Notes under the pieces: model-generated
What the model saw: the letters and a program-made list of their open reading frames with translations, nothing else
What the model was told of the DNA's origin: nothing
Database searches by the model: none
Translations under genes and position numbers: made by a program
Sequence record: MN850611.1
Length of the DNA stretch: 64,000 nucleotides
Strand: one strand, 5' to 3'
Origin: Escherichia phage nataliec
Shown here: positions 1-64,000 of the stretch, one piece after another
How positions within the stretch are numbered: the stretch's first letter is position 1
Layout of the letters: every line of letters begins with the position of its first letter

Positions 1-2
1 CT

Positions 3-2057
3 ACGAAGAATGACTCTAATGATTACATTGGTGCAATGGGTATCGGCTCAAAATCTCCATTTGCAATTGCTCAGTCATTCACAGTATCTAGCTATGTTGA
101 CGGTGTTGTTAATAAGTACTCTGTTTATCTTGAGAATGGTATTCCTCAAGTAACTAAGCTGACAACTAACCCAACAAAAGAACCTAATGGTTTAGCTGTA
201 CGTGTGGCAGTTGCTGACCACCGTATCTCAAAGTTCTTTGAAGAAGCTGGTAATGTATACTCATACTTTGCTGTAAAACCAGAAAGTAATATTGTGTACG
301 ACGATGTATTAGCAGATATGAACGTCATTGCCCGTGAAGAGGGTGTTTATGATGCCATGATTCATAAGCAAAGTTGGCGTTCTAGTGGTAACAGGACAGA
401 GTTTAATGTGGTGATGGGTAACATTGCCTACCCTGTTAACATGGAAGCATTACTTGGTGATGACTTCTTCAAAGTATTGCCAGAATTTTTCCGTAGGAGC
501 GTAGACCTTGTAAACATCTACATGCCTATTGGTTCAGTTGCTATTGCAGCTTCTCGTGAAGCATTGCAGATGAATGACACGACAAAAAATGTTATCATTG
601 AGGCTACTAAAAAGATAACTGAAGCCATTACAAAGGATGTTATCAAGAAAGTTAATAGCCAACCTACACTCATGGATGCTGCACAGGCTTATGCTGAGTT
701 ACGTTTGAACTCACGAGAGATGTTTAATGCTGTGTGTCCAAAGCTAGAGTGGGGAGGCGTTAAGCTTGATTCTCTGGAAGAAGAATTGCTAAACATTCGT
801 CGTGGGATTATCTACGCAGAAGACGGCTCAGTCATTTATGAACGTGACGGTAAAGGTAATATTAAGGTTGACAGTAAAGGAAACAACATTCCTAAAGTGG
901 ACTACCTATACAATCCAGTTGCTTATGTCAAGTTCAACTCTTTAGAGAGTAAGATTCGTGCAACAGCACTTTCCTACACTCAAGAGGCAAGTATGTTCAA
1001 TATCTTTGGTGCAATGCGTAAAAGCCAAATTGAACAGTTTTTGTTCGTGATTAATGACCGTCGCAATAAAAATGGCACTGAGAAGACTGTAGGCCGCAAT
1101 CAGATTCTGCGTGGTGCATGTCGAGACTACGCTAACGAGTCAAGCCTGTTCCACAGATACAATGGTATTGTGTTTGTATTCTCGACTGAAAAAGAGTTAG
1201 ATGACTTAATCAACCTACACAAACTTGATAAAAGCTTGTTAAAGATTGTGAAAATGTCTGATAAGGAGCACCATTACCAGCGCAAAGAAGCTGTAAGGGG
1301 TGTTGTAAAACTCTGGAAAGCTGTTCCATCAGAAACTAAAGCTTCATACACAGAGGTGTCAGAAGACCTAGATACAATTGAAGAACCCCAGCTTTATATC
1401 AAGGCAGTAGGCGACACAGTTGATGGTGAATGTTTTTGCTCATCCCCAGAAGATGTAGCTAAAACAATTGCTAATGTTATAGGAAAAACAGTCTATGTTT
1501 TCCGAAAAGCAAATTGGAAAAAGATACCAGAAGACTGGATTGAAGTAGATGAGAAGCTATTGAATGACAGCTTAACTGATGTTCACTGGATTAATCATAA
1601 CAGGTATATGACACGTATCTATATGAATGGTGTCCTTGACCTTACAAGTAGTTGGATTATTGCCAGAAACTTTACGTTTAATAACAAGAAGATTTCTCGC
1701 GGGTATTGCTATTCACGAGATACAAACAAAACCATCTTCTTAGAAGGTAATGAGAATGCTGTTGAGGCAATGTTTGGTAAGATTCAGTATGTGGCTGCAC
1801 CGTTTGCATACACTTACACTATCAGTGTTCTTCAGGATTTGAAGTCATGCCTTGACAATGATACAAAACTGTACAAAAAGATTAAGAAAGCGGGTGACCG
1901 CATGGTTATCAAACTGACAAACTATCTTTCAAAAAGAAAACAAGAAAACTTCTTGCTTTCTCATTTAGATTGGAATAAAGTGTCACCCATCGAAGTGAGT
2001 AAGTTCTTAGGTTTTGATGTGAAGTGTGTTCCAGAAGGAACTACAATTTACGATTAA
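3..2057 (+). CDS. rIIA: rIIA-like protein, C-terminal part (5' end lies upstream of the window)
   Basis: Frame is open from the window edge to stop at 2057 (first ATG at 36). Motifs GIGSKSPFAIAQSFTVSSY and IAASREALQMNDTTKNVIIE resemble T4 rIIA as recalled from memory. Followed by an rIIB-like gene. Confidence 0.6.
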   Translation, partial: TKNDSNDYIGAMGIGSKSPFAIAQSFTVSSYVDGVVNKYSVYLENGIPQVTKLTTNPTKEPNGLAVRVAVADHRISKFFEEAGNVYSYFAVKPESNIVYDDVLADMNVIAREEGVYDAMIHKQSWRSSGNRTEFNVVMGNIAYPVNMEALLGDDFFKVLPEFFRRSVDLVNIYMPIGSVAIAASREALQMNDTTKNVIIEATKKITEAITKDVIKKVNSQPTLMDAAQAYAELRLNSREMFNAVCPKLEWGGVKLDSLEEELLNIRRGIIYAEDGSVIYERDGKGNIKVDSKGNNIPKVDYLYNPVAYVKFNSLESKIRATALSYTQEASMFNIFGAMRKSQIEQFLFVINDRRNKNGTEKTVGRNQILRGACRDYANESSLFHRYNGIVFVFSTEKELDDLINLHKLDKSLLKIVKMSDKEHHYQRKEAVRGVVKLWKAVPSETKASYTEVSEDLDTIEEPQLYIKAVGDTVDGECFCSSPEDVAKTIANVIGKTVYVFRKANWKKIPEDWIEVDEKLLNDSLTDVHWINHNRYMTRIYMNGVLDLTSSWIIARNFTFNNKKISRGYCYSRDTNKTIFLEGNENAVEAMFGKIQYVAAPFAYTYTISVLQDLKSCLDNDTKLYKKIKKAGDRMVIKLTNYLSKRKQENFLLSHLDWNKVSPIEVSKFLGFDVKCVPEGTTIYD

Positions 2058-2136
2058 AGTGTTTGACAAGGGGCTTCGAAGCCCCTTAGAATAGCCTTAC
2101 AAAATGATTTATTAACTAACAAGAGAGAGTAATAAG

Positions 2137-3246
2137 ATGACTACTAAAACTAAAGCACAGATTGACGCAGAAATTTACGAACTGGTTAAAGAAGGTAAGC
2201 TGACTAAAACAGCTATTGCACAGAAGTTCAATACTTCAACCCGTTCAGTTGGTCGTGCTGTAGAGCGTCATGAAGCAACCTTAAAAGGTAAGAAAAAGGT
2301 AGCTTCTAAACCAGCTACGAAGACTTTGAAGCAAGTTGCTAAATCAGTTAAAAAGAAAGCTGACAAACCAGTTGAAAAGGTTGTTAAAGAGCCTGTACAG
2401 AAAGCTCCGGTAAATAAACTGCATGAAGCTATGCAGAATGGCAACCAAATTGAGTACATGATTACTGGCGACTCTGTTATCATGACTTTCGGTGCAGATT
2501 CTGAAATCGTTGAATCTACCCATCCGAACTACAAAGAAATCGTGATGGCTGTTGTATCCGGTGAGTATAAGAAAGCTTTCGAACTGATGAACATTCGTAA
2601 GTCTATCGAAAACTTCACTCAGGGTGCTATCACCATCAAAGGTGACAAGTTATTCTACGGTGCTGTTGAGATGCGTTCTACTCTGGTTGACCGTATTCTT
2701 CACATGATGAAGACTGGAGATAAGGGTTTTGAACGCCTTGTGATGTTCTTCGAAAAACTGATGGAAAACCCATCTAAAGACTCTGTAGAACAACTTTGGG
2801 GATTCGTATCTCACCTTGATGTTGAAATTGATGAAGAAGGCTACATCATTGGTTGGAAGAAAGTCTCTACTCATGAAGGCAAGCTGGTTGACTCCCACAC
2901 CTACAGAGTACCTAATGATTTGGGTAACATTGTAGAAATGCCACGTTGGATGGTTGATAATAACCGTAACGTGACTTGCTCTCAAGGTCTTCACGTTGGT
3001 GCTTGGGATTACGTTCGTTTCTTCTCAGGTGATACAATTCTGAAGGTTCGTGTCCATCCACGAGATGTTGTATCTGTTCCAACTGATTACAACGATATGA
3101 AGATGCGCTCGTCTCGTTATGAAGTTGCAGCAATCGTTGATAATCAACGTAAAGTGCTGAAAGCATGGGATGGCAAGACTGAAGCTTTGCATGTCATCGT
3201 TGGCACTGCTGGGGAACTCATCTCTCAGCGTAAACGTGAAATCTAA
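2137..3246 (+). CDS. rIIB: rIIB-like protein with lysine-rich N-terminal insert
   Basis: 369 aa. C-terminal motifs LFYGAVEMRSTLVDRIL and VTCSQGLHV...KVRVHPRDVVSVPTDYNDMKMR match my recollection of T4 rIIB. Sits directly downstream of rIIA-like gene; RBS gagagagt upstream. Confidence 0.65.
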   Translation: MTTKTKAQIDAEIYELVKEGKLTKTAIAQKFNTSTRSVGRAVERHEATLKGKKKVASKPATKTLKQVAKSVKKKADKPVEKVVKEPVQKAPVNKLHEAMQNGNQIEYMITGDSVIMTFGADSEIVESTHPNYKEIVMAVVSGEYKKAFELMNIRKSIENFTQGAITIKGDKLFYGAVEMRSTLVDRILHMMKTGDKGFERLVMFFEKLMENPSKDSVEQLWGFVSHLDVEIDEEGYIIGWKKVSTHEGKLVDSHTYRVPNDLGNIVEMPRWMVDNNRNVTCSQGLHVGAWDYVRFFSGDTILKVRVHPRDVVSVPTDYNDMKMRSSRYEVAAIVDNQRKVLKAWDGKTEALHVIVGTAGELISQRKREI

Positions 3247-3261
3247 TAAGTAATTTCTTAA

Positions 3262-3286
3262 AAGGCTGCTTCGGCGGCCTTTTTTA
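3262..3286 (+). terminator. rho-independent terminator after rIIB
   Basis: GC hairpin gctgc-ttcg-gcggc followed by TTTTTT. Confidence 0.6.
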
Positions 3287-3346
3287 TTTGTATTTTGTGC
3301 AGAGTGCTGTATAATTGTTGTCACGATAAACTAAACAGGAGAACCA

Positions 3347-3895
3347 ATGAAGAAATTGATTCTAGGTTTGTGCTTAATGTTTACAGCACACTTATCTTAT
3401 GCAGTTGACTGCCCAGAGCTATCAATTAGCCAAAAAGTAAACATGTTAAAAGCTTACCAGTATGGTGAGAATAACATGGGTAAAGGTTGGGGTATCACTC
3501 TAGCTGCTATAGCCTTACAAGAGTCAGAGTTAGGTCTGAAGGTAGAGAATAAAAAGACACATGATTATGGTATTTTCCAGAATCACTTGAAGACTGTTGT
3601 AAAGCGTAACAAAATTAGCCCTAATGTGGCTAAAAAGAAACTCTTAAAAGACTTTGACTATGCTGCGAAGGAAACGCACAAAGAACTTGAGTTTTGGACA
3701 AAGGTGCATGGTCAGCCAAAGTCAAAGAAGACTTTACAAAAAGTTTTAGCATCATATAATGCTGGGTATTCGTATAGAATCCCTAAAGCTAAGAAATATT
3801 CTCAAGATGTTTATAACAATATGAAAGTAATTGCTCAATGTGAATTTGCAACAAACATTTCTAAGGTAAACCATGAAAAAATTAAGAAAGTCTGA
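3347..3895 (+). CDS. secreted protein, possible lytic transglycosylase (SLT-like)
   Basis: N-terminal signal peptide MKKLILGLCLMFTAHLSYA; segment AAIALQESELG...YGIFQN resembles the SLT catalytic E-S...GLMQ region; RBS caggag. Confidence 0.4.
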   Translation: MKKLILGLCLMFTAHLSYAVDCPELSISQKVNMLKAYQYGENNMGKGWGITLAAIALQESELGLKVENKKTHDYGIFQNHLKTVVKRNKISPNVAKKKLLKDFDYAAKETHKELEFWTKVHGQPKSKKTLQKVLASYNAGYSYRIPKAKKYSQDVYNNMKVIAQCEFATNISKVNHEKIKKV

Positions 3896-4568
3896 TGAAG
3901 TATTGTGCCATGCTTATGACTTACATCCTCATGAGTTAGGTCTTGACTCCTGTGTATGGACTCCAGAACAGTGCAGGGATTTTGAAGACACCGCAAGAGA
4001 AGTTGTATGTTCACTTGAAGAGTTCCACACATCAGAACCAATTGTGAACGTTGTGGACAAAGATACCGGACAACCCATAGGTGTAAAACGTGATAGTTTA
4101 GTCATAGTCAATAAAGACCTTGTAGAAAAAGGGAATCTTATCTTAGCAGATATTGATGGTGTTCTTACAAATTTTAATCACGAAGATTGTTCAACGGAAT
4201 TGACTGATGGTTCATTTTCACAGTACACTAATCTTCTTGACTCTGTAAGAGCAAAACCAACGTATGTTTTCAATATCATTGATGCAATTGCTAATCATGC
4301 TGCCGTTGGACTCTTGACAGCGAGAGGTGAATCTCAGAGAATACCTACTGAGATGTTTTTAAGGCATAACACAGAGCATGACTACATGCTTTTTATGCGT
4401 GGTTTTGGGACTAACTCTATAAGTGCAGAAAGTTTGAAAGTGAGGATGATTCAGTCTTGCATCCTGCCTTACTTTAATATAGTATGTTTTATAGAAGACA
4501 CAGAGAAGAATGTGCAGAAGGTGAACAGAATCCTTCCACACATCAAAACCATGTTAGTTAAACATTGA
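3873..4568 (+). CDS. HAD-superfamily hydrolase-like protein (possible nucleotidase/phosphatase)
   Basis: HAD motif I D-x-D-G-V (LILADIDGVLT) and a motif II-like GLLTARG; 231 aa. Confidence 0.35.
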   Translation: MKKLRKSDEVLCHAYDLHPHELGLDSCVWTPEQCRDFEDTAREVVCSLEEFHTSEPIVNVVDKDTGQPIGVKRDSLVIVNKDLVEKGNLILADIDGVLTNFNHEDCSTELTDGSFSQYTNLLDSVRAKPTYVFNIIDAIANHAAVGLLTARGESQRIPTEMFLRHNTEHDYMLFMRGFGTNSISAESLKVRMIQSCILPYFNIVCFIEDTEKNVQKVNRILPHIKTMLVKH

Positions 4569-4578
4569 GAGAAAACTT

Positions 4579-5043
4579 ATGAACAATATCATTACGGTAG
4601 CACTGGACGTTACGGCAAACAAATCTGAAGTAGTTCGTAACATTATCAAGAGCAACTTTGAGGGTAAAATCTTCCGTGCTGTCAATGTAAAAGCAGACGG
4701 CAACATCCGAGAGTATCGTGCTCTTTTGAATGTTAAGAAACACGTAAAAGGTTCTGGCTCAACGACAGCACACAAAGAAAACCTGATGACCATCTATGAT
4801 ATGGGGATGGCTTCAGAATTAGGTGCTGAAGGTATCGTTAAAGAAGGTGCTCCGTATCGCTCTTTCAATCTGGAAACTGCTCTCATGCTTTCCTTTACAA
4901 GTGGTTCTAAAACAACTACTTATCTCTTTACTGATGCTGCAACGGTATCTGCTATCAAGGATAGCACTGTCAAAGCTGGCGTAGTTGCTGCTGCAAAAGC
5001 TTCTTCGATGGCTGCGAATATCCTTGCTAAAGTCCTCGGTTAA
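4579..5043 (+). CDS. hypothetical protein
   Basis: 154 aa ORF with RBS, followed by a strong terminator. Confidence 0.5.
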   Translation: MNNIITVALDVTANKSEVVRNIIKSNFEGKIFRAVNVKADGNIREYRALLNVKKHVKGSGSTTAHKENLMTIYDMGMASELGAEGIVKEGAPYRSFNLETALMLSFTSGSKTTTYLFTDAATVSAIKDSTVKAGVVAAAKASSMAANILAKVLG

Positions 5044-5054
5044 GGTTAAGATAC

Positions 5055-5080
5055 AGGCTCCTTCGGGAGCCTTTTTCATT
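5055..5080 (+). terminator. rho-independent terminator
   Basis: Hairpin aggctcc-ttcg-ggagcct followed by TTTTT. Confidence 0.7.
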
Positions 5081-5095
5081 TCAGGAGATTGCTAA

Positions 5096-5443
5096 ATGAC
5101 ATTTAAAGAGTTCTGTCAAGCCACTTTCATAATTGTTTTCTTAGTTGGGGCGGGTGTCTGGGGAGGATACTCTTACAGAGACTACCAAGTTGCTGAAGCT
5201 GAGCTAAATAATGAGAAACTAATAAGTGTTGCCAAAGATGCTTATCAGGAAGGTTTAGCCACACTGAGCACCAATTACAAAAATGATTTGAAAGATGTGC
5301 TTGCTAAGAATAAGCATACAAAAGAGGTACTAACGTATGAAAAGACTAAGCCAGAGTTTTATAATGTTTGTGTTACTGATAATTATGTCAGGGTGTTCAA
5401 CGAACAAAGTGAGCAGTACATTCAAAAACTCCCAAGTAAGTGA
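5096..5443 (+). CDS. membrane protein with N-terminal TM helix and coiled-coil (i-spanin-like candidate)
   Basis: TM segment FIIVFLVGAGVWGG then charged helical region; 3' end overlaps the start of a lipoprotein gene in another frame. Confidence 0.35.
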   Translation: MTFKEFCQATFIIVFLVGAGVWGGYSYRDYQVAEAELNNEKLISVAKDAYQEGLATLSTNYKNDLKDVLAKNKHTKEVLTYEKTKPEFYNVCVTDNYVRVFNEQSEQYIQKLPSK

Positions 5444-5606
5444 GAGTGATAAGTACACTCAAGAAGAATCACGGTATATCATCAAAGGCAACACAGGCAG
5501 TGATGTAGCAGCAGCCCTTGAGTTTTATCGTGATGGTTTTTACCAGTGCACAATCAAAGCTAATAACCTTATTGATATGATTTTATTAGGAAACAAACAG
5601 CAATGA
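5337..5606 (+). CDS. lipoprotein (o-spanin-like candidate)
   Basis: Signal peptide with lipobox-like IMSGC; start lies inside the preceding TM-protein gene (Rz/Rz1-like architecture); RBS aaagagg. Confidence 0.35.
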   Translation: MKRLSQSFIMFVLLIIMSGCSTNKVSSTFKNSQVSESDKYTQEESRYIIKGNTGSDVAAALEFYRDGFYQCTIKANNLIDMILLGNKQQ

Positions 5607-5872
5607 CAGAGAATGAAGACACTTTCTATGTAGAAGGGTACTTACTACTACCACGACCAAAAGAAACTTATATGCGTGTTGATTTCTCACCAACCATTAT
5701 GGACAACGTGATGTGTCATATCTTTATGCAAGGTGTCACAGCACAGCTTAAGCATGTTGGTAAAGAGTGCAAAATAAAGGTTGACACTCATCCAGAAATC
5801 AAAGAGAATCACTACACATGGTTCTTACCAGACTCTAAAGAAATCTTAGCAGTTCTTAAAACGAGGAAATGA
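5603..5872 (+). CDS. hypothetical protein
   Basis: 89 aa ORF, ATGA start/stop overlap with previous gene. Confidence 0.45.
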   Translation: MTENEDTFYVEGYLLLPRPKETYMRVDFSPTIMDNVMCHIFMQGVTAQLKHVGKECKIKVDTHPEIKENHYTWFLPDSKEILAVLKTRK

Positions 5873-6183
5873 TTATGCAATTCCAGCCAACAAATCGTGG
5901 ATTTTCTTATGCAGAATTTAAAGATGCTAAAGGGGAAATTTGTACTTTACAAGAGAGTTCATCATATGAACCATGTATCTGGTTAGGTGCTAAAGAGGTC
6001 TCTGTTCAGTACCTAGATGGTGGCTGGAAAACACTTGATATCCCAGCATTAGTAGGCAAAGATTTTGTAGGTAACCAAAGAATGAAACTCAATCAAGAAC
6101 AGGTAAAAGAACTGTTGCCGTACCTTCAATACTTTGCTGAAAATGGTGAATTACCAACAGAGGAACTTACAAATGCAGATTAA
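5869..6183 (+). CDS. hypothetical protein
   Basis: 104 aa ORF in translationally coupled series. Confidence 0.45.
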   Translation: MIMQFQPTNRGFSYAEFKDAKGEICTLQESSSYEPCIWLGAKEVSVQYLDGGWKTLDIPALVGKDFVGNQRMKLNQEQVKELLPYLQYFAENGELPTEELTNAD

Positions 6184-6499
6184 TGGAAGAGACTTTGTAG
6201 CCGTTTACTACGAGAAAGATAAAGAAGTTGGCGTAGCACAAGTATCTTATGGTAATGGTAAGTGGTTGTATGGGACAATCGCAGTAGTCGGAACAAGAAG
6301 TGATACAAAAACTTTTAAAGATTGTGTTGACCTTCTTGAAGAATCCATACACAATCATTGGTGTCTGATATGGATGACTGACAACGAAGTGATAGAACGC
6401 TTCAAAAAGATTGGTATCAACATTGATAGCATTGAGCATGTTGACTTGTATGAGCTAACTGAGAAGGTAAACTATGAAAGTAATACTAGCCAGAGATAA
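6173..6499 (+). CDS. hypothetical protein
   Basis: ORF track start is 6134; internal ATG at 6173 has a better RBS (gagga) and removes a 50-nt overlap. Confidence 0.4.
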   Translation: MQINGRDFVAVYYEKDKEVGVAQVSYGNGKWLYGTIAVVGTRSDTKTFKDCVDLLEESIHNHWCLIWMTDNEVIERFKKIGINIDSIEHVDLYELTEKVNYESNTSQR

Positions 6500-6707
6500 A
6501 AAGACCCGCAAGATTGTACGTTCAGCAGTATTCATAGGGAGAGATGAAGTCGTCCCGTTTGCAGGGGAAGATGTGCTAACTTATAAGAAGGGTTTAAAAC
6601 GTAAATTCAGTGACCGTTTACGCGGCTTCATCTCTGAACCATTAGAAGATTTCAAAAGTCGCTGTGGCGAAGGCATCATCATTCAAGAGGCAATTATTCA
6701 TGGCTGA
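6474..6707 (+). CDS. hypothetical protein
   Basis: 77 aa basic ORF. Confidence 0.4.
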   Translation: MKVILARDKKTRKIVRSAVFIGRDEVVPFAGEDVLTYKKGLKRKFSDRLRGFISEPLEDFKSRCGEGIIIQEAIIHG

Positions 6708-6900
6708 TTTCTGCAAAGATTGTGCTATCGAAATGTTTGGACGTGATACAGGTGACTTAAAAGGTCTTATCACTGAAGATGACTTTAAAGCTGGCTATGC
6801 AATGCCAGTAATCTGTGAAGGCTGTGGATGTATCTGGGTAGACCACGAAGGGCAACGTGTAAAACCTTCAGAAGATAAAGAATCTTGGGAGAGATGCTAA
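6664..6900 (+). CDS. hypothetical Cys-rich (zinc-binding?) protein
   Basis: CKDC...CEGCGC cysteine pairs; start may instead be the internal Met at 6700. Confidence 0.4.
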   Translation: MAKASSFKRQLFMADFCKDCAIEMFGRDTGDLKGLITEDDFKAGYAMPVICEGCGCIWVDHEGQRVKPSEDKESWERC

Positions 6901-7686
6901 ATGGGTATTGTAAAAATCATCAATGGGGATATCTTCTCCGCATTTGATAAAGGTAAGTTTGATATTATTGGTCACGGTTGCAACTGTATGAACTTAATGG
7001 GTGCAGGTATCGCTGACAAGATTTCTAAACTTTACCCAAAAGCATATGAGACCGATACAGAAGTTTATCTGTATGCAGGTGGTATAGGCCACAAGCCCTG
7101 TGAAAATTTACTGGGTAATTTCTCTGTAGCACGTTTAAAACAAGGTCGTATAGCTAACCTTTACACTCAGCTTAAGACTGGTAAAGATGCCCGATACAGT
7201 GCTTTAGAGTCATCTTTGAAGAAACTTAACAGGTACTGTGAAGTCAATCAGTTGAAGAAAGTTGGTTTACCTATGATTGGTGCAGGTATCGGTGGACTTG
7301 ACCCTCAAGCCGTCACAGTTATCATCAATCAGGTGATGAAGAGTGTAGATGTTTATCTATATATCTATGAAGGAGAGATGTACCACAAGTTACTCTCAGG
7401 TTGGAAGAACTACTGTGAACCAGAATACTTTGCAGGTGTAGCAGTGTTCACAGATAACGCAGTTACCCTCTTCAGACGAAGAAAAGGTAAGGTACATCAA
7501 AGTAACCCTCCGGTTGAAAAGATGTCTCTAAGTAACGCTCTAGTTACCCACCTGTCGAAGAGCAATCACAGAATTGCAGTAACATTTGGCAGTGATGCAG
7601 ATACTTACATCTATGCAAGAACTGATGAGGATATCGAGACAGTTTTCTCTTCGCCAGAAGTTACCTTCTTAGACGCAAAGAACTAA
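6901..7686 (+). CDS. macro-domain protein (ADP-ribose binding/processing) with C-terminal extension
   Basis: N-terminal IINGDIFSAFDKGKFDIIGHGCNCMNLMGAGIADKISKLYP and later VGLPMIGAGIGGLDP match macro-domain signature blocks; 261 aa. Confidence 0.55.
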   Translation: MGIVKIINGDIFSAFDKGKFDIIGHGCNCMNLMGAGIADKISKLYPKAYETDTEVYLYAGGIGHKPCENLLGNFSVARLKQGRIANLYTQLKTGKDARYSALESSLKKLNRYCEVNQLKKVGLPMIGAGIGGLDPQAVTVIINQVMKSVDVYLYIYEGEMYHKLLSGWKNYCEPEYFAGVAVFTDNAVTLFRRRKGKVHQSNPPVEKMSLSNALVTHLSKSNHRIAVTFGSDADTYIYARTDEDIETVFSSPEVTFLDAKN

Positions 7687-7759
7687 GAAACTTCGTAGTA
7701 TATTCACAATAGACTAAGCCTTTCTTATCTGGTAAATTTTTCAGGTAAGGAGGGCTTTT

Positions 7760-7952
7760 TCATTTCAGAATTGTGCAGGTATATTTCTATAGAGAAATCT
7801 GTAGAGGAAATTTTGAACTCCAAAGAGAAAATTCATTTTCAAACTGTGCAGGTAATCTCCAAAGGGTTTTTTCATTTTCAAAACGTGCAGACCCCGCTCA
7901 GGTCGGGCAAGAAAAATCATTTTAGAATTGTGCAGGTAGGTGGGTGCAGGTG
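7760..7952. repeat. four direct repeats, consensus TCATTTT(c)A(r)AAyyGTGCAGGTA
   Basis: Copies at 7760-7781, 7833-7854, 7872-7893, 7917-7938, plus an extra GTGCAGGT at 7945-7952, in an ORF-poor intergenic stretch. Confidence 0.6.
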
Positions 7953-8115
7953 GGGATGTCGCCATTTCTCACAAGGCTACCACATCTGGAAATAAAAGTC
8001 AACAGAAAAATTTGTAGCGGATTGAAAAATAATTCTTGATTGTAGTTCTGTTTTGTGGTATTCGCGCGCACCCGTTTCATTACAATTTTTGCAAAAAATA
8101 TTTTTAAAATTCCTA

Positions 8116-8144
8116 TTGACTCTTTGAGTATGGTTATCTAATAT
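8116..8144 (+). promoter_or_regulatory. sigma70-like promoter
   Basis: TTGACT, 17-bp spacer, TAATAT; about 50 bp upstream of the CDS at 8195. Confidence 0.55.
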
Positions 8145-8194
8145 TTGCATCAGACGGGCAAGCAAGCCCACTTCCTAAACTGGAGAATCTAAAA

Positions 8195-8401
8195 ATGCTG
8201 TACAGTCGCGAATTGATGGTTACAACTAACATTAACACAAAGGCAAAACGTTTTTACATACAAATCTGTGGCGTATGGTCCAGAATATCAGAAGCTGACT
8301 ATTGCAACTATGTAGAAACGGCTATAAACTCTAATTGCTACCTTACAAGAAATACAAGAAAGTACATAAGACAGACAGCAATTTACTACTACGATAAATA
8401 A
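8195..8401 (+). CDS. hypothetical protein
   Basis: 68 aa ORF downstream of promoter, RBS ctggaga. Confidence 0.4.
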   Translation: MLYSRELMVTTNINTKAKRFYIQICGVWSRISEADYCNYVETAINSNCYLTRNTRKYIRQTAIYYYDK

Positions 8402-8488
8402 AGTACTTTACAAGGGGCTTATAGTTCGATAAAGTAAGCCCCAGATAAAGAGCTTTGCTAACTAACCTTAAACTAGGAGAATCTGAAA
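8401..8488 (+). promoter_or_regulatory. intergenic cassette family A, copy a
   Basis: AAGTACTTTACAA + hairpin GGGGCTTA-loop-TAAGCCCC (8414-8442) + AGATAAAGAGCTTT + conserved leader with SD taggaga; precedes ATG at 8489. Confidence 0.6.
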
Positions 8489-8872
8489 ATGGCATATCGT
8501 GCACCTAAATTCATCAACAAAGACAACTTTCGCAACGCACTGGAGAAGTCACTTGATGAAAAATTTAACGGTAAATTGATTATTGTTCACGCATTCAATT
8601 TTAAGTATGATATTAATGGGAATAAAATCAACCATTACACGGCAACCATGATAGATGGTACACTTTCAAGTGAAAAAGCCGTACTGAATGCACTTGCTGG
8701 ACGCGGTAAAAACCTGATAAAATGTGATAAGCGACGTTATCAGGGCGGCGCATATGGTTATGATGATGCTGTTTACCATCTTGAAAATATGGGCTATCAA
8801 GTAGAAAAAGCTGGAGCATCACAAATCATCGGCAGCGATGGTTATGTAACTATCTTCAAAATTAACAAATAA
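8489..8872 (+). CDS. hypothetical protein
   Basis: 127 aa ORF behind family A cassette. Confidence 0.5.
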   Translation: MAYRAPKFINKDNFRNALEKSLDEKFNGKLIIVHAFNFKYDINGNKINHYTATMIDGTLSSEKAVLNALAGRGKNLIKCDKRRYQGGAYGYDDAVYHLENMGYQVEKAGASQIIGSDGYVTIFKINK

Positions 8873-8958
8873 AGTACTTTACAAGGGGCTTATAGTTCGA
8901 TAAAGTAAGCCCCAGATAAAGAGCTTTAACACTAAATCCTAAATTGGAGAACTTAAAA
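8873..8958 (+). promoter_or_regulatory. intergenic cassette family A, copy b
   Basis: Near-identical to copy a including the hairpin. Confidence 0.6.
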
Positions 8959-9216
8959 ATGGCTATTATCAAAAACGTTGTAATTACCGCAAAGACTCGT
9001 GATGACGCTCGTATCATGGCTAAAAAGTTATGCGGGAAAGTGGTTGACAACGGAAAACAATCTGCTGTAAGGTGGGGCGTGAAAGCTGATAAGCAACTAA
9101 CCTTAAAACATAATTCAAACAACCTTTTTAAAGGTGTAAAATCACTCGGTAAAGTAAACGTTTTTACCAAAAAAGGCTATAAAATGCACTTATCATTAAC
9201 TGGCAATTTAATCTGA
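8959..9216 (+). CDS. hypothetical protein
   Basis: ORF track start 8944 is a TTG inside the conserved leader; ATG at 8959 sits at the conserved distance from the SD. Confidence 0.45.
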   Translation: MAIIKNVVITAKTRDDARIMAKKLCGKVVDNGKQSAVRWGVKADKQLTLKHNSNNLFKGVKSLGKVNVFTKKGYKMHLSLTGNLI

Positions 9217-9228
9217 TAAAGTACTTTA

Positions 9229-9311
9229 CAAGGGGCTTAAAAGTTGATATCTTAAGCCCCAGATAAAGAGCTTTACCACTAAATCAAGTCCTTAAACTAG
9301 GAGATTCAAAA
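9229..9311 (+). promoter_or_regulatory. intergenic cassette family A, copy c
   Basis: Hairpin GGGGCTTAA-loop-TTAAGCCCC with a different loop; conserved leader. Confidence 0.6.
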
Positions 9312-9824
9312 ATGAAAACTGTAGACGCTACCTTTGAAGTTGTAAAAGAAAAATTTTCCATCGTTTATGAGGCTGTTAATTGCTATGAAGCAAGTCATAA
9401 TCTTGATAATTGGAAGTTTACAGATGACCATCAAGGCGGTGTGACTGTTAAAAATCCCAACTGTCAGCGTAATGATTTTAAATATGCAATCCCTTTACAT
9501 TACAGCCTTAAACAGCTTTCAAGTGACTACGCAAAACAAGGCCGGGAAAATCCATCGAAAGAGGCTTATATCAGCTTACAGAGAGAATTAGAAAGAGATT
9601 TAGAGGCTTCAGAGTATAACATTGCCGCGAAAGTTGTGGATGCAAACGGTAGAACGGTTTTAGACAGTTTTTATATTGGTTATGCTTTCGATTGGTGCTA
9701 CAGTGACGGCGATGATTTAGATGACAGACTAAAAGAGGAAGTGAACAACGCAGACGCAGAATCTGAAGTATTAGAACGTTTGGAATCGTTGAAAGACTCA
9801 GTGATGAATATCTTTAAGAACTAA
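9312..9824 (+). CDS. hypothetical protein
   Basis: 170 aa ORF behind family A cassette. Confidence 0.5.
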   Translation: MKTVDATFEVVKEKFSIVYEAVNCYEASHNLDNWKFTDDHQGGVTVKNPNCQRNDFKYAIPLHYSLKQLSSDYAKQGRENPSKEAYISLQRELERDLEASEYNIAAKVVDANGRTVLDSFYIGYAFDWCYSDGDDLDDRLKEEVNNADAESEVLERLESLKDSVMNIFKN

Positions 9825-9827
9825 ATA

Positions 9828-9916
9828 GCTTTCTTTACACGGGGTTATCAAGCTGGTAGGATAGCCCCAGATAAAGAGATTTATCAAATAAAGCCCTTAA
9901 ACTAGGAGATTCTAAA
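9828..9916 (+). promoter_or_regulatory. intergenic cassette family A, divergent copy d
   Basis: Hairpin CGGGGTTATC...GATAGCCCC (compensatory base changes versus other copies) then AGATAAAGAG and conserved SD leader. Confidence 0.5.
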
Positions 9917-10213
9917 ATGAAATTATCAAATCAAGTGCGTGAAAATCTGAGCAAATTACTCAACAAAATTGATTTCATTGAAACATCAAGGAATAGTCAT
10001 GATGTTATGGAATGGTTACACGGCAAAATAAAAGGCCGTCGTGTAGTGATTTGCTTATGGAATAGTTGCAGGGAATATAAAAAACCTGTATTGCAAGTTA
10101 ATATTTATGATGATACTTTTAAAAGTCCTGTAAAGTCTAAAAGCGATTTATTAGAATCCTATGAGATAACTGTAAATGGCAAAGTATCACGTAAAGAGGA
10201 AACACCATGTTAA
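9917..10213 (+). CDS. hypothetical protein
   Basis: 98 aa ORF. Confidence 0.45.
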   Translation: MKLSNQVRENLSKLLNKIDFIETSRNSHDVMEWLHGKIKGRRVVICLWNSCREYKKPVLQVNIYDDTFKSPVKSKSDLLESYEITVNGKVSRKEETPC

Positions 10214-10539
10214 TGACTGGTATCACTGCAATCATTGCCATTTTCGCGCTATATAAGGCATATAAAGCCTATAATCTAGCAAATAAGGCAATCACACAGC
10301 AGGTTAGCAATAACCTTGTAGAAAGCTTTCTAGGGCGCCTCAGTGATGAGCAAATAAAGCGGCTAGAGATGAGCTTCAGATACAAAGCGAAAACCTATCA
10401 GATAAGTGACATCTTCAAAGATGATTTTCAGTTAGTCGATGATTATAATTCACTGATAAATGCTTTAAATATCAGTGACTTAAAAGACTACTACGCTGTA
10501 ATTGTTCAAGAATTGAGCAAACGAAAACAAAGTGTTTGA
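10207..10539 (+). CDS. hypothetical membrane protein
   Basis: N-terminal hydrophobic helix GITAIIAIFALY; 110 aa. Confidence 0.45.
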   Translation: MLMTGITAIIAIFALYKAYKAYNLANKAITQQVSNNLVESFLGRLSDEQIKRLEMSFRYKAKTYQISDIFKDDFQLVDDYNSLINALNISDLKDYYAVIVQELSKRKQSV

Positions 10540-10628
10540 CACTGGTTTTCAGATAGATTAAATTACACATCAACGGGGCGGGAATGACCTTCCCCACTAA
10601 ATAAAGTCCTAAACTGGAGATTCTGAAA
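10536..10628 (+). promoter_or_regulatory. intergenic cassette family B, copy e (promoter + 5'UTR hairpin + SD)
   Basis: TTGACA (10536-10541), 17-bp spacer, TAAATT (10559-10564), then hairpin GGGAA-tgacc-TTCCC and conserved leader AAAGTCCTAAACTGGAGATTC. Confidence 0.6.
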
Positions 10629-10901
10629 ATGTATACTACTAACAACGGTCGTACTCTAAATGTAACTTTGCGCCACTATGTGAACGGTGTAATGCACTTC
10701 GAGGATTTACAAGCCGAACAACATATCTTAGATTGGCAAGTTGCAGGACTCCAAAAAACTGCTACAGGATACGGGAAAAAGATTCCAACCAGTTGGAAAG
10801 TATACTACGAAGGCCGTTTGCGCAGAATTTATCAGGATGTGCAAAGCAATAGCGCATCGAGTTACATCATAGTAAAAGGTAAAAAGCTGAATTTAGTATA
10901 A
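10629..10901 (+). CDS. hypothetical protein
   Basis: 90 aa ORF behind family B cassette. Confidence 0.45.
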   Translation: MYTTNNGRTLNVTLRHYVNGVMHFEDLQAEQHILDWQVAGLQKTATGYGKKIPTSWKVYYEGRLRRIYQDVQSNSASSYIIVKGKKLNLV

Positions 10902-10987
10902 AGTACTTTACAAGGGGCTTATAGTTCGATAAAGTAAGCCCCAGATAAAGAGCTTTACCACTAAATCCTAAATTGGAGAACTTAAAA
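10901..10987 (+). promoter_or_regulatory. intergenic cassette family A, copy f
   Basis: Identical to copy b over about 80 nt. Confidence 0.6.
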
Positions 10988-11392
10988 ATGGCTATTAATA
11001 ATCGCGAGTTATCAATCTTAAAAGCACGTTTGACCGTTAACCGGATTAATGTTATTACGTCATCAGCACCGGACGAAACATTGCACAACATTATTGGGAA
11101 GATTCAAAGCGTTATCTTAGACGTTGAAAACGTAAAAAACTCATTGGCTGACGTTGCAGCAGGTATCACGCTAGACGGTGCACAATATGAAATGACCGAC
11201 ATGTTAGGCAAATCTAAGGTAATGAATAAAGAGCTTGATTTGAAAATGTTTCGATTTGCTGTTAAAGTGTGGCTATCTGTCGAGTATGACGCTAATTTTG
11301 CAATCGCTGACTTTTTCGCAACATGGTTGCAACGTAACTTAACAAATCACGATTTTCGTAATATCTGTGATGCAATTTACGCAGAACTATAA
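10988..11392 (+). CDS. hypothetical protein
   Basis: ORF track start 10973 is TTG in the leader; ATG at 10988 preferred. Confidence 0.45.
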   Translation: MAINNRELSILKARLTVNRINVITSSAPDETLHNIIGKIQSVILDVENVKNSLADVAAGITLDGAQYEMTDMLGKSKVMNKELDLKMFRFAVKVWLSVEYDANFAIADFFATWLQRNLTNHDFRNICDAIYAEL

Positions 11393-11401
11393 AAATTTTT
11401 G

Positions 11402-11493
11402 TTGACACTGGTTTTCAGATAGATTAAATTACACATCAACGGGGCGGGAATGACCTTCCCCACTAAATAAAGTCCTAAACTGGAGATTCAAAA
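11402..11493 (+). promoter_or_regulatory. intergenic cassette family B, copy g
   Basis: Same promoter, hairpin and leader as copy e. Confidence 0.6.
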
Positions 11494-11697
11494 ATGGCTA
11501 TTATCAACGGTTTAACCATTGAAACTACACACATCAAAGATATTAAAGTTGGTGATGTAGTCCTTTCCCACGGCGTAGAGAAAACTGTTACTGCAAAGGA
11601 TATTAAAGAGGATTCTTTCATGGGTAGGACTCTCTTCGGTGATTCTTATTGCTTAGGTTATCTTGCAGTTTTAAAAGTTGTCAAAAATAACCGATAA
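11494..11697 (+). CDS. hypothetical protein
   Basis: 67 aa ORF. Confidence 0.4.
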   Translation: MAIINGLTIETTHIKDIKVGDVVLSHGVEKTVTAKDIKEDSFMGRTLFGDSYCLGYLAVLKVVKNNR

Positions 11698-11789
11698 AGT
11701 ACTTTACAAGGGGCTTAAAAGTTGATATCTTAAGCCCCAGATAAAGAGCTTTACCACTAAATCAAGTCCTTAAACTAGGAGATTCAAAA
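11697..11789 (+). promoter_or_regulatory. intergenic cassette family A, copy h
   Basis: Identical to copy c. Confidence 0.6.
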
Positions 11790-12353
11790 ATGAAATGCTT
11801 TCACGGTACTACTCTGAAAAACTTTGTAAACCTGCTGAGTGGTGGCGATAAGCCGGAAGGAATCTGGAACTGCTCCTACATGGACGATTGTTTCTACGTT
11901 TACCCAATGAATAAGGTTATCAAAATGGAATGTCTGGAAGATGAAGAAGATTCTTACATCCGTGAACGCTGCATTCAAAGTGCCTTAGAGTCGGGGCTTA
12001 TTACGGCTGCTTTCCAAATGGAAACGCAGGACGTGATTGTTATTGAAATGGATATCCCAGAGGAAGAACTAGAGGACGATTATTCTTGTGACAACATGAG
12101 CGAAATTGCCAGCTTTACCGGATACTTTGATAAAAATTGGATTGTTAGTATCCACTCAACGAAATTTAGTGCGATGTATGCACCTTTCTTTGTACCTGAT
12201 ACGAAAAACCGCAATTTGGGATATGTTGACGATGATTTGTTGAGTATTGCAAAAATTGTACAGAATAGCGGTGATAGTTCCGTGTTTTGTGACCTACTGG
12301 ATAAAATCACGGAAAACCTCACAGAACGCAATTTAAAGGACTTTTTAGGATAA
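11790..12353 (+). CDS. hypothetical acidic protein
   Basis: 187 aa ORF. Confidence 0.5.
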   Translation: MKCFHGTTLKNFVNLLSGGDKPEGIWNCSYMDDCFYVYPMNKVIKMECLEDEEDSYIRERCIQSALESGLITAAFQMETQDVIVIEMDIPEEELEDDYSCDNMSEIASFTGYFDKNWIVSIHSTKFSAMYAPFFVPDTKNRNLGYVDDDLLSIAKIVQNSGDSSVFCDLLDKITENLTERNLKDFLG

Positions 12354-12416
12354 GCAGTACAAAGACACCAACTTTTAACTTAAGGCCCACACAGGGCCAT
12401 TTAGAGGGCTTCAATC

Positions 12417-12650
12417 ATGCTTACAACCGTTTATCTTATCCTTTCTATTTGTAATGGCCATTCATGTGATTTTAAAGGGCTTGAGGAGTTTACAGGAAGT
12501 AAAGAAAATGCCGTTCAGGTCTGTCAGATAGCAAGACAAGACTACCCCGCCAGTGATGACATTCAGTGTTATTTTAAGACAGAAGACAGCGACGGCGTTT
12601 ATTTTGACAGCGTTGATGGTCAATATGAAATTATCATTGAAAAAGACTAG
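12417..12650 (+). CDS. hypothetical protein
   Basis: 77 aa ORF, hydrophobic N-terminus. Confidence 0.4.
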   Translation: MLTTVYLILSICNGHSCDFKGLEEFTGSKENAVQVCQIARQDYPASDDIQCYFKTEDSDGVYFDSVDGQYEIIIEKD

Positions 12651-12659
12651 ACAAGCCTG

Positions 12660-12738
12660 ATAAAAGTATGTAAATTGTCAATCAACGGGAGGGATGACCT
12701 CCCTACTAAGTAAAGTCCTTAAACTAAGAGATTCAAAA
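12660..12738 (+). promoter_or_regulatory. intergenic cassette family B, copy i
   Basis: TAAATT -10 (12671-12676), hairpin GGGAGG-gatga-CCTCCC, conserved leader. Confidence 0.5.
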
Positions 12739-13080
12739 ATGGCTTATGTAACCGTAATTACCGATAAAGATGGCTCATCTTGGTCAACTCAAGTAAGCGA
12801 TAAGATGTCACCTATGCAGTGCCTAAAATACTTTGAGCAATGGAACAAAGGTGAAGAAACAAGCCCCTTCCAAGTGATGCAGATTATCCATACAGATAAC
12901 GAAGGGAATAAAACTGTTTTGAATAGTGAGTACTATGCAACCAGATTCGAAACGAGAAGTAAAGCAATGAAGCTCTTACGTGAATCCGGTTATTCTCATA
13001 TTGCCGCGCTAATCTGGGATGACCTCCTAAAAAGTCAGCGTATCAGCTATGTAAAACCGGAAAAAATATTTATCAGCTAA
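12739..13080 (+). CDS. hypothetical protein
   Basis: ORF track start 12694 lies inside the UTR hairpin; ATG at 12739 is at the conserved cassette position. Confidence 0.45.
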   Translation: MAYVTVITDKDGSSWSTQVSDKMSPMQCLKYFEQWNKGEETSPFQVMQIIHTDNEGNKTVLNSEYYATRFETRSKAMKLLRESGYSHIAALIWDDLLKSQRISYVKPEKIFIS

Positions 13081-13112
13081 TCAATAACTTACAAAAAACT
13101 TTTAAAAAAGTG

Positions 13113-13141
13113 TTGACAATGCCCCTTGACATTGGTAACTT
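13113..13141 (+). promoter_or_regulatory. sigma70-like promoter (weak -10)
   Basis: TTGACA, 17-bp spacer, TAACTT. Confidence 0.35.
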
Positions 13142-13209
13142 TGTTCGAGGGGGTTTATCTAAAAGGGATTCACTTAAAAGATTCTTTATAGATAAACTTA
13201 AAAAATTGC

Positions 13210-13301
13210 TTGCAATCAGCTATCAAAACAAGTAAATTACTAATCAACGGGAGGGATGACCTTCCCCACTAAGTAAAGTCCTTAAACTAGGAGATTCTAA
13301 A
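13210..13301 (+). promoter_or_regulatory. intergenic cassette family B, copy j
   Basis: TTGCAA, 17-bp spacer, TAAATT, hairpin, conserved leader. Confidence 0.55.
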
Positions 13302-13832
13302 ATGAACAAGTTCAAAGCTATCAACTTCATCCGCTCAAATAGTGTTATGTCAAAACCTGTTAAAGACACTTACGAATTTCGTTGTAATGGTGTACATTTT
13401 GCAACCATCACCAAATCAGAAAACGGGGCTTATTACGTCCATCGCCGCAATGTTGCAACCGTTGTTGTCTCTCATTTTATGCAAGCTGTCGCGGAACTTC
13501 TCCCGATGTTTTTAGGGCTTTACTTAGATGAGTGTAAAAACGTTCACAATCACGTTAAAAACCTTTTAAACAGTTATAAAATGGCTTATGAACGTTCTAT
13601 CAAGTCCTTAAACAAGTTTTACAACGCACCTGAAAATACTGTGTCAATAGCCTATGCTGCAAATGGTGGGATGGTAAACTTATCCAATGTGGAAGAAATC
13701 GAACTGCATGACTTACGCCCTAGCGGTTACTCTAAGACTCTCGGTGAAGGATTATCATTCAATATCAAGAACTTAGAAAAAACTTTAAGAGATATTGAAA
13801 AAGATATTGACGAGACAATCAAAAATCTGTAA
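13302..13832 (+). CDS. hypothetical protein
   Basis: 176 aa ORF. Confidence 0.5.
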   Translation: MNKFKAINFIRSNSVMSKPVKDTYEFRCNGVHFATITKSENGAYYVHRRNVATVVVSHFMQAVAELLPMFLGLYLDECKNVHNHVKNLLNSYKMAYERSIKSLNKFYNAPENTVSIAYAANGGMVNLSNVEEIELHDLRPSGYSKTLGEGLSFNIKNLEKTLRDIEKDIDETIKNL

Positions 13833-13897
13833 ATTACTAATCAACGGGAGGGATAACCTCCCCACTAAGTAAAGTCCTTAAACTAGGAGACTCTAAA
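13807..13897 (+). promoter_or_regulatory. intergenic cassette family B, copy k
   Basis: TTGACG, 17-bp spacer, TAAATT (overlaps the 3' end of the preceding CDS), hairpin, conserved leader. Confidence 0.55.
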
Positions 13898-14146
13898 ATG
13901 GCAACTATCCGCGCAACTGTTAACGAATTTGGCTTCTACTCTCTGGATGTTAAATTCGACCTTGTGGGTACTGATAACGCCTTTGAAATGGTGAAAGTTC
14001 TTATCAGTCAGACCATCAAAGACTATAATCCTTCAGATGAGTTCTGGAAAGAAACAAAACAGGAAGTTCTCAAAGAGGGCTATTCATATCACTATTGGGG
14101 TGAAAAAATCGTCTCCCTGTACTACGACAAAGAAGGCACTAACTAA
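13898..14146 (+). CDS. hypothetical protein
   Basis: 82 aa ORF; followed by hairpin GGGGCTAAATAGCCCC at 14158-14173. Confidence 0.45.
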   Translation: MATIRATVNEFGFYSLDVKFDLVGTDNAFEMVKVLISQTIKDYNPSDEFWKETKQEVLKEGYSYHYWGEKIVSLYYDKEGTN

Positions 14147-15820
14147 TCGACGCAACGGGGCTAAATAGCCCCAGATACCTTTACAGCCCCTTTCCCATAG
14201 GAGCTTTTTTACGTCTATCAAACCCCTTATACAACCCTTTCCCTTTCCTTTCCAGAATCTTATCAGACCTTAAAAAGCAATAACTCTATAGCCTACTCTA
14301 TAGCCTTTTATCAAATCAACTTAAATATAAGCCCATAACCCGAAAGGGAAGGGCAACCATTTAAACGCTCTATAAAGCCCTATAACAGCCTTATCAACCT
14401 AACTTAAGGGATTGCATTACCTCACCCTTAAAAGCCCTTTATAAAGCTTCCTAGAGCCTTAAAAGAATCTTATAAGGGTGTAAGCTTTATTATCTCGTTA
14501 GCTATCTTGTGAATAACTAAAAGGGCTATGAGATAGGAATCTATCGAATCCTATTGTTAGTGTCTTAAAAGTATGTTATAGGGGCTTAAAAGTTACTTTG
14601 AAGTAGCTTAAAAGTTACGTAAATGCTAGCCCCCTTAACATTTTCTTAACAATTTCTTAACAATCCCTACATAGTTATGCTTTTAAGACACTTGTTAGCA
14701 ACTTGTTAGCCCCTTGTTAAATCTCTGTTAAGACCACGTAAAAGCCTTGTAAGAGTCTTTGACATAGCCTTAAAAGCTCCTGTGAAGCCCTATAAAGAGT
14801 TATCTGTACAGTTGGGGTGTAACTACTAGGAAGAGACTTAAAAGAGCTTATAAAGAGCTATAGAGAGCTTTTAAGAGGTATGTTTAAGGAATCACTAAGA
14901 AAGGGAAGGGAACGATAAGAAAGAGATAGTGACCATGTTAATAGCTAGTTAAAAAGATTAAACACTTGTTAGAAACTTGTTAATTATCTTAACAAAATAA
15001 CTCTTTAAAATTAACTTGTTAGCTCTTGTTAGTCATCTGTTAAGATTCTGTAAAACCTATGTATCAACTGTTAAGAAACTGTTACAGCCTTGTTAGTTCT
15101 GTTAAGAATCTGTTAAGACCTTTGAAGAGTTGTTAAGAAGATGTGAGAACTGTTAAGAGATTGTTAAGGATATTTTAAAATTTTGCAAAGTACTTGTAAT
15201 GGAGCTGTTAAGGGCTACCAAGCAGATATACATCCTAATCAGATATTTTTGAGTTCCTTCAAAGACCTTAAAAAATGACTTGACAGTCCTATTTTATAAA
15301 AATTTTAAGATTCTGAATAATTACCTATACAGTCTTTTAAAAATACAGGTAATAACAGGCTTATAAGATACCTTGTTAGTACCGTGTTAGACCTTGTGAG
15401 ATAAGGTCTGTAAAGATATTCCTGTTAAGTTTGTTAAAACAGTCTATATAGAGGCTTAGTAATACCTAGTGAACACCTATAGAGAGTGTCATAGCTGACA
15501 TAGAGATTAAGAGGTGTATAGGAGCTTCTAAGAGGGTGTAGAGAGATGGTTAAGGTGATTGTATAGGTTGTTAAGAGGGATTGTTAGAAGAGTGTTTAGA
15601 AGGGCTATTTAGAAGGGCTATACAGAGGGCTATTAAGACCACTAGATAGTTACTAAGATACTATATAGTACTATATAACTATATAGAGAGTAAGATTAAG
15701 AAGGTTGTTAAGAAGGGTAGATATTTTGTTCACATATGATGGTGACCCAGAGGTTGGGACAACCGATAAAATTTTATAAGAATTAAAAAGCCCCCCAATT
15801 AAGGAGGCTCTTAAGATATT
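14147..15820. repeat. ORF-free iteron-dense region (candidate origin or protein-binding array)
   Basis: About 1.67 kb with no ORF of 60 aa or more in six frames, between convergent gene blocks. Dense short repeats: CTTGTTAG/CTGTTAAG at roughly 10-11 bp spacing (14940-15180), tandem TTCTTAACAAT and ACTTGTTAGC pairs, CCTTAAAAG copies, and a purine-rich TTAAGARGG series (15480-15730). Confidence 0.6.
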
Positions 15821-16378
15821 TTAAACCAGTGTTTCCAGAACTGTCTTCAGTGATGACTTGGTTGTCTGATAAAAATGAGTGAATCCATTGTTGTTATCGA
15901 ATATCTGCATCATGATATCATCTCCCTTGATTGGGTACACTCGGATATCATAGTGAAAACCATTAAAGACACAAGAACCACTACAGAATGCTCTAAAGTC
16001 ATCCATTGAGATATACTCTTCATGACCTGTGATTTTTATACAAACACCTTTACTCGGTCTCTTAGGGTTGATATCTTCCATCACAGACATACTCTGTCCA
16101 CCAAGAGAGACCACAGTGACCACTTTACGGTTCTTCTGTTTAAAGTACATCTTAACTTTCTGCAAAGTGTCTTCATAGAACGGATACGACTTCTCTACAA
16201 AGATTCCTTCAAGTGGCTCTTTACCATTTTGAACCTCTCTGTAACCCCGTACTGCAAAGATAATTTGTTCTAACCTATTAAGGCTTTCTTCGTAGAGTGC
16301 TCCACGAATATCATTCCAGTCAAGGACTAGGTAGTTGCCTTCAACTTCTTTTAAGTTATCTTTTTCCATATCTATCAC
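15821..16378 (-). CDS. hypothetical protein
   Basis: 185 aa ORF, first gene of the leftward block. Confidence 0.5.
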   Translation of the reverse strand: MIDMEKDNLKEVEGNYLVLDWNDIRGALYEESLNRLEQIIFAVRGYREVQNGKEPLEGIFVEKSYPFYEDTLQKVKMYFKQKNRKVVTVVSLGGQSMSVMEDINPKRPSKGVCIKITGHEEYISMDDFRAFCSGSCVFNGFHYDIRVYPIKGDDIMMQIFDNNNGFTHFYQTTKSSLKTVLETLV

Positions 16379-16382
16379 ACCA

Positions 16383-16847
16383 TTATCGTAAAACTTGGTA
16401 AGCTGGTACTGAAAACTTGTTGCTATTGTTCCTAATAAGGTCTTCTTCTGTTACTAAGAATGTAATCCCACATAAGTGCGTATAGTGGCTGTCATACTCG
16501 AATATTTTAAGTAAGTATTTACCATCATGATAAACAGATTCTACTACACCTTTTGCAACAATCTTTCCAGTCTTGAAGTCTTTAAGAGGGTATGTATTAC
16601 CAACTTTAGGGACTGTTTTCACTTCAGGTTCTTTTAGCTTCTCACTAGCTTCTACATCACCTAGTAAGTTAGAACTTTCAAAAGCTCTGAATCTCATATA
16701 AGCTTCTGAACATTCCCAGATAAAACAATGTACAAGAACCTTAGCAGCATGTCTTGAGCAATTCAACTCATCACAGACTTCTTTGTACATTTCATCTTTA
16801 GTTGAATTGGTAAGCATTGCTTTTCGAACTGTTTCTTTAATTTTCAT
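16383..16847 (-). CDS. hypothetical protein
   Basis: 154 aa ORF. Confidence 0.5.
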   Translation of the reverse strand: MKIKETVRKAMLTNSTKDEMYKEVCDELNCSRHAAKVLVHCFIWECSEAYMRFRAFESSNLLGDVEASEKLKEPEVKTVPKVGNTYPLKDFKTGKIVAKGVVESVYHDGKYLLKIFEYDSHYTHLCGITFLVTEEDLIRNNSNKFSVPAYQVLR

Positions 16848-17259
16848 AAGCTCTCCGAATAACCCTATTAAGCATCTCTAAAGTCAGCTTTCCAGACTCT
16901 AAATGTGGCATAACAAGCTTTAAAGCTTTTTCAACATCATGCACAACATCTATTATACCCTCTTCATAGGCTTCTACGAGGATATCTTTTACACTGATAT
17001 AGCCCTCATTGATAAGGATTTGCATATCAAAATCTTTTGATTGCTTGTTTAACTTACCTCTCCAATACCCATCAGCATTAAAAGATATCACTTCACACTC
17101 TTTAAAATCCATATCATCTGCATGGAATGGAGTAATTATTGTGCATTGGATTGGGTACTCTACACCAGTGGTGTCAACATCAAAGACCTTCACAGAAGTA
17201 AGTGGTTTCTTTGTTTTAGAGCAGTAAACTGTCAATCTTTTACCAATAAGCTCTTTCAT
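16837..17259 (-). CDS. hypothetical protein
   Basis: 140 aa ORF. Confidence 0.5.
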   Translation of the reverse strand: MKELIGKRLTVYCSKTKKPLTSVKVFDVDTTGVEYPIQCTIITPFHADDMDFKECEVISFNADGYWRGKLNKQSKDFDMQILINEGYISVKDILVEAYEEGIIDVVHDVEKALKLVMPHLESGKLTLEMLNRVIRRAYEN

Positions 17260-17311
17260 TTCGCTACCTTCTAAGTTTCTACAAAGGGGCTATCAAGTAA
17301 CCCCTAAGTTA

Positions 17312-17536
17312 TTACTCAGACTTTTCAGTCTTCTTGTCGGATTTCTTACTAGTCTTCTTCTCAGCTTTCTGCTCAGGTTCCTTCTCAGAAGTTGCCTTGA
17401 TAACCATATCAAGGAGTTCTGATAAGTCACTCTTCAGCAAAGTAACAGGCTGCTCGTTGTAGAAGTTTTTGTCAAGATAAACTTTGAACTCTTCTATAGA
17501 AGGAAATCCAAAAATTGGTACAGGTGTCTTAATCAT
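17312..17536 (-). CDS. hypothetical lysine-rich protein
   Basis: 74 aa ORF; hairpin AGGGG-loop-CCCCT downstream at 17283-17303. Confidence 0.4.
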   Translation of the reverse strand: MIKTPVPIFGFPSIEEFKVYLDKNFYNEQPVTLLKSDLSELLDMVIKATSEKEPEQKAEKKTSKKSDKKTEKSE

Positions 17537-17612
17537 TGTTTAGTCTCTCCATAGGCATCTTTTAAGATTGCCTTGTTAATCATTTCAGCGATTGCAAAAC
17601 GAACACATACAG

Positions 17613-18146
17613 CTATAATTGTAGGTTGCATTCTTTACTTACCTCTTCAAGTTTAACTTCAGAGTCCTTAAGTCGTTTCTTATGAACTCTGAATCTTAGT
17701 AGTGAGATTATGATACCAGCTAAAGGAACAGTATACAAGTACCAGATATCATGTACCTTTGCTGTAATCTGTGTAATGGTCAAGTCTTGAGCTATGTAGC
17801 TGATTGCTGATACGGCTAGTAATGTTGCTAAGAAGAAAACCAGTATCATAGCAATATTCAAACAACCTCTGGCATGGTGTTCATGCTTAATGCACTTATT
17901 CTTTTCGTCAACAACTCTGTTGTAGTCGTTTGTAAAGTCTCTGTAGAATGCTTTCAAGTATTCTTGAGTGTAGCCTTCAAAGCAACCTGTACCATACCAA
18001 TAATCACCACCAAAATGTGCTATGATACCGGTATCTCCATTTGGTTTTGTTACTCTTAGGGAGACATGATGGCCAGTCTTCTGGTAATCTATCTTGTATC
18101 TTTCTTCGTAAATCATTTTCCAATCCCTCTCAATCGTTTGTTCCAC
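17613..18146 (-). CDS. hypothetical membrane protein
   Basis: Two C-terminal hydrophobic helices; 177 aa. Confidence 0.5.
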   Translation of the reverse strand: MEQTIERDWKMIYEERYKIDYQKTGHHVSLRVTKPNGDTGIIAHFGGDYWYGTGCFEGYTQEYLKAFYRDFTNDYNRVVDEKNKCIKHEHHARGCLNIAMILVFFLATLLAVSAISYIAQDLTITQITAKVHDIWYLYTVPLAGIIISLLRFRVHKKRLKDSEVKLEEVSKECNLQL

Positions 18147-18331
18147 TCAAGGTCAACAAGTCTTTGTAGGACTTTACCTCTAGGTGTTACACCTTTTAAA
18201 TCTGCGTCATAGCAATGGTAAAAATCACCTTCAGCGTGTCTGCCATAGCATCTTCTTATACTCTGACTTCTACGATATTGTTCTAATAGAGACAGCTTGT
18301 AGTAATCTTCAACTGTAGTTAGTTTTTTCAT
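18113..18331 (-). CDS. hypothetical protein
   Basis: 72 aa ORF. Confidence 0.4.
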   Translation of the reverse strand: MKKLTTVEDYYKLSLLEQYRRSQSIRRCYGRHAEGDFYHCYDADLKGVTPRGKVLQRLVDLEWNKRLRGIGK

Positions 18332-18873
18332 TCTTTCACCATAGCATTTCTGAACTGACGTTGAGTTTCTCTTGTAATTTCGTCTGGAGTAAACCCTGCT
18401 TTCAGCATATCTCTGAAAAGAACTTCTAAGTGATTCTTTTCAATAATGTAAATTGCATTCTGCACAGATGTTTTAAGTTCCTTCAGGTTACTGCTAATTT
18501 CTTCGCACTTGTTGACAATCTCTGTATCAACTTTCTTAAAGACTGGCATGGTATATCTACTACCACCATTAGCAGCATCCATGAAAAATTTAAAAGATTC
18601 CTCAGAGTCCTTTAAAGCAATCCCTATAAAGTTCTTGTAAGCACCTGTGAAAGCTAAAGATTCAATCTCAGCAGTTGAGTATACAGTTCCTGCACACAGT
18701 CTTGCGGAGGTACTAAATGTGTGGTTTGGTGTTATGTCAAAGTCTAAGTTCTTCAGTGGTCGAAAATAAACTATCCCATTGTGTGAGATGTGTGTTACAA
18801 CAGCCTCAACACTCTTTGAAGGATTCTGTTTAACATACAAAATAATTTTATCGTGTTCTTTCACTTTAGCCAT
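18328..18873 (-). CDS. hypothetical protein
   Basis: 181 aa ORF. Confidence 0.5.
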   Translation of the reverse strand: MAKVKEHDKIILYVKQNPSKSVEAVVTHISHNGIVYFRPLKNLDFDITPNHTFSTSARLCAGTVYSTAEIESLAFTGAYKNFIGIALKDSEESFKFFMDAANGGSRYTMPVFKKVDTEIVNKCEEISSNLKELKTSVQNAIYIIEKNHLEVLFRDMLKAGFTPDEITRETQRQFRNAMVKE

Positions 18874-18945
18874 ATCTATTCTCCAGAAACTAAAAAGGGA
18901 ACTACCTCTCGATAGCTCCCATCATAATCAATATTGTATACTCGG

Positions 18946-19527
18946 TCAAGAGTATTTTTTAGGCAGTAATGCACTGCGCTTGTTACTCTCTTCACTCAAC
19001 AGTGCGATAAATTCATCACCTTTACCCTTCCACGGACTAAATGTAGGGATGTGTTCTCTGATAGCATCAATCACTGTTTTCAGGGCGTTATTTTTTAACC
19101 ACCAATCAGACACTGCCGAAGCTACAATATAATAAGCACCATCATCTGTGAAGATTGGCTCAGAGATACATGGTGAAATCATAGTGGTGATGATAGAGCC
19201 GTTATTCATGTAGTATGTTCTTTTTTCAACCTTATCAAGAAGCTTATGTAGGTCTGCAAAGAGACTCACAACCTCTTTATGGTCAATATCTTTTTCAAGA
19301 TTTGCTCTGTATTTCAGTAGTGCAGCATCAACCTCTTTATCATTGAATTTGAAGTATTGTACTTCTTCATTCACGCATACACTGATGTTGTTAGTGTTTA
19401 TCGTCAATTTGCACAGTTTGACTGGAGAATTGATGTTAGTCTGAAAAAGTGCTACACAGCCTTCTACATTTCCGAAATGTTTTACTAATGTAACTTCTGG
19501 TTGGATATGCTCATGTTCTTCTGACAT
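18946..19527 (-). CDS. hypothetical protein
   Basis: 193 aa ORF. Confidence 0.5.
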   Translation of the reverse strand: MSEEHEHIQPEVTLVKHFGNVEGCVALFQTNINSPVKLCKLTINTNNISVCVNEEVQYFKFNDKEVDAALLKYRANLEKDIDHKEVVSLFADLHKLLDKVEKRTYYMNNGSIITTMISPCISEPIFTDDGAYYIVASAVSDWWLKNNALKTVIDAIREHIPTFSPWKGKGDEFIALLSEESNKRSALLPKKYS

Positions 19528-19871
19528 TATAGTTTCCTCATTAAATACTTTTTAAGTTGTGTGTTAGGTTTCTCAAAAACTTCTATAGAAGATATCTTGA
19601 CAGATTCACCACGCATACCTGTGTGTTTGAATATATAGTACTCTAACATCCCTATATACTTTGCTGGTAAGTCATGTTTGACATACACCGTTACAGAATC
19701 TTCAAATTCAACAACCTTTGTACCATCTTTGTAGTTAAACTCTTTAGGATGGTTGTAGTTGTCGATGTCGTACATTAAAAAGAGTCTTTTCCGTTGCATA
19801 TCAAGCTTATTGGTTAAAGACTCTTTGATGTCTGAGAAGTTTTTATACACTATGACGTGGAGCTTACTCAT
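19527..19871 (-). CDS. hypothetical protein
   Basis: 114 aa ORF. Confidence 0.45.
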   Translation of the reverse strand: MSKLHVIVYKNFSDIKESLTNKLDMQRKRLFLMYDIDNYNHPKEFNYKDGTKVVEFEDSVTVYVKHDLPAKYIGMLEYYIFKHTGMRGESVKISSIEVFEKPNTQLKKYLMRKL

Positions 19872-20157
19872 CGTTAAACTCTCTGACGAAGAAGTAGTTG
19901 ACTTTATTATTACCTACCATAAGGTCAAAGCAGGTATTCTCAAAAGGTTTGTTGTAGGCATCATATGAAGTATACGTATCAGCTACTTGTTTAGTGTTGA
20001 GCTTTTTACTTGATGGATTTAAGAGGCCACCATACAGTTTCTTGATAGCCTCTTCTACAACAGACCAGATGATTTCGTCAGTAATTTCTTCGTACAGGTC
20101 AAGTTCACGCTCTAGTGAGAAGTCACAAATAGGGAAAATAACCTGTACTTTACTCAT
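19864..20157 (-). CDS. hypothetical protein
   Basis: 97 aa ORF. Confidence 0.45.
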   Translation of the reverse strand: MSKVQVIFPICDFSLERELDLYEEITDEIIWSVVEEAIKKLYGGLLNPSSKKLNTKQVADTYTSYDAYNKPFENTCFDLMVGNNKVNYFFVREFNDE

Positions 20158-20555
20158 TAACGAATCACCTGTGAGACTTGAATTGCTTCAGTTACTGACA
20201 AGTCACCTACTTTCTCTTCTTTGATAAAGGTGAAGGTAAGTTCAACAGGCTCTCGCTCTTCTTGCTCAACTGGAACACCATTAAGCTCATCAAAGATTGA
20301 TTGGGTTGTCCAATCTTCACCACCATCTGGGTAGTGGATTGCGTAAAGAGGGAACTCCATGTCAAACCAACCAAATACAGGACAACCATCTTCATCATCT
20401 CGTACTCGATGAAGTGTGCTTCCAGACCCTGTAAACTGAAGGAATAAATCTCCGTTGCACTTGTATATTACTGCATCGGCAAAACCTATATCTTCTCGAC
20501 CATCATGGCCAAACGTGTCAACTTTTACTTGGATATCTCTAACATCTTTATTCAT
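20157..20555 (-). CDS. hypothetical protein
   Basis: 132 aa ORF. Confidence 0.45.
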   Translation of the reverse strand: MNKDVRDIQVKVDTFGHDGREDIGFADAVIYKCNGDLFLQFTGSGSTLHRVRDDEDGCPVFGWFDMEFPLYAIHYPDGGEDWTTQSIFDELNGVPVEQEEREPVELTFTFIKEEKVGDLSVTEAIQVSQVIR

Positions 20556-20946
20556 AAAAACCTCTCTCTGCTTGTTCGATTTTTGCTCTTAAAGTTTCGC
20601 AATGATGTAGATGGTAGTTAGCTTCTTGTTCATGTGTTGCTAACTGCCTTTCCAGAACAGTTTTATAGTAACCTGCAAGTTGCTCTTTTGTCAACGGGTG
20701 TTCTGAAATAATATCAAGTCCACTTTCGCCAAGAGGGTTGAATTGTCCATGCTCATTGACATTGTAAGTCTCAAACTTGAACAGACCATTGTTCACAGAC
20801 TCAATAGGCGACAGCTCAACAAGCTCTACAGTAAACCGTGTATATACCTTGTCACCTCTTGAAACCACATTGTTTCCGACAATGCGTACAAGCGAGCCAT
20901 TACGAGTGTACTTAAAAGTTCCAAAGTCACTAGCCCAAAGTTTCAT
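20548..20946 (-). CDS. hypothetical protein
   Basis: 132 aa ORF with RBS aaggaga. Confidence 0.5.
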   Translation of the reverse strand: MKLWASDFGTFKYTRNGSLVRIVGNNVVSRGDKVYTRFTVELVELSPIESVNNGLFKFETYNVNEHGQFNPLGESGLDIISEHPLTKEQLAGYYKTVLERQLATHEQEANYHLHHCETLRAKIEQAERGFYE

Positions 20947-20959
20947 AGTTTTCTCCTTA

Positions 20960-20988
20960 GAAAATAAAAAAGGCTCCCGAAGGAGCCT
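20960..20988 (-). terminator. rho-independent terminator after the endolysin gene
   Basis: On the minus strand: hairpin aggctcc-ttcg-ggagcct followed by TTTTTTATTTT. Confidence 0.7.
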
Positions 20989-20997
20989 ATGAAGATA

Positions 20998-21462
20998 TTA
21001 CTTTGGATATACACTGTCAAGATAAATGTCAGCTTCCATTCTACGTCTGTTTTTCAGGCCGTTTGAAGTGACCTTCTTACCTTTTACTGTAACCTTGTTC
21101 CACCACTGCATAGCTTCTGCACAACCGACCTTATTACCAGCATTGTGGCGCTTGATAAATGTGGAATCCTGCATAGCTGTGATACCGATGTTGTATGTTT
21201 CACTTACAAGTGCATCGAACTCATTCTGAGAAGTTGGAACCTTGATGGCTTTGTTCACTGCTGCAACGAACTTTTCAACATCTGCAAGAAGATACTGTTC
21301 AGCTTGTTCAGCGGTAATCTTCATGCCCATCTTAACAGGCTTCCCACCAATACGAATTGTCCCATACCCAATTGTGGGGATTCCAGCAGAATCTTCGTAA
21401 GCCTCAAGCTTAAGACCTTCAAAGAACTTAATAGCTTCTAAACCTTTTCTTGAGAGTTGCAT
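20998..21462 (-). CDS. endolysin, GH24 lysozyme (T4 e / lambda R family)
   Basis: N-terminal LEAIKFFEGLKLEAYEDSAGIPTIGYGT matches the catalytic Glu, Asp and Thr region of T4-type lysozymes; 154 aa. Confidence 0.8.
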   Translation of the reverse strand: MQLSRKGLEAIKFFEGLKLEAYEDSAGIPTIGYGTIRIGGKPVKMGMKITAEQAEQYLLADVEKFVAAVNKAIKVPTSQNEFDALVSETYNIGITAMQDSTFIKRHNAGNKVGCAEAMQWWNKVTVKGKKVTSNGLKNRRRMEADIYLDSVYPK

Positions 21463-22346
21463 TACGCCTCCCCTGCTGGGTTAACTGTAACTGTTGCTGC
21501 ATTAGATGTTACAGAGCCACCTGCACCAGTAACTACACAGGTGTAGCTTCCTGCATCAGCAGCGGTTGCACCTTCTTTGGTGTAAGTTGCAGCAGTTGCG
21601 TCTGGGATGACTTCCTCACCTTTCTTCCACTGATAACCTGTTGCACCAGTAGCCACAACATTCAGCGTTAAGGTCTCACCTTCAGTGATTTCTTGATTTG
21701 CTGGCTGTTGAGTGATTACTGGAAGTGCATTCACAGTAACTGTTGCTGCATCTGAGGTAACACTTGTTCCACCCTCTCCAGATACAACACAAGTGTATGA
21801 ACCAGCGTCAGAAGGTGCTACTGACTGTTTTGTGTAAGTTGCAGAATTGGCACTAGGGATGTCCTCACCATCCTTTTTCCATTGATATCCAGTGGCGTTA
21901 GTTGCTAGAATGCTTAGAGTAAGTGTGCCACCCTCATTGACTGTTTGACCTGTTGGTTGCTGAGTAATTGCTGGTGGCTTAATAGCATCCTTCAGCTTAG
22001 CATTCAACATTGAGAACGGCTTAACTCTTGCCAACCATTCACAGTAAATAGTGTCAACATCTTTACCATTGATGATTGCATACTGCAAATCCATGAAGAA
22101 ATCAGCAGTTCTCATCTGTGCACCAACACTGTAAAGGAGTTCATCACTAAAAGGAACTTTGTAGTCTGGTTTGTAATCAAACTTCTCAACTTCTGCAATA
22201 TCAGCTTCAGGCCAATATGAGCTATAGGTGAGTGGTAAAATAGCCTCTTGATATGTTCTAAAATCATATCTCTTACCAGCTTTTACGTTTGCAATGAAGC
22301 CCTTCACAAACTCTTTAAAGTCTGGGTAAGTCTTTGCTTTAATCAT
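21462..22346 (-). CDS. protein with two tandem Ig-like domains
   Basis: C-terminal half has two about 90-aa repeats (ITQQP...TGYQWKK...AGSYTCVV...ATVTVN); N-terminal domain is paralogous to the next gene. Confidence 0.55.
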   Translation of the reverse strand: MIKAKTYPDFKEFVKGFIANVKAGKRYDFRTYQEAILPLTYSSYWPEADIAEVEKFDYKPDYKVPFSDELLYSVGAQMRTADFFMDLQYAIINGKDVDTIYCEWLARVKPFSMLNAKLKDAIKPPAITQQPTGQTVNEGGTLTLSILATNATGYQWKKDGEDIPSANSATYTKQSVAPSDAGSYTCVVSGEGGTSVTSDAATVTVNALPVITQQPANQEITEGETLTLNVVATGATGYQWKKGEEVIPDATAATYTKEGATAADAGSYTCVVTGAGGSVTSNAATVTVNPAGEA

Positions 22347-22714
22347 TTCTTTTCAGCCTCTAAATGTGCGTTTAGTCTAAAATAACCTTTGTGATTCGGA
22401 GATACATCACCAACAACAATACCTTTAACCTTATAGCCTTTACCAATTACATACTGGATATCCATAAGGAATCTTCCAAGTCCAACAATATGGAACATTG
22501 GATATAATAGGTTCTCAGAATCTGGAATATTGATTTCAGGTTTGTAGGTACGCTGTTCGATTGTTGGTGTAATATCTTCTTCAGGCCATTTGCTGAGTCT
22601 CCATGTCAAAGGTGTTGGGATAACATCATTAAGGTTGTACCTTTCACCATTTTGCACGGAATTGATATAGGATTGTAGGAAGCAATAAAAGTCTTTTGCA
22701 CTCTTAGCTTTCAT
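22343..22714 (-). CDS. paralog of the N-terminal domain of the Ig-like protein
   Basis: Shared motifs KRYDF/ERYNL and FFMDLQYAI/FLMDIQYVI; 123 aa. Confidence 0.5.
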   Translation of the reverse strand: MKAKSAKDFYCFLQSYINSVQNGERYNLNDVIPTPLTWRLSKWPEEDITPTIEQRTYKPEINIPDSENLLYPMFHIVGLGRFLMDIQYVIGKGYKVKGIVVGDVSPNHKGYFRLNAHLEAEKK

Positions 22715-22761
22715 TAAATATCCTTATAAATAGTTAAAGGGGCATCAGCCCCTATTCACAC

Positions 22762-23352
22762 TTAAGCTTTGGTCTTAAGTAGGTTCTTAAGTTTTTTAAG
22801 ATTCATACTCTCATCAAACTTAAAACCAAATCCATTGACATAATCAATGAACTCGGATTTCTTACTAAGTGACAATGCGTAACTCATATCAAAGTTCTTA
22901 CTTGTTTCTGCGTCTGGACTAGAGTTCACATCAAATGAAATTTCTGTAGGCTCTTGCTTACTTTTTCTCATATTATCAACCAACAAACATGTATAGTTTG
23001 CTGGATAGAAGTTTACACTACCATCAACGTAGCTGTACTTATTATTATGGATAAGGTTGGAAAATACCTTAAGGAATGTTTCTGAGTCGTGGCAAACAAG
23101 TTTGAATTGGCTGCTCTCTCCAAGCGCAACTAATGAGTACGGACTTTCACTATCAAAGTCATAATTTAGATTCGATGCCGTCACTGTTACACGCATCAAG
23201 TTATTAGCAATAGTCTTCTGTTTAAAAGAATTTTGAACATAGTGAAGACCTCTATCACACTGATTGACTAGCTCTTTAAGCAGGTCATTTGCATATGGCG
23301 AATTAATTGATACAGAGCCATCACTATTGTAATTAAAACTTACTGTTAACAT
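22762..23352 (-). CDS. hypothetical protein
   Basis: 196 aa ORF; hairpin AGGGGC-atca-GCCCCT downstream at 22723-22740. Confidence 0.5.
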   Translation of the reverse strand: MLTVSFNYNSDGSVSINSPYANDLLKELVNQCDRGLHYVQNSFKQKTIANNLMRVTVTASNLNYDFDSESPYSLVALGESSQFKLVCHDSETFLKVFSNLIHNNKYSYVDGSVNFYPANYTCLLVDNMRKSKQEPTEISFDVNSSPDAETSKNFDMSYALSLSKKSEFIDYVNGFGFKFDESMNLKKLKNLLKTKA

Positions 23353-23579
23353 TTTTCAGTTCTCCTGCGATTTATAATTTTGCTGCAATAGAGAAACGAA
23401 GTAAACTCACTGGAAGAAACTACTAAGTGTTGTTCACTAGATTGAGCCATTGCCCTGAAATACATTCCAGTCAAAGCATCATAGTGACTATTCTTTCCAA
23501 TTGAGGTTATATAGCCATGACTCTTTGCAGTTTGATATAAATCTATAATATCTGCGATTTCTAATTGGGAACTACACAT
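23346..23579 (-). CDS. hypothetical protein
   Basis: 77 aa ORF. Confidence 0.4.
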   Translation of the reverse strand: MCSSQLEIADIIDLYQTAKSHGYITSIGKNSHYDALTGMYFRAMAQSSEQHLVVSSSEFTSFLYCSKIINRRRTEKC

Positions 23580-23743
23580 AGATAATCCTCTTGTCTTCTG
23601 TAATTTTGAAAGAACAGGTACAGACCAATTTCAGAGGATGAATAGTAGAGTAACTCTACCCTTTTTGATTCCTTACAGTGATTGGTATTTTTACCTTTCT
23701 TCGGGTTGTTTGATTTTCTCATTAAGTCTCCTTTGTAGAACAA
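23561..23743 (-). CDS. hypothetical protein
   Basis: 60 aa ORF, first gene after the divergent promoter region. Confidence 0.35.
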   Translation of the reverse strand: MFYKGDLMRKSNNPKKGKNTNHCKESKRVELLYYSSSEIGLYLFFQNYRRQEDYLCVVPN

Positions 23744-23971
23744 GGCAGACCTACAGCTTTAAGTAAGATGGTACAGTAATCCATACAACAAGTCAAGAAC
23801 TATTGCAAGTTAAAAAAGTTGTTGACAAAGTACTTGACAAGGTGTAGGCTTATAAATACTTAGAAGATAACTTAAAAGGTTCCTCTAAAAAGGCTATTTA
23901 AACAGATATCTTTCTGGATATCTATCTTTTATCTTAAAAGCCTTTTAAGAGGTCTTATAAGAGGCATACCA

Positions 23972-24343
23972 ATGAAAAACAGAACAAACAAAGGCCAGTT
24001 TAAAAAAGGCCAGTCTGGAAACCCATCTGGAAGACCCAAAGGCTCTCGTAACAAAAGTTCACTCGTAAAAGCTCAACTGACCATTGATAATTCTGCTGAG
24101 TTTGCTGCAAAGTTGTTTGAGGCGATTGTTACAAGGGACGCTGCTAAGCTTGCAGAGTTCGGGTTAAACACAGACGACGTAACCATCAAGAGTATGATTG
24201 AGGTCGGTAAAACTATCATGACTCACTCAGCAGGTGAGATGAAAGCCATTGCAGCAGACACTAAGAAGACCCCTGATAATGGTGGTCAGCCCCAGACAGA
24301 TAACAAACCAACGTTCTCTGCTGTAGCGACTCTCAAAAAATAA
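23972..24343 (+). CDS. hypothetical protein with basic N-terminal GNPSGRPKG motif
   Basis: 123 aa ORF; Gly/Pro/Arg/Lys-rich N-terminus suggests nucleic-acid binding. Confidence 0.45.
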   Translation: MKNRTNKGQFKKGQSGNPSGRPKGSRNKSSLVKAQLTIDNSAEFAAKLFEAIVTRDAAKLAEFGLNTDDVTIKSMIEVGKTIMTHSAGEMKAIAADTKKTPDNGGQPQTDNKPTFSAVATLKK

Positions 24344-24355
24344 TTTTAAAAGGTG

Positions 24356-24385
24356 TTGACAGACTCTACAAAGTTGCTCTAAAGT
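24356..24385 (+). promoter_or_regulatory. sigma70-like promoter embedded in a palindrome
   Basis: TTGACA, 18-bp spacer, TAAAGT; GACAGACT at the -35 is the inverted repeat of AGTCTGTC at the -10/+1. Confidence 0.5.
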
Positions 24386-24424
24386 CTGTCACATCAAACA
24401 ACAAATGAGAGAAGAGAGTAAAAT

Positions 24425-25840
24425 ATGAGCGAGTTATTTAAACATGCGCACCTTCATGCAGGTCGAACTGAAAATGGTGCTGTAAACCATACTTCATCAA
24501 TGTCTGCTTTAGTAGATTTTTATAAAGCTGCTGGTTCAAGTCGTAGCAATGTAGAAATCTTACCAGACCTTTTCTATAAAGCTTTGCATGAGGATGTTGA
24601 TGTTGCAGTTCGTATTTTACTGCATATGCGAGATGTACGAGAAGGTATGGGTGAGCGTAAAGCTTTCCGAACTGTTTTACTTCAAGCGATTGAAGATAAA
24701 GTTTTAGAGCCTACACAGGTTCTTCGCATTATGGATAAGATTGCAGAACTTGGTCGTTTTGATGACTTCAAAATCTTCGTGGGTACTCGTTTCGAGACAG
24801 ATGCCTTCAAGCATTTAGAAGCAGCATTACTAGACCCTGCAACAGCAGGTTTGGCAGCTAAGTGGTTACCACGAGTCAAGCCACGTCATAAGCAGTTTGT
24901 AAAACGTTTCTGCAAGTTTGCCAACTTGAGTGAGAAAGAGTACCGCACACTGTTGTCTGCACTATCTGATACAGTTGAGCAAAAAATCTCTGCTAATGAG
25001 TTTGGTAAGATTGACTACAGTAAAATTCCTTCACTTGCTGCTGCACGTTACCAAAAACTCTTTAATCGTAAAGATGGAGAACGCTACAAAGCTTACATCG
25101 AGTCCTTTTCAAAAGGTGAGACTAAGATTAACGCTGGTGCTGTTTACCCATACGATGTGATTAAATCTGTCAAGTATGGTAATGCAGATGTTGCTAATGA
25201 GCAGTGGAAAGCACTACCAAACTGGATGGCAGAAGGTGAAAACATCCTATGTATGTCTGATGTTTCAAGCTCAATGTCTTGGGTGAATTTTGGTTCAATT
25301 ACTGCTCTTGATATTGGTGTATCACTTGCATTGTATGTGGCAGAACGCAATACAGGTTTCTTTAAGAATGAGTTAATGGTTTATTCAACAAACCCTCACT
25401 TCATCGAACTGAGCGGTGATTTACGAAACCGTCATCGTCAGGTGATGCGACACGTTGAATATGGCTCAACTAACTTACAGGCAGCTTTTGACCGTATTCT
25501 TGAGACAGGTAAAAGAAACAACTTGACTCAGAAAGATATGCCAAGTAAGCTTATCATCTTCTCCGATATGGAGTTCAATCAGGTTGATGGAGCTAACGGT
25601 CGTACAAACTTTGAAGCAATTCGTAGTAAGTACAAAAAAGCTGGATACGAAATGCCTCAACTGGTATTCTGGTACTTAGCAAACCGTAATGGTACTTGCG
25701 AAGTGTCTGTTAAGGATAACGGTGTAGCAATGGTATCTGGTTTTTCTCCAGCTACTTTAAAAGCTCTGCTTGGTGGTGAGAAGTTTGACCCAATCAGCGT
25801 AATGCTCAAAGCAGTAATGATTGACCGTTATATCTGGTAA
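24425..25840 (+). CDS. vWA-domain protein with Ro60/TROVE-like features (candidate Rsr ortholog)
   Basis: C-terminal vWA with MIDAS-type DxSxS (CMSDVSSSMS) and distal FSDME; the ordered blocks VYPYDVIKSVKYG, DVSSSM and IIFSDMEF parallel Ro60 blocks IHPFHILIALETYKTG, DVSASM, VFTDNE as I recall them; 471 aa. Confidence 0.45.
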   Translation: MSELFKHAHLHAGRTENGAVNHTSSMSALVDFYKAAGSSRSNVEILPDLFYKALHEDVDVAVRILLHMRDVREGMGERKAFRTVLLQAIEDKVLEPTQVLRIMDKIAELGRFDDFKIFVGTRFETDAFKHLEAALLDPATAGLAAKWLPRVKPRHKQFVKRFCKFANLSEKEYRTLLSALSDTVEQKISANEFGKIDYSKIPSLAAARYQKLFNRKDGERYKAYIESFSKGETKINAGAVYPYDVIKSVKYGNADVANEQWKALPNWMAEGENILCMSDVSSSMSWVNFGSITALDIGVSLALYVAERNTGFFKNELMVYSTNPHFIELSGDLRNRHRQVMRHVEYGSTNLQAAFDRILETGKRNNLTQKDMPSKLIIFSDMEFNQVDGANGRTNFEAIRSKYKKAGYEMPQLVFWYLANRNGTCEVSVKDNGVAMVSGFSPATLKALLGGEKFDPISVMLKAVMIDRYIW

Positions 25841-25858
25841 AAAGTTTTAAAAAGGGTA

Positions 25859-25887
25859 TTGACAATGTGTTTGATACCCTTTAATAT
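25859..25887 (+). promoter_or_regulatory. sigma70-like promoter at the head of the tRNA array
   Basis: TTGACA, 17-bp spacer, TAATAT, flanked by inverted repeat AGGGTAT/ATACCCT; a second TTGACA element follows near 25950. Confidence 0.55.
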
Positions 25888-26005
25888 GTTCTACATAGAA
25901 ACGAAACGAGAGCTTTTCTAAGATACTGAAAAATATTTTAAAAAAGTTCTTGACAACCACTAAAAAATAATGTTAAAGTGGTTACATAGAGTTTGAAAAG
26001 TTTAT

Positions 26006-26082
26006 CTCTGTTTAGCTCAGCTTGGTAGAGCGTTCCGTTTGGGGCGGTAAGGCCGGAGGTTCAAGTCCTCCAACAGAGACCA
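26006..26082 (+). tRNA. tRNA-Pro (anticodon UGG), CCA encoded
   Basis: Hand fold: acceptor ctctgtt/aacagag, D stem gctc/gagc, anticodon loop tTTGGgg, T arm ggagg-ttcaagt-cctcc. Confidence 0.65.
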
Positions 26083-26099
26083 AATTTAAAGGGGTTACT

Positions 26100-26456
26100 A
26101 TGAGATTTTTAAAAGAATGTCCAGTTCATGGTTTAACTGAACATAGCATTCATAAGAATGGTAACGCCGGTAATAGAGTAAATTGTCTAAAATGTTGTGC
26201 ATTAAGGACAAAACTTAGAGAGAATGCCAATAGAGAGAAAGCATATAAGCTTTATGGCGATAGCTGCAAAATTTGTGGCTATAATAAATGTAAAAATGCT
26301 TTAGAATGGCATCACCTTAACCCAAACGAAAAAGAGAATACACCATCAAAACTTATGGGTGCATCTTGGGAAAAGGTTAAAAAAGAACTTGATAAATGTG
26401 TTTTGCTATGTGCTAATTGCCACAGAGAGGTTCATAGCGGAATTACAATGATTTAA
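26100..26456 (+). CDS. HNH homing endonuclease
   Basis: Motifs WHHLNP and CANCHREVH; ORF track start 26022 overlaps tRNA-Pro, so ATG at 26100 (RBS aaagggg) is preferred. Confidence 0.7.
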   Translation: MRFLKECPVHGLTEHSIHKNGNAGNRVNCLKCCALRTKLRENANREKAYKLYGDSCKICGYNKCKNALEWHHLNPNEKENTPSKLMGASWEKVKKELDKCVLLCANCHREVHSGITMI

Positions 26457-26457
26457 T

Positions 26458-26532
26458 GTCGTAGAAGGCAAATGGTTAGCCACCTGACCTTCAATCAGTT
26501 GCTCGCAGGTTCGAATCCTGTCTACGACACCA
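26458..26532 (+). tRNA. tRNA, anticodon ambiguous (loop cCTTCAa, possibly UUC/Glu with C33)
   Basis: Acceptor gtcgtag/ctacgac, T arm gcagg-ttcgaat-cctgt, CCA encoded; anticodon stem has a mismatch. Confidence 0.5.
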
Positions 26533-26538
26533 GTTTTG

Positions 26539-26612
26539 ACAGAAGACCAATTACAGCAAACTTAATCTTATTCATCTGAAGGTAAATCGGACAAAGAAGA
26601 TATTTGGTCTGG
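26539..26612 (+). ncRNA. helix-bracketed structured element 1
   Basis: 5' CAGAAGACCAA pairs with 3' TTGGTCTGG, enclosing about 55 nt; sits between two tRNA genes. Confidence 0.35.
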
Positions 26613-26623
26613 TCATTAAGAAT

Positions 26624-26700
26624 TGCGGGTATAGAGAAAGGGCGTCTCACATGTCTCATTAGCATGGTATCGGCAGGTTCGACTCCTGCACCCGCCTCCA
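26624..26700 (+). tRNA. tRNA-Met or Ile2 (anticodon CAU)
   Basis: Acceptor (t)gcgggt/acccgc(c), anticodon arm catgt-ctCATta-gcatg, T arm gcagg-ttcgact-cctgc, CCA encoded. Confidence 0.6.
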
Positions 26701-26706
26701 AATTTA

Positions 26707-26770
26707 CAGAAGACCGTTTACAGCAATATTTATTAAATTTTTAGCGGAAAAATTGAAAGATACGGTCTGG
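26707..26770 (+). ncRNA. helix-bracketed structured element 2
   Basis: 5' AGAAGACCGTTT pairs with 3' ACGGTCTGG; internal hairpin AATTTTT-agcgg-AAAAATT. Confidence 0.35.
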
Positions 26771-26783
26771 TAATACTAAACAT

Positions 26784-26860
26784 GGTTAGGAAGCACATAA
26801 GGTATGTGCGGTCGCCTGTTAAGCGAATGGCACAGGGTTCGAATCCCTGACTAACCGCCA
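26784..26860 (+). tRNA. tRNA-Asn (anticodon GUU)
   Basis: Acceptor ggttagg/actaacc, D stem gcac/gtgc, loop ctGTTaa, T arm caggg-ttcgaat-ccctg, CCA encoded. Confidence 0.7.
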
Positions 26861-26929
26861 AATTTAGGAGAGAAGCGATTGCTCACCGATTTGTAAGGTG
26901 CAAGTCCTTAGCCTGAATAGAAATTAAAT

Positions 26930-27017
26930 GTGTCGTTATCCCGTAGATGGTAGCGGTGGGGACTGTAAATCCCTTGTCATTGAGACTCGGTAGGTTCGAC
27001 TCCTACACGGCACACCA
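26930..27017 (+). tRNA. tRNA-Tyr (anticodon GUA), class II
   Basis: 88 nt; acceptor gtgtcgt/acggcac, anticodon arm gggga-ctGTAaa-tccct, long variable arm, T arm gtagg-ttcgact-cctac. Confidence 0.7.
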
Positions 27018-27022
27018 ATAAA

Positions 27023-27100
27023 GGTTATGTAGTTTAATTTGGTTAAAATACTCCCCTGTCACGGGAGATGATGAGGGTTCAAATCCCTTCATAACCGCCA
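27023..27100 (+). tRNA. tRNA-Asp (anticodon GUC)
   Basis: Acceptor ggttatg/cataacc, anticodon arm ctccc-ctGTCac-gggag, T arm gaggg-ttcaaat-ccctt. Confidence 0.75.
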
Positions 27101-27161
27101 ATTTTGAGAGGGCTATTTAGCCCCTCCCTTAAAGAGTTCTTACGAGTATTCTTTAAAGGAG

Positions 27162-33415: not shown

Positions 33416-34882
33416 ATGGCAGATATTACAGAAACACAAGAAAGCTTACCACCATTTAGAATGGGTGAAGTAGGTTCTTTGGGTCTGAAGGTTAAGAATG
33501 GAAGAATCTATGAAGAACCTCGTCAGGCACTAAGGTTCCCTGAAAGTATTAAAACTTTCCAATTAATGATGCGTGACCCTGCTGTAGCAGCATCTGTAAA
33601 TATTATTAAGATGTTTGTCAGAAAAGTCAACTGGAGATTCGTACCTCCAAAGGGAAAAGAGCAAGACCCTAAAATGCTTGAAAGAGCAGACTTCTTTAAT
33701 TCTTTAATGGATGACATGGAGCATGATTGGGCAGATTTTATTAACTCTGTAATGTCATTCTGCACTTATGGGTTCTGTGTTAACGAGAAAGTTTATAAGA
33801 AGCGTCAGGGTAAAAAAGGAAAGTACCAGTCAAAATTTGATGATGGTCTAATTGGATGGGCTAAATTACCAATCAGAAACCAATCAACACTTGATAAGTG
33901 GTATTTTGACGAAGACTTTAGAAAAGTTACTGGTGTTAGACAGAATCTGAGAAATGTTTCACATATTGCTGGAGCAATTAATCTTGGAGAAAGACCACTA
34001 ACAAGAAAACTTCCACGAGCTAAATTCATGCTGTTTAAGTATGATGATGAATATGGAAACCCAGAAGGTCGTTCACCATTACTTAATGCCTATGTACCGT
34101 GGAAGTATAAAGTTCAGATTGAAGAGTACGAAGCTGTTGGTGTTTCAAGAGACTTGGTAGGTATGCCAAAGATTGGTTTACCACCAGATTATCTGGATGA
34201 AAATGCAGAACCTGAAAAGAAAGCTTTCGTACAATACTGCAAAACTGTTGTTAACGATATGATTGCTAATGATAGAGCAGGTTTAATCTGGCCTAGATAT
34301 ATCGACCCAGATACTAAAGAGGATATTTTCGAGTTCTCATTAGTTTCTAGACAGGGTGCTAAAGCATACGATACAGGTTCTATTATTGACAGATATTCCA
34401 AGCAGATTATGATGGCATTTATGTCAGATGTTCTTGCTATGGGTCAGTCAAAATATGGTTCATTCTCTCTTGCAGATTCTAAGACAAGTTTACTAGCGAT
34501 GTCAGTAGATATTCTGCTGAAGCAAATTAAGAACGTAATTAACCGTGATTTAGTTGCACAGACTTATGCTCTTAATATGTGGGACGATGAAGAACATGTA
34601 CAAATCACTTACGATGATATCGAAACTCCAGACCTTGAAGCAATTGGTTCTTATATCCAGAAGACTGTTGCAGTAGGTGCTTTGGAAGTTGACAAAGAGC
34701 TATCTAACAAGCTTAGAGAGCATATTGGTCTTCCTCCTGCTGATGAGTCTCAGCCAGTATCTGAAAAGCTTTCTCCAAATAGTCAAAGCCGTTCAGGAGA
34801 TGGTTATAAGACCGCTGGAGAAGGTACTGCAAAGACACCTTCAGCGAAAGACCCAAGCACAGCAAATAAGGCAAATAAATAA
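33416..34882 (+). CDS. portal protein (by position and size)
   Basis: About 489 aa directly after the large terminase and before the protease; ATG at 33416 with SD aggtgag. Confidence 0.55.
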   Translation: MADITETQESLPPFRMGEVGSLGLKVKNGRIYEEPRQALRFPESIKTFQLMMRDPAVAASVNIIKMFVRKVNWRFVPPKGKEQDPKMLERADFFNSLMDDMEHDWADFINSVMSFCTYGFCVNEKVYKKRQGKKGKYQSKFDDGLIGWAKLPIRNQSTLDKWYFDEDFRKVTGVRQNLRNVSHIAGAINLGERPLTRKLPRAKFMLFKYDDEYGNPEGRSPLLNAYVPWKYKVQIEEYEAVGVSRDLVGMPKIGLPPDYLDENAEPEKKAFVQYCKTVVNDMIANDRAGLIWPRYIDPDTKEDIFEFSLVSRQGAKAYDTGSIIDRYSKQIMMAFMSDVLAMGQSKYGSFSLADSKTSLLAMSVDILLKQIKNVINRDLVAQTYALNMWDDEEHVQITYDDIETPDLEAIGSYIQKTVAVGALEVDKELSNKLREHIGLPPADESQPVSEKLSPNSQSRSGDGYKTAGEGTAKTPSAKDPSTANKANK

Positions 34883-35382
34883 TGGCTGAAGTTATCTCTA
34901 TTTCAAATGCTACACGAGTGCATTCGTATAGAGGTGTTCTTATTATCACTGACAAATTATCTGTAGGGGCTGGCTCAAGGGTCAGCCTTTCAGGTTATGT
35001 AAGTGATGGTGGAACCTCTGACGTTTTCACTATTTGTAGGTTACTTGATGCTCCAATGAGTGGAAAACCGTTTATTTCAGGAAATTGTAGTGAAATTGTT
35101 AAAATTCCATTTGACAGTTCATGCCTTTTGGGTGTAAAGTTATATAACTGCGAGAATAAACGTATCAATGTTAATAGCATTGAAGCCGCTTTCATTACCC
35201 TCGACACTGCATTTCAATCTCCAATGACAGTTAATAAAGAAACAAACAGACTTGAATACATTTTTTCACAAAATGATTACAAAGTACTTGTCAAAGGCAA
35301 AGTATATGATATGATTGTAAATGTGGTAGATGAATCTGGTAACCATTCAACAGTCCTTAAACAAAAAGTAAGGTTTAATTAA
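34882..35382 (+). CDS. hypothetical virion-associated protein
   Basis: 166 aa ORF, translationally coupled (ATGA overlap). Confidence 0.4.
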   Translation: MAEVISISNATRVHSYRGVLIITDKLSVGAGSRVSLSGYVSDGGTSDVFTICRLLDAPMSGKPFISGNCSEIVKIPFDSSCLLGVKLYNCENKRINVNSIEAAFITLDTAFQSPMTVNKETNRLEYIFSQNDYKVLVKGKVYDMIVNVVDESGNHSTVLKQKVRFN

Positions 35383-35714
35383 TGGGAACATTAACTATTG
35401 ATGGTAAGAATAAAATCCTCGCCACGCTAACCCCAACGACTATTATTTTACACAATGTAGACCCAACGGCAGACCCTACAGCAAATAAGGTTACTCAGCC
35501 AGTGGCTATTTATTTTTCTGAACCGGATAATGGCTTAATTGCCTCAGAAGATACAGTTAATATTACTGTTCCAGCTTCTGCAACGGTCTCACACTATAGC
35601 TTGTGGGATGCTAACGATAAATGCGTGGCAACTGGTGCTCTTAGCAAACCTCAATTCTTTGCTGAAGAAGGTATCTATGTTATCTCTTCAGTCTCTGTAG
35701 ATTTAAACAAATAG
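35382..35714 (+). CDS. hypothetical protein
   Basis: 110 aa ORF. Confidence 0.4.
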   Translation: MGTLTIDGKNKILATLTPTTIILHNVDPTADPTANKVTQPVAIYFSEPDNGLIASEDTVNITVPASATVSHYSLWDANDKCVATGALSKPQFFAEEGIYVISSVSVDLNK

Positions 35715-35725
35715 GGTGAGTAAAA

Positions 35726-37072
35726 ATGAGTTCGAATATCTTCAGACTTGCTGATAGATTATTCAACCAACCTTTACTAGCCACTGAATCATTAGCTCAC
35801 TCAGCAGCAACTTATGTGAATAACAGATTGCTGGGTGATGTCCAAGCAGCAGTAAACTTTGATAAACCCAAAGGTGAAGCAAGAAGTCTTTTAAAAGTAA
35901 AAGATGACATTGCTATTATTCCTATTATGGGTGGTTTAACCCATCGTATGACATTCATTGATGCAATGTGTACAGGTGGATTAAGCTCTTATGAAGGTTT
36001 GCGTAGAGGCTTTGACGAAGCTTTAGCAGATGAGTCAATCAAGACTATTGTTCTGCACATCGATTCTGGTGGTGGTGAAGCTTCAGGTTGCTTTGAATTA
36101 GCACGTCACATTATGGCTTCAAGAGGCCAAAAGAAAATTATTGCTTATGTAGATGAGTTCGCTTGTTCCGCTGCATACGCTCTTGCATCTTCTGCTGAAG
36201 AAATTATTGCATCACCAGATGCAGATGTTGGTTCTATTGGTGTAATTATGGTTCATCAGGAATTAACTAAGGCATTTGAAAAGAATGGCGTAACAATTAA
36301 CGTCATCAAAGCTGGTGAGTTTAAAGGTATGGGTTCACCATTCCAAGCACTCTCAGAAGAAAGCAAAGAAAGACTTCAAAAGAGAATTAATGATACCTAC
36401 GCAACCTTTACAGGTTTTGTAGCCGAATCTCGTAATCTCTCTGAAGAAGCTGTAAAGAATACTGAGGCGAATGTTTATTCTGCTCAGGAAGCTCTTGAAC
36501 TTGGTTTAATTAATTCAATCATGTCTCAAGATGATTTCTTAAATTACTTACAAGGTTCTGAAGAGGCTCCTGTAAGTTTAAACGTTAACAATTCAGGTGA
36601 AGAAATGACTGAACAAGAAAAGCAAGAACTAGAAGCTTTGCGTCTTCAGGTTGCTCAAATGAAAGCTAAAGAACAGGAAGCTGCTTTGTCAGATTTGACT
36701 AATAAGATTTCTGCTTCTGCTGAAGCTTTTGGATTTGATGCAAAAGAAGCTGCAACGACTATTTTAGGTGCTGGTCTTGATAACCCTCTGAGTGTTCTGT
36801 TTATGAATGCTATGGAAGGTGCTAACCAGAAACTTAATGAAACTATCGCGTCCCATGCTTCTGCAATGGAAGAAAAAGAATCAGAAATTACCAAGCTGAA
36901 AGAAACTGCTGGTGCTGTTCTTGAACATTCCAACGCTATGGAAGAAATGGGTAATGACGGCGAAGCTGATTTGGTTGAAGAAGAAAAAGAACCAGCTAAG
37001 AATGCTTCCGAAGACACCGCTGAACAACGCAAACTGGCTCTCCAGAATGCTCTAAAATCTCTTATCAAATAA
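35726..37072 (+). CDS. prohead protease (S49/ClpP-fold) fused to a scaffold-like coiled-coil domain
   Basis: IVLHIDSGGGEASG and catalytic-Ser context FACSAAYALASSA match S49 peptidases; C-terminal half is Glu/Lys/Ala-rich helical. Confidence 0.7.
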   Translation: MSSNIFRLADRLFNQPLLATESLAHSAATYVNNRLLGDVQAAVNFDKPKGEARSLLKVKDDIAIIPIMGGLTHRMTFIDAMCTGGLSSYEGLRRGFDEALADESIKTIVLHIDSGGGEASGCFELARHIMASRGQKKIIAYVDEFACSAAYALASSAEEIIASPDADVGSIGVIMVHQELTKAFEKNGVTINVIKAGEFKGMGSPFQALSEESKERLQKRINDTYATFTGFVAESRNLSEEAVKNTEANVYSAQEALELGLINSIMSQDDFLNYLQGSEEAPVSLNVNNSGEEMTEQEKQELEALRLQVAQMKAKEQEAALSDLTNKISASAEAFGFDAKEAATTILGAGLDNPLSVLFMNAMEGANQKLNETIASHASAMEEKESEITKLKETAGAVLEHSNAMEEMGNDGEADLVEEEKEPAKNASEDTAEQRKLALQNALKSLIK

Positions 37073-37083
37073 GGAACACAATA

Positions 37084-37461
37084 ATGGCATATCAAGGTTT
37101 TACTAAGTTAGGTAACAGAGAACCTCTGAATGATATCATTCTTTGGGAACAGATTACCCCAACAGGCCACTCTCGTAAAGAGTACACTCCACAGGCATCT
37201 ACAGAGTATCGTGTAGGTGAAGTTCTGAAAGCAGATGGTACTAAGGTACAAGCTGGAGAAGAAGCCCAAGCAGACTCTGTATGTATCGTTAATTTCTACG
37301 CAGACCTGCAACTGTCTTATCATGGTCAGTTGAAAGTAGTAGGTATCCACCGTGATGCAGAACTGAAAGACCTGCTAACTCTTGAATCAAGCGTTGATGC
37401 TACTGAAGTCAAGAAAGCTCTGGCTGCTAAAGGTATTGATTTCGTACCAACTGGCCTGTAA
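37084..37461 (+). CDS. putative head decoration protein
   Basis: 125 aa gene between protease-scaffold and major capsid protein, the lambda gpD position. Confidence 0.35.
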   Translation: MAYQGFTKLGNREPLNDIILWEQITPTGHSRKEYTPQASTEYRVGEVLKADGTKVQAGEEAQADSVCIVNFYADLQLSYHGQLKVVGIHRDAELKDLLTLESSVDATEVKKALAAKGIDFVPTGL

Positions 37462-37494
37462 TAACAATAATAAGACATTCTGGAGAATTTTACA

Positions 37495-38598
37495 ATGTTG
37501 ACTAATTCTGAAAAAAGCAGATTTTTCCTTGCTGACCTGACTGGTGAAGTCCAGTCTATCCCAAATACTTATGGGTATATTTCCAACTTAGGTCTGTTCC
37601 GTTCAGCACCAATCACCCAAACTACTTTCCTTATGGACTTGACTGATTGGGATGTTAGCTTGCTTGATGCGGTAGACCGTGATAGCCGTAAAGCAGAGAC
37701 TAGCGCACCTGAGCGTGTTCGTCAAATCAGCTTCCCAATGATGTACTTCAAAGAAGTTGAAAGCATCACTCCTGATGAAATTCAGGGTGTACGTCAGCCA
37801 GGCACTGCAAACGAACTGACTACTGAAGCTGTAGTACGTGCTAAGAAGCTGATGAAGATTCGTACCAAGTTCGATATTACTCGTGAGTTCCTGTTTATGC
37901 AAGCTCTGAAGGGTAAAGTTGTTGATGCTCGTGGTACTCTGTATGCTGACCTGTACAAGCAGTTCGACGTTGAGAAGAAAACTGTTTACTTCGACCTTGA
38001 CAACCCTAATGCTGACATCGACGCTTCTATTGAAGAACTGCGTATGCACATGGAAGACGAAGCTAAGACTGGCACTGTAATCAACGGTGAAGAAATTCAC
38101 GTAGTTGTTGACCGTGTATTCTTCAGCAAACTGGTTAAGCATCCTAAGATTCGTGACGCTTATCTTGCACAGCAGACTCCGCTGGCTTGGCAACAGATTA
38201 CTGGTTCTCTGAGAACTGGTGGTACTGACGGCGTTCAGGCTCACATGAACACCTTCTACTACGGTGGTGTTAAGTTTGTCCAGTACAACGGTAAGTTCAA
38301 AGACAAGCGTGGTAAGGTTCATACTCTGGTGAGCATTGATGGTGCTGGTGCAGAGGTTGGTGTAGGACACGCTTTCCCTAACGTTTCTATGCTTGGTGAA
38401 GCAAACAACATCTTCGAAGTGGCTTATGGTCCATGTCCTAAGATGGGTTACGCAAATACACTTGGTCAGGAACTGTACGTATTCGAATATGAAAAAGACC
38501 GTGACGAAGGTATTGACTTCGAAGCTCACTCTTACATGCTGCCATACTGTACTCGTCCTCAGTTGCTGGTAGATGTTCGTGCTGACGCTAAAGACTAA
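37495..38598 (+). CDS. major capsid protein
   Basis: 367 aa, directly after protease and decoration genes, strong RBS ggaga, codon usage typical of highly expressed genes. Confidence 0.65.
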   Translation: MLTNSEKSRFFLADLTGEVQSIPNTYGYISNLGLFRSAPITQTTFLMDLTDWDVSLLDAVDRDSRKAETSAPERVRQISFPMMYFKEVESITPDEIQGVRQPGTANELTTEAVVRAKKLMKIRTKFDITREFLFMQALKGKVVDARGTLYADLYKQFDVEKKTVYFDLDNPNADIDASIEELRMHMEDEAKTGTVINGEEIHVVVDRVFFSKLVKHPKIRDAYLAQQTPLAWQQITGSLRTGGTDGVQAHMNTFYYGGVKFVQYNGKFKDKRGKVHTLVSIDGAGAEVGVGHAFPNVSMLGEANNIFEVAYGPCPKMGYANTLGQELYVFEYEKDRDEGIDFEAHSYMLPYCTRPQLLVDVRADAKD

Positions 38599-38619
38599 TA
38601 TTCTTAAGGAGGGTTATGA

Positions 38620-39069
38620 ATGTGTTATACAGGCGACCCAGCCAATAACCCTCTTGATAGAGTAAGAATCCTCTGCACAGACACCAATAATGATGAAATT
38701 CTTATTGAACAGTCTGTGCTAGAGTGGTTCTATCTAGAATCTGGAAAGGATGAAAAGAAAGCAGCCATCAAAGCTCTTAAATATTTACTCTTTCAAGTAG
38801 CCAAGATGGGAGATGAGAAGGTTGGTGGTGTTTATTTACGTAACTCTTCCAGATTCAAATCTCTGAAAGCTGTTTATGACGACCTTGTTAAAAGCTCTGT
38901 TTCAGGACTACCCTATGCAGGTGGTATTAATCAGTGTGACATTGATATGCGTCGTCAGAATCCTTGCTCTGTCAAGAAATACACAGAATATGGTGATGCT
39001 GCCAGATACGAAGGCAGAGATTACTGCAACCGTGTTAATGGCGTATTTATTATCGAGCGAGATGAATAA
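38620..39069 (+). CDS. head completion / head-tail connector protein (by position)
   Basis: 149 aa, RBS aaggagg, first of four small genes between capsid and sheath. Confidence 0.4.
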   Translation: MCYTGDPANNPLDRVRILCTDTNNDEILIEQSVLEWFYLESGKDEKKAAIKALKYLLFQVAKMGDEKVGGVYLRNSSRFKSLKAVYDDLVKSSVSGLPYAGGINQCDIDMRRQNPCSVKKYTEYGDAARYEGRDYCNRVNGVFIIERDE

Positions 39070-39551
39070 TGGTTAAAAGGGTTATTCACCCCGCTAGAGC
39101 AAAATTAGTCGGGGCTATGAAGAACTTGCAAACGGCTAATGCTCAAGTTGGGTATTTTCAAGAACAAGGTCAACATAGCTCTGGTTTTTCTTATCCTGCT
39201 TTAATGTATTTACAAGAAGTTATTGGGGTTCCTTCAGCTTCTGGTAAAGTATATCGTAGGTTGTTTGAAATCACTATGATGCTAAACAGACAGACCTTGT
39301 TAGAGCAGACTAAGAAGAATCTATATAAGCAACTTAGCAGTCTCAACGTAGACCCCTCAGATACCTTAGAAGCATTTGCAAAGAATGCTCAAAAGGCAAT
39401 TAAAAGAGGTTTTGGTAATTCTGCTATCCTCCCTCCTAACGCACCTTCCACAGTCAAGAAAAAAGGCTTTAATGCACCTCTTGTTGAGACAGGTGACTTA
39501 AGGGATAACCTTGCTTATAAAATTTCTACTAAGAAGGGTATTAAAAAATGA
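39069..39551 (+). CDS. head-tail joining protein (by position)
   Basis: 160 aa, coupled. Confidence 0.4.
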   Translation: MVKRVIHPARAKLVGAMKNLQTANAQVGYFQEQGQHSSGFSYPALMYLQEVIGVPSASGKVYRRLFEITMMLNRQTLLEQTKKNLYKQLSSLNVDPSDTLEAFAKNAQKAIKRGFGNSAILPPNAPSTVKKKGFNAPLVETGDLRDNLAYKISTKKGIKK

Positions 39552-39949
39552 GGCTCTTAAACAGACACAGCTTTGTAGTAAAGCGTAAAGTCTCTGAAGA
39601 CGGTTATTATAATGACGATGGTGATTGGGTAGCTTCACAAGATATTGTAGAGGTTAACTGTAAAGGTAATATCCAGCCATATATCAAAGGCTCTGTAAAG
39701 AACGGTACACAGATTGCTTTACCGGAAGGTATTAGACTAACCGATACAAGAATCCTGTATACTACATATAAACTTAGAACTTCAGATGATGTAGAGTGGA
39801 ATGAGTCTGATATTGTTATGATTGATGGTCATGAGTATGAAGTATTTATGACTATGGATTGGTCACAGCAATTAGCCCATACATCCCATTATGAATATAT
39901 CATTATTAGAAGGGATAAAATGAATGCAGTTAGAAACAGCAGAACTTGA
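39548..39949 (+). CDS. tail completion protein (by position)
   Basis: 133 aa, coupled. Confidence 0.35.
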   Translation: MRLLNRHSFVVKRKVSEDGYYNDDGDWVASQDIVEVNCKGNIQPYIKGSVKNGTQIALPEGIRLTDTRILYTTYKLRTSDDVEWNESDIVMIDGHEYEVFMTMDWSQQLAHTSHYEYIIIRRDKMNAVRNSRT

Positions 39950-40523
39950 AAAAGGTCTAGTTAGAACCTTAGTGGATGTTATTGGTCACAGATTAGCTCG
40001 TGATAAAAATAATAGACCAAACGTAATTAGAGCTTACCCTTCTGATAACTCAAATGACAAAGGTTTAAAACCTGACCAGCCATTTATTACCGTATATTGT
40101 CAAGATGCTGCAACACCTTATGGTTGGGTTCTTGATAAGTTTGTTGAAGATGATGTAGTTTGTTACAGAATCGCTTTTCAGATTCCTGTATTGATTACGG
40201 TAAATGGTAAAGGTGCTCACAGTATTATGCTTGAGCTTAAACAAAGATTAGAGATGAGTTCAGTCAGAGATTTAATCCTTGAAGAAACAGGAGCTACAGT
40301 ATTAGACACTGGAGCAATCCCTAACGATTACACTTATCTCAATACAGATTTCGAAAATTCTGCGCCTCTTGTTGTAACTCTTGTAAAAAACTCAGTCCTG
40401 AAAGATGAACGTGGAAGTATTATTGAGCGTGTCATTGTTGATGGTGAGTTGGTTTATGAAGAAGGGCAAGAGCCACCAGAATATACTATCCATCTAGATG
40501 TAGACTCCAAAGGGGTAAAATAA
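39924..40523 (+). CDS. tail completion / sheath terminator protein (by position)
   Basis: 199 aa, immediately before the sheath gene. Confidence 0.35.
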   Translation: MQLETAELEKGLVRTLVDVIGHRLARDKNNRPNVIRAYPSDNSNDKGLKPDQPFITVYCQDAATPYGWVLDKFVEDDVVCYRIAFQIPVLITVNGKGAHSIMLELKQRLEMSSVRDLILEETGATVLDTGAIPNDYTYLNTDFENSAPLVVTLVKNSVLKDERGSIIERVIVDGELVYEEGQEPPEYTIHLDVDSKGVK

Positions 40524-41876
40524 ATGTGGAATCCAATTGTTAATGTAGATATTACATTGAACACCGCAGGAACTACAAGAGAAGGTTTTGGTTTGCCACT
40601 ATTCTTAGCTTCAACAGATAACTTTGAAGAAAGAGTGCGTGGTTATACTTCCTTAACTGAAGTTGCTGAAGATTTCGATGAGAATACTGCTGCATATAAG
40701 GCTGCTAAACAACTTTGGAGTCAGACTCCTAAAGTAACTCAGCTTTATATTGGTAGACGCGCTATGCAGTACACTGTATCAATTCCTGATGCCGTTACCG
40801 AAAGTACAGACTACTCAATTACTGTAGCTGTTGGTGGTGGAATTTCTCAACCATACCAGTACACAGCACAAGATTCAGACACTGCTGAGGTAGTGTTGCA
40901 ACAGTTTAAAACACAGATTGAAGCTGACCCAACAATCAAAGATAAGGTTTCTGTGAATGTAACTGGTAGCAATGGCTCTGCCACAATGATTATTACCAAA
41001 GCTGGTGATAATGACTTTGTGAAAGTAACAACCACAGCACAGACTGTATATATTGCAAGTACAACTGCTGATACAGCAGCAACTGCTCTGGCAGCTATCG
41101 AAGCTTACTCTACTGACTGGTATTTCATTGCAGCAGAAGACAGAACTCAACAGTTTGTCTTAGCAATGGCTTCTGAGATTCAGGCTCGTAAGAAAATCTT
41201 CTTTACAGCTAACTCCGATGTAACAGCCCTGCAAGGTACAGAATTAGCCAGTGCAAATGATGTTCCAGCACAGCTTGCTAAGAATATGTACACTCGTACA
41301 GTTTGCTTGTGGCATCACGCAGCAGCAGAAGATTACCCAGAGATGGCATACATTGCTTATGGTGCTCCATATGATGCAGGTTCAATTGCTTGGGGTAATG
41401 CTCAACTAACTGGTGTAGCAGCTTCTCTACAACCATCTAATCAGAGACCTCTGACAAGTATTCAGAAGTCTGCTTTAGATGTACGTCACTGTAACTTTAT
41501 TGACCTTGATGGTGGTGTTCCAGTGGTTCGTAGAGGGATTACTTCTGGTGGGGAATGGATTGATATCGTCCGTGGTGTTGACTGGTTGGAATCAGACCTG
41601 AAAACTTCTCTGAGAGACTTGCTAATTAACCAGAAGGGTGGTAAGATTACTTATGATGATACTGGTATTACCCGTATTCGTCAAGTCATTGAAACCTCTC
41701 TGCAAAGAGCAGTCAACAGAAACTTCCTGTCATCTTACACAGTTAATGTTCCTAAAGCCTCTCAAGTTGCTTTAGCAGACAAGAAAGCTCGTATCCTGAA
41801 AGATGTTACCTTCGCAGGTATCTTAGCAGGGGCTATCTTGGATGTTGACTTGAAAGGTACAGTGGCTTACGAATAA
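40524..41876 (+). CDS. tail sheath protein
   Basis: 450 aa, immediately upstream of the small tube gene and chaperone/tape-measure set. Confidence 0.55.
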   Translation: MWNPIVNVDITLNTAGTTREGFGLPLFLASTDNFEERVRGYTSLTEVAEDFDENTAAYKAAKQLWSQTPKVTQLYIGRRAMQYTVSIPDAVTESTDYSITVAVGGGISQPYQYTAQDSDTAEVVLQQFKTQIEADPTIKDKVSVNVTGSNGSATMIITKAGDNDFVKVTTTAQTVYIASTTADTAATALAAIEAYSTDWYFIAAEDRTQQFVLAMASEIQARKKIFFTANSDVTALQGTELASANDVPAQLAKNMYTRTVCLWHHAAAEDYPEMAYIAYGAPYDAGSIAWGNAQLTGVAASLQPSNQRPLTSIQKSALDVRHCNFIDLDGGVPVVRRGITSGGEWIDIVRGVDWLESDLKTSLRDLLINQKGGKITYDDTGITRIRQVIETSLQRAVNRNFLSSYTVNVPKASQVALADKKARILKDVTFAGILAGAILDVDLKGTVAYE

Positions 41877-41891
41877 TAGAGGTAAATTGGA

Positions 41892-42338
41892 ATGGCTATG
41901 TATCAGCAATATTCCCCTAAAGACGTTGTATGTAGCTGGAACGGCATTGCTATTGAAGGCTTTGCTCCAGACTCATTCTTGCGTCTACAGAGAACATCAC
42001 CACTTGTGACACCAGTTGTTGGTGCAGGTGGTCAAGTGGCTCTGACAAGAAATGCAGACAAGACAGGTACTATTGAGATTGAGTTAATGCAGACTTCTCT
42101 CTCTAACCAGATGCTTTCTGCAATTCAAGCTAAACAAGACAATATGGAACTTGAAGAAGATATCTCTTCTAACTTCGTAATCTACGACCCATCAGGCTCT
42201 GTTCTGGCAACTGGTATTAACGCTTGGTTGCAGGAGTTACCACAGATTGAACTTGGTCGTGACCAGAACTCTAAAACTTGGATTTTTGGTTGTGAGAAGT
42301 TAGACTACACTTCTACAATTCCAGCGTCAAGTGTTTAA
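41892..42338 (+). CDS. tail tube protein
   Basis: 148 aa after the sheath, followed by a strong terminator. Confidence 0.55.
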   Translation: MAMYQQYSPKDVVCSWNGIAIEGFAPDSFLRLQRTSPLVTPVVGAGGQVALTRNADKTGTIEIELMQTSLSNQMLSAIQAKQDNMELEEDISSNFVIYDPSGSVLATGINAWLQELPQIELGRDQNSKTWIFGCEKLDYTSTIPASSV

Positions 42339-42350
42339 TAAATCCTATAA

Positions 42351-42383
42351 GGGGGAGACTTTAAAAGGTCTTCCCCTTTTTTG
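42351..42383 (+). terminator. rho-independent terminator after the tail tube gene
   Basis: Hairpin gggggagac-tttaaaag-gtcttcccc followed by TTTTTT. Confidence 0.7.
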
Positions 42384-42411
42384 TTTCTTTTAAAAGTATT
42401 AAGGAATCACA

Positions 42412-42810
42412 ATGAAAACAGAATCTAGAGTAATTAATGGTAAGAAAGTAAATATCGTTCTGCTTGGGGCAAGAGATGGTATTAAGATGTCTATGAAGTT
42501 GGGTAAAATTGTTGTTCCAACCTTTGCACAGATGCTATCAAGTCTGACTGACAAGGGTAAGAAGGAAGCTCCAATGGTTCCATTTAAAGAGCTTGTTGAA
42601 GCTTGTTTTGACAGAATTGAAGAAATTAACCTTGAAGAGATGGCTACCTTATTATTTCAAGGGGCAACTGTTGATGACTTCCCACTTAATATTGATACGT
42701 ACTTCCAAGCAAACTACGGTGAGTTTATTGATTACTTAGCATTTGCGCTGGAGGCAAACTTCGGAAGTTTTTTCGAAGCAAGCATTTTCAAAAGCCTAAC
42801 TTCTCAGTAA
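42412..42810 (+). CDS. tail assembly chaperone
   Basis: 132 aa between tube and tape measure; slippery heptamer T TTT TTC at 42768-42774. Confidence 0.5.
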   Translation: MKTESRVINGKKVNIVLLGARDGIKMSMKLGKIVVPTFAQMLSSLTDKGKKEAPMVPFKELVEACFDRIEEINLEEMATLLFQGATVDDFPLNIDTYFQANYGEFIDYLAFALEANFGSFFEASIFKSLTSQ

Positions 42811-43051
42811 ACATGGGTAACACTCTACAGACACCACTAACTGATGCTGCTGTAGAGGCAACCTATGAAGAGGCAGACGAGATGAAATTTGTGCTTGCTA
42901 TTTATGGTATGGAAGGGTGTAAAGAAACACTTGACCAACTCTTTGCTATGACATTCTCTGATTTATTATCATTGAGACAATTTCTTGAAATTCAGAGGTC
43001 GTATAAAGAGGAAATTGCTTACAACGAACTTAGAAGAGCAGGAAAAATGTA

Positions 43052-43052
<1 letters not shown>
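42732..43052 (+). CDS. frameshift extension of the tail assembly chaperone (-1 frame)
   Basis: The -1 frame is open from 42732 and overlaps the 3' end of the chaperone gene; annotated ATG at 42813; the classic two-ORF arrangement before a tape measure. Confidence 0.4.
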
Positions 43053-51068
<8,016 letters not shown>

Positions 51069-51070
51069 TA

Positions 51071-52219
51071 ATGGCAGTAGGTGAAATTCAAATTAGTGCC
51101 TTGCCTCAAGCAGCCTTACCAATTGACCTTAGTGATATCTTCCATCTTAAACAGGGTATCGAGGATAAGAGATGTACTCTTGAGCAATTACTTGCTCCAC
51201 ACTCAAGCCTAAGAAATAACCCTCATGGTGTTACTAAGACACAAATTGGTCTAGACAATGTTATTAATGCTCTTCAGTTAGTTGCTGCAAATAACTTATC
51301 AGATATTGTTAATGTAGCTGAGGCAAGAGCAAATCTACAGATTATGTCTTCAGAAGAGGTTAATAGCCTTATTCAACAGCATATTAATGACAAGAGCAAC
51401 CCACACAATACAACTAAGGCACAGGTTGGTTTAAGTAATGTCCAGAACTGGACAACATCTAACCTTTATAATGAAGATGCAGATAAGTATGCTACAGCAA
51501 GAGCAGTAAATAACTTGTACAAGGCTGTTCAGGCTTCTTATCCAGTAGGTACTATCCATCTCTCTATGAATCCTGCAAACCCCTCTACATATTTAATTTG
51601 TGGAGGCACTTGGGAGTTAGTCTCAAAAGGGAGAGCACTTGTAGGTTATGATAGTGATTCTAGGCCAGTTGGTTCAACGTTTGGTTCACAGACTACTGCA
51701 CTGACGGCTAATAACATCCCTGCACATACCCACTCAGTGTATGTCACTGGTGGTGGTCACACTCATGGTGCAACTGCCTCTATCAGTGCTTTTGATTATG
51801 GCACTAAAGGGACTACAACGTTTGACTACGGAACCAAGACCGTATCTACTTACGACTATGGCAACAGAACAACAAGTGCCGCTGGCTTAACACAAACAAC
51901 ATTCATTAACCGTGGCTATGCTGATGGTGGCTGGAGAGGTTTATCGGTTGAGGGGGCAAGCTATGACCCAAGAGCTACGTTGACAACAGCTAACAACCAC
52001 ACTCACTCTGTAGCAATTGGTGCGCATAATCATACGGTTGGTATTGGTGCTCACAGCCATTCTGTTGCAATTGGTTCCCACAGCCACTCAGCAACAGTAA
52101 CAGTAACCGGAGCAGGTGAGCATTCGCACTCTGGCACAACTGGTCCAACTGGTTCTGGTCAAGCATTTAGCGTTGAACAGCCATCCTTCGTATTGTATGT
52201 ATGGCAGAGAACAGCTTAA
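51071..52219 (+). CDS. tail fiber protein with C-terminal HxH repeats
   Basis: C-terminus HTHSVAIGAHNHTVGIGAHSHSVAIGSHSHS, as in metal-binding needle domains of T4-type fibers; 382 aa. Confidence 0.6.
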   Translation: MAVGEIQISALPQAALPIDLSDIFHLKQGIEDKRCTLEQLLAPHSSLRNNPHGVTKTQIGLDNVINALQLVAANNLSDIVNVAEARANLQIMSSEEVNSLIQQHINDKSNPHNTTKAQVGLSNVQNWTTSNLYNEDADKYATARAVNNLYKAVQASYPVGTIHLSMNPANPSTYLICGGTWELVSKGRALVGYDSDSRPVGSTFGSQTTALTANNIPAHTHSVYVTGGGHTHGATASISAFDYGTKGTTTFDYGTKTVSTYDYGNRTTSAAGLTQTTFINRGYADGGWRGLSVEGASYDPRATLTTANNHTHSVAIGAHNHTVGIGAHSHSVAIGSHSHSATVTVTGAGEHSHSGTTGPTGSGQAFSVEQPSFVLYVWQRTA

Positions 52220-52229
52220 TTTCTTTACA

Positions 52230-52250
52230 GGGGCTGTATAGCCCCTTTTA
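52230..52250 (+). terminator. hairpin terminator between fiber genes
   Basis: GGGGCTGTATAGCCCC followed by TTTTA. Confidence 0.45.
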
Positions 52251-52265
52251 AGAGGAAAATTTATA

Positions 52266-54605
52266 ATGGCAGATTACAAGTTGAGTGAATTAAACTCAAT
52301 TGATACAATTCGTTCAGACGACCTCCTTCATGTCAGGGTTAAAAAGAGACCTGAAATGCTGGGTGATGAAGACCGTCGAATGACCTATCAAGACTTCTTA
52401 GCATCTTTTAAACTAGAAAGATTTGTCCAGATTGCTGGTAGCACTATGACGGGTGACTTAGGAATTGTCAAGTTACTTTATGGTGGTAAGGCAGTATTTG
52501 ACCCTACAGGTTCTTCTGAGATTACTATGGGGGATGTTTTAAAGGCTTTTAAAATCAATGCAAATGGTCTTAAACTAACTATTGCAGATGCTTCAAGGTC
52601 TGCAACTGTTTATCATACTCTTAATAAGCCAAGTCCTAATGAACTTGGGATGAGAACTAATGAAGAGAATGATGCAAGATATGCAAGACTGGCTGTAAAT
52701 AACACCTTTAGAGCCACTCAAAATATTCTATCTGATAATGAAACTATTATTGTTAAGAATGTTACACAAGGGATGCCGCTGTATATTCGCGGTCAAGATG
52801 CAGATGGCTCTAACAGGTGGTATCTAGGCAATGATAACAAAGGTACAGACAATCTTGTTTTAAAAAATGTTAAATCTGGTGCATATGTAGCTATTTTGGA
52901 TAGCTTAATCACTGTGAACAAATCTATCCAGATTACTGGTCAAGTTCAGCCTTCTGACTTCTCTAACTTAGATGCTAGATACTTTACTCAGACAGCAGCT
53001 AATCAGAGATTTGCGCAGCTAGTTGGTAATAACACCTTCAGAGGTATTAATAATTTTGTAGGTGAGTTCAATATTACCAGAGATAATGCTGTGCTAGTTA
53101 TTAAAAATGCCTCTGATGCAACTGGACTATACCTGCTTGGTCAGAAAGCTGATGGGACAAACAAGTTCTACTTAGGGACTGATAACTCTGATTCTGTAGT
53201 CAACCTACATAACTACACCACGAGTACAACTATCTCTTTGTCAAATGTGATTACCACTACTAAGACTGTGAAAATCACTGGTCAAGTTCAACCTTCAGAT
53301 TGGGCTAACATTGACTCTAGATATATTCCGGCAGCAACATTAAGTACGATTGCAAGAACTAATGGAAGTAACACGTTCACTGCAAAGCAGGTTATTAACA
53401 CTAATGGTGAAGCTCTCGTGTTACAAGGAAAATCAACCTCCGCACTTTACATTAGGGGTAAGGATTATGATGGAACGAATAGGTGGTATGTTGGCAATGA
53501 CGACGGCAGTGACACTGTTAGTTTGTATAACTATAAAACTGGTAAAAGCCTAAGCATTGGTTCCGAAGTATCAATTAATGCAAACTTAGTAATTAGTGGT
53601 CAAGTACAACCTAGCAACTTCACAAACTTTGATGCAAGGTATTACGGTAAAGCCGAAGCCGATTCAAAGTATTTCTGGTCAGCATTCAGAGCTTCGAAGA
53701 CCGAGGCTGCTGGTGGTGTGGCTTGGGACCAACCCTCAGGAATCTATCTTGAGACAAAATCTAGCGGGCAAAACCGTTTAGTCTTGCACATGGCCTCTAA
53801 TGCGAAAGCCCTAACACCATCTGCACAATTAAGATTTGAATCGAAAAATGGTGGGATGTGGTACAGGTCAGCCAGAGACACACTTGGCTTTGAGGTTGAA
53901 TGGTCTAAGGTTTACACTGAAGCTCAGAAACCTACCCCTTCAGAGATTGGTGCATACACTAAAGCTGAAACTGACCAGAAGATTGCAGAAGCAGTAAGTG
54001 ACTCTACAGACCTTAACAAAATCTACCCAGTAGGCATTGTAACGTGGTTTAACAGTAATGTTGACCCTAATACAGCACTGCCTGGCCTAACTTGGACGTA
54101 TCTGAATAATGGTGTTGGTAGGACTATTAGAATTGCAGCAGCAAATGGTTCAGATGTTGCTACAACTGGTGGTTCAGATTCTGTAACGTTATCTGTTGGT
54201 AACTTACCTTCACACACGCACAGTTTTTCTGCGACTACCTCATCGTTTGACTACGGAACAAAAAACACTAACACGACTGGTGCTCACGCTCACTCTGTAA
54301 GTGGCTCTACTTCATCTGCTGGTAACCACAACCATTCCATTTCGTGGATTGGTCAGAACTCTACACACTACTCTGGTGGTGGTGGTGGTAGTATTGGTGT
54401 AGGACCGGGTTACACCAATGCTAACGGTGCTCACACCCACTCTGTAAGTGGTACTGCCGCTTCTGCTGGTAACCATGCTCACAGTGTTGGTATTGGTGCT
54501 CACAGCCATACAGTTAGTGGCAACACTGGTGGTACAGGTTCTGGTTCAGCATTTAGTGTTACTAACCAGTTCTACAAGTTAATGGCTTGGGTGAGAACTG
54601 CTTAA
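52266..54605 (+). CDS. long tail fiber protein with internal repeats and C-terminal HxH repeats
   Basis: 779 aa; repeated ITGQVQPS(D/N)(F/W)xN(L/F)DARY segments; C-terminal GAHAHSVSG...NHNHS...GAHTHSVSG...GAHSHTVSG. Confidence 0.65.
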   Translation: MADYKLSELNSIDTIRSDDLLHVRVKKRPEMLGDEDRRMTYQDFLASFKLERFVQIAGSTMTGDLGIVKLLYGGKAVFDPTGSSEITMGDVLKAFKINANGLKLTIADASRSATVYHTLNKPSPNELGMRTNEENDARYARLAVNNTFRATQNILSDNETIIVKNVTQGMPLYIRGQDADGSNRWYLGNDNKGTDNLVLKNVKSGAYVAILDSLITVNKSIQITGQVQPSDFSNLDARYFTQTAANQRFAQLVGNNTFRGINNFVGEFNITRDNAVLVIKNASDATGLYLLGQKADGTNKFYLGTDNSDSVVNLHNYTTSTTISLSNVITTTKTVKITGQVQPSDWANIDSRYIPAATLSTIARTNGSNTFTAKQVINTNGEALVLQGKSTSALYIRGKDYDGTNRWYVGNDDGSDTVSLYNYKTGKSLSIGSEVSINANLVISGQVQPSNFTNFDARYYGKAEADSKYFWSAFRASKTEAAGGVAWDQPSGIYLETKSSGQNRLVLHMASNAKALTPSAQLRFESKNGGMWYRSARDTLGFEVEWSKVYTEAQKPTPSEIGAYTKAETDQKIAEAVSDSTDLNKIYPVGIVTWFNSNVDPNTALPGLTWTYLNNGVGRTIRIAAANGSDVATTGGSDSVTLSVGNLPSHTHSFSATTSSFDYGTKNTNTTGAHAHSVSGSTSSAGNHNHSISWIGQNSTHYSGGGGGSIGVGPGYTNANGAHTHSVSGTAASAGNHAHSVGIGAHSHTVSGNTGGTGSGSAFSVTNQFYKLMAWVRTA

Positions 54606-54612
54606 TCCCTTG

Positions 54613-54641
54613 TTGACTGATTGTTAAGATGGTGTTAATAT
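54613..54641 (+). promoter_or_regulatory. sigma70-like promoter
   Basis: TTGACT, 17-bp spacer, TAATAT. Confidence 0.45.
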
Positions 54642-54684
54642 TCTTTATGGGTATTCTCACCATCTTGGCTGATGAGGTGATTAA

Positions 54685-54879
54685 ATGCCTACAATCCTAG
54701 CAATTCTTCTAAAAAATCTAGGTAGCTTCTTCTGGAAACTCATTTTATCCCTTCTAAGTGAATACATGATTGAGAAAGTGTTCTTTAGGCTTGCAAGATA
54801 CCTTGCGAGTAAGACAGACACACCTATTGATGATGAGTTCGTAGATAACTTAGAAAAAGCTTTTAAGGGGGAGAAATAA
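54685..54879 (+). CDS. small membrane protein
   Basis: 64 aa with hydrophobic helix. Confidence 0.35.
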   Translation: MPTILAILLKNLGSFFWKLILSLLSEYMIEKVFFRLARYLASKTDTPIDDEFVDNLEKAFKGEK

Positions 54880-55251
54880 ATGAAGTGGCTAGAGGAAGCT
54901 TTTAAAAATAATATTGGTGCAATTGTAGTTGGTATTTTTAGTGTTATTGGGATGTATACCACCATGCAAGTTTCGGATGGTAAACAAGAAGTGTCTATCA
55001 CAACAAAGTTGCAACAGCTAGATAATTATTCCAAAAGCAATTATTCAGCTATTCGTGATTTACAATCTGATATGAGGCTGCTTCAGCTAGGGATGGAGAA
55101 CCAGAAAGTCCAGTTAGAGAATGTTAAGGGAGAGAACGCAAAACTTACTAAGACTCTTGATAAATTCTCTGATAGTGTTAACAATCTGGCTCAATCAGTA
55201 TCAGCCCTCCAAGCTATTACTGAAAAGAACACAAAGAATACTGAAAAATAA
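54880..55251 (+). CDS. membrane-anchored coiled-coil protein
   Basis: N-terminal TM IGAIVVGIFSVIGMY then heptad-like helical region; 123 aa. Confidence 0.4.
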   Translation: MKWLEEAFKNNIGAIVVGIFSVIGMYTTMQVSDGKQEVSITTKLQQLDNYSKSNYSAIRDLQSDMRLLQLGMENQKVQLENVKGENAKLTKTLDKFSDSVNNLAQSVSALQAITEKNTKNTEK

Positions 55252-55259
55252 AATTTTAA

Positions 55260-55286
55260 GGCTCCTTTTTACGGGAGCCTTTTTTG
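55260..55286. terminator. bidirectional rho-independent terminator
   Basis: Hairpin ggctcc-loop-ggagcc flanked by A-run and T-run, between convergent genes. Confidence 0.7.
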
Positions 55287-55289
55287 TTT

Positions 55290-56189
55290 CTACTTACCTA
55301 CTGACAAAGGTGCTTCAATCTTTCCTGCATGTTGGTAGTTACTAATTCCACCGATAAAGTCACTTGCAGTAAGATGTTTCAGGTCACTTAAAGTATTAAG
55401 TTGTAGACCAATCTCAAAAGTTGGTGCATGGAACTCTTCATTGTTCATCAGTTCATAAACCTGCTTCATATGATTCTGATAAATCTGAGTATCTCCAAAG
55501 ACACCTATCAAGTACCGTGGAGTGTATCCAGTCATCTTACAAAGAACTTCCAGAATAAAACCATAAGATGCAATATTAAACGGAAGTCCTAAAAAGGTGT
55601 CTACTGAACGCTGATACCACTGTAAGTCAACTTCACCCTCGTTAGTAATATAAATCTGAAACAGAACATGGCAAGGTGCTAGAGCCATTGAGTTTGCTGC
55701 AATATCTGCTGCATTCCAAGCATTCACAAGCATGTAACGGTCTGTGATATCACCCTTCATCTTCGTTACTAAGGTCTCTAGCTGGTCTACAACACAACCG
55801 TTATGACCTTCAAAGTTTCTCCACTGAACCCCGTAGATTCTCCCGCCTGCATCTTCTAACCAGTCTTGTTCAGAAGAATAGTTAGAACTTAACCAGCGTT
55901 TAAAATCATCTGACCAGATAGTCCAGCGTTCTCCATCATTTTCACCCCAAGTACGGTAACGGAGTTCACCAAGCTTATTCTCACCATTCAGGAACCATAA
56001 AGCTTCCCCAATAACTTGCCGTGTAAACACCTGTTTAGATGTTAAGAGTGGGAAACCAGTACGCATGTCAAAACGAAACTTCGGTGGAGCAAATGCAGAG
56101 ATAACATCTCCAGTTCGTGTAGTACGCAGTTCACCAACTGATAAAACATGGTTCAGGATATTTTTGTAGCTTGTATCTGCTTGTGACAT
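55290..56189 (-). CDS. thyA: thymidylate synthase
   Basis: Active-site block MALAPCHVLFQIY and FLGLPFNIASYGFI match ThyA. Confidence 0.9.
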   Translation of the reverse strand: MSQADTSYKNILNHVLSVGELRTTRTGDVISAFAPPKFRFDMRTGFPLLTSKQVFTRQVIGEALWFLNGENKLGELRYRTWGENDGERWTIWSDDFKRWLSSNYSSEQDWLEDAGGRIYGVQWRNFEGHNGCVVDQLETLVTKMKGDITDRYMLVNAWNAADIAANSMALAPCHVLFQIYITNEGEVDLQWYQRSVDTFLGLPFNIASYGFILEVLCKMTGYTPRYLIGVFGDTQIYQNHMKQVYELMNNEEFHAPTFEIGLQLNTLSDLKHLTASDFIGGISNYQHAGKIEAPLSVGK

Positions 56190-56190
56190 A

Positions 56191-56736
56191 TTAAAAGTGC
56201 CCTTTTACTTGTGGAACATAAATTTCAAAGGTTGCTTTACCATCCTCTGATGGTTTTGACTGTACCTTTGTAAATACACGGTTATCATACAGCTTCTCAA
56301 AGAAGTTTTCAAAAGGTAAATGCACAGTGGCCTCTTCAGTAACTTTATGGAAAACTGTATGGAAAACTACACCAGCATACGGCAAAGCATTGACAAGAAC
56401 ACCTGCACCACCAATTACAAAGACATCTTCATCAATAGAGCTATCAAGATACTTCAAAAATGCTCCAAATGACTCTTTACTGGCTTTAGCATACATTACA
56501 TCATCTTTGCCAAAGTCTATGCCTAAGTATGGTACAGAATTTGTTAAGACAAGGTTTGCACGTTCTGGTAAAGGTTTACTACCCAGAGTCTTAAAAGTCT
56601 CATTACCCATGACTACTAAGTTATTTTTAGTGAGTCTCTTAAACTCTTGCATGTCCTGTTTATGTCGAGGCCACGGCATACCAGTCGGTGTACCAAATTC
56701 ACCGTTTTCACCACTTGCAAATATTAGTTTAATCAT
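56191..56736 (-). CDS. frd: dihydrofolate reductase
   Basis: N-terminal MIKLIFA...GMPW and VIGGAGV match DHFR signature regions; adjacent to thyA as in T4-type phages. Confidence 0.8.
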   Translation of the reverse strand: MIKLIFASGENGEFGTPTGMPWPRHKQDMQEFKRLTKNNLVVMGNETFKTLGSKPLPERANLVLTNSVPYLGIDFGKDDVMYAKASKESFGAFLKYLDSSIDEDVFVIGGAGVLVNALPYAGVVFHTVFHKVTEEATVHLPFENFFEKLYDNRVFTKVQSKPSEDGKATFEIYVPQVKGHF

Positions 56737-56993
56737 TTTGTAAACCCTTTCTTAATGAACCAGTTGATGACACTCTTCACAAATTTACTACGATGGTAGA
56801 TAAAATGTGGAGAGGGTTGGTATGAACCATAAGCCCAGAAAGCGATAATTTCATTACACCCTGTGCATCGGGTACTTTCTTCAGCAATATGACCGTTGAC
56901 TATTTCATTTACCTCACCTTGTAAGTCTGTACACCCACAATGTGGACAACGGATAGGTGTTCCATCAGACTCATAGCAGTGTTCAATTTTCAT
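56733..56993 (-). CDS. small zinc-ribbon protein
   Basis: CPHCGC...CTGC cysteine pairs; 86 aa. Confidence 0.45.
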   Translation of the reverse strand: MKIEHCYESDGTPIRCPHCGCTDLQGEVNEIVNGHIAEESTRCTGCNEIIAFWAYGSYQPSPHFIYHRSKFVKSVINWFIKKGFTK

Positions 56994-57509
56994 CTATTTA
57001 ACCTCAAAAACTGGCTCAAGAACCAATATAAAGTCTACACAGTCATCTTCTTCATCCAGAACACCATCAAAGTTCTTAGGAACGAAGTCGAAGAGGCTCA
57101 TAACAAAACAGTCAGAAGTGACCCTGATAGTTCCTCCCATGTTCTCTACAGTTAACACTGTACGACTTTCTTTTACCTCCCTCAGAAGATTACCCACAAA
57201 GTCATCCAAGAAGTACTTCATTAGTGACTTAAAACCTTTAGGGTAATCTGTACCAGAGTATGTTTCAATCTGGGGAACAAGCTTAACATTTATACTAGTC
57301 TTTGTTAAGAATGTATTAGAGAACATACTATCAGGTAACTTACAAACAGTCTTTCCAGTACCTTCATGTTCAATCTCAACAAAACCAGCTTCATCGCCAC
57401 ATGTAACTATTTTAAAAGATGCTTCATTCTCATACTGTGAAGCCATAAACTTTTTAAGCATCACTTTAAGGAAGTCTGCATGAGCATCTTGTAAGAAGAT
57501 ATCAATCAT
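56994..57509 (-). CDS. hypothetical protein
   Basis: 171 aa ORF. Confidence 0.5.
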   Translation of the reverse strand: MIDIFLQDAHADFLKVMLKKFMASQYENEASFKIVTCGDEAGFVEIEHEGTGKTVCKLPDSMFSNTFLTKTSINVKLVPQIETYSGTDYPKGFKSLMKYFLDDFVGNLLREVKESRTVLTVENMGGTIRVTSDCFVMSLFDFVPKNFDGVLDEEDDCVDFILVLEPVFEVK

Positions 57510-57522
57510 AGTTAATCACCTA

Positions 57523-57882
57523 TTATGGGAACAAGCACTTAATGTCATCGTTTTTGAAAACAAAACTTGTGTAGTTATGACCATCAACATCCAGCCAAAC
57601 AGCCTGAACATCTACACCATCAAGATTCTGGTAAAGTTCTTTGATGAAGTGGTCTTTCACAATCTGACTGCTAGTTGTTTCCAGCTTAATGTTCGAGATT
57701 GCTGAACCTACAGCCATATAGCCCATGACACGTTTCTTCTCAGTATGCTTAATCTTACCATCTTTGTAAGCCATAATGAGATTGGAAAGAATCTTTACAC
57801 CATAATACTTTTCAAGGTGAGTAGGTACACCATAAAAGCCTAATGCGAAGTTTTCAGAGTGGATAATGTTTTCACGTTTCAT
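57523..57882 (-). CDS. hypothetical protein
   Basis: 119 aa ORF. Confidence 0.45.
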   Translation of the reverse strand: MKRENIIHSENFALGFYGVPTHLEKYYGVKILSNLIMAYKDGKIKHTEKKRVMGYMAVGSAISNIKLETTSSQIVKDHFIKELYQNLDGVDVQAVWLDVDGHNYTSFVFKNDDIKCLFP

Positions 57883-57883
57883 A

Positions 57884-58213
57884 TTAGTCTGCCAACCTTA
57901 AATTGAAATTAACACCAAATTTTTCACATACTTCCAACATATACTCAAGGGAAACATTACCAGTGAGGTGGATTATGTTGGATACACGAGCCTGAGAGAT
58001 ACCACAAATTTTAGCAACTTGCTCTTGAGAAAGACCTCTTGATTTAATCTCTCTCTTAAAACGATGTGCAACGAAGTCTCTCATTTCGTCTACATCCATT
58101 GGACAAACATAACTCTCCATTTCAGCCTCTCTATCAGCCTCCCAATCATCTTGTGGAGCATAAGGGTCAAAAGCCTCATTCATCTTTCTTCTTCCGTTTG
58201 CGTGAAGTGTCAA
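57884..58213 (-). CDS. HTH (XRE/Cro-like) DNA-binding protein
   Basis: Helix-turn-helix GLSQEQVAKICGISQARVSNI. Confidence 0.55.
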   Translation of the reverse strand: MTLHANGRRKMNEAFDPYAPQDDWEADREAEMESYVCPMDVDEMRDFVAHRFKREIKSRGLSQEQVAKICGISQARVSNIIHLTGNVSLEYMLEVCEKFGVNFNLRLAD

Positions 58214-58388
58214 TCAATGAATCTATGTTTGTAGCCCTAACCTTTTCACGTTCATCGTTAAGATAATCATCAAGAGCCTTTTCAATCTGTGAATCATCTT
58301 GGCAGATAACTGTAAAGACTGTAAAGCCATCTGTATCATCAATTATCTTACCATAACCGCTTCTGGGATGTAACTTTTTAAGAGCCAT
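58176..58388 (-). CDS. hypothetical protein
   Basis: 70 aa ORF. Confidence 0.35.
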   Translation of the reverse strand: MALKKLHPRSGYGKIIDDTDGFTVFTVICQDDSQIEKALDDYLNDEREKVRATNIDSLIDTSRKRKKKDE

Positions 58389-58389
58389 A

Positions 58390-58773
58390 TCAAATACCTG
58401 TGCAGCTTCTGTTTTCTAAGAAATACTCAACACCGTACATAGCTTTTTGCATCAAATCTTCTTTAAACTGGATACGATGGTTGAGCATAGCTTGTACATC
58501 AATATCGTCACGGTGTTTCTCTTTAATGTTTGCAGATTGCAGGAAATACTCTGCAAGAACACGATATTGATAGTCAGTTACCTTATCAGTCATCTCTGTC
58601 AAAGACTCTTCAGAGATTGGTTTAAGTAACTCACCATTAGCTAGAGCGACACCTTTTACAATCTGGCAAGTGTCTTCTGGAACACCTGATAAGTCCACAT
58701 TTGGGAGTTCTGTTGCATTGACTGGTAAATTCATTGCCATAACCATTGCAGCAGCTAATAAAATCTTTTTCAT
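58390..58773 (-). CDS. secreted/periplasmic hypothetical protein
   Basis: Signal peptide MKKILLAAAMVMAMNLPVNA. Confidence 0.5.
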   Translation of the reverse strand: MKKILLAAAMVMAMNLPVNATELPNVDLSGVPEDTCQIVKGVALANGELLKPISEESLTEMTDKVTDYQYRVLAEYFLQSANIKEKHRDDIDVQAMLNHRIQFKEDLMQKAMYGVEYFLENRSCTGI

Positions 58774-58869
58774 AATGACCTCAAAGTTATATTAAATTTT
58801 GTATTACATTGAGTATAAAAATAAGCTATAACACCTGACTTGTCAACAGATTTTATAGCTTATTTGGCA

Positions 58870-59290
58870 GATTTTTTATAAGGCTACTGCCATCCTTCCA
58901 TACCAAACCCTACCGAACAGAACCATGCTTTGCCATACTGGACAACACCTGACCAGACATCACTTAAAAACCCTTTTCAAAGACTCTTAAGTGATGTAAT
59001 CGAATTTTAATGTAGCTCCGATTAACTACCCATACCTTGCATTACTTCACCAAACCATACATTACCAGACCATGCCACACCTGTCCAAACTCAACCTCAT
59101 TAAAAGACCCTCTTTAAAGACCTTTTAATAAGGTAAGTCTCATTTTTATGTAGTTGAGACTAACTACCCATACCAGACCCTACCTTACCAAACCAGACCT
59201 CACCCTACCCCACCATACCGTATACTACCTCATTAAAAGACCCTGTTTAAAGACCTTTTAAAAAGGAGCCTCCGAAGAGGCTACCCAGTC
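58870..59290. repeat. upstream repeat region: phased (C/T)ACC pentamer tracts plus palindromic elements
   Basis: Tracts such as CATACCAGACCCTACCTTACCAAACCAGACC; palindrome ATCACTTAA...TTAAGTGAT at 58959-58995; paired AAAGACCCT(c/g)TTTAAAGACCTTTT elements near 59100 and 59235. Confidence 0.55.
59262..59288 (-). terminator. rho-independent terminator (minus strand)
   Basis: Minus-strand hairpin agcctc-ttcg-gaggct followed by a T-run. Confidence 0.5.
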
Positions 59291-59293
59291 AAC

Positions 59294-59734
59294 TTAGAAA
59301 GGTTTTCTGCGTTGCTTGTTAATGTTAGCTTTCATAGCAGCTAAATGGTTTTGCTGTTCAATCAGTCGTGAACGTTCTTGATGGCTAAGTGCCATAGTGT
59401 TCACATTCTCAATCGCTTGAGTGGCTTGCTTTAAAGCACGACCAATCTTACCAGACATTTTGCGTTTTGCAATAGTTGCTTGATGCTTAGGTTCGACAAC
59501 ACGATAACCAACACCCATTGAAGCAACCAGATAAATCTTCTCTTCTTTAAGAAGCTTCTCAATAAACTTCTCAAGTCGGTTTAGACGTGTAAGTGCATAA
59601 GCCTTCATTTCATCTTCGTACTTAACAATGTCACCTTGATAGGTTGGCTTCACAATACCTAAGAAGGTATCCATCTCAGAATGTGATACAGTGTCACCGT
59701 AACTAAACTTTGCTGCTAATGCTTTTGTATTCAT
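59294..59734 (-). CDS. hypothetical protein
   Basis: 146 aa ORF. Confidence 0.5.
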   Translation of the reverse strand: MNTKALAAKFSYGDTVSHSEMDTFLGIVKPTYQGDIVKYEDEMKAYALTRLNRLEKFIEKLLKEEKIYLVASMGVGYRVVEPKHQATIAKRKMSGKIGRALKQATQAIENVNTMALSHQERSRLIEQQNHLAAMKANINKQRRKPF

Positions 59735-59736
59735 AA

Positions 59737-60342
<606 letters not shown>

Positions 60343-60399
60343 TTAGTTGATTGTTAAGTTGTTTGTAAAGAACCCTCAACAGAAGACTCTTTAGAAACT

Positions 60400-60545
60400 T
60401 GGTAGATTTTTAACGTGGCTACTACCATCCACCCATACCTCACCTAACAACACCTAACAACACAAAACTACACCCCACACCACCGCACCACACCAAACAT
60501 CACTTAAAAACCCTCTTAGAAGACCCTTAAGTGATGCTGGTGAGT
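60400..60545. repeat. second copy of the (C/T)ACC tract plus ATCACTTAA...TTAAGTGAT palindrome
   Basis: CACCTAACAACACCTAACAACAC...CACACCACCGCACCACACC, then palindrome at 60499-60535. Confidence 0.55.
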
Positions 60546-60601
60546 ACCCGTTGGTTTATGCTGCTCAGTATACTCACCAAATTTTCTATGTCAACAACTT
60601 T

Positions 60602-61705
60602 TTATTCGTAGTCTCGAATAACTAACCCAACAGGGAACTGTAAAGACCCCTTACGAGTCATCTTCTGGAACTGAACCGTTAAAGGCTTCCCGATAAACTC
60701 TTCAGGATGCTCAGCAAGATACTGTTTCTTCTCATGAGTAGTCTTCCATGAGACATCTACAAAGACATTAGGGAGAGTCTCTACAACGAACTTTCCATGA
60801 CCACGTTTATCGGTCTTGACACCAGTCACTTTAAACTCTTCAGTGTGCATCTTCTTATGCTTAATCAAGAAGTATGAACGGTGACCACACTCGTAGAAAG
60901 ATTCTTCAGAGATTGAGCGGTACATTGCACCTTCAAACTTAGCTTCAACCCACTTATCATGAGCTTCATCAAACTCTTCCCAAGAATTTACACGACGAGA
61001 TTTAACAGGAACAACTTTACAACCGTCTCTAAAGTCATTCAATGGTGAAGTCTCAATAATATCTCTACGCTCAGGCCACGTCTTAGTGCTGTCACAGATA
61101 TCGTACCAGTAAAACTTGAGTAAATGTCGGTCAGGATTGTCTTCATTTTTAATCATGGAGACAATATCTTCTAAGTCCTGCCCATGAGCATAGATTTCAC
61201 CATCAAACTCATCAACATCTTTGTGGAGCCTCAACATTGCCATAATGTCAGGTATTAGTTCAGTAGGGATTTTATAAACAGTATTCTCACGAGAGTATGC
61301 TGTAAATACACTACTGATGCTCAAGTGTCTTGAAATTCTACAACGTACACCATCCAGTTTCGGTTGAGCATCAGCAGGGAACTTCAGGTACTTTGCATGG
61401 CTAACCTTTGCAGCATCATGAGCAAGCTGTACACCAACTTTCTCAGTATTCTGTGCAGACTCTTTTGTGTAAGCATAACCTTTACGGTCAACTTGCTTTT
61501 TATACTTAGCAGCAACTTCAAAGAGAGCTTGCTGTTCAGCATTACGCTCATTCTTTTTACCGATGTTTTTAGCTTCTGCTGTATACTCTTCAAACATCAT
61601 CTTGCCATTTTCTTTACCGTAGGTTGTAATAACTTTGTCACCTACAGCAACACATGACCAGACGTTAAAAGAGCCGTCTTTATTTTGTTTGTACAGAATT
61701 GTCAT
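60602..61705 (-). CDS. ATP-dependent DNA ligase
   Basis: Adenylation motif I KLDGVR (active-site Lys), motif III FDGEIY, further motifs in order; 367 aa, T7-ligase size class. Confidence 0.75.
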   Translation of the reverse strand: MTILYKQNKDGSFNVWSCVAVGDKVITTYGKENGKMMFEEYTAEAKNIGKKNERNAEQQALFEVAAKYKKQVDRKGYAYTKESAQNTEKVGVQLAHDAAKVSHAKYLKFPADAQPKLDGVRCRISRHLSISSVFTAYSRENTVYKIPTELIPDIMAMLRLHKDVDEFDGEIYAHGQDLEDIVSMIKNEDNPDRHLLKFYWYDICDSTKTWPERRDIIETSPLNDFRDGCKVVPVKSRRVNSWEEFDEAHDKWVEAKFEGAMYRSISEESFYECGHRSYFLIKHKKMHTEEFKVTGVKTDKRGHGKFVVETLPNVFVDVSWKTTHEKKQYLAEHPEEFIGKPLTVQFQKMTRKGSLQFPVGLVIRDYE

Positions 61706-62007
61706 TTTCTCTTACCACCAATCTCTACGTCGATAACTTGAACATCGCCAGCAACATCAAACTTATGTATGATGCTTTCCACAGTATAAGTCCAACCATC
61801 AATGCGAACCATCTCACCTTCTCGTGGAACTATTGGATTACGTTGAGCTACAGTTGTAGTGGAGTGAACAACATCATAACGATAGATATAGTTTACTAGG
61901 ACTTCCATCGTGAAAACCTCACTCAATAACCGTAGTATGTGATTGTCCATTTTTGCCATAGCTGTAAGATGTTGTTGTTTGAGAGTTTGGACATCTGACA
62001 ACAACAA
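61702..62007 (-). CDS. hypothetical protein
   Basis: 101 aa ORF; start may be an internal Met. Confidence 0.4.
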   Translation of the reverse strand: MLLSDVQTLKQQHLTAMAKMDNHILRLLSEVFTMEVLVNYIYRYDVVHSTTTVAQRNPIVPREGEMVRIDGWTYTVESIIHKFDVAGDVQVIDVEIGGKRK

Positions 62008-62179
62008 TATCTCTGCTTATAGCATCACCATGTAACTTGTATACTCTGCAATCTTGCATCTCTGGTGGGAGGCTATAAGAAGCATTTTTATCTTCATAAG
62101 AAGGGTTGCAGCCAGATAGAAAAATAACACCAAGCGCAATCACCACTTTCCACATAACACTACTCCTATTACTGTTCAC
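61919..62179 (-). CDS. lipoprotein
   Basis: Signal peptide with lipobox LSGC. Confidence 0.45.
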   Translation of the reverse strand: MNSNRSSVMWKVVIALGVIFLSGCNPSYEDKNASYSLPPEMQDCRVYKLHGDAISRDIVVVRCPNSQTTTSYSYGKNGQSHTTVIE

Positions 62180-62411
62180 GATGTTCTACTTCTCTGTACG
62201 TTCGTCGATAGTATATAATAAGCTGTGCTAACTCGTTGCTTTTAACATCTGAACGTAGCAGTTGCCAATCAAAACCTTTACCGACTCTTCCATATAAACT
62301 AAACAGTTTTACTTTGCGTTTCATTTTGGTATACCAATACTCAGAAGTCAATATTAATACGTTCGCCCTTAAGGACTCCAGTACGGTCTCTTGCAATCTT
62401 GCCGTCAACAA
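62169..62411 (-). CDS. hypothetical protein
   Basis: 80 aa ORF. Confidence 0.4.
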   Translation of the reverse strand: MLTARLQETVLESLRANVLILTSEYWYTKMKRKVKLFSLYGRVGKGFDWQLLRSDVKSNELAQLIIYYRRTYREVEHREQ

Positions 62412-62568
62412 TAAGGATATGTGCAGCCCTTAAAGAGTCACTATTAAAAGCTTTTACGAACTTACTAGGCATCACTACAATGGGCATCTCCTGAATCAAC
62501 TCTGGAGTATAGCAATTGTCGTGAAGTTGCTGAATAACGTCTGCAAGTGTCATTTTTGATGTCTCCAA
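62341..62568 (-). CDS. hypothetical protein
   Basis: 75 aa ORF. Confidence 0.4.
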   Translation of the reverse strand: METSKMTLADVIQQLHDNCYTPELIQEMPIVVMPSKFVKAFNSDSLRAAHILIVDGKIARDRTGVLKGERINIDF

Positions 62569-62759
62569 TACTCAATGTCAATAAGTTCTTGTGCAATGCT
62601 TTTCAGATTACCTTTCAAGAAAACCTTCTCAGAACCTGAAAGAGATGAATTGTCAATTAACCTGTTCATTCTCTCAAACAACTTCTGCTTACGGTTCTTG
62701 ATAGTTTCCTTTGAAGCACCTTTCATCATCGCTGCATGGGTTCTTCCACGGTGACTCAT
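62550..62759 (-). CDS. hypothetical basic protein
   Basis: 69 aa ORF. Confidence 0.4.
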   Translation of the reverse strand: MSHRGRTHAAMMKGASKETIKNRKQKLFERMNRLIDNSSLSGSEKVFLKGNLKSIAQELIDIEYWRHQK

Positions 62760-62810
62760 AAGCCCTCCTATACAAGATACAGTATAAGGTACTCTTCCCT
62801 GAGCACCTTG

Positions 62811-63314
62811 TCAACTTAGTTTTGCAAACTCTCCGTGGAGTTTTACAGCAGCTTCACAGTAAGCTTTATGGGCTTCTTCAGGGGTGTCAAATAAGCCAAG
62901 TGATGTCCTTTTACCTCTACATGTTATAGCAGCCCTCCATTTATTACAGTCTTTAAAGTAATGCACACCCTTGTAACCTGATTTGTTAGCTGTCTGCTTC
63001 ACCCTGTTTTGGGCGTTTCCATACTTATCAGTCTCCCTAAGATTAGAGATATGATTATTACTCCTGTTACCATCAATGTGGTCTATCATCTTAGTGGGCC
63101 TGTAACCATGTTCGAACCACCAAACGAGGTGATGAACTTTTATTACGACACCTTTGAATTTAAGTACTTTGTAACCATAAGCATCACTTCCTCCGGCAAC
63201 CTGTCCAGCTTTAGCTTGTCTATTCCTGTCATACTTGTTGTAGAAGACCCCTTTGTCGGGGTCGTAAATAAAATTATCCTTGTAATCTTGAAGTGTTAGT
63301 GTACGGCGTACCAT
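62811..63314 (-). CDS. HNH homing endonuclease
   Basis: HHLVWWFEHG...IDHIDGNRSNNHISNLR matches the HNH core; abuts the 3' end of the polymerase gene. Confidence 0.7.
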   Translation of the reverse strand: MVRRTLTLQDYKDNFIYDPDKGVFYNKYDRNRQAKAGQVAGGSDAYGYKVLKFKGVVIKVHHLVWWFEHGYRPTKMIDHIDGNRSNNHISNLRETDKYGNAQNRVKQTANKSGYKGVHYFKDCNKWRAAITCRGKRTSLGLFDTPEEAHKAYCEAAVKLHGEFAKLS

Positions 63315-64000
63315 GTCTTACCTACCTTACCAGTGCCTGTAACAAGTGTCTTACTCTTTAATCCAAGATTTTTTGATGCTTGACCATACATTCTATCAAT
63401 AATCTCCTTAACATCAGGTACATCTTTTGTTGGAACCTCTAAAGAGACCTCATCGTGGTAACTACAGACCCACCTAGCACCAATAGCTGGTTTCCTACCA
63501 TTTAGGACTGTAAGCTTGCGCTCTGTTAACTCTCTGTTAGCCAAGTTAATACCCTCATTCTGCACCTGAGCCTCACTGCCCATAAGTGTGTAATTCAATA
63601 ACTTATGTGGAGATTTACACCATAACCACGCTCCAGCAACTTTGATGTACCCACCTTTCGCAATTGCAGAAGTTTTTCCAAAAACCTCTTCAAGTGCTTT
63701 CTTAGTTGCTTTGAAGTCTTCCTCTAGTCTATCAAGCAGCTTTTTAATCTTAGGGAGACGCACAAAGTAAGTTTGTTTAGTCAATGCACCTTCTTCCGTA
63801 GATGATGCCTTGATAGTTTTTGCAAACTTCTCGTCTCCGGCTCCAAATAATAGGGCGTAGATACCATTCTTAGCCTTCTTACGGCCTTTTGTAATCTCGT
63901 GAAGAAGTTCCTCATCCTGTGTCTCCCTACAACGAACAATATCTTCTTCCTTGTTCAGACCAAAGTAAATGCTGTTCAGTGTATGTGCATCAGTACCTGT
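63296..64000 (-). CDS. family-A DNA polymerase, C-terminal part (5' end beyond window)
   Basis: Minus-strand frame open from 64000 to stop at 63296. My translation gives motif-B-like RKKAKNGIYALLFG, motif C SYHDEV and C-terminal GKTWYAVH, matching Pol I-family palm motifs. Confidence 0.7.
   Translation of the reverse strand, partial: TGTDAHTLNSIYFGLNKEEDIVRCRETQDEELLHEITKGRKKAKNGIYALLFGAGDEKFAKTIKASSTEEGALTKQTYFVRLPKIKKLLDRLEEDFKATKKALEEVFGKTSAIAKGGYIKVAGAWLWCKSPHKLLNYTLMGSEAQVQNEGINLANRELTERKLTVLNGRKPAIGARWVCSYHDEVSLEVPTKDVPDVKEIIDRMYGQASKNLGLKSKTLVTGTGKVGKTWYAVH

Follow-up and report, generated by a model that had tools for sequence, protein, structure and literature searches.

What would a phage gain from an early macro-domain protein that carries a second domain of its own, and on which ADP-ribose-containing substrate would such a protein act? 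The question is raised by a gene of Escherichia phage nataliec, a Felixounavirus, from which a stretch of 64,000 nucleotides (sequence record MN850611.1; hereafter the window) was analyzed. A sequence-only reading of the window had described the product of this gene as a macro-domain protein and a candidate antagonist of ADP-ribosylation. The evidence assembled below marks it as a genuine member of a family of ADP-ribose-processing macro enzymes, with catalysis predicted from its conserved residues, and plausibly as an anti-defence protein, one that extends an already known enzyme family and does not found a system of a new type.

The locus and its orthologs

The 261-aa open reading frame marked by the sequence-only reading is present and intact in the window (Table 1). 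The stop codon TAA of the preceding frame (6898-6900) directly abuts its ATG, and it is the last gene of a tightly packed run on the + strand (5096-7686) that begins after the upstream terminator-like hairpin. The stem of the hairpin that closes the cluster is identical to that of the Felix O1 terminator t13, as given in the Felix O1 Table 2, and a search of Rfam with the repeat region 3' of the macro gene produced no match. The neighbors of the gene are small phage genes devoid of annotated function, and no toxin gene is annotated in the relatives of the window.

Table 1. Features of the macro-gene locus, numbered from the first nucleotide of the window.
Feature	Position	Strand	Description and basis
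Terminator-like hairpin, upstream	5055..5082	+	Equivalent to Felix O1 t5; terminator scan, Felix O1 Table 2 and ORF layout
RBS-like GGGAGAG	6887..6893	+	Shine-Dalgarno-like, 7 nt 5' of the ATG; read from the sequence
CDS, two-domain macro protein	6901..7686	+	ATG to TAA, 261 aa plus stop; ORF list and translation
N-terminal macro domain	6901..7371	+	Residues 1-157, Poa1p-like / Tk.4 subfamily; Pfam, PDB profile, Foldseek, BLASTP
Asp10 codon, G-D-[IL] motif	6928..6930	+	Nearly invariant in 19 two-domain homologs; aligns with the GDL of TARG1
H25-G-C-N28-C-x-N-x-M-G-A-G-I-A38	6973..7014	+	Catalytic His and Asn, first phosphate-binding loop
N86-L-Y-T-Q90	7156..7170	+	Subfamily signature; Q90 codon 7168-7170, followed by the short active-site loop
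P124-M-I-G-A-G-I-G-G132	7270..7296	+	Second phosphate / distal-ribose loop; homolog alignment
Linker helix	7372..7407	+	Residues ~158-167; helix H158-167 of the AlphaFold2 model
C-terminal beta-rich domain	7408..7683	+	Residues ~170-261; six strands, then a terminal helix
Intrinsic-terminator-like hairpin	7716..7767	+	17-bp stem and T run, closes the gene cluster; terminator scan

Orthologs of the protein include Felix O1 ORF13 (7130-7915), which the Felix O1 record lists under the old name of Tk.4, and g95 of Bas63 (bas63_0095), whose DNA is 95% identical to the window at the macro locus. The protein matches PHROG 335 over residues 1-260 (E = 1e-112), full-length orthologs are found in 256 phage records, and 29 IMG/VR loci preserve an unbroken frame of 259-264 aa. 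Together with purifying selection on both halves of the protein (dN/dS of 0.28 for the C-terminal domain), this intactness led us to reject a fusion or annotation artefact. Early expression, another element of the sequence-only reading, is unreadable from the window alone but is borne out by Felix O1 ORF13, which reaches its maximal expression 5 min after infection by RT-PCR (PMC3185647 Table 3).

A macro domain of the Tk.4 subfamily

The macro-domain identity proposed for the protein was upheld by Pfam, where PF01661 matched at E = 1.3e-7 and its 32 bits exceeded the gathering score (22), with residues 25-141 aligned to profile positions 2-117 of 118. A family profile searched against PDB sequences recovered TARG1 (E = 4e-11) and the DarG macrodomains (7e-9 and 3e-7). 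An AlphaFold2 model of the protein (pLDDT 85, pTM 0.86) used as a Foldseek query matched TARG1, DarG and Poa1p at E-values of 1e-9 to 1e-7 and target TM-scores of 0.74-0.82; viral macrodomains were likewise matched, with target TM-scores of ~0.65-0.82 over all macro-fold matches. The best solved match is human TARG1/OARD1 (PDB 4J5R, 4J5S; Foldseek E = 1e-9, target TM-score 0.81), although it is only 23% identical to the window protein; the macrodomain of DarG, the DarTG2 antitoxin (PDB 5M31, 5M3E, 5M3I), ranks among the best matches in fold. The yeast protein Poa1p (PDB 6LFQ-6LFU) was retrieved by Foldseek at E ~9e-8 with a target TM-score of 0.74 and aligns through an H-x-C-N-C ... G-G-I-A block (E = 6e-5), a sequence match that covers residues 1-60 only, and it is devoid of the C-terminal domain. 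The macro assignment is thereby confirmed well beyond chance. The closest characterized relative of the window protein is phage T4 Tk.4, to which BLASTP aligned 161 residues at 35% identity (80 bits, E = 1e-23).

Both motif blocks described from the letters are present: residues 9-46 carry GDI...DIIGHGCNCMNLMGAGIA...YP and residues 121-132 carry VGLPMIGAGIGG. Only the spacing had been miscounted, as five residues separate N28 from G34 where the pattern implied four. In homolog alignments H25, N28, G34, G36 and A38 are invariant, as are P124, G127, A128, G129, I130 and G132 in the 19 two-domain homologs, which also show little or no variation in the loops M33-G-A-G-I-A38 and I126-G-A-G-I-G-G132. 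D10 presumably contacts adenine. N28 aligns with N23 of the PhiKZ AdfM and thereby with N22 of Thermus aquaticus DarG, whereas H25 finds its counterparts in H24 of Adpp from Vibrio phage Gary and H23 of Poa1p (for which a structure of the H23A mutant, 6lfs, is listed). The conservation of H25 and N28 and the near-invariance of D10 are consistent with an active enzyme.

A signature residue of the subfamily is Q90, which stands where TARG1 (K84), Thermus aquaticus DarG (K80) and PhiKZ AdfM (K78) use a catalytic Lys, and which is invariant in 19/19 two-domain homologs and, along with the remaining signature residues H, N and N, in a 15-sequence subfamily alignment. The window protein thus has no TARG1/DarG-type catalytic Lys, and T4 Tk.4 likewise has Gln. 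The signatures H-[GQ]-C-N-C and N-x-[YF]-x-Q are kept in 80 of the 81 sampled homolog clusters as well as in the references, the exception being a cluster (L146) with Glu in place of Gln. Phage homologs number roughly 2,700 in all. The second catalytic residue of TARG1, D125, aligns with G131, a position held by Gly or Ala across the homologs. As a consequence of the change from Lys to Gln, removal of ADP-ribose from DNA would need a different mechanism in this subfamily, and this weighs against DNA as the substrate.

DarG provides the best matches in NCBIfam and PADLOC (E = 2e-12 and 4e-13), and resembles the window protein in its architecture, with a C-terminal domain behind the macro domain. 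The match to the DarG equivalog NF048014 reaches 47 bits where 250 are required, and only residues 7-160 align, to profile positions 4-150 of 338. We rejected a bona fide DarG on four grounds, namely this score, the missing catalytic Lys, a C-terminal domain that fails to match and the lack of a DarT neighbor.

Candidate substrates

We tentatively favor an early counter-defence enzyme with an AdfM-like role, because its sequence is nearer to Tk.4 than to Adpp and the short active-site loop is common to it and Tk.4. A clean knock-out of tk.4 sensitizes T4 to DarTG2, a system that ADP-ribosylates DNA (HIDEN-SEQ preprint 10.1101/2025.11.20.689424); this evidence is genetic and concerns T4 only. 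The two proteins agree in the HGCNC, NLYTQ and IGAGIG motifs, in the Gln that replaces the catalytic Lys and in the length of the loop, and both are encoded by orphan phage genes devoid of a partner toxin. They differ in size: the 155 aa of T4 Tk.4 make up one domain, to which the window protein adds ~100 C-terminal residues. An anti-ADP-ribosylation role, as suggested by the sequence-only reading, is hence plausible by analogy, with a direct precedent in T4 Tk.4/AdfM at 35% identity and with the same motifs. A second phage precedent is PhiKZ gp104, the chimallivirus AdfM, which strips DarT2-made ADP-ribose from DNA (PMC13309987); it belongs to another macrodomain lineage (24% identity, E = 2e-4) that keeps the DarG-type Lys.

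For the activity and the substrate of the window protein, as for any role of its C-terminal domain, we infer the following. A macro domain of the Tk.4 type would bind ADP-ribose and, by hydrolysis, split off the group attached to C1'' of the distal ribose, which yields free ADP-ribose. The most likely substrate would be the ADP-ribosyl-thymidine that DarT2-type toxins set on the single-stranded DNA of the replicating phage, so that the protein may act as an orphan "antitoxin" in the manner of T4 Tk.4/AdfM, with the C-terminal domain as a putative accessory module that only Felix O1-related (Ounavirinae-like) phages possess. Transcription of the Felix O1 ortholog at 5 min suits the protection of replicating DNA. 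Homologs in other phages (the L102 cluster and L165) directly adjoin genes for NADAR, the enzyme type that acts against DarTG1. The additional conserved domain, in turn, would be easier to understand if the target were a macromolecule or a protein than if it were a small metabolite.

Our search of the literature on Felixounavirus and DarTG or aRES found no data. The PhageMaP screen of Bas63 relied on a panel of defences from Gao et al., and the text searched mentions neither g95 nor DarT. That panel is not known to include DarTG.

A serious rival to the AdfM-like role, though in our estimate a less likely one, arises from the fact that relatives of the window phage have NARP1 ~8 kb upstream of the macro gene. 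Adpp is an ADP-ribose-1''-phosphate phosphatase that lets phage NARP1, the pathway for rebuilding NAD+, beat the aRES defence, an activity demonstrated both in vitro and in vivo (10.64898/2026.01.28.702374). The window protein might act likewise in trans, converting the product of NAD+ phosphorolysis by the RES-domain enzyme to ADP-ribose, from which Adps and Namat of NARP1 would then rebuild NAD+. The Gary Adpp, 26% identical to the window protein (E = 1e-13), falls in its subfamily and has in common with it the N-x-Y-x-Q signature with Gln and the conserved catalytic His; the authors of that study inactivated it by the mutation H24A (10.64898/2026.01.28.702374), at the residue that aligns with the invariant H25. 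The same authors regard Poa1p as the closest characterized homolog of the family (10.64898/2026.01.28.702374), and this yeast ADP-ribose-1''-phosphate phosphatase is among our own matches in both sequence and fold. The Gary Adpp is as near to T4 Tk.4 (35% identity, 77 bits) as the window protein is, indicating that a single subfamily contains two reported activities. Adps and Namat are encoded by Gary and, among the relatives of the window phage, by Bas63 and Felix O1; E. coli and Salmonella genomes appear in the table of aRES homologs. NARP1 is not known from T4.

The genomic context speaks on both sides of this phosphatase role. In the window itself we found no homolog of Adps or Namat; the window begins inside rIIA, and NARP1 would fall just outside it. 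In Bas63, NARP1 corresponds to g79-80 and the macro gene to g95, ~8 kb and 15 genes downstream and thus outside the operon, whereas the gene of the Gary Adpp, a single domain of 158 aa, lies between adps and namat. The authors of the Adpp study counted macro proteins encoded at most two genes away from an Adps-Namat operon, a distance that the Bas63 gene exceeds, and their Table S1 of NARP1-associated macro proteins is without entries from Escherichia, Salmonella or Felix. Among the sampled homolog clusters, 8 of 81 lie inside or beside Adps-Namat operons, compared with a NARP1 frequency of only 4.3% among phages, and this favors the phosphatase role. Two distant two-domain homologs have a Namat-like gene 9-10 kb upstream, retaining the order Namat - rIIA - rIIB - ... 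- macro, although this synteny in three Felix O1-related lineages may be plain inheritance. The Adpp preprint had reported the adjacency of macro and NARP1 genes that we noticed in the homolog neighborhoods, so that it is not claimed as new here.

The active-site loop bears on the same choice. The segment that follows the Gln, measured from marker to marker, comprises 19 residues in the window protein, in T4 Tk.4 and in 20 other clusters; its use as an AdfM marker is a working criterion of this analysis and not a published definition. All nine NARP1-embedded homologs, the Gary Adpp included, have a longer loop of 22-27 residues. The Gary Adpp further differs in its HQCNC and NVYGQ variants and in that its loop, which is basic, is 7 residues longer than that of the window protein. 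NARP1 adjacency was seen in none of 20 short-loop clusters versus 8 of 60 long-loop clusters, a tie that is only suggestive (one-sided Fisher p ~0.09, computed by hand). The window protein is more similar to Tk.4 than to Adpp and is without the long loop; moreover, a metabolite phosphatase would offer no reason for a conserved extra domain.

A broader or different eraser appears improbable. Such an enzyme would take ADP-ribose off proteins or RNA, modified for instance by host ADP-ribosyltransferase defences that target mRNA or protein, or would deacetylate the O-acetyl-ADP-ribose that sirtuin-type effectors make. Among solved structures the nearest is TARG1, an enzyme active on several such substrates, but its catalytic Lys and Asp are both missing from the window protein. 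The ortholog is annotated as an O-acetyl-ADP-ribose deacetylase in some records, such product names being automatic transfers rather than tests, and homologs adjoin Sir2-like genes in some phage NAD islands, while such activity has been shown for no member of the Tk.4 subfamily. The sequence-only reading had also offered reversal of a modification made by the phage itself; we rejected this candidate, as a search for ModA/ModB-like transferases, which would call for reversal, found none in the window or in the 40-87 kb region of Bas63.

Many macrodomains are binders only. The change from Lys to Gln at a position essential for catalysis in TARG1 and DarG would be in keeping with a non-catalytic reader or sponge, in which the macro domain just binds ADP-ribose or an immune signal derived from it and the C-terminal domain serves as an effector or for oligomerization. 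We consider this very improbable, since the Gary Adpp catalyzes with the same Gln, the catalytic His and Asn are invariant, and T4 Tk.4 suffices for its phenotype without a second domain.

The C-terminal domain and implications for Felix O1-like phages

The sequence-only reading saw no recognizable feature in the C-terminal extension, and this held in every library tried, while its length is ~100 residues (158-261) and not 110. Pfam searches with the domain from 16 homologs gave only scattered single matches with E-values above 0.02, NCBIfam gave no match, its profile found nothing significant among PDB sequences, and Foldseek against BFVD retrieved solely the ortholog from phage SUSP2. A search of 1.84 billion representatives with the profile yielded 12 matches, and every genuine one among them is a macro-fused protein or a fragment of such a protein; the large proteins matched in multiple stretches (e.g., the PQQ-type beta-propeller P0041) were rejected as repeat artefacts. 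The domain was hence found only in fusion with the macro domain, in Felix O1-related (Ounavirinae-like) phages. A comparison by hhalign indicated that it is unrelated to the differing C-terminal region of an Erwinia-phage homolog, even though both proteins lie within PHROG 335. Its net charge and pI vary among homologs (pI 4.8 to 9.7), which argues against a consistent DNA-mimic or DNA-binding signature.

The domain may target the enzyme to a macromolecular substrate or a partner protein. A bolder proposal, which we hold to be quite doubtful, is that it binds DarT2, a RES-domain NADase or another protein of the host defence and turns the enzyme into a dual-mode "erase and block" factor; the enzyme might then also process both ADP-ribosylated DNA and ADP-ribose-1''-phosphate, feeding ADP-ribose to NARP1. 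If true, such a factor would be a functional analogue of the two-domain DarG, built on an unrelated and previously unseen fold. In either case the domain is a small, tractable target that may reveal a new mode of targeting or inhibiting a defence protein.

The gene joins two recent and so far unconnected findings in one family, namely T4 AdfM against DarTG2 and Adpp against aRES, and a Tk.4-like member in a phage group that carries NARP1 is a good test case for bifunctionality of the family. Work on Salmonella and E. coli makes wide use of Felix O1-like phages for typing, biocontrol and therapy, and which host defences they neutralize bears on the prediction of their host range.

Macro-domain assignment and gene setting

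The assignment of the 261-aa window protein to the macro-domain fold is secure. Both signature blocks picked out by the sequence-only reading lie in the ORF, the residues of the quoted motif being correct and only the N28-G34 spacing miscounted, by one residue. The Pfam Macro profile (PF01661), proposed there as a check, is matched over nearly its whole length (32 bits, curated threshold 22, E = 1.3e-7), and a profile of 19 homologues retrieves TARG1 (E = 4e-11), the DarG macrodomains of M. tuberculosis (7e-9) and T. aquaticus (3e-7), and yeast Poa1p (6e-5). An AlphaFold2 model built from the same alignment (pLDDT 85, pTM 0.86) recovers TARG1, DarG and Poa1p structures with Foldseek (E 1e-9 to 1e-7, target TM-scores 0.74-0.82), all alignments spanning only ~155-180 columns, i.e., the N-terminal domain. 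In public records the product appears as 'phosphatase', 'macro domain protein' or 'O-acetyl-ADP-ribose deacetylase', so its macro-domain nature is already annotated.

The gene is the final member of a tightly packed run bounded by terminator-like hairpins, its ATG immediately following the TAA of the preceding ORF (see table). Around 200 Felixounavirus genomes (Ounavirinae) share 90-95% DNA identity with the window (Bas63/JohannRWettstein, 95%). The record of the Felix O1 orthologue, ORF13, bears the note 'hypothetical 17.5 KD protein in tk-vs intergenic region', a designation formerly used for T4 Tk.4. ORF13 is listed with the genes peaking 5 min after infection by end-point RT-PCR, in a crude table that likewise places certain structural genes at 5 min (PMC3185647); the early expression claimed for the window gene is thus supported via its orthologue.

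Coordinates of the macro gene, its surroundings and its relatives (window positions unless another source is named)
Feature	Position	Strand	Remark
Macro gene	6901-7686	+	unbroken ORF, 261 codons
Ribosome-binding-like GGGAGAG site	7 nt before ATG of macro gene	+	read from sequence
Run ending in macro gene	5096-7686	+	
Terminator-like hairpin	5055-5072		bounds 5' side of run; sequence of Felix O1 t5 (PMC3185647)
Terminator-like hairpin	7716-7757		bounds 3' side of run; sequence of Felix O1 t13 (PMC3185647)
Non-coding gap	7687-8194		downstream of macro gene
Direct repeats	7745-7935		five copies of a 28-34-nt unit, 26-47 nt apart
70-nt cassette	8398-8467, 8869-8938, 9216-9285, partly 9863-9891		before successive small genes
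tRNA genes	26006-31350	+	24 genes, clustered
rIIA	36-2057		window begins within it
Felix O1 ORF13	Felix O1 7130-7915		261 aa
T4 Tk.4	L002:6926-7390	minus	
Vibrio phage Gary Adpp	L168:2501-2974		
Erwinia phage macro ORF	L035, L036: 3998-4780		

The direct repeats (consensus ...TTCATTTTnnAAnTGTGCAG) begin within the hairpin behind the macro gene, coincide with two tiny minus-strand ORFs in the Bas63 annotation and match nothing in Rfam; they are possibly a protein-binding array or promoter cluster. The 70-nt cassette, absent from the macro gene's own cluster, combines a TTTACA-N17-TAAAGT promoter-like pair and an embedded hairpin (GGGGCTTA...TAAGCCCC) with a conserved ribosome-binding region (CCTTAAACTAGGAGA) after the pair, and looks like a phage-specific promoter/operator module. 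Clustered tRNA genes are usual in Felix O1-like phages.

Catalytic residues and the orphan C-terminal domain

Full-length homologues measure 246-264 aa and come from Felixounavirus and related phages, with identity down to ~31%; ~2,500 other phage records, the T-even Tk.4 proteins among them, match part of the query only, essentially the macro domain. Invariant in the two-domain set are H25, N28, the MGAGIA loop, N86-L-Y-T-Q90 and the IGAGIGG loop, D10 being nearly so. The catalytic residues of PhiKZ gp104 are N23 and K78, corresponding to N22 and K80 of DarG (PMC13309987). Aligning the window protein with TARG1 and gp104 places N28 at the catalytic Asn, Q90 at the catalytic Lys (TARG1 K84, DarG K80, PhiKZ K78) and G131 at TARG1 D125. 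The Gln is invariant among 15 aligned single-domain relatives and kept in all but one of 81 sampled homologue clusters. With Gln and Gly at the Lys and Asp positions, the protein is therefore not of the TARG1/DarG type in mechanism; unlike true DarG, it also falls below the DarG equivalog cut-off (47 bits against 250). It belongs to a distinct Poa1p-like phage subfamily, whose defining signatures are H-[GQ]-C-N-C and N-x-[YF]-x-Q.

The C-terminal domain is real. In the AlphaFold2 model a helix (residues ~158-167) leads into six beta strands and a terminal helix (~170-261), with pLDDT 80-90 in the full-length model and 79 when the domain is modelled alone; the high pTM of the former implies a defined packing on the macro domain. 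An intact 259-264-aa ORF is present in 29 of 29 IMG/VR loci of Felix O1-related phages, with median pairwise dN/dS of 0.11 in the macro half and 0.28 in the C-terminal half; the latter is under purifying selection, though its protein sequence diverges 2-2.5 times faster. Among the two-domain homologues, P174 and G179 never vary and Y236 hardly does; the charge of the domain is not conserved. As the sequence-only reading had it, this extension is unrecognisable: it lacks Pfam, NCBIfam and PDB sequence matches, retrieves nothing but an orthologue from BFVD, finds only macro-fused relatives or their fragments among 1.84 billion representative proteins, and shows no relation to the DarG C-terminal domain detectable in these searches. 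We suggest, by inference, that it targets the enzyme or binds a partner.

In Erwinia phages the same macro core carries another C-terminal region of 95 aa, without similarity to the Felix-type domain by hhalign, and in a metagenomic protein (P0027, 339 aa) it is joined to a PF20274 domain, so the core seems able to take on accessory modules.

Characterised relatives and NAD+ gene neighbourhoods

The HIDEN-SEQ preprint gave T4 Tk.4 the name AdfM: tk.4 transposon insertions are depleted on hosts carrying the DNA ADP-ribosylating defence DarTG2, and T4 becomes sensitive when the gene is cleanly knocked out; that the enzyme strips ADP-ribose from DNA is there a proposal only (10.1101/2025.11.20.689424). 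The name is also borne by PhiKZ gp104, a Lys-containing protein of a lineage unrelated to Tk.4.

Other homologues lie among NAD+ genes. In Vibrio phage Skimmer one sits between 'ribose-phosphate pyrophosphokinase' and phosphoribosyltransferase genes, and on IMG/VR contigs Nampt- or Namat-like genes adjoin others. In a sample of 130 loci (81 clusters at 70% identity), three clusters are next to Nampt and NMNAT (NARP2), three next to NADAR genes, and eight within or next to Adps-Namat operons of the NAD+-rebuilding pathway NARP1, a fraction biased because the second scan was seeded on a Vibrio sequence. Only 4.3% of phages carry NARP1, which puts this adjacency far above chance. The association was already reported in a January 2026 preprint, which names the embedded protein Adpp; the Gary enzyme (sequence confirmed in Table S1) converts ADP-ribose-1''-phosphate, the NAD+ cleavage product of the RES-domain defence aRES, to ADP-ribose, and aRES is overcome by Adps-Adpp-Namat but not by two-gene NARP1 (10.64898/2026.01.28.702374).

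One subfamily with the same N-x-Y-x-Q signature thus has two functions in preprints, anti-DarTG2 AdfM and the phosphatase Adpp. Neither DarT nor AdfM nor phage T4 turned up when the text of the Adpp preprint (10.64898/2026.01.28.702374) was searched; the HIDEN-SEQ preprint (10.1101/2025.11.20.689424) is two months earlier. A phage 'NAD island' (IMG/VR loci L075, L100, L102; L064 and L097 without the NADAR gene) comprises, in one orientation, genes for an NMNAT-Nudix fusion, a SLOG-like 112-aa protein, Nampt, NADAR and a Tk.4-type macro protein, with Sir2-like and Prs-like genes a few genes beyond; NADAR and macro, two anti-DarT enzyme types, here adjoin a NARP2-like pair.

Role of the window protein

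Sequence comparison favours an AdfM-like role: the window protein is more similar to Tk.4 (35% identity, 80 bits, E = 1e-23) than to Gary Adpp (26%, 53 bits, E = 1e-13), the latter two sharing 35% identity (77 bits). In TARG1-type structures, the distal-ribose site is lined by the stretch that follows the conserved Gln. This stretch is short (19 residues) in the window protein, all two-domain homologues, T4 Tk.4 and 20 sampled clusters, with NARP1 adjacent in none of the 20 clusters, and spans 22-27 residues, often basic, in nine of nine NARP1-embedded proteins including Gary Adpp; statistically, loop form and NARP1 adjacency are only weakly associated (one-sided p ~0.09, by hand). An additional conserved domain is also more readily explained by a macromolecular substrate or protein partner.

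An Adpp-like phosphatase role draws on gene context and on a catalytic residue. Bas63 and Felix O1 encode NARP1, that of Bas63 (g79-80) being experimentally validated, with the macro gene on the same strand 15 genes downstream. The window begins within rIIA, and in Bas63 g79 (Adps) and g80 (Namat) sit close upstream of that gene, so NARP1 should lie directly outside the window. Two distant two-domain homologues (33-34% identity) keep the order Namat-like - rIIA - rIIB - ... - PNK - ... - macro, although this synteny may be merely inherited. H25 corresponds to the catalytic His mutated in Adpp H24A, and E. coli and Salmonella genomes figure in the published list of aRES homologues (10.64898/2026.01.28.702374). 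Given the weak loop statistic and the possibly inherited synteny, we tentatively lean, at somewhat under even chances, to an AdfM-like removal of DarT2-made ADP-ribose from DNA, and regard the Adpp-like role as a less likely but serious rival. One enzyme might do both, because both reactions cleave the 1'' carbon substituent, releasing ADP-ribose. The defence panel built by Gao et al. is not known to include DarTG or aRES. This panel was used in the Bas63 PhageMaP screen, on which the searched text mentions neither g95, the Bas63 orthologue, nor DarT.

Reversal of a phage-made modification, which the sequence-only reading also entertained, is disfavoured because searches of the window and of Bas63 40-87 kb detected no ModA/ModB-like transferase, nor any NADAR, Sir2 or NMNAT homologue. 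The observation itself is confirmed and its interpretation as a candidate ADP-ribosylation antagonist supported. With this macro domain, a further member is added to a family whose biology emerged only in 2025-2026. The orphan C-terminal domain is confined to Felix O1-related phages; this two-domain architecture sets the protein apart within a known kind, without making it categorically new.

Follow-up and report, generated by a model that had tools for sequence, protein, structure and literature searches.

The direct repeats between the macro-domain gene and the small-gene block form a non-coding, DNA-level element that is specific to the Ounavirinae and consists of 3-5 sites in the same orientation. 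We tentatively suggest, at a little short of an even chance, that the element is an accessory array of sites for a putative DNA-binding protein acting on transcription across an operon boundary. Among phages of Salmonella and E. coli, Felix O1 and its relatives rank with the most widely used (typing, biocontrol, therapy), and the array is one of a small number of non-coding sequences that all four genera of the subfamily retain. The temporal regulation of transcription was stated to be unknown in the Felix O1 genome paper (PMC3185647). The literature search found no description of the array; the element appears to be undescribed, and the kind of cis element is a familiar one.

The repeat array and its intergenic setting

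The array lies inside a 508-bp intergenic gap (7687-8194) of the window, that is, the whole 64-kb stretch of DNA that was analysed. The 3 kb around the array are 92-96.5% identical to Felixounavirus (Ounavirinae) phages of Escherichia, Salmonella, and Shigella, with warpig as the best match. The features of the gap and its borders are the following.

6901-7686, plus strand: macro-domain ("putative phosphatase") gene (Pfam Macro, E=1.3e-7; phrog_335, E=1e-112; warpig annotation)
7716-7757, plus strand: intrinsic terminator hairpin with a 17-pair stem (terminator scan; RNA fold; annotated as rho-independent in wV8, ASO1A, and KhF2)
7760-7781, plus strand: repeat copy 1, TCATTTCAGAATTGTGCAGGTA (direct reading, repeat search, consensus and core scans; all genera have it)
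about 7785-7807, plus strand: degenerate copy 1b (…GAAATCTGTAGAGG) (64% copy in the repeat search; alignment of the relatives)
7833-7854, plus strand: repeat copy 2, TCATTTTCAAACTGTGCAGGTA (exact match to the consensus of the preliminary description; deleted in the L036/L250 lineage)
7872-7893, plus strand: repeat copy 3, TCATTTTCAAAACGTGCAGACC (direct reading and core scan; 3' end departs from GGTA)
7917-7938, plus strand: repeat copy 4, TCATTTTAGAATTGTGCAGGTA (consensus and core scans)
7939-7984, no strand: variable tract with an orphan GTGCAGGT at 7944-7951 (column entropy; alignments)
7985-8036, no strand: 52-bp block (AAAAGTCAA…GAAAAATAATTCTTGA) (67% invariant columns in 24 enteric-phage sequences)
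8075-8115, no strand: A+T-rich stretch immediately 5' of the promoter (sequence; alignment)
8116-8144, plus strand: sigma-70-type promoter TTGACT-17-TAATAT heading the small-gene block (promoter scan; annotated promoter in ASO1A)
8195-8401, plus strand: first small downstream gene, 68 aa, function-unassigned phrog_5293 (ORF list; PHROG match)

The macro gene is the last gene of the upstream plus-strand operon (rIIA, rIIB, lysin, polynucleotide kinase, spanins ... macro), and to the right of the gap a series of small plus-strand genes runs from 8195 toward the right genome end. The four copies lie on the same strand with start-to-start distances of 73, 39, and 45 bp. Direct reading and the repeat search confirmed the preliminary description on this point, which had reported four direct repeats at 39-73 bp spacing in an intergenic stretch. 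The scan with the 22-nt consensus (up to 3 mismatches) detected 3 copies against 0.03 expected, a number reached in 0 of 100 shuffles, and the scan of the window with the 18-nt core detected all four copies and no other match. The array is real, far above chance.

Each site consists of (T)CATTT, seven bases, and GTGCA, and is asymmetric and bipartite; the centres of the two blocks are separated by about 11 bp, which is one helical turn. Copy 3 ends in GTGCAGACC, not in GTGCAGGTA. Copy 1 directly adjoins the T-run of the terminator hairpin 7716-7757, the T-run being the 5' flank of this copy. Copy 1b has neither of the invariant blocks in the enteric phages; the Erwinia phages retain a recognisable copy at its register, and the L250 lineage has an intact GTGCAG at this position. 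The junction of copy 1 with the T-run and the degenerate copy 1b had been overlooked before.

An extra copy of a short sequence had also been reported after the array, and GTGCAGGT was indeed found at 7944-7951. The tract in which it lies has the highest column entropy in the whole gap (0.87 bits) and occurs as two alleles, of which wV8-type phages carry a C-rich tract instead. Since the window-type tract is absent from the wV8-type phages and from the other genera, it is not part of the conserved element, and the alignments place the extra GTGCAGGT as lineage-specific and outside that element. The same letters are found at 7001 and 7280, where they are codons for the Gly-Ala-Gly-Ile loops of the macro gene. 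A derivation of the extra GTGCAGGT from a macro-like gene was rejected: similarity to the macro gene reaches 72% over 29 nt, but the protein alignment was not significant.

The 52-bp block may be part of the same control region as the array. Some 140 bp separate the last copy from the A+T-rich stretch, which might serve as an UP-like element or as a candidate site of DNA unwinding. The -35 hexamer at 8116 follows 178 bp after the end of the last copy (180-215 bp across the genera). It belongs to what looks like the strongest host-type promoter of the next block, and the TTGAC of this hexamer is invariant in the eight-phage alignment, Erwinia phages included.

Conservation of the array in the Ounavirinae

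The gap sequence matched 289 phage records; for Erwinia Kolesnikvirus the match was confined to the repeats (query positions 146-248). Eight phages from four genera (Felixounavirus, Suspvirus, Mooglevirus, and Kolesnikvirus) were aligned, and a larger set comprised 28 non-identical loci, mostly of closely related Felixounavirus. The aligned loci have a common order: terminator, array, variable tract, A+T-rich stretch, TTGAC-containing sigma-70 promoter, and next gene; the conserved 52-bp block after the variable tract is additionally common to the enteric genera. Position and orientation of the array between terminator and promoter are fixed in all four genera. In the 6-kb BLAST comparison of the window with the Erwinia phages, only the macro gene start, the array, the promoter cassettes, and one gene segment could be aligned.

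CATTT (positions 2-6) and GTGCA (positions 14-18) are invariant in the 103 sites that were gathered from the 28 non-identical loci of the four genera by pattern match with up to 4 mismatches. Variation among these sites falls on the seven bases that separate the blocks and on the 3' flank, and AAA and TTT are equally frequent as the upstream run. The cores of copies 1, 3, and 4 have a column entropy of 0.16-0.26 bits, compared with 0.31-0.78 bits in the spacers and 0.67 bits in the adjacent coding 3' end. As judged by sequence comparison, the two blocks are under purifying selection. The 3' flank is GTGCAGGT in the enteric phages vs GTGCATAG in the Erwinia phages; this difference could mean that the positions are uncontacted or that a putative phage-encoded binder is co-evolving with its site.

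The spacing of the copies is 73/39/45 in Felixounavirus and SUSP2, 75/41/45 in Mooglevirus and SUSP1, and 37/37/39 in Kolesnikvirus, and the helical phasing differs among copies and among genera. The spacers have diverged, with indels that are not multiples of three. Copy number in the relatives is 3-5, and the L036/L250 lineage is without copy 2, of which it keeps a half-copy.

We consider it improbable that the array is an evolutionary leftover with no present function, produced by tandem duplication of the descending arm of the terminator, its T-run, and the DNA downstream. The G-rich stretch and W-run before each unit resemble the 3' arm of the terminator (GGAGGGCTTTTT vs AAAGGGTTTTTT), the variation in copy number is accompanied by decayed copies, and insertions into the array are neutral in three host conditions of the study described below. 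However, both 5-nt blocks are invariant in four genera where the spacers and the adjacent coding DNA are beyond BLAST alignment, and neutral relics would be expected to decay as copy 1b did.

There is one array per genome, in the 64-kb window together with the remaining 23.5 kb of the near-identical warpig; the single match in these 23.5 kb has 3 mismatches and no GTGCA and is at chance level. In the IMG/VR viral scan, tandem motif pairs were found almost only on 84-94-kb Ounavirinae-type contigs. The metagenome scan (loose pattern, filtered) added at least 2 further Ounavirinae-like contigs, L250 and L284.

A phage-specific promoter class, one of the earlier suggestions for the repeats, is rejected by this genome search, the motif being present at one locus only in the window and the remaining warpig DNA; in the Felix O1 genome paper, moreover, neither a phage RNA polymerase nor an apparent modifier of host promoter specificity is reported (PMC3185647). 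The preliminary description had named confinement of the motif to this locus, together with a lack of transcript starts or protein binding, as speaking against its proposals in general; the observed confinement removes the promoter-class reading and leaves the binding-site readings. Tandem promoters firing rightward into the small-gene block, whether of host sigma-70 or of a phage-specific class, are extremely improbable. The would-be -10 after GTGCAGG varies between copies and genera, with an information content of 0.1-0.9 bits at the putative -10 positions 20-26, which are among the least conserved of the unit, whereas the would-be spacer is invariant. T7 is an example of a phage with tandem early promoters, and copy 1 scores 9/12 as TTTTCA-17-TATATT, being the only copy that reaches 9/12. 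The promoter scan agrees with the earlier statement that the repeats are not sigma70-like.

A putative binding protein and the apparent dispensability of the array

In the accessory-array reading that we prefer, one sequence-specific double-stranded-DNA-binding protein would dock on the 3-5 same-orientation sites. Since the blocks are separated by about one turn, they lie on the same helix face, and a protein or protein pair would read two successive major grooves from that face. An asymmetric site with blocks one turn apart and uniform orientation is the signature of a two-major-groove reader; iteron-binding initiators and several direct-repeat-binding regulators are precedents for such sites. 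Both the binding and a transcriptional output are inferred here: the occupied array would tune transcription between the rII-lysis-macro operon and the small-gene block, possibly by insulation against read-through or by repression or boost of the downstream promoter, in a role that is accessory rather than essential. We favour this accessory regulatory role because the constant position in four genera and the tolerance of insertions fit it.

Repeated specific sites under purifying selection, as in an operator array, were found. Sites overlapping or close to a promoter, another trait of operator arrays, were not found in the gap, and the 178 bp to the -35 hexamer are too far for classical operator occlusion. 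Strict cooperative binding is unlikely, given that the copies do not keep a conserved helical phase.

The insertion data come from Bas63, which is 95.5% identical to the window. Barcode cassettes were inserted genome-wide in this phage by Cas9-assisted recombination in the PhageMaP study (bioRxiv 10.1101/2024.10.10.617714). The annotated ORF within the Bas63 array is "gene 96" (64142-64297, minus strand); the copies start at L136 positions 1638, 1711, 1750, and 1795, and "gene 96" spans 1643-1798. For three hosts (S17, another laboratory strain, and a TerY-P host), insertions in "gene 96" score +0.24 to +0.93, resembling dispensable genes and unlike replication or structural genes (bioRxiv 10.1101/2024.10.10.617714). 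The scores apply to the ORF, without exact insertion points, and single insertions may leave a redundant array functional. These scores suggest that the phage can do without the array in the laboratory; the array is thus unlikely to be the only, essential origin or another essential cis site, and an accessory role fits. The array marks a region that can apparently be interrupted by genome engineers without cost. The small genes neighbouring the array are mostly dispensable, and an accessory regulatory element fits in such surroundings.

The MarA/SoxS/Rob marbox, AYnGCACnnWnnRYYAAAY, was rejected, with no match of up to 3 mismatches in the repeats and a genome-wide count at chance; in the array the spacing from GCAC to AAA is one base short of this consensus. 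The consensuses of OmpR, PhoB, TorR, Fis, Fur, IHF, sigma-54, and sigma-E were compared by eye, and none explains the invariant GTGCA. Pfam and PHROGs detected no Rep or DNA-binding domain in the ten neighbouring ORFs. The XRE helix-turn-helix protein (57884-58213, minus strand) is the sole annotated regulator, and XRE-type proteins usually bind palindromes. It was rejected as the binder, with 260 tblastn matches in the enteric Ounavirinae and 0 in the array-bearing Erwinia Kolesnikvirus. It was scored important by PhageMaP (bioRxiv 10.1101/2024.10.10.617714). The array is kept in all four genera and therefore provides a handle for finding the regulator or initiator, in the form of an 18-bp bait with two invariant blocks.

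The preliminary description had offered operator sites or iterons as further readings. Both fit the anatomy (asymmetric bipartite site, direct orientation, cross-genus conservation), and neither is proven. The main rival to the accessory regulatory array is that the repeats are iterons of a probably auxiliary origin, at which an initiator would bind and open the A+T-rich stretch 8075-8115 with the help of transcription from the adjacent strong promoter; we regard this as unlikely, though deserving attention. Sites of monomeric iteron-binding initiators have two conserved blocks one helical turn apart, and the array has this design in 3-5 direct asymmetric repeats of 18-22 bp, at a single such locus per genome, with A+T-rich DNA and a strong promoter on its right side, in a large 508-bp non-coding gap that is kept across genera. 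The presence of at least three direct same-orientation repeats of about 17-22 bp, here four copies and one decayed copy, is itself a trait of iteron origins. The regular, helically phased spacing of such origins was not found in the array, where the copies are irregularly spaced at 37-75 bp without helical register, and the A+T-rich tract is about 140 bp off the last copy and is equally explained by an UP element. No DnaA box (TTWTNCACA, up to 1 mismatch) was detected in 7760-7940, and hence none within the repeats; by eye, the Erwinia CTATGCACA has one mismatch to the DnaA consensus and the enteric ACCTGCACA has three. An initiator gene was not recognised among the ten adjacent ORFs. In the PhageMaP scores, the array insertions are neutral in three host conditions and give no sign of a cis requirement for replication in Bas63, an observation that speaks against the array as the sole essential origin and is compatible with an auxiliary one. 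Literature searches returned no description of the replication origin of the Felix O1 relatives.

Like iteron origins (lambda ori, P1 oriR, R6K/F/pPS10-type, T4 oriE), the array has direct, asymmetric, roughly 20-bp repeats that lie in non-coding DNA, two blocks about one turn apart, one locus per genome, and A+T-rich DNA and a promoter nearby; unlike them, it has unphased 37-75 bp spacing, no nearby recognised initiator gene, no DnaA boxes, and neutral insertions in Bas63. With direct-repeat operators (P2 Cox/186 Apl boxes, AraC-type half-sites, response-regulator repeats) it shares same-orientation sites, two adjacent major grooves, and a position upstream of a promoter at a transcription-unit boundary. 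It differs from these operators in that its sites are 180-350 bp from the promoter and do not overlap it, and in having no marbox or other tested consensus. A cis site with a function new for Felix-O1-like phages, bound by a putative subfamily-conserved protein and acting as an auxiliary origin with a new initiator or as a checkpoint about 8% from the right end, where incoming or replicating DNA would be held or organised in a distant functional parallel to the T5 injection stop, seems quite improbable to us.

Genome-end, RNA, and coding readings of the locus

The location of the array relative to the genome end allows another comparison. Homology to the UAB_Phi87 terminal repeat puts the right physical end 7.3 kb from the array, a distance of about 8.4% of the genome length, and small genes with host-type promoters fill the segment from the array to the end. 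In T5, 7.9% of the genome is transferred in the first step, which stops in a non-coding region that is conserved and rich in repeats (bioRxiv 10.1101/866236). It is nevertheless highly improbable that the array is a checkpoint of DNA entry or of the genome end like the T5 injection stop, where the DNA would be retained by a protein of the host or the virion once the first ~8% has entered: the literature search found no report of two-step injection in Felix-O1-like phages, the repeats are without DnaA boxes, the repeat search detected no large palindromes, and insertions into the array are tolerated in three host conditions in the PhageMaP data.

The T5 iss region and the array are both repeat-rich and non-coding, better conserved than the neighbouring genes, and located about 8% from one end (bioRxiv 10.1101/866236), at the inner edge of a small-gene block with host-type promoters. 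Large inverted repeats, palindromes, eight paired DnaA boxes, and a presumed essential role are found in the T5 iss only (bioRxiv 10.1101/866236), whereas the array has short direct repeats only, no DnaA boxes, and tolerated insertions.

The array as a genome terminus or packaging site was rejected. The terminal repeat of UAB_Phi87, which was mapped experimentally (PMC4837284, Fig. S1), aligns to 14637-15221 with 86% identity, 6.7 kb to the right of the array. The end of the Andreotti record just right of copy 4 was rejected as a terminus as well; it is a fold-back assembly artefact.

An RNA-level role, in which the units, transcribed by read-through from the macro operon as a 3' extension or leftward from a weak minus-strand promoter, would bind a protein or pair with mRNAs (for instance, at the small-gene starts), is very doubtful. 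Over 12 nt, copy 4 is perfectly complementary to two translation start regions (ATTCTAAAATGA at 9909 and 13294), a minus-strand TTGACT-17-TAGCCT can be read at about 7996-7968, and the strand orientation of the repeats is conserved. The complementarity, however, is limited to one copy of one lineage, and the total of complementary 10-mers looks compatible with chance, the chance level being a hand estimate. A very strong plus-strand terminator stands ahead of the array, and the minus-strand promoter is below the scan threshold, with a -10 that ends in G in most relatives. Rfam gave no family match for the locus (best E-value 0.14, far below gathering scores). The fold z-score is -3.3 on the plus strand, due to the terminator hairpin, and -0.9 on the minus strand; besides the terminator, no stable RNA fold was found.

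A small protein encoded over the repeats, by the plus-strand ORFs 7771-7995 or 7773-7925 or by the minus-strand ORF 7765-7965, is barely credible. ORFs of 50-74 codons exist on both strands and are annotated in GenBank records as wV8 gene 13, Sf14 gp039, and bas63_0096/0097, but the annotators picked different strands in different records. The distances between copies change by +2 nt between genera and are 37/37/39 in the Erwinia phages, with no frame kept; copy 4 contributes a TAG to the plus-strand frame, and conservation tracks the DNA motif and not the codon positions. The "hypothetical proteins" of GenBank over the array are probably not genes.

The promoter-stem-loop cassettes of the window (8.4-14 kb), which flank small early genes and resemble the T4 "PeSL" modules, are comparable to the array in being repeated regulatory DNA in the same region with DNA-level conservation across genera. 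The repeat-family search places the repeats outside both cassette families, as had been noted before. Unlike the array, which is without promoter hexamers and present at one locus, the cassettes have clear sigma-70 promoters, TTTACA-17-TAAAGT, before many genes.

Conserved and C-rich sequence beside the repeat array

To the right of the four-copy array lies a 52-bp block (AAAAGTCAA…GAAAAATAATTCTTGA) with 67% invariant columns in enteric Ounavirinae; few other non-coding parts of the gap are as well conserved in these phages. The block contains GAAAAAT…TTGTAG units, which look like degenerate versions of the array repeat, and carries TTGACT on its minus strand.

7985-8036: conserved 52-bp block
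L002 ~1775-1805 (matching locus of a related phage), also in L003, L006, L007 and L008: C-rich tract, equivalent to window 7939-7984

The C-rich tract, found in wV8-type, Suspvirus and Sf14 phages, stands in place of the G-rich tract of the window, and its minus strand reads as a G-quadruplex motif of the canonical four-run type (e.g., GGGGAGAGAGGGGGTAATAGGGGGAGAGGGG). The 64-kb window has no motif of this type at any position.

XRE-type regulator gene

57884-58213, minus: XRE-type helix-turn-helix protein, "putative transcriptional regulator" (bas63_0035)

The gene was found in enteric Ounavirinae and was not detected in Erwinia Kolesnikvirus. In the PhageMaP barcode-insertion data for the related phage Bas63, bas63_0035 was important for fitness, with scores of ~-1.2 to -1.4 (bioRxiv 10.1101/2024.10.10.617714).

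Public records at the array

Small hypothetical proteins have been annotated over the array on either strand.

7765-7965, minus, and 7771-7995, plus: ORFs across the array (bas63_0096/0097, wV8 gene 13, Sf14 gp039)

The reading frame is not conserved, suggesting that these annotations are spurious gene calls. At its start, the MN850610 record (Andreotti) repeats, in inverted orientation, 20 nt that lie ~60 nt away (L005 1760-1789; agacctgagtgtggtctgca vs tgcagaccacactcaggtc); this is a fold-back assembly artefact located exactly at the repeat array, where the record seems to be missing some sequence. In the phage sequence collection, GU169904 ("Staphylococcus phage SA1") and "Campylobacter" phage records hold near-identical Felixounavirus sequence, with both the array and the XRE gene present, suggesting that the entries are mislabelled or contaminated.

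Small-gene cassettes, terminal-repeat region and tRNA genes

A repeated cassette precedes each small gene in window 8397-14000 and is kept even in Erwinia phages. Its parts are a sigma-70 promoter (TTTACA-17-TAAAGT), a GGGGCT…AGCCCC stem-loop and a ribosome-binding region that is conserved.

8400-8465, 8871-8936, 9218-9283, 10900-10965, 11696-11761: cassette examples

These cassettes are similar to the promoter-stem-loop modules of T4-type phages, which are thought to shuffle small early genes.

14150-15820: non-coding region of 1.7 kb between convergent gene blocks
14637-15221: homologue of the mapped UAB_Phi87 terminal repeat, inside this region
26006-31350, plus: cluster of 24 tRNA genes

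The non-coding region is densely filled with CTGTTAAGA and CTTGTTA repeats, some of them spaced in an 11-bp register, and these repeats may be packaging or terminus-recognition sites.

Follow-up and report, generated by a model that had tools for sequence, protein, structure and literature searches.

Repeated modules with a predicted promoter and a stem-loop precede most small genes in the variable early region of a Felix O1-like phage

Promoter-early stem-loops (PeSLs) are known from the T4-like phages RB49/phi1, T4/PST and KVP40/nt-1 (Arbiol 2010, PMC2839356; Comeau 2014, PMC4122927), and the portions of these papers on which we draw report experimental evidence for their promoter activity, terminator activity and mini-circles. 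Here, we describe modules whose layout matches that of PeSLs, but which belong to another phage subfamily and are unrelated in sequence. They come from Escherichia phage nataliec (MN850611.1), in a window of 64 kb (the whole stretch of DNA analyzed), and fall into two families, A and B. As far as those portions go, both kinds of element combine a sigma70-type early promoter with a GGGG..CCCC stem-loop (PMC2839356) that lies between the -35 and -10 hexamers, overlaps the -10 or sits just downstream from it. Both also cluster in variable regions among small genes without known homologues, and indels between close relatives are bounded by modules, leaving chimeric junction modules. However, the lineage is Ounavirinae rather than T4-like, and there is no detectable sequence similarity. 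BLAST matches to the modules were almost all from enterobacterial and Erwinia phages, and every match listed with a taxonomy line was a member of the Ounavirinae. Compared with what the same portions say of PeSLs, only two fixed layouts are used, an AT-rich upstream element is not general, and family A adds a conserved 12-position lower helix (-35 segment plus transcript start) that we did not find described there. While the promoter, terminator and mini-circle results for PeSLs are experimental, the modules here are known from sequence alone, in which their anatomy, conservation, covariation and recombination footprints are observed. Earlier work on these repeats listed them only as direct repeats or as predicted promoters and terminators, and a literature search found no transcriptome paper on Ounavirinae.

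The family A helix can also be compared to the RNase III signals of T7 early genes (R1.1 type), since both are intercistronic hairpins of ~60 nt, about two helical turns, that contain an internal loop and lack a U tract, and both are expected to leave the upstream mRNA with a protective 3' hairpin (PMC1540722). They have no sequence relationship, however, cleavage of family A is only hypothetical, and its helices, unlike the T7 sites, are fused to promoters and have a G-C clamp adjoining the loop. The 5'-terminal stabilizer hairpins of E. coli mRNAs (ompA type) were reportedly described by the Belasco laboratory. A hairpin near the 5' end is a geometry that hinders 5'-end-dependent RNase E attack, and in family B the hairpin similarly starts about 3 nt away from the predicted 5' end, although this start site is a prediction and stabilization is hypothetical. 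Morons of lambdoid phages are autonomous promoter-gene-terminator units, acquired as single insertions by illegitimate events, with diverse signals and expression from the prophage. The cassettes described here are likewise self-contained accessory gene units that vary between relatives, but they form a tandem array with one standard module in common and seem to recombine through it. The PeSL authors also contrast PeSL cassettes with morons (PMC2839356).

The window is from a Felixounavirus (88-93% identity to many isolates), and the 6-kb block from the phosphatase gene to a non-coding region at 14.2 kb is the variable early-gene region of this Felix O1-like phage. None of the 10 genes scanned in its array of small genes (Table 1) had a Pfam match, and all 10 matched PHROG families of unknown function. 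The strong intrinsic terminator predicted downstream from the phosphatase gene, also annotated in wV8, AYO145A and ASO1A, shields the array from transcription arriving from upstream. Nearly every small gene of the array is probably its own expression cassette, with a repeated module of ~90 bases and predicted promoter activity in front. Early timing is supported by the RT-PCR peaks at 5 min of Felix O1 ORFs 16, 20, 21 and 22 (PMC3185647, Table 3), homologues of g3, g7, g11 and g12, while the peaks at 25 min, not 5 min, of ORFs 17, 19 and 23 (same source), homologues of g4, g6 and g13, count against it.

Table 1. Features of the array and its flanks (positions in the window). Pattern matches start at the -35 hexamer in family A and at the -10 hexamer in family B; "17" is the spacer in nucleotides.
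Feature	Coordinates	Strand	-35	-10	Hairpin	Other
rIIA-rIIB spacer, same composite layout as family A	2055..2136	+	TTGACA 2063-2068	TAGAAT 2087-2092	2070-2085, 16-nt palindrome filling promoter spacer	TAAAGTG
Terminator 3' of phosphatase gene	7716..7765	+			17-pair stem + T run	strong, intrinsic
B-like, before g0	8116..8194	+	TTGACT	17, TAATAT	8156-8169, short, GGGC..GCCC	first promoter of array; leader TCCTAAACTGGAGA
14 small genes, g0 to g13	8195..14146	+				67-187 aa
A, g0/g1	8399..8488	+	TTTACA 8407-8412	TAAAGT 8430-8435	upper 8414-8442; lower arms about 8399-8410 and 8446-8457	stop codon TAA to base before ATG; leader + SD site to 8488
A, g1/g2	8870..8958	+	TTTACA 8878	TAAAGT, ends 8906	8885-8913	
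A, g2/g3	9214..9311	+	TTTACA 9225	TATCTT, TG-extended, ends 9253	9232-9260	
A variant, g3/g4	9822..9916	+	TTTACA 9834	TAGGAT, ends 9862	9841-9868, GGGGTTATC..GATAGCCCC	
B, g5/g6	10536..10628	+	TTGACA	17, TAAATT 10559	about 10575-10595, near predicted transcript 5' end	leader + SD site
A, g6/g7	10899..10987	+	TTTACA 10907	TAAAGT, ends 10935	10914-10942	
B, g7/g8	11390..11493	+	TTGACA 11402	17, TAAATT 11425	present	A/T-rich stretch; leader
A, g8/g9	11695..11789	+	TTTACA 11703	TATCTT, ends 11731	11710-11738	
B, g10/g11	12648..12738	+	TAGACA	17, TAAATT 12671	12687-12703, GGGAGG..CCTCCC	SD variant AAGAG
B, before g12	13210..13301	+	TTGCAA 13210	17, TAAATT 13233	13249-13266	leader
B, g12/g13	13807..13897	+	TTGACG	TAAATT 13830	13846-13862	
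Array end	14157..14210	+			14157-14172, GGGGCTAAATAGCCCC	then AGATACC

A preliminary description of this DNA had reported repeated modules at 8401-13897, and pattern searches confirmed six copies of family A and five of family B at 8399-13897. The family A pattern (TTTACA-N-GGGG...CCCCAGATAAAGAG) matched exactly six times in the 64 kb, always on the + strand (shuffled expectation, 0.00), with zero copies in the rest of the window outside the array. The family B pattern (TAAATT-N4-ATCAACGGG, with the -35 hexamer left unconstrained) matched five times (expectation, 0.01). The same two families were recovered by a direct-repeat search, with pairs of 103 nt at 100% identity (9215-9317, g2/g3, and 11693-11795, g8/g9) and of 93 nt at 98% identity (10536-10628 and 11402-11494). 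Of the eleven genes said to carry modules, the count of modules stands, but the interval holds 13 genes, g5 and g10 having none, and a twelfth, B-like module precedes g0 just outside it; beyond these, no module of either type was found elsewhere in the 64 kb. Gene g5 (10207) overlaps g4, g10 (12417) has its own hairpin and its own Shine-Dalgarno (SD) site, and g4/g5 and g9/g10 behave as two-gene cassettes. The leader, previously taken as identical in all copies, has two variants, CCTTAAACTAGGAGA and TCCTAAA(C/T)TGGAGA, with a GGAG SD site that precedes the ATG by 7-9 nt. An assembly artefact can be discarded, as matches to family A were found in 289 phage records (at 1969 places) and matches to family B in 251.

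Each module would comprise a host sigma70-type promoter, a GC-clamped stem-loop and a common AU-rich leader; promoter activity, transcription start sites and roles of the RNA structures are predictions throughout. Family B is, as had been proposed, a putative sigma70-type promoter followed by a hairpin in the 5' UTR, about 3 nt inside the predicted transcript. Its unconstrained -35 reads TTGnnn or TAGACA, at exactly 17 nt, in 137/141 distinct copies, and a promoter scan picked up the family B sites as well as all six A sites. This predicted promoter (TTGACA-like, 17 nt, TAAATT) often overlaps the coding sequence upstream at its 3' end. In several modules the -35 lies inside that end (e.g., g12>g13 and x8>g13), the stop codons of g5 (TGA) and g10 (TAG) fall within TTGACA and TAGACA, respectively, and before g13 the TTGACG and spacer occupy the last codons of g12, whose stop TAA forms the first three bases of TAAATT. 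The hairpin would act both as a 5' stabilizer and as a barrier to upstream read-through. Upstream of the module before g12, at 13078-13209, there are a second promoter-like site and an inverted repeat.

In family A, modeling indicates that the hairpin is only the top of a helix of ~60 nt, in which the AGATAAAGAGCTTT box, formerly considered a separate motif, is the 3' arm pairing with the stop-codon/-35 segment AAAGTACTTTA. This helix, in which a lower stem of 12 positions is separated from a 9-bp upper stem by a 3x3 internal loop, was also predicted independently by RNAalifold. Its minimum free energies lie between -23 and -26 kcal/mol (z-scores, -2.3 to -3.8). Support from covariation is good for the upper stem and modest for the lower one. 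The compensatory stem changes noted before are real (GGGGCTTA/TAAGCCCC versus GGGGTTATC/GATAGCCCC), and among 58 distinct hairpins, which like all variants counted here are related by descent and therefore not independent events, pairs 1-9 of the upper stem are paired in 90-100% and pairs 10-11 in 26-34%, with two-sided changes at pairs 3, 7, 8 and 9 and pair 5 varying as CG/TG/TA. Among 146 distinct modules, 93-100% have positions 1-5 and 7-11 of the lower stem paired, a share that drops to about 25% past position 12; pair 8 alternates GC (116) and TA (18), and the g3/g4 variant has compensating changes (TTTCTTTA paired with TAAAGAGA). The true register of the lower stem is 90% paired versus 29-53% in slid controls, and in a counting control the observed covariation score was reached by 0/500 shuffles. 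Since most lower-stem pairs never vary, the lower helix is backed by one clearly covarying pair, some G-U alternation and sharp boundaries, and conservation of CTTTA could reflect only its membership in the -35.

A read-through transcript from upstream would contain the entire helix, with lower stem AAAGTACTTTA/TAAAGAGCTTT, which would end or process the upstream message and leave a protective 3' hairpin, either by attenuation as in T4-type PeSLs or by an RNase III-type cut at the internal loop. As already pointed out, no U tract follows the family A hairpins, and the usual rule would therefore not call them terminators. This absence would also fit a helix that serves as a processing signal for host RNase III, of the kind found between T7 early genes, a possible but tentative reading. 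The cistrons would come apart through a single cut in the 3x3 internal loop, which would leave the 3' hairpin on the upstream mRNA and give the downstream RNA a 5' end at almost the same place as that of a transcript started at the promoter. [quoted passage not shown] Against it, four G-C pairs start the upper stem beside the loop, and cleavage can be inhibited when the proximal box contains such pairs (PMC1540722); the evidence for the lower stem is modest, and no Rfam family matches the helix.

The preliminary description had treated family A as a hairpin plus leader without a promoter, but the scan detected TTTACA-17-TAnnnT in 6/6 copies, from which we infer a sigma70-type promoter, TTTACA-N17-TAnnnT, whose spacer is filled by the hairpin, which also extends into the -10. 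The predicted -35 directly follows the upstream stop codon, and transcription would start at the A of AGATAAAG, so that the module's own transcript would have an unstructured leader. Across four Ounavirinae genera, TAnnnT is kept in 77/78 distinct variants (loop-shuffle expectation, 14%), at a spacing of 16-18 nt from a TTTACA that never changes. The bases inside the hexamer and in the loop do vary, giving 15 different -10 hexamers; the -10 and AGAT are 6-7 nt apart. We consider it unlikely that family A is just an RNA hairpin (processing site or factor-dependent terminator) with a leader, the genes behind it then depending on transcripts that read through from the g0 and B promoters. Its -10 hexamers are indeed weak (4/6 matches to TATAAT, 9/12 overall), and some conservation of TTTA and of the last -10 T could be structural, because both are also stem positions. 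However, the -10 keeps its T and A in every variant, although they lie in the hairpin loop and adjacent loop bases vary, the 17-nt spacing survives a 1-nt shift of the stem register, and a TGn extended -10 is frequent (47/78). Moreover, the rIIA-rIIB copy has consensus TTGACA and TAGAAT around the same hairpin; this hairpin had been rightly assigned to the same type, but without noticing the composite of both hexamers around it.

Relatives differ by whole cassettes with seamless junctions in the cassette map; one Erwinia phage has a different gene order, and in L015 g2 is duplicated. The modules at junctions are chimeric, following the left parent up to some point within the conserved module and the right parent from there on, with the point differing from case to case. 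Hairpin variants private to a lineage are found again at two or three junctions of one genome. These observations, together with concerted evolution of the modules, support homologous recombination between modules and bear out the cassette shuffling suggested before. Being 85-100% identical over 60-100 nt, modules would serve as recombination substrates, and exchange between them would delete, insert, duplicate or relocate whole cassettes, leaving neighbours undisturbed. It is thus likely that whole genes are gained, lost and reordered among related phages by recombining within modules.

Much less probable is that the inverted repeats act as DNA, either as operators through which a phage regulator would shut off early promoters or as cruciforms cut by a phage recombinase or endonuclease for site-specific cassette movement. 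A palindrome within the promoter spacer is in a classic operator position, and the PeSL authors considered that a protein might recognize GGGG..CCCC (PMC2839356). Yet several stem sequences coexist per genome, with arms that covary instead of a fixed sequence, crossover points are scattered along the module as for homologous and not site-specific exchange, and no integrase or recombinase was found among the array genes scanned. We give hardly any credence to small selfish mobile repeats (MITE- or REP-like) spreading intergenically, with a secondary link to gene starts, as despite hairpin flanks that resemble direct repeats (AAAGTACTTTAC and AAAGAGCTTTAC), like a target-site duplication, and a tandem double module between g0 and g1 in phage Mordin, the modules always have the same orientation, always span exactly from stop codon to SD site and ATG, are restricted to one region with orthologous positions maintained across four genera, show correlated flank changes that match inverted pairing and not a direct repeat, and have so far not been seen in either orientation or within genes elsewhere in Ounavirinae genomes.

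The hairpins reported to follow rIIA and the last array gene are both present, displaced by 1-3 nt from the positions first given. The one at the array end has no promoter hexamers and is followed, at about 14185-14210, by a weak stem and a T6 run.

The preliminary description recognized two families of intergenic modules among the small genes of the array (g0 to g13), and pattern searches recovered both, TTTACA-N-GGGG...CCCCAGATAAAGAG six times (family A) and TAAATT-N4-ATCAACGGG five times (family B), all on the plus strand and all in the array, with zero copies elsewhere in the 64 kb. Shuffled sequences gave expectations of 0.00 and 0.01 copies, respectively, which rules out a chance origin. 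Some module pairs are 98 to 100% identical across 93 to 103 nt, and the possibility of an assembly artifact was checked and rejected because the modules recur in hundreds of independently sequenced genomes. All 11 modules start at or overlap a stop codon and end at an ATG, with a spacer length of 86 to 101 nt in family A and most of family B. Other details had to be amended. A module does precede 11 of the small genes, but not every one in the interval, since g5 (which overlaps g4) and g10 (which has its own hairpin and SD site) have none. The five B copies are joined by a twelfth, B-like module before g0 (8116-8194), and the leader, described as identical in all copies, occurs in two variants. 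The hairpins reported after rIIA and after the last gene are present, although their coordinates are 2070-2085 and 14157-14172. Thirteen of the window's approximately 22 GGG...CCC hairpins fall in the array, the rest being mostly ordinary T-tract terminators.

The region 8000-14600 matched 258 phage records, the best at 88 to 93% identity over >85% of the query. All matched genomes with a retrieved taxonomy line belong to the Ounavirinae, mostly to Felixounavirus (Felix O1-like myoviruses), and the genera found among related genomes with such a line were Felixounavirus, Mooglevirus, Suspvirus, and Kolesnikvirus. The window also carries 24 clustered tRNA genes (26006-31347, plus strand), as expected for Felix O1-like phages.

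Annotated features in and around the small-gene array
Feature	Coordinates	Strand	Location
rIIA	36-2057		Window start
rIIB	2137-3246		Window start
Phosphatase gene	ends 7686	+	
Strong intrinsic terminator	7716-7757	+	3' of phosphatase gene
g0-g13 (fourteen small genes)	8195-14146	+	

Several spacers depart from the standard arrangement. The one between g9 and g10 (12351-12416) has a different hairpin, GGCCC..GGGCC, immediately 5' of an AGAGGG SD site, and in relatives it holds a GGGG..CCCC hairpin and T-rich sequence. The g11-g12 spacer (13078-13209) is unusually long, with an A-tract, TTGACA-17-TAACTT, and an inverted repeat CCCC...GGGGG (approximately 13121-13153) ahead of the family B promoter. 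This arrangement is kept in Felixounavirus, Mooglevirus, and Suspvirus and is a possible source of a small RNA or of a short peptide (41 amino acids, from a GTG ORF at 13110-13235). At g2 (8959), g7 (10988), and g8 (11494), the leader homology runs into the coding sequence, with the common first codons ATGGCTATTA..., and g1, g11, and g13 likewise begin with Met-Ala.

A further revision concerns family A, which had been taken to lack a promoter. In each of the array's six A modules, a consensus scan found TTTACA-17-TAAAGT, TATCTT, or TAGGAT. We then used a set of 229 copies, representing 78 distinct sequences, from Felixounavirus, Mooglevirus, Suspvirus, and Kolesnikvirus genomes in GenBank and IMG/VR. 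TTTACA was invariant among the 78 sequences, and TAnnnT was found 16 to 18 nt 3' of it in 77 of them, as 15 different hexamers, compared to 14% when the loops were shuffled. The T and A of the -10 were also invariant in an unsupervised alignment, despite their position among the variable bases of the hairpin loop, and the 17-nt spacing is unchanged where the stem register moves by one base. A TGn extended -10 is present in 47 of the 78 variants, and an (A/T)GATAAAG box begins 6 to 7 nt after the -10 hexamer, placing a purine at the expected start site. The rIIA-rIIB spacer is laid out in this way too, with better hexamers (TTGACA and TAGAAT) and a 16-nt palindrome lying wholly between them. 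Together, these patterns indicate that family A modules contain a putative promoter. A literature search found no transcript mapping or transcriptome for Felix O1-like phages. GCTTTAC was also considered as a possible MotA box. The Felix O1 paper does not report T4-like proteins that modify host RNA polymerase.

The same A modules fold into a larger structure than the one described previously. When the stretch from the stop codon to the ATG is folded, (T)AAAGTACTTTA base-pairs with TAAAGAGCTTT(A/G) under a 3x3 internal loop and a 9-bp GC-clamped stem, with energies of -23 to -26 kcal/mol and z-scores of -2.3 to -3.8. Fixed-column covariation failed at the top of the upper stem, where MAFFT places some variants 1 nt out of register, so pairs were counted from the stem base. 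Upper-stem pairs 1 to 9 were paired in 90 to 100% of 58 distinct hairpins and pairs 10 and 11 in only 26 to 34%. Pair 3 is GC or TA, the latter in the Erwinia phages; pairs 7 and 8 switch between AT and TA, and pair 9 shows five pair types. In the lower stem, positions 1 to 5 and 7 to 11 were paired in 93 to 100% of 146 distinct extended modules; position 6 is mostly a purine-purine mismatch (A·A in 94 and G·A in 33), pair 8 is GC in 116 and TA in 18, and pairing beyond position 12 drops to approximately 25%. The true register of the lower stem was 90% paired versus 29 to 53% in slid registers, and RNAalifold returned the same two helices from a 36-sequence MAFFT alignment. In a counting control, 98.4% of the cells paired, compared to 31 to 62% in slid versions, and none of 500 shuffles attained the covariation score. 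Since 10 of the 16 fixed-column pairs never vary, the lower stem has genuine but modest support. The folding and the pairing counts indicate that the AGATAAAGAGCTTT box, previously regarded as a separate motif, is the 3' arm of this longer helix, whose 5' arm holds the stop codon and the -35.

This geometry has a consequence for the RNA. The predicted transcript from a module's own promoter is without the 5' arm, and its leader is essentially unstructured (-2.9 kcal/mol, z-score of +0.3); the helix is predicted to form only in read-through RNA coming from upstream. The earlier observation that the family A hairpins have no U tract was borne out, as the terminator scan passed no hairpin of the array under the intrinsic terminator definition (GC-rich hairpin plus U tract); the sequence 3' of the stems is AGATAAAG or ACTAAAT. 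RNase III signals of the T7 R1.1 type call for double-stranded RNA of about two helical turns whose internal loop directs a single-strand cut (PMC1540722), and the modeled A helix, with 11 lower and 9 upper pairs around a 3x3 loop, has this geometry. One reading of the helix is as a candidate RNase III-type processing site. Another is attenuation, by analogy with the activity measured for one stem-loop of the promoter-early stem-loop (PeSL) class of T4-like phages, and both roles could coexist. Rfam covariance models gave nothing at an E value of ≤1 in 7600-15900, and over the whole window only tRNAs passed the gathering threshold. A reading of the GGAG SD sites as cut sites of the T4 RegB type was also considered.

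For family B, we collected 141 distinct copies with a search pattern that left the hexamer 17 nt 5' of the -10 free. In 137 of them, this hexamer was TTGCAA, TTGACA, TTGACG, TTGACT, TAGACA, or TTGATT, and the -10 was mostly TAAATT. Several of the -35 elements fall within the final codons of upstream genes that are unrelated, and the stop codon of such a gene can supply part of the -35 (TGA in TTGACA or TAG in TAGACA) or else of the -10 (TAA in TAAATT), which argues for selection acting on the putative promoter itself. The B hairpin (56 distinct sequences, -3.6 to -15.6 kcal/mol) begins about 3 nt into the predicted transcript. At 12687-12703, 13249-13266, and 13846-13862, an SD-like GGGAGG in this 5' hairpin pairs with CCUCCC, a sequence similar to the anti-SD terminus of 16S rRNA; this may be a coincidence or a ribosome-related decoy. 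In Erwinia phage M7, a second hairpin family (GGGGTTACGGTTATGAGACTATAACCCC after TTGCAA or TTTACA) stands in place of family B.

Cassette shuffling by recombination had been proposed from the repetition of the modules alone, and comparison of gene content among relatives supports it. A cassette map of the genes and modules of 26 related arrays showed that they differ by whole cassettes. Felix O1 joins g0 to g3 through an A module and g7 to g11 through a B module; A modules likewise join g0 to g4 in Alf5 and g2 to g4 in wV8, which also has an extra cassette (x22), and B modules join g7 to g9 in array L062 and g7 to g11 and g11 to g13 in L024. Four more extra cassettes (x8, x12, x15, and x25) are present in some arrays and missing in others, x15 and x22 change position between genomes, g2 is duplicated in L015, and Erwinia phage M7 has a different gene order. 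The junction spacers have the standard length of approximately 90 nt, with zero remnants of the missing genes. Three-way alignments showed that the left side of a junction module corresponds to the left parental module and the right side to the right one. The switch point within the conserved part varies by case (-10, leader, or SD site), being found in L062 in the leader common to both families. Such chimeras with varied switch points are the footprint of homologous rather than site-specific exchange. In addition, lineage-private hairpin variants recur at two or three junctions per genome (h04 in Felix O1 and L024, h19 and h22 in Mordin, h25 in SUSP2, and h26 in L077), a case of concerted evolution between modules. 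The junction between g8 and g9 carries variant h02 in some genomes and h01 in others.

We also weighed other kinds of mobile or regulatory repeats. Integron gene cassettes are marked by a site-specific integrase, attC recombination sites, and the lack of a promoter in each cassette. This reading of the array is unlikely, as the 10 proteins scanned have no Pfam domain, each cassette has its own predicted promoter, and the crossovers are spread along the module. Operator and MITE-like readings of the modules were judged unlikely as well. Among the relatives, the g0-g1 spacer of Citrobacter phage Mordin (approximately 1098-1246) holds two complete tandem A modules without an intervening gene; their hairpin variants differ, and the pair resembles a scar left by deletion of a cassette or by unequal exchange. 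Wherever a Felixouna-, Moogle-, or Suspvirus-like array has g9 or g10, it has both, and the two are separated in Erwinia phage M7. Genes g4 and g5 are usually together as well (exceptions are L085, L020, and Erwinia M7).

The closest published system is that of the PeSLs. As described there, a PeSL runs from a stop codon through an AT-rich stretch, a sigma70 -35/-10, a GGGG..CCCC stem-loop, and an SD site to an ATG, the stem-loop lying between the boxes, overlapping the -10, or just downstream in five positional subclasses (PMC2839356). PeSLs are also placed in clusters in variable regions, among small genes that have no known homologues, with chimeric PeSLs marking indel junctions (PMC2839356, PMC4122927). 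Promoter activity, terminator activity, and the formation of mini-circles have been demonstrated for PeSLs. The array matches the description on nearly every point. Its sigma70-like boxes, as judged by sequence, have consensus spacing (TTTACA-17/18-TAnnnT in 77 of 78 A variants and TTGnnn-17-TAAATT in B). The stem-loop lies in the spacer overlapping the -10 (A), downstream of the -10 (B), or wholly in the spacer (rIIA-rIIB), positions that match published subclasses (PMC2839356). Eleven modules run from a stop codon, or an overlap with it, to an ATG, and the small genes without known homologues lie in a variable region with module-bounded indels and chimeric junctions. However, the AT-rich upstream element is not general, being found in the g7-g8 module (TAAAAATTTTTG) and at 13085-13110, while most modules have coding sequence or the palindrome AAAGTAC there. 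Furthermore, family A has a conserved lower helix, there is no sequence similarity to PeSLs, and the array belongs to Ounavirinae instead of the T4-like phages of the original definition. Since the related genomes with a taxonomy line are all Ounavirinae, the likeness would be one of working and not of lineage, and the description that fits best is that of a PeSL-like cassette array in Ounavirinae.

A search for the 15-mer GCCCCAGATAAAGAG matched 97 IMG/VR stretches, 45 with the full architecture and 52 with the bare 15-mer only. The listed full-architecture stretches lie on contigs of approximately 54 to 90 kb with the same gene array (Felix O1-like), and the 52 bare matches are consistent with chance, so that an occurrence outside Ounavirinae was rejected. 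In the Felix O1 paper, the 57-bp (A) and 39-bp (B) sequences appear as direct repeats only, and the temporal control of transcription is stated to be unknown. They are labeled DR_1 to DR_9 in the wV8 GenBank record, and the wV8 paper mentions neither repeats nor promoters. In the AYO145A and ASO1A records, the B promoter is predicted and the B hairpin is called a terminator by prediction, and the phiEa21-4 record annotates only terminators in the array. Within the literature searched, which did not extend to the phiEa21-4 genome paper (Lehman 2009), no paper ties these repeats to PeSLs or describes the embedded A promoter, the extended helix, or the cassette exchange.

The module set is real and forms a coherent regulatory and recombination system, all of whose functional steps we infer; its mechanism has a precedent, and what is added is a generalization of the concept and a corrected reading of family A. 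A more ambitious proposal is that the approximately 60 bases of family A have a dual use. Read as DNA, they would be a promoter for host RNA polymerase, and read as RNA, in transcripts from upstream, an RNase III-type processing helix. A cut in this helix would leave nearly the same 5' end as the promoter start, so that every cassette would receive one standard unstructured leader by either transcription route, and the repeated element would drive cassette exchange, possibly through excised mini-circles, across the whole phage subfamily. As a complete scheme, we regard it as rather unlikely.

A Pfam scan of g0 to g9 gave zero domains, and their PHROG matches were all to families of unknown function. 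By RT-PCR (PMC3185647, Table 3), the Felix O1 homologues of g3, g7, g11, and g12 peak at 5 min; for g4, g6, and g13, the homologues peak at 25 min. One gene in each of the arrays of Erwinia phages M7 and phiEa21-4 carries the annotation superinfection immunity. The predicted module promoters would answer the question left by the Felix O1 genome paper of how the early genes are transcribed. They would also mark the array genes as putative, independently expressed early accessory genes and, therefore, as candidates for host takeover or defense-related functions. The PeSL principle, standard linkers that express and shuffle accessory genes, would then extend beyond T4-like phages to an unrelated group in wide use and look like a general solution and not a T4 peculiarity. 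Felix O1-like phages are used in Salmonella typing, biocontrol, and therapy, and the modules predict where therapeutic isolates differ in gene content. They are also compact natural candidates for promoter, insulator, and ribosome-site parts.

Both flanks of the array carry further repeats. Between the phosphatase-gene terminator and the g0 promoter (7751-7935) there are five direct repeats of approximately 28 to 34 nt (TTTTTCATTTTCAAAnnGTGCAG, often followed by GTA) spaced 26 to 47 nt apart, which could be iteron-like or regulator-binding sites; the spacer that holds them is approximately 500 nt long in many relatives and shorter in Mooglevirus-like genomes. On the 3' side, 1.65 kb without ORFs between convergent gene blocks (14150-15820) is dense with short repeats (CTTGTTAG/A and CTGTTAAGA), which lie in either orientation and are spaced by 11 and 31 nt. 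This stretch, where repeat_region features are annotated in relatives, is a candidate replication origin or packaging region.

Follow-up and report, generated by a model that had tools for sequence, protein, structure and literature searches.

The gene-free, iteron-rich gap of Escherichia phage nataliec is probably the genome-end junction and contains a predicted 591-bp direct terminal repeat

We analyzed a 64,000-nucleotide stretch of the sequence record of Escherichia phage nataliec (MN850611.1), hereafter called the window, and find that the long ORF-free gap at positions 14147-15820 is very probably the junction of the physical genome ends, with a direct terminal repeat (DTR) of 591 bp predicted at 14629-15219. 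This segment occurs once in the record and is predicted to stand at both ends of the packaged DNA, the single copy being explained by an assembly that collapsed and was opened elsewhere, at rIIA. Overall, we consider it probable that the record is a collapsed, rIIA-opened Felixounavirus genome in which the gap is the concatemer junction. Because the window contains one copy of the segment, the terminal redundancy of this particular phage is predicted from orthology. On the correct physical map, the genome would thus start at 14629 and carry a second copy of 14629-15219 at its other end. The existence and the position of a DTR in Felixounavirus are already published and annotated, so this finding is not a discovery in itself. 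However, in the published accounts of Ounavirinae DTRs that we read, we found no discussion of iteron phasing, of a mirrored cut-site motif or of the flanking spacers, nor did we find the TGTTAR copy count and phase, the motif conservation, the indel sizes or the mirrored cut context described elsewhere. The original prediction, which listed a nucleoprotein-assembly or packaging site among its candidates for this region, was essentially right in that candidate but missed that the physical ends of the virion DNA lie within it.

Sequence comparison indicates that the source genome is a Felixounavirus (Felix O1-type). The nearest records are 92-93% identical to the window over 25 kb, and the gap itself is matched by 256 phage records, nearly all of them Ounavirinae, with 203 covering at least 80% of the gap. 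As originally described, no ORF of 60 aa or more overlaps the roughly 1.67 kb at 14147-15820 and the flanking genes converge on it, which is borne out by the ORF list of the window and by the gene orientations, respectively. The sole ORF lying fully within the gap codes for 31 aa, ORFs of 43-45 aa just overlap its left edge, and sequence autocorrelation reveals that the lag-3 coding signal is absent. No ORF-free stretch in the 64 kb is longer, and those ranking second and third (1473 and 789 bp) are tRNA clusters. Some records annotate very small 'hypothetical proteins' within the repeat, and these are probably spurious. The gap is also not hypervariable among relatives; between genera, the whole gap is better conserved than the neighboring genes. 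It sits between homologues of Felix O1 ORF23 and ORF24, with an adjoining 82-aa gene being the homologue of ORF23, the product of which has been found in virions (PMC3185647). The Felix O1 genome paper inferred only 'short terminal repeats' and does not discuss the gap.

The position of the DTR is indicated by relatives that have recorded ends. For example, PP892526.1 has an exact 581-bp duplication at both record ends, and the Mooglevirus record OK539913.1 has an exact 570-bp end duplication that is annotated as a repeat_region, both of which map to window positions 14629-15219. In UAB_69, the annotated 618-bp DTR corresponds to 14627-15221, and in MW481326.1 positions 1-581 are annotated as a short DTR. 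Furthermore, at least seven independently deposited records (PP892526, PP886229, MN994503, OK539913, OR498728, MW481326 and OQ708377) start at the equivalent of position 14629. The orthologues therefore exhibit a T7-type short exact repeat with the same sequence at both ends, and the shared record starts, together with near-invariant boundaries, are those of fixed, non-permuted termini. Published work on this group includes a DTR of 608 bp in UAB_Phi87 established by Bal31 digestion and run-off sequencing (PMC4837284), two 581-bp repeats in Pr103Blw identified by PhageTerm (PMC8303462), PhageTerm-derived DTRs in Philippine isolates (PMC11737134) and the Felix O1-like DTR cluster of Bardina et al. 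There are small differences among these values, as the UAB_69 boundaries are 2 nt off those of the PhageTerm-based records and the published UAB_Phi87 length of 608 bp compares with a 614-bp equivalent derived here. The known Ounavirinae DTRs (UAB_Phi87 608 bp, UAB_69 618 bp annotated, Pr103Blw 581 bp, I14.1/E9 and Citrobacter phage HP1 570 bp) are orthologous to the nataliec segment, with an identity to it of 88-90% within Felixounavirus and 76% to Mooglevirus, and they have the same boundary sequences and the same position relative to the ORF23 and ORF24 homologues. Their lengths differ from that of nataliec in steps of 10-11 or 21-22 bp, the values across relatives being 569/570, 591, 601 and 613/614 bp. 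What sets the nataliec record apart from its annotated relatives is that the repeat is unannotated, present as a single copy and located mid-sequence.

The window carries the two boundary sequences, and across 12 genomes from three genera they are near-invariant. The left cleavage context (14624-14640, + strand) reads TGCTA^GCCCCCTTAACA, which predicts the virion + strand 5' end at G14629. Nine of the 12 phages match the window over this stretch and the remaining three differ at 1-5 positions; in UAB_69 the left cut was placed 2 nt further out. The right cleavage context (15206-15225) reads TGCTT^GGTAGCCCTTAACA on the - strand, where it is the mirror image of the left context, and predicts the virion - strand 5' end at the complement of C15219. 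Specifically, the two cut sites share TGCTW^G...GCCC...TTAACA in mirrored orientation. TGTTAR copies lie inside both cuts, 5 nt from the left one and 8 nt from the right one, again in mirror orientation, with arrays extending inward from both, so that several sites adjoin the cleavage position as is expected of sites read by a small terminase (TerS).

These features can be accommodated in a packaging model. In replicating DNA the gap would be the join between successive genome copies, with a single DTR copy per junction of the concatemer as in the T7-type model. The terminase would introduce one nick at each boundary, in the + strand on the left and in the - strand on the right, each of them in the context 5'-TGCTW^G..GCCC..TTAACA-3' on the nicked strand. 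The nicks would leave 5' overhangs that are then filled in, so that each daughter genome would obtain a full DTR. We infer the nicking chemistry and the fill-in steps from T7, from which they are taken over by analogy. Packaged DNA would then extend from G14629 rightwards round the map to C15219, with 14629-15219 at both ends, and after infection the repeats would let concatemers re-form.

The region had also been described as packed with short repeats at intervals of roughly 10-11 bp, and this observation is real. The motif TGTTAR, which recurs at a 10-11 bp spacing, occurs 26 times on the + strand and four times on the - strand of the gap as compared to 66 and 50 times in the other 62.3 kb, which is a 14.7-fold + strand enrichment. 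The best 600-bp interval contains 21 copies versus a median of 1, and the top eight such intervals all overlap the gap region. There is also a 16-fold enrichment of CTTAAAAG/CTTTTAAG and a 13-fold enrichment of TTAAGA in the gap. The predicted DTR contains 22 TGTTAR copies, 18 of them forward and four inverted (three at the left cut site and one internal). Three inverted copies (CTTAACA x3, 11-bp spacing, - strand) abut the left boundary at 14634-14664, and four forward copies (CTTGTTAG / CTGTTAAG, 11-bp spacing, + strand) are present at 14690-14732. TRF identifies tandem 11-bp arrays here, TTCTTAACAAT at 14634-14664 and ACTTGTTAGC at 14690-14719, in agreement with the tandem repeat pairs that had been claimed. 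The central part of the DTR (14733-14935) is devoid of TGTTAR and instead has CTTAAAAG copies and an AAGAGCTWTA array with a 10-11 bp spacing at 14831-14881; the two motif copies that flank this central part are separated by 210 bp, or about 20 helical turns. Finally, fourteen forward copies are located at 14936-15212 (+ strand) with spacings of 9-11, 20-22, 31, 39 and 44 bp, along with one inverted copy at 14989.

Analysis of the spacing revealed a 10.4-bp period for the 18 + strand copies in 14629-15219, with a Rayleigh R of 0.77 that is reached by none of 2000 random sets. The cluster at 14936-15212 alone has a best period of 10.3 bp (R = 0.84), and autocorrelation at lags of 10, 11, 20-22 and 31-32 has z values of 5-8.8 within 14629-15219 and of about 4 in the two flanks. 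The periodic signal comes mostly from local tandem spacing, and a stricter null that keeps this local spacing and jitters only the gaps between clusters gives a P of about 0.04. Thus, the local periodicity of the iterons is very strong, whereas their long-range phase coherence is only suggestive. The 10.4-bp phase is exhibited by 12 of 12 genomes (R = 0.72-0.80), and all seven of the multi-base indel events in the DTR are 11, 21 or 22 bp in size. Indels in quanta of 11 bp are also expected from replication slippage in an 11-bp tandem array, without selection for phase.

These results bear on whether the repeats have a dedicated reader at all. Tandem DNA that is made by slippage and tolerated in a terminal non-coding region, perhaps contributing only curvature or flexibility, would be expected to gain and lose whole 11-bp or 22-bp units and to show a long-range phase that is marginal once local tandem spacing is fixed, both of which are observed. 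In T7, too, short imperfect repeats are reportedly arrayed next to the terminal repeat, and no function is known to be firmly assigned to them. However, motif positions are 94% conserved between genera versus 71% for the other, intervening DTR positions, and the gap as a whole is more conserved than the adjacent genes. The motif and the layout also persist in Erwinia phages with surrounding DNA that can no longer be aligned, as seen in phage Hena2 (Kolesnikvirus), which has almost no alignable DNA and yet keeps the layout and has a record start at the homologous boundary. Repeats with no dedicated reader are, in light of this conservation, quite improbable.

We also scanned IMG/VR for three closely spaced TGTTAAG copies. 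Ounavirinae contigs exhibited 14-22 copies per 600 bp, along with one truncated locus that has eight. The dense arrays that we inspected outside of the Ounavirinae were mostly 12-nt coding tandem repeats, together with two small non-coding arrays that have 12-nt or irregular spacing. This pattern indicates that the iteron architecture appears to be restricted to the subfamily Ounavirinae. A search for the junction in satellites or hijackers, distant mode included, yielded nothing that matches the DTR in 5,426 complete E. coli genomes and 72,556 plasmids.

The TGTTAR copies, spaced one helical turn apart on average, would most plausibly form a platform on which a phage DNA-recognition protein binds and wraps the DNA. 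This protein, possibly an unrecognized small terminase, would flag the junction and direct the nuclease to the two boundaries. That the iterons are a terminase binding platform for packaging is a credible reading, if one that we hold to be slightly short of an even bet. A more specific proposal is that the DTR is a phased wrapping scaffold of about 0.6 kb, in which a non-canonical protein reads the approximately 22 TGTTAR copies and measures or positions two mirror nicks 591 bp apart; this we regard as possible but doubtful. If true, such a scaffold would be a new packaging-recognition architecture for short-DTR phages, for which recognition signals are poorly defined even in T7. A wrapping complex might also serve end protection or replication initiation. 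The phased, conserved iterons and the mirrored cut motif provide a testable handle on how ends are recognized and duplicated in a short-DTR myovirus.

The window encodes a T4-type TerL at 31783-33399 (PHROG 979; Pfam Terminase_6N/6C). No TerS was recognized near TerL or the gap using PHROGs, Pfam, NCBIfam and a PDB sequence search on four proteins, and none is listed in Pharokka-annotated relatives. The genes that adjoin the gap, or that are upstream of TerL, obtained no DNA-binding assignment from PHROGs, Pfam or NCBIfam, with the neighbors of the gap belonging to families of unknown function. DUF7338 (29433-29990) was considered as a TerS candidate and rejected, since a large homologue search showed it to be shared with T4-like phages, one record labeling it a holin.

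The lack of a recognizable TerS is also what would be expected if the iterons were read by something other than terminase, such as a virion or early protein that protects or organizes the DNA ends, an IHF-like host nucleoid protein or a transcription regulator. Several additional features fit such a reader. Specifically, related motifs (CTTAAAAG, CTTATAAG and TTAAGAGG) recur in intergenic cassettes of the early region and within the divergent promoter region (23744-23971), the tandem CTTAACAATTTCTTA units are, as read by eye, within one mismatch of the IHF consensus WATCAANNNNTTR, and the 82-aa neighbor is homologous to a protein that was detected in virions (PMC3185647). However, TGTTAR is enriched nowhere else in the window, which makes a general regulator unlikely; the mirror placement of the motif at both cut sites points to the cutting machinery; and the neighboring proteins are without a structural or family match for DNA binding. 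A non-terminase reader is, in our judgment, unlikely.

Comparison with known systems places these features in context. The T7/T3 terminal repeat is 160 bp long and has adjacent arrays of short imperfect repeats. The nataliec junction resembles this arrangement in its predicted short, exact, non-permuted terminal repeat, in having one copy per concatemer junction that would be duplicated on packaging, and in its flanking arrays of short repeats. However, the nataliec repeat has about 3.7 times the length of the T7/T3 repeat and is itself packed with iterons, and the flanking genes point towards the ends instead of away from the left end. Moreover, this myovirus has a T4-type TerL and lacks a phage RNA polymerase, and the coupling of packaging to transcription pausing that operates in T7 can therefore not simply be assumed. 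The T7/T3 junction is described as a cis-acting packaging element in passages of PMC13236587 (citing Chung & Hinkle 1990) and PMC3276506. For rebooting or engineering of Felix O1-type phages, as used in Salmonella typing, biocontrol and therapy, or for transducing plasmids, the junction must stay intact.

At the lambda cosB R sites and at SPP1 pacL/pacR, short sites beside the cleavage point are bound by a multimeric protein that bends or wraps the DNA and positions the nuclease. The geometry observed here fits such small-terminase arrays but differs in scale, with about 22 sites over 590 bp versus 3-7 over approximately 100-200 bp, in the presence of two cut sites 591 bp apart and in that no TerS was found in the relatives or in the window. 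In R1 parC/ParR and phi29 p6, helically periodic short sites are bound cooperatively to form a solenoid-like complex, which in phi29 is located at the genome ends. This is a likeness of a possible working mode and not of membership; those systems act in partition or in the activation of protein-primed replication and not in terminase cutting, and they have no sequence or protein homology to the nataliec junction.

Short, direct and helically spaced repeats are also a feature that would fit a replication origin, which was another candidate in the original prediction. Under this explanation, the phased repeats would serve as binding sites for a phage initiator that opens up the AT-rich right half of the DTR, with the array functioning as an origin alone or in addition to packaging. 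Iterons in lambda and plasmid origins are few (3-7) and are 17-22 bp long. The nataliec array does not have this composition, as its motif core is 7-8 bp and is present in about 22 copies in the DTR, in 11-bp units, with more in the flanks. The right half of the DTR is indeed its most AT-rich part (29.8% GC versus approximately 39% for the genome), which is an unspecific feature, and the literature on this phage group provided no mapped origin. In addition, a passage of PMC13236587 that cites Chung & Hinkle (1990) describes secondary origins near the T7 genome ends and a requirement for both an origin and the junction in plasmid packaging. However, DnaA boxes are unclustered, with one 1-mismatch site in the gap and a window total that is below chance, and no recognizable initiator gene adjoins the gap. 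The GC skew, computed on the window, does turn at 15-16 kb, but this is where the genes change orientation, and a turn is seen at all other such changes as well, indicating that the skew just tracks gene orientation. Finally, the array stops exactly, and in mirrored fashion, at the two mapped DNA ends, which is not needed for an origin. The origin proposal is thus left without positive support and has, in our estimation, only a low probability. A coverage test would show an approximately 2-fold step over 14629-15219 from terminal redundancy, which could be misread as an origin.

On either side of the predicted DTR is a non-coding spacer that ends at a terminator, with the converging gene blocks stopping at the outer edges. 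The left spacer (14147-14628, 482 bp) would be unique DNA just inside the right-hand terminal repeat in the virion. It is C-rich on the + strand (GC skew -0.21), carries 10-11 bp repeats of the CTTAAAAG / CTATAAAG type and has an identity of 0.76 to four Mooglevirus/Suspvirus genomes as compared to 0.64-0.70 for the flanking genes. The rightward transcription unit ends at 14157-14214 (+ strand), where a hairpin (GGGGCT-AAAT-AGCCCC, 14157-14172) is followed by a T-run element (14185-14214), the homologue of which in phage ASO1A is annotated as a rho-independent terminator. A terminator scan of the gap did not call this element, the only terminator called being on the - strand. This is the rho-independent terminator of the leftward transcription unit (15786-15812), which has an 11-bp stem followed by a T-run, and the same position is also annotated as a terminator in ASO1A and Moogle.

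The terminators at both edges point into the gap, which argues against the gap encoding a long or structured non-coding RNA. A conserved stretch of 1.6 kb without ORFs could hold such an RNA, and fold z-scores of -2.2 to -3.3 are obtained in both flanks and on both strands. However, the z-scores are similar on the two strands, as is expected from palindromic DNA motifs, CTTATAAG and CTATATAG among them. There is also no Rfam match at E 0.4 or better, with 13800-16100 giving two sub-threshold chance hits, sigma-70-like promoter sites are at chance (15 versus 12.3 expected), and the gap is interrupted by the physical DNA ends. In short, we observed neither a known RNA family nor a strand-specific conserved structure with its own promoter, and our search of the literature on Felixounavirus transcription provided nothing relevant. 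The long noncoding transcript that had been put forward as a candidate is therefore extremely improbable.

The right spacer (15220-15820, 601 bp) would be unique DNA just inside the left-hand terminal repeat in the virion, and its + strand is rich in G and in purines (GC skew +0.29). The symmetry between the two spacers is one of composition, the left being C-rich and the right G-rich, and not of sequence, as no colinear inverted symmetry was found between them, just scattered short inverted pairs. A motif scan and TRF identified four extra TGTTAR copies outside the DTR at 15369-15440 (+ strand). The strand-asymmetric, purine-rich series that had been noted at 15480-15730 is real, with a GC skew of +0.53 and 62% purine over 15440-15730. 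It consists of TTAAGARGG / TAGAAGGGCTAT units on the + strand with a period of 12-13 bp, including 12-13 bp repeats at 15584-15638 and CTATATAG repeats at 15659-15687. Among relatives, the indels in this purine-rich series are 12, 13 or 24 bp.

The original prediction had described 14147-15820 as lacking ORFs of 60 aa or more, and this holds: no such ORF overlaps the region in any frame, the sole fully internal ORF codes for 31 aa, and a script ranks its 1674 bp as the longest ORF-free interval of the 64-kb window. The second and third longest (1473 and 789 bp) are occupied by a cluster of 24 tRNA genes located at 26006-31350. The gene blocks on both sides converge on the gap, as had been proposed, with a rho-independent terminator at each edge closing the adjoining transcription unit, and the purine-rich series that had also been noted is evident at 15440-15730, where GC skew is +0.53 and purine content 62%. 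The adjoining 82-aa gene (13898-14146) is a homologue of Felix O1 ORF23, the product of which was found in purified virions (PMC3185647); the 82-aa protein has no family or structure match.

The window shares 92-93% identity with its nearest relatives over 25 kb and is identical to no record compared; as judged by sequence, it is therefore a Felixounavirus. Megablast of the gap returned matches in 256 phage records, nearly all of them Ounavirinae (Felix O1-like myoviruses of Escherichia, Salmonella, Shigella and Citrobacter), with at least 80% coverage in 203 of the 256. Felix O1 has an equivalent 1.6-kb gap between ORF23 and ORF24; for annotation purposes its map was opened upstream of rIIA, and short terminal repeats were called probable (PMC3185647). 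The window is opened at this same arbitrary point. Two of the records compared carry labels at odds with their content: PP892526.1 (phage I14.1) has a Tequintavirus taxonomy line while its sequence and paper (PMC11737134) are those of a Felixounavirus, and GU169904.1 ('Staphylococcus phage SA1') includes a copy of the Felix O1-type region at 90% identity, a sign that the entry may be mixed or chimeric.

Several relatives place their genome ends within this gap. In GenBank, Salmonella phage UAB_69 has a 618-bp direct terminal repeat (DTR) annotated in its copy of the gap, corresponding to window 14627-15221. Two records deposited with true ends, PP892526.1 and OK539913.1 (Citrobacter phage HP1, of a different genus), have an exact duplication shared by their two ends, of 581 and 570 bp, respectively, and both duplications map to 14629-15219. 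A 'short direct terminal repeat' is annotated at 1-581 of MW481326.1, and at least seven independently deposited records start at the nucleotide equivalent to 14629. Published DTRs include one of 608 bp in UAB_Phi87 from Bal31 digestion and run-off sequencing (PMC4837284), two 581-bp repeats in Pr103Blw by PhageTerm (PMC8303462), and those of Philippine isolates (PMC11737134) and UAB_69 (PMC11350853). Both boundary sequences occur in the window and are near-invariant in 12 aligned genomes. Taken together, the record ends, annotations and literature therefore divide the gap into a left spacer (14147-14628, 482 bp), a predicted DTR (14629-15219, 591 bp) and a right spacer (15220-15820, 601 bp), with the left spacer lying just inside the right end of the virion DNA and the right spacer just inside the left end. 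Orthology thus shows that a linear genome with terminal redundancy has its fixed ends at 14629-15219, a segment which the window presents in concatemer-junction form because assembly collapses the two repeat copies. By the same orthology to mapped and annotated DTRs of the genus, the element is already known as a feature. The UAB_69 and UAB_Phi87 records also annotate 'hypothetical proteins' of 25-49 aa in the DTR and right spacer (equivalent to window about 15060-15360 and 15730-15830), which are probably annotation artefacts given the repeat structure and the absence of coding periodicity.

The predicted iteron density is also borne out. The gap carries 26 + strand and 4 - strand copies of the motif TGTTAR, compared with 66 and 50 in the other 62.3 kb, a 14.7-fold + strand enrichment. 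As many as 21 copies fall within a single 600-bp stretch, for which the median across the window is 1. The repeats CTTAAAAG/CTTTTAAG and TTAAGA are enriched 16-fold and 13-fold, and the expected 11-bp tandem pairs were recovered by TRF and a repeat finder. At lags 10, 11, 20-22 and 31-32, base-identity autocorrelation reaches z = 5-8.8 for the central segment and about z = 4 on either side of it, and the gap shows no lag-3 coding signal. Of the 22 TGTTAR copies within the DTR, 18 are forward and 4 inverted. Three of the inverted ones (CTTAACA) abut its left boundary at 11-bp spacing, four forward copies lie at 14693-14726, and fourteen forward copies extend from 14936 to 15206 with one inverted copy at 14989, while the TGTTAR-free centre of 210 bp holds its own 10-11 bp AAGAGCT/CTTAAAAG repeats. 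The forward copies fit a period of 10.4 bp (Rayleigh R = 0.77), a value reached by none of 2000 random position sets; however, a stricter null, in which local tandem spacing is preserved and jitter is applied to inter-cluster gaps alone, gives a mean R of 0.63 (P of about 0.04). One-turn spacing is therefore certain at the local scale, whereas phase coherence over long range is suggestive.

These results bear on the three roles originally suggested for the gap. A packaging or nucleoprotein site is borne out, although the DNA ends themselves had been missed. A replication origin is unsupported, as DnaA boxes are not clustered, the iterons are of an atypical type, none of the nearby genes is recognisable as an initiator, and the GC skew is explained by gene orientation; an additional origin function is conceivable, if improbable. 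A long noncoding RNA encoded by the gap is not supported either.

An alignment of this region was built for 12 phages, which represent Felixounavirus, Mooglevirus and Suspvirus. Between-genera identity to the window is 0.76 in each of the three gap parts versus 0.70 and 0.64 for the flanking genes, and the 10.4-10.5 bp phase is present in all 12 genomes (R = 0.72-0.80). DTR-equivalent lengths are 569/570, 591, 601 and 613/614, and all seven multi-base indels within the DTR measure 11, 21 or 22 bp; right-spacer indels include 12, 13 and 24-26 bp, in agreement with the 12-13 bp repeat unit there. Indels of unit length, along with the modest long-range phase statistic, are what tolerated slippage DNA might also produce, but we consider this explanation quite improbable given that motif positions of the DTR are 94% conserved versus 71% for its remaining positions and that the array persists in Erwinia phages. 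Specifically, Erwinia phage Hena2 (Kolesnikvirus; OM522317.2) has a BLAST match to the region of only 85 bp, yet its record begins at the homologous left boundary, and it shares the TGTTAAG array and has a comparable sequence at the right boundary. In its left spacer the iteron is TTCTAAR (>12 copies) in place of the CTTAAAAG type found in Felix O1-like phages, indicating that the spacer iterons have diverged and the DTR iterons have not. This comparative evidence therefore indicates that the design is a subfamily-wide trait under purifying selection.

When each boundary is read inward along the strand that supplies the 5' terminus, the left (...ATGCTA^GCCCCCTTAACA...) and right (...CTGCTT^GGTAGCCCTTAACA...) cuts have the common context TGCTW^G..GCCC..TTAACA. 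With the UAB_69 boundaries both cuts move 2 nt outward and the symmetry is kept. These mirror-image contexts fit a single enzyme that treats both strands alike. The T7-type model involves concatemers, terminase nicking, fill-in of 5' overhangs and repeat duplication. By analogy, replication would produce concatemers whose junctions each hold a single DTR, terminase would nick between 14628 and 14629 on the + strand and between 15219 and 15220 on the - strand, and fill-in of the resulting 5' overhangs would leave the repeat on both daughter genomes, allowing concatemers to re-form after infection. The likeness to the T7 junction is in the way of working, whereas the phage nataliec DTR is longer, filled with iterons and found in a myovirus with a T4-type terminase large subunit (TerL).

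The iteron array stops 5-8 nt short of each cut, and its approximately 22 conserved, one-turn-spaced sites fit a putative platform on which protein would wrap the DNA cooperatively, marking the junction and positioning the nuclease. Small terminases do the same job at the cosB site of lambda or the pac site of SPP1, and the geometry resembles that of ParR on parC and p6 on phi29 ends. TerL is encoded at 31783-33399 (538 aa, TTG start, PHROG 979) and aligns only to positions 81-636 of the 642 in that profile. Directly upstream in the same frame is a 66-aa ORF (31576-31776; phrog_4397, function unassigned), with a stop codon and two further codons between it and TerL; it could be a small gene in its own right, represent a split N-terminus or reflect a read-through arrangement. 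No small terminase subunit (TerS) or other DNA-binding protein is recognisable near TerL or near the gap. A dedicated, TerS-independent 'terminus-organising' nucleoprotein complex on this phased 0.6-kb scaffold is a tentative idea that we regard as rather unlikely. It is possible that the iterons are read by a non-terminase protein (an end-protection protein, host nucleoid protein or regulator), because related motifs recur both in intergenic cassettes of the early region and at 23744-23971, a divergent promoter region; against this, TGTTAR proper is confined to the gap region. Published accounts of Felix O1 (PMC3185647) and of its type of DTR (PMC4837284, PMC11350853, PMC8303462, PMC11737134) do not discuss helical phasing, motif-level conservation, quantised length variation, mirrored cleavage context or conservation of both spacers, which may be described elsewhere, for example by Marti 2013 on FO1a.

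Additional features were observed in other parts of the window. An exact 103-bp repeat occupies two early-region intergenic spaces (9215-9317 and 11693-11795) and contains, in order, a hairpin (GGGGCTTAAAAG..CTTAAGCCCC), CAGATAAAGAGCTTTACC, a ribosome-binding site and ATG; it corresponds to 57-bp repeats recorded in the Felix O1 genome (PMC3185647), and a third, degenerate copy at 14157-14190 forms the hairpin of the left gap edge. The 23744-23971 region, between leftward and rightward gene blocks, has CTTAAAAG, CTTTTAAGAGG and CTTATAAGAGG in common with the DTR spacers, which may be a common regulatory or compositional feature, plus two TTGACA hexamers. A 76-aa ORF (31239-31469) that overlaps tRNA-Ser and tRNA-Cys is probably spurious, and the listed GTG start of a 265-aa DUF7217 ORF at 30379 overlaps tRNA-Phe. 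Finally, the 185-aa DUF7338 protein (29433-29990) shares 53-60% identity with homologues from large myoviruses, T4-like ones included (STP4-a, Cronobacter S13, AV109 and GuL6), and is labelled a holin in one record.

Follow-up and report, generated by a model that had tools for sequence, protein, structure and literature searches.

The window analysed in this work, a 64,000-nucleotide stretch of Escherichia phage nataliec (sequence record MN850611.1), belongs to a Felixounavirus, and the region under study is 97.9% identical to Escherichia phage VpaE1_ev108. The same region matches 252 records, nearly all of which are Felixounavirus or other Ounavirinae (Escherichia, Salmonella, Shigella, Citrobacter). 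The two minus-strand open reading frames that the first-pass annotation had placed upstream of the endolysin gene, at 21462-22346 (294 aa) and 22343-22714 (123 aa), were both found there, and they share one transcription unit with the endolysin gene (Table 1). The stop codon of the 123-aa gene overlaps the start codon of the 294-aa gene in an ATGA, through which translation of the second gene is predicted to be coupled to that of the first, while the TAATG overlap between the 294-aa and endolysin genes is preceded by a GGGGAGG Shine-Dalgarno sequence. The strong intrinsic terminator that closes the unit is the same element as the Felix O1 terminator t35, and the hairpin upstream of the 123-aa gene is invariant, even among phages in which this gene has become a pseudogene. 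A late-promoter motif, sought from the conserved sequence upstream of the 123-aa gene, gave three matches at up to three mismatches, which is not above chance, and a scan for sigma-70-like promoters revealed no enrichment over shuffled sequences.

Table 1. Features of the Hex-Dec locus and of its capsid partner in the window
Feature	Position	Strand	Evidence
Strong intrinsic terminator, AGGCTCCTTCGGGAGCCT + T-run, closing the unit past the endolysin gene	20971..20988	-	Terminator scan
Endolysin (GH24 phage lysozyme), adjoining Hex-Dec downstream in one transcription unit	20998..21462	-	PF00959, E 6.7e-41; phrog_7 endolysin
TAATG, overlap of Hex-Dec stop and endolysin start	21460..21464	-	Read from sequence
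Hex-Dec, 294 aa	21462..22346	-	9ncf_S, E 4.8e-248, and 9c2d_S, E 1.6e-166 (phmmer vs PDB); phrog_3995 full length, E 2.6e-170
Ig-like domain 2, aa 209-294	21465..21722	-	Pfam Ig_2 covers 209-288
Ig-like domain 1, aa 125-208, I-set/Ig_3 type	21723..21974	-	Pfam Ig_3 covers 124-189
CapBD (capsid-binding domain), Hex-Dec aa 1-120, with Arg79 and Arg107	21987..22346	-	Aligned to residues 1-120 of solved CapBDs
ATGA, overlap of paralogue stop and Hex-Dec start	22343..22346	-	Read from sequence
Ig-less paralogue of the Hex-Dec CapBD, 123 aa, phrog_4463	22343..22714	-	BLASTP, E 9e-17
Conserved hairpin, GGGGCTGATGCCCC, in the 47-nt spacer preceding the paralogue	22737..22750	-	Sequence
Major capsid protein (MCP), binding partner of Hex-Dec	37495..38598	+	9ncf_A, E 1.8e-246

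The 123-aa product had been described as a paralog of the N-terminal 130 residues of the 294-aa product. Our comparisons bear out the paralogy but shorten the shared stretch to about 117-120 residues. The two proteins are 38% identical over 101 aa in BLASTP (E 9e-17), their PHROG families (phrog_3995 for the 294-aa and phrog_4463 for the 123-aa protein) match each other reciprocally (E 2.7e-16 and 3.1e-15), and residues 2-117 of the 123-aa protein align in phmmer with residues 3-117 of the solved orthologue of the longer protein, 9ncf_S (E 6e-12). Such similarity lies far above chance, and the 123-aa gene is a true paralogue of the N-terminal domain of its neighbour.

The longer protein is 99% identical to a protein of phage JK55, and along its full length it has orthologues in the PDB, namely chain S of 9NCF (phage Bas63, 460 aa) and chain S of 9C2D/9C3A (phage Sf14, 372 aa). 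Sequence comparison thus identifies the 294-aa reading frame as the orthologue of Bas63 Hex-Dec, Sf14 gp20 and Felix O1 gp36; the numbering of the latter was verified, with ORF36 as the Hex-Dec orthologue, ORF37 as the small paralogue and ORF35 as the endolysin. The hexamer decoration protein of Felix O1-like phages, encoded by the 294-aa gene, is therefore already known and was structurally characterised in 2025. According to both structural studies, one Hex-Dec/gp20 monomer occupies the middle of each of the 60 facet-edge hexamers of a T=9 head and none binds the facet-centre hexamers, the N-terminal CapBD of approximately 118 residues is built of two pseudo-C2 lobes, L1 and L2, and flexible Ig-like domains extend from this CapBD (PMC12609058; PMC11821841). 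In Sf14, Arg79 and Arg107 of gp20 form salt bridges with Asp221 of the MCP, and gp20 was detected in virions by mass spectrometry (PMC11821841), as was Felix O1 gp36 (31.6 kDa, 14 peptides). Both arginines are present in the protein of the window and are invariant across 30 orthologues, and the MCP of the window is nearly identical to 9ncf_A, with Asp at residue 221.

Given the 88-99% identity with orthologues placed by cryo-EM and virion mass spectrometry, we infer the same edge-hexamer location for Hex-Dec of the window. In each of the 60 pentamer-proximal (edge) hexamers of the T=9 head, one Hex-Dec monomer would plug the depression at the centre with its N-terminal CapBD and be fixed there by the salt bridges that Arg79 and Arg107 form with MCP Asp221; its two flexible I-set Ig-like domains would reach outward. 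The domain shared by the two genes is hence a capsid anchor, a point that the first-pass annotation had missed. That annotation had, on the other hand, offered a remotely encoded decoration protein as one of two alternatives, and for the 294-aa protein this alternative is right, since its orthologues are modelled on the capsid in cryo-EM maps (9NCF, 9C2D) and found in virions, and its gene is remote from the structural module: 9.4 kb separate it from the start of that module and 15 kb from the capsid gene, which is on the other strand. The Bas63 authors likewise put over 10 kb between the Hex-Dec gene and the structural module (PMC12609058).

Most GenBank records, however, describe the 294-aa protein as a tail protein. 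The labels in use are "tail protein" and "HK97 major tail subunit", the latter stemming from the original Felix O1 entry, and PHROG matches to the Ig region do include major tail proteins. Nevertheless, only the Ig domains (aa 120-292) resemble tail proteins, the N-terminal domain has no matches other than capsid-bound CapBDs, and two independent cryo-EM structures place the orthologues on the capsid. Hence, we reject the label as a legacy error and consider a tail function almost certainly wrong. About 250 genomes still carry Hex-Dec as a "tail protein", and the value of the identification made here lies in their correction.

The two Ig-like repeats noticed at first pass were confirmed by profile searches. 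The Pfam families Ig_3 (E 6e-22), Ig_2 (E 8e-20) and I-set (1e-15) each match the 294-aa protein in two stretches, and both motifs that had been quoted occur twice, TGYQWKK at aa 152 and 236 and AGSYTCVV at aa 181 and 265. Protein identity between the two domains (aa 125-208 and aa 209-294) is 66%, and DNA identity is 67%. Among 30 fetched loci, Hex-Dec is 210, 294, 377 or 461 aa long, corresponding to one to four Ig domains, and the Bas63 paper likewise reports a range of one to four within the genus (PMC12609058). Domain 1 of the window is the equivalent of the first Ig domain of the three- and four-domain forms (92% identical to Ig1 of the four-Ig form), and domain 2 is the equivalent of their last one (93-94% identical to the terminal Ig domain of the four- and three-Ig forms). 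Since it is the first and last Ig domains of the longer forms that are retained in the window, the length polymorphism is explained by gain or loss of internal repeats, which is consistent with, and slightly extends, the account given for Bas63 (PMC12609058). By analogy with T4 Hoc, the Ig domains may adhere weakly to surfaces, mucus or other particles, a role that both author groups have proposed (PMC12609058; PMC11821841) and that resembles the weak carbohydrate or surface binding suggested at first pass.

Bas63 Hex-Dec, Sf14 gp20 and Felix O1 gp36 are orthologous to the protein of the window over its whole length and share with it the CapBD with Arg79 and Arg107, the I-set Ig repeats, the MCP partner with Asp221 and a gene position flanked by the small paralogue and the endolysin; the only difference is the number of Ig domains, which is two in the window, four in Bas63 and three in Sf14. 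T4 Hoc is similar in being a non-essential monomer that sits at hexamer centres and holds a row of Ig-like domains out from the head. The order is reversed, however, as the capsid-binding domain is C-terminal in Hoc and N-terminal in Hex-Dec; moreover, the Hex-Dec CapBD exceeds that of Hoc in size, differs in topology and has pseudo-C2 symmetry (PMC12609058), and Hex-Dec, unlike Hoc, decorates only a subset of the hexamers. Sequence similarity to Hoc is found only in the Ig domains, and the "Hoc-like" PHROG matches cover aa 120-292. T5 pb10 (PDB 5LXK, 8ZVI) shares with Hex-Dec an N-terminal capsid anchor, a C-terminal Ig-like domain and binding at hexamer centres, but pb10 carries a single Ig domain, only this domain aligns (residues 132-207 of the query to 81-159 of pb10), and the anchors are unrelated in sequence. 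Hex-Dec works like T4 Hoc and T5 pb10, with homology to either restricted to the Ig domains.

The other alternative raised at first pass was that the location next to the endolysin marks the pair as lysis accessories. One or both proteins would then act as a holin, antiholin, spanin or endolysin regulator, which would agree with the transcription unit that they have in common with the endolysin, with the translational coupling of Hex-Dec to the endolysin, and with the absence of a recognised holin next to the lysin in Felix O1-like phages. We found no support for this idea, because neither protein has a membrane-spanning segment (the maxima of a 19-residue Kyte-Doolittle window are 1.04 for Hex-Dec and 1.14 for the paralogue, against a threshold of 1.6) or a signal segment, and lysis-family profiles in Pfam, PHROG and NCBIfam match neither of them. 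In addition, the orthologues of the 294-aa protein are physically on capsids, the paralogue is homologous to a capsid-binding fold, and the annotated holin of Erwinia phage Coenus lies elsewhere, downstream of the endolysin gene. A role in lysis is accordingly highly improbable for either gene, and for the 294-aa protein effectively ruled out.

The position of the pair is better accounted for by its distribution among relatives. Mooglevirus Sf13 and L031, a divergent relative of 87 kb, have the tandem pair followed by lysozyme, and a single CapBD gene lies between an ORF38-like gene and the endolysin gene in L034, Erwinia phage Coenus and LPML1 (Ounavirinae-classified). Since either the pair or a single CapBD gene stands beside the endolysin in these relatives, endolysin adjacency is the ancestral layout of the subfamily. 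The odd position of the gene is hence explained by inherited synteny and carries no functional link to lysis, and the Ig-less duplicate arose after this layout was in place, in the enterobacterial branch. Our collective results make it very probable that the 294-aa gene encodes Hex-Dec, that the 123-aa gene is a tandem duplicate of its CapBD, and that adjacency to the endolysin reflects inherited synteny.

As the decoration protein itself is known, the Ig-less CapBD duplicate is a modest and apparently unreported addition; the Bas63 and Sf14 structure papers contain no mention of the paralogue, the duplication or the neighbouring gene (PMC12609058; PMC11821841). The 123-aa protein matches phrog_4463 over its full length (E 2.9e-79), a family that has no assigned function and is conserved across Felixounavirus, Mooglevirus and Suspvirus, and NCBIfam holds no informative family for either protein of the pair. 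A Pfam search of the 123-aa protein gave no match, hence no Ig-like domain, and the protein ends at residue 123; among 31 genomes its length is constant (122-124 aa). An AlphaFold2 model built from a diverse alignment (pLDDT 77, pTM 0.77) replaced an earlier one from a shallow alignment, which was rejected (pLDDT 64, no meaningful Foldseek matches). In a Foldseek search of the PDB the final model matches 9c2d_S (E 1.5e-7, TM 0.78/0.80) and 9ncf_S (E 3.8e-7, TM 0.75/0.76) and nothing beyond these two solved CapBDs, the next entry standing at E 0.34. The model thus predicts that the paralogue keeps the CapBD fold.

Selection on the two copies differs in degree. Within one and the same set of genomes, pairwise dN/dS has a median of 0.126 in the paralogue and 0.044 in the Hex-Dec CapBD, so that the paralogue is a functional gene under purifying selection, evolving approximately three times faster than the CapBD. 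When both families are aligned together, 34 columns hold the same invariant residue in each, and the shared scaffold motifs include PLT, WPE-DI, LLY, F-MD-QY and LNA-L; a further 36 columns are fixed within each family but differ between the paralogue and the CapBD. Among the latter is R79G: the paralogue has an invariant Gly at the position of Arg79 and Asn or Gln at that of Arg107, so that both published capsid-contact arginines are lost, and the pI shifts from 5.5 in the CapBD to 8.6 in the paralogue. Of the features of the Hex-Dec family, the 123-aa protein thus retains the CapBD fold and lacks the Ig-like display domains as well as Arg79 and Arg107.

In Felix O1, RT-PCR placed ORF36 and ORF37 in the late (60 min) class, alongside portal and tail-fibre genes, and ORF35 and ORF38 at a 25-min peak, a timing that comes from one semi-quantitative study. 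Shotgun proteomics of Felix O1 virions did not detect ORF37, although it picked up proteins of 9.7-13 kDa, and the undecorated hexamers are without density in both cryo-EM studies (PMC12609058; PMC11821841). Hence, the paralogue does not appear to be a stoichiometric component of mature virions. The gene is present in about 232 of the 252 genomes and pseudogenised in 19 of the 252 records, in which the start codon is lost and approximately 230 nt are deleted internally, and this pseudogene allele is common to Salmonella, E. coli and Shigella isolates; SP116, REP5-12, mio and fKMPT1 are among the phages with the pseudogene. The paralogue is therefore conserved but dispensable. The Gifsy/Felix O1 resistance paper contains no phage escape mutations.

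Given these observations, we do not think that the paralogue is either a lysis protein or a stable structural protein. We propose, with low confidence, that it is a dispensable late accessory of head morphogenesis or decoration, acting non-stoichiometrically or transiently. The 123-aa gene goes back to a tandem duplication of the CapBD alone, in the enterobacterial branch of the Ounavirinae; it is expressed late together with Hex-Dec, is kept by purifying selection and has lost the two contact arginines. Its product may attach to hexamer centres briefly or loosely, or else interact with Hex-Dec. The absence from virions, the empty hexamers, the lost arginines and the pseudogenes would fit a role unrelated to the capsid just as well.

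Such a role would arise if the paralogue had neofunctionalised away from the capsid, for example towards binding a host or defence factor, and kept the old domain merely as a scaffold. The loss of both capsid contacts, the change in pI, the 36 positions that are fixed but different, the threefold dN/dS and the absence from virion data all agree with this possibility, as does the dispensability of the gene in some lineages, which is often seen for accessory host-interaction genes. However, strict late timing and coupling with Hex-Dec fit a morphogenetic role better, and no defence or anti-defence family, nor any other profile, matches the paralogue. We regard neofunctionalisation as possible, though hardly the expected outcome.

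Conversely, the paralogue might be a third, overlooked decoration protein, an Ig-less plug of the hexamers that Hex-Dec cannot occupy, the 20 true three-fold ones at facet centres, with a surface altered at Gly78 and Asn/Gln107 and adapted to the shifted Asp221 geometry there. The Sf14 authors do describe a different Asp221 geometry in the true three-fold hexamers (PMC11821841), and icosahedral averaging would blur a monomer placed on a three-fold axis. The full CapBD fold of the model, late expression and coupling with Hex-Dec would also suit such a plug, and the contact residues are altered in a fixed, non-random way, with the Gly invariant. Nevertheless, neither structure paper shows density on the facet-centre hexamers (PMC12609058; PMC11821841), the paralogue is not in the Felix O1 virion proteome though smaller proteins are, and it has been lost in 19 viable isolates, which together make a facet-centre plug of this kind unlikely. 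In a broader form, the paralogue would be a functional capsid-interacting protein missed by the structures, either as a low-occupancy or averaged facet-centre plug or as a transient placeholder or competitor that selects the hexamers taken by Hex-Dec, and this we consider doubtful. If true, the placeholder or competitor version would explain the restriction of Hex-Dec to edge hexamers. As natural isolates without the paralogue exist for comparison, its function is directly testable.

Felix O1-type phages are used in Salmonella detection and biocontrol, and Hex-Dec offers a ready-made, non-essential capsid display platform for their engineering. A word-indexed homologue search reached only relatives of at least 67% identity, and an exhaustive profile search was needed for more distant ones; run against 1.84 billion representative proteins, the profile of the shared domain found only 12 clusters. 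In these, the domain is fused to I-set Ig domains (P0056, P0060), to Big_2 (P0057, P0058) or to a Big-like domain (P0061), carries a Lys-rich tail (P0059), or stands alone in the paralogue family, including P0055 (44% identical). The CapBD is hence very narrow in distribution and has been fused independently to three Ig-like classes (I-set, Big_2, Big-like), as would suit a natural modular display anchor. A 205-aa gene beside P0057 in L033, considered as a further paralogue, proved to be the ORF38-like neighbour.

The 294-aa product of 21462-22346 (-) carries a 'tail protein' label that has spread to roughly 250 genomes and has also been carried into the UniRef names of the Ig-less paralogue encoded just upstream; its original form, 'HK97 major tail subunit', is found in AF320576. 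This annotation is wrong, given the 2025 capsid structures. P0059, a protein encoded in a distant relative's locus (L034), bears a 30-residue low-complexity tail rich in Lys and Ser on its capsid-binding domain (CapBD), in the place where Ig domains would be, which suggests that here the same CapBD anchor bears a charge-based appendage as another means of display or adhesion.

Features in and around the decoration-gene region
Feature	Position	Strand	Remarks
Tightly overlapping run of small genes (132, 132, 97, 114 and 193 aa)	18946-20946	-	phrog_4266, phrog_4348 and others
Short GC hairpin, GGGGCTGATGCCCC then TTTAA	22737-22750	-	Spacer before the Ig-less paralogue
phrog_4034 protein, 196 aa	22762-23352	-	Function unknown
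DUF2828/vWA protein, 471 aa	24425-25840	+	Annotation in relatives: 'RNA-binding protein' or 'vWFA protein'
tRNA cluster, 24 tRNA genes	26006-31347	+	
P0059, CapBD with Lys/Ser-rich tail	L034:4001-4462

The short GC hairpin in the spacer before the Ig-less paralogue is invariant, including in phages in which the paralogue has decayed. This element may act as a partial terminator, or as an RNA-stability or processing element dividing middle from late transcripts. In Felix O1, the transcript of the counterpart of the phrog_4034 gene peaks at 25 min, before those of the decoration genes. The phrog_4034 gene is a constant neighbour upstream of the CapBD gene or genes throughout the Ounavirinae, the Erwinia and LPML1 phages included, and the homologue of its product in L034 shows a faint match to Phage_Inh_N.

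The host records of two relatives look doubtful. 'Listeria phage LPML1' (OK283618.1), an 87-kb phage classified within the Ounavirinae with Listeria recorded as its host, displays synteny of the Felix O1 type together with an RrrD-type lysozyme, and a single 'Staphylococcus' record occurs among the Felixounavirus matches.

Downstream of the terminator that follows the endolysin gene, the run of small genes keeps its synteny across the genus, and all of its products are of unknown function. On the other side of the region, the DUF2828/vWA gene adjoins the tRNA cluster on its upstream side; this arrangement, in which a TROVE/Ro-like RNA-binding module is paired with a tRNA array, is kept across the subfamily, and DUF2828 was also found in L034.
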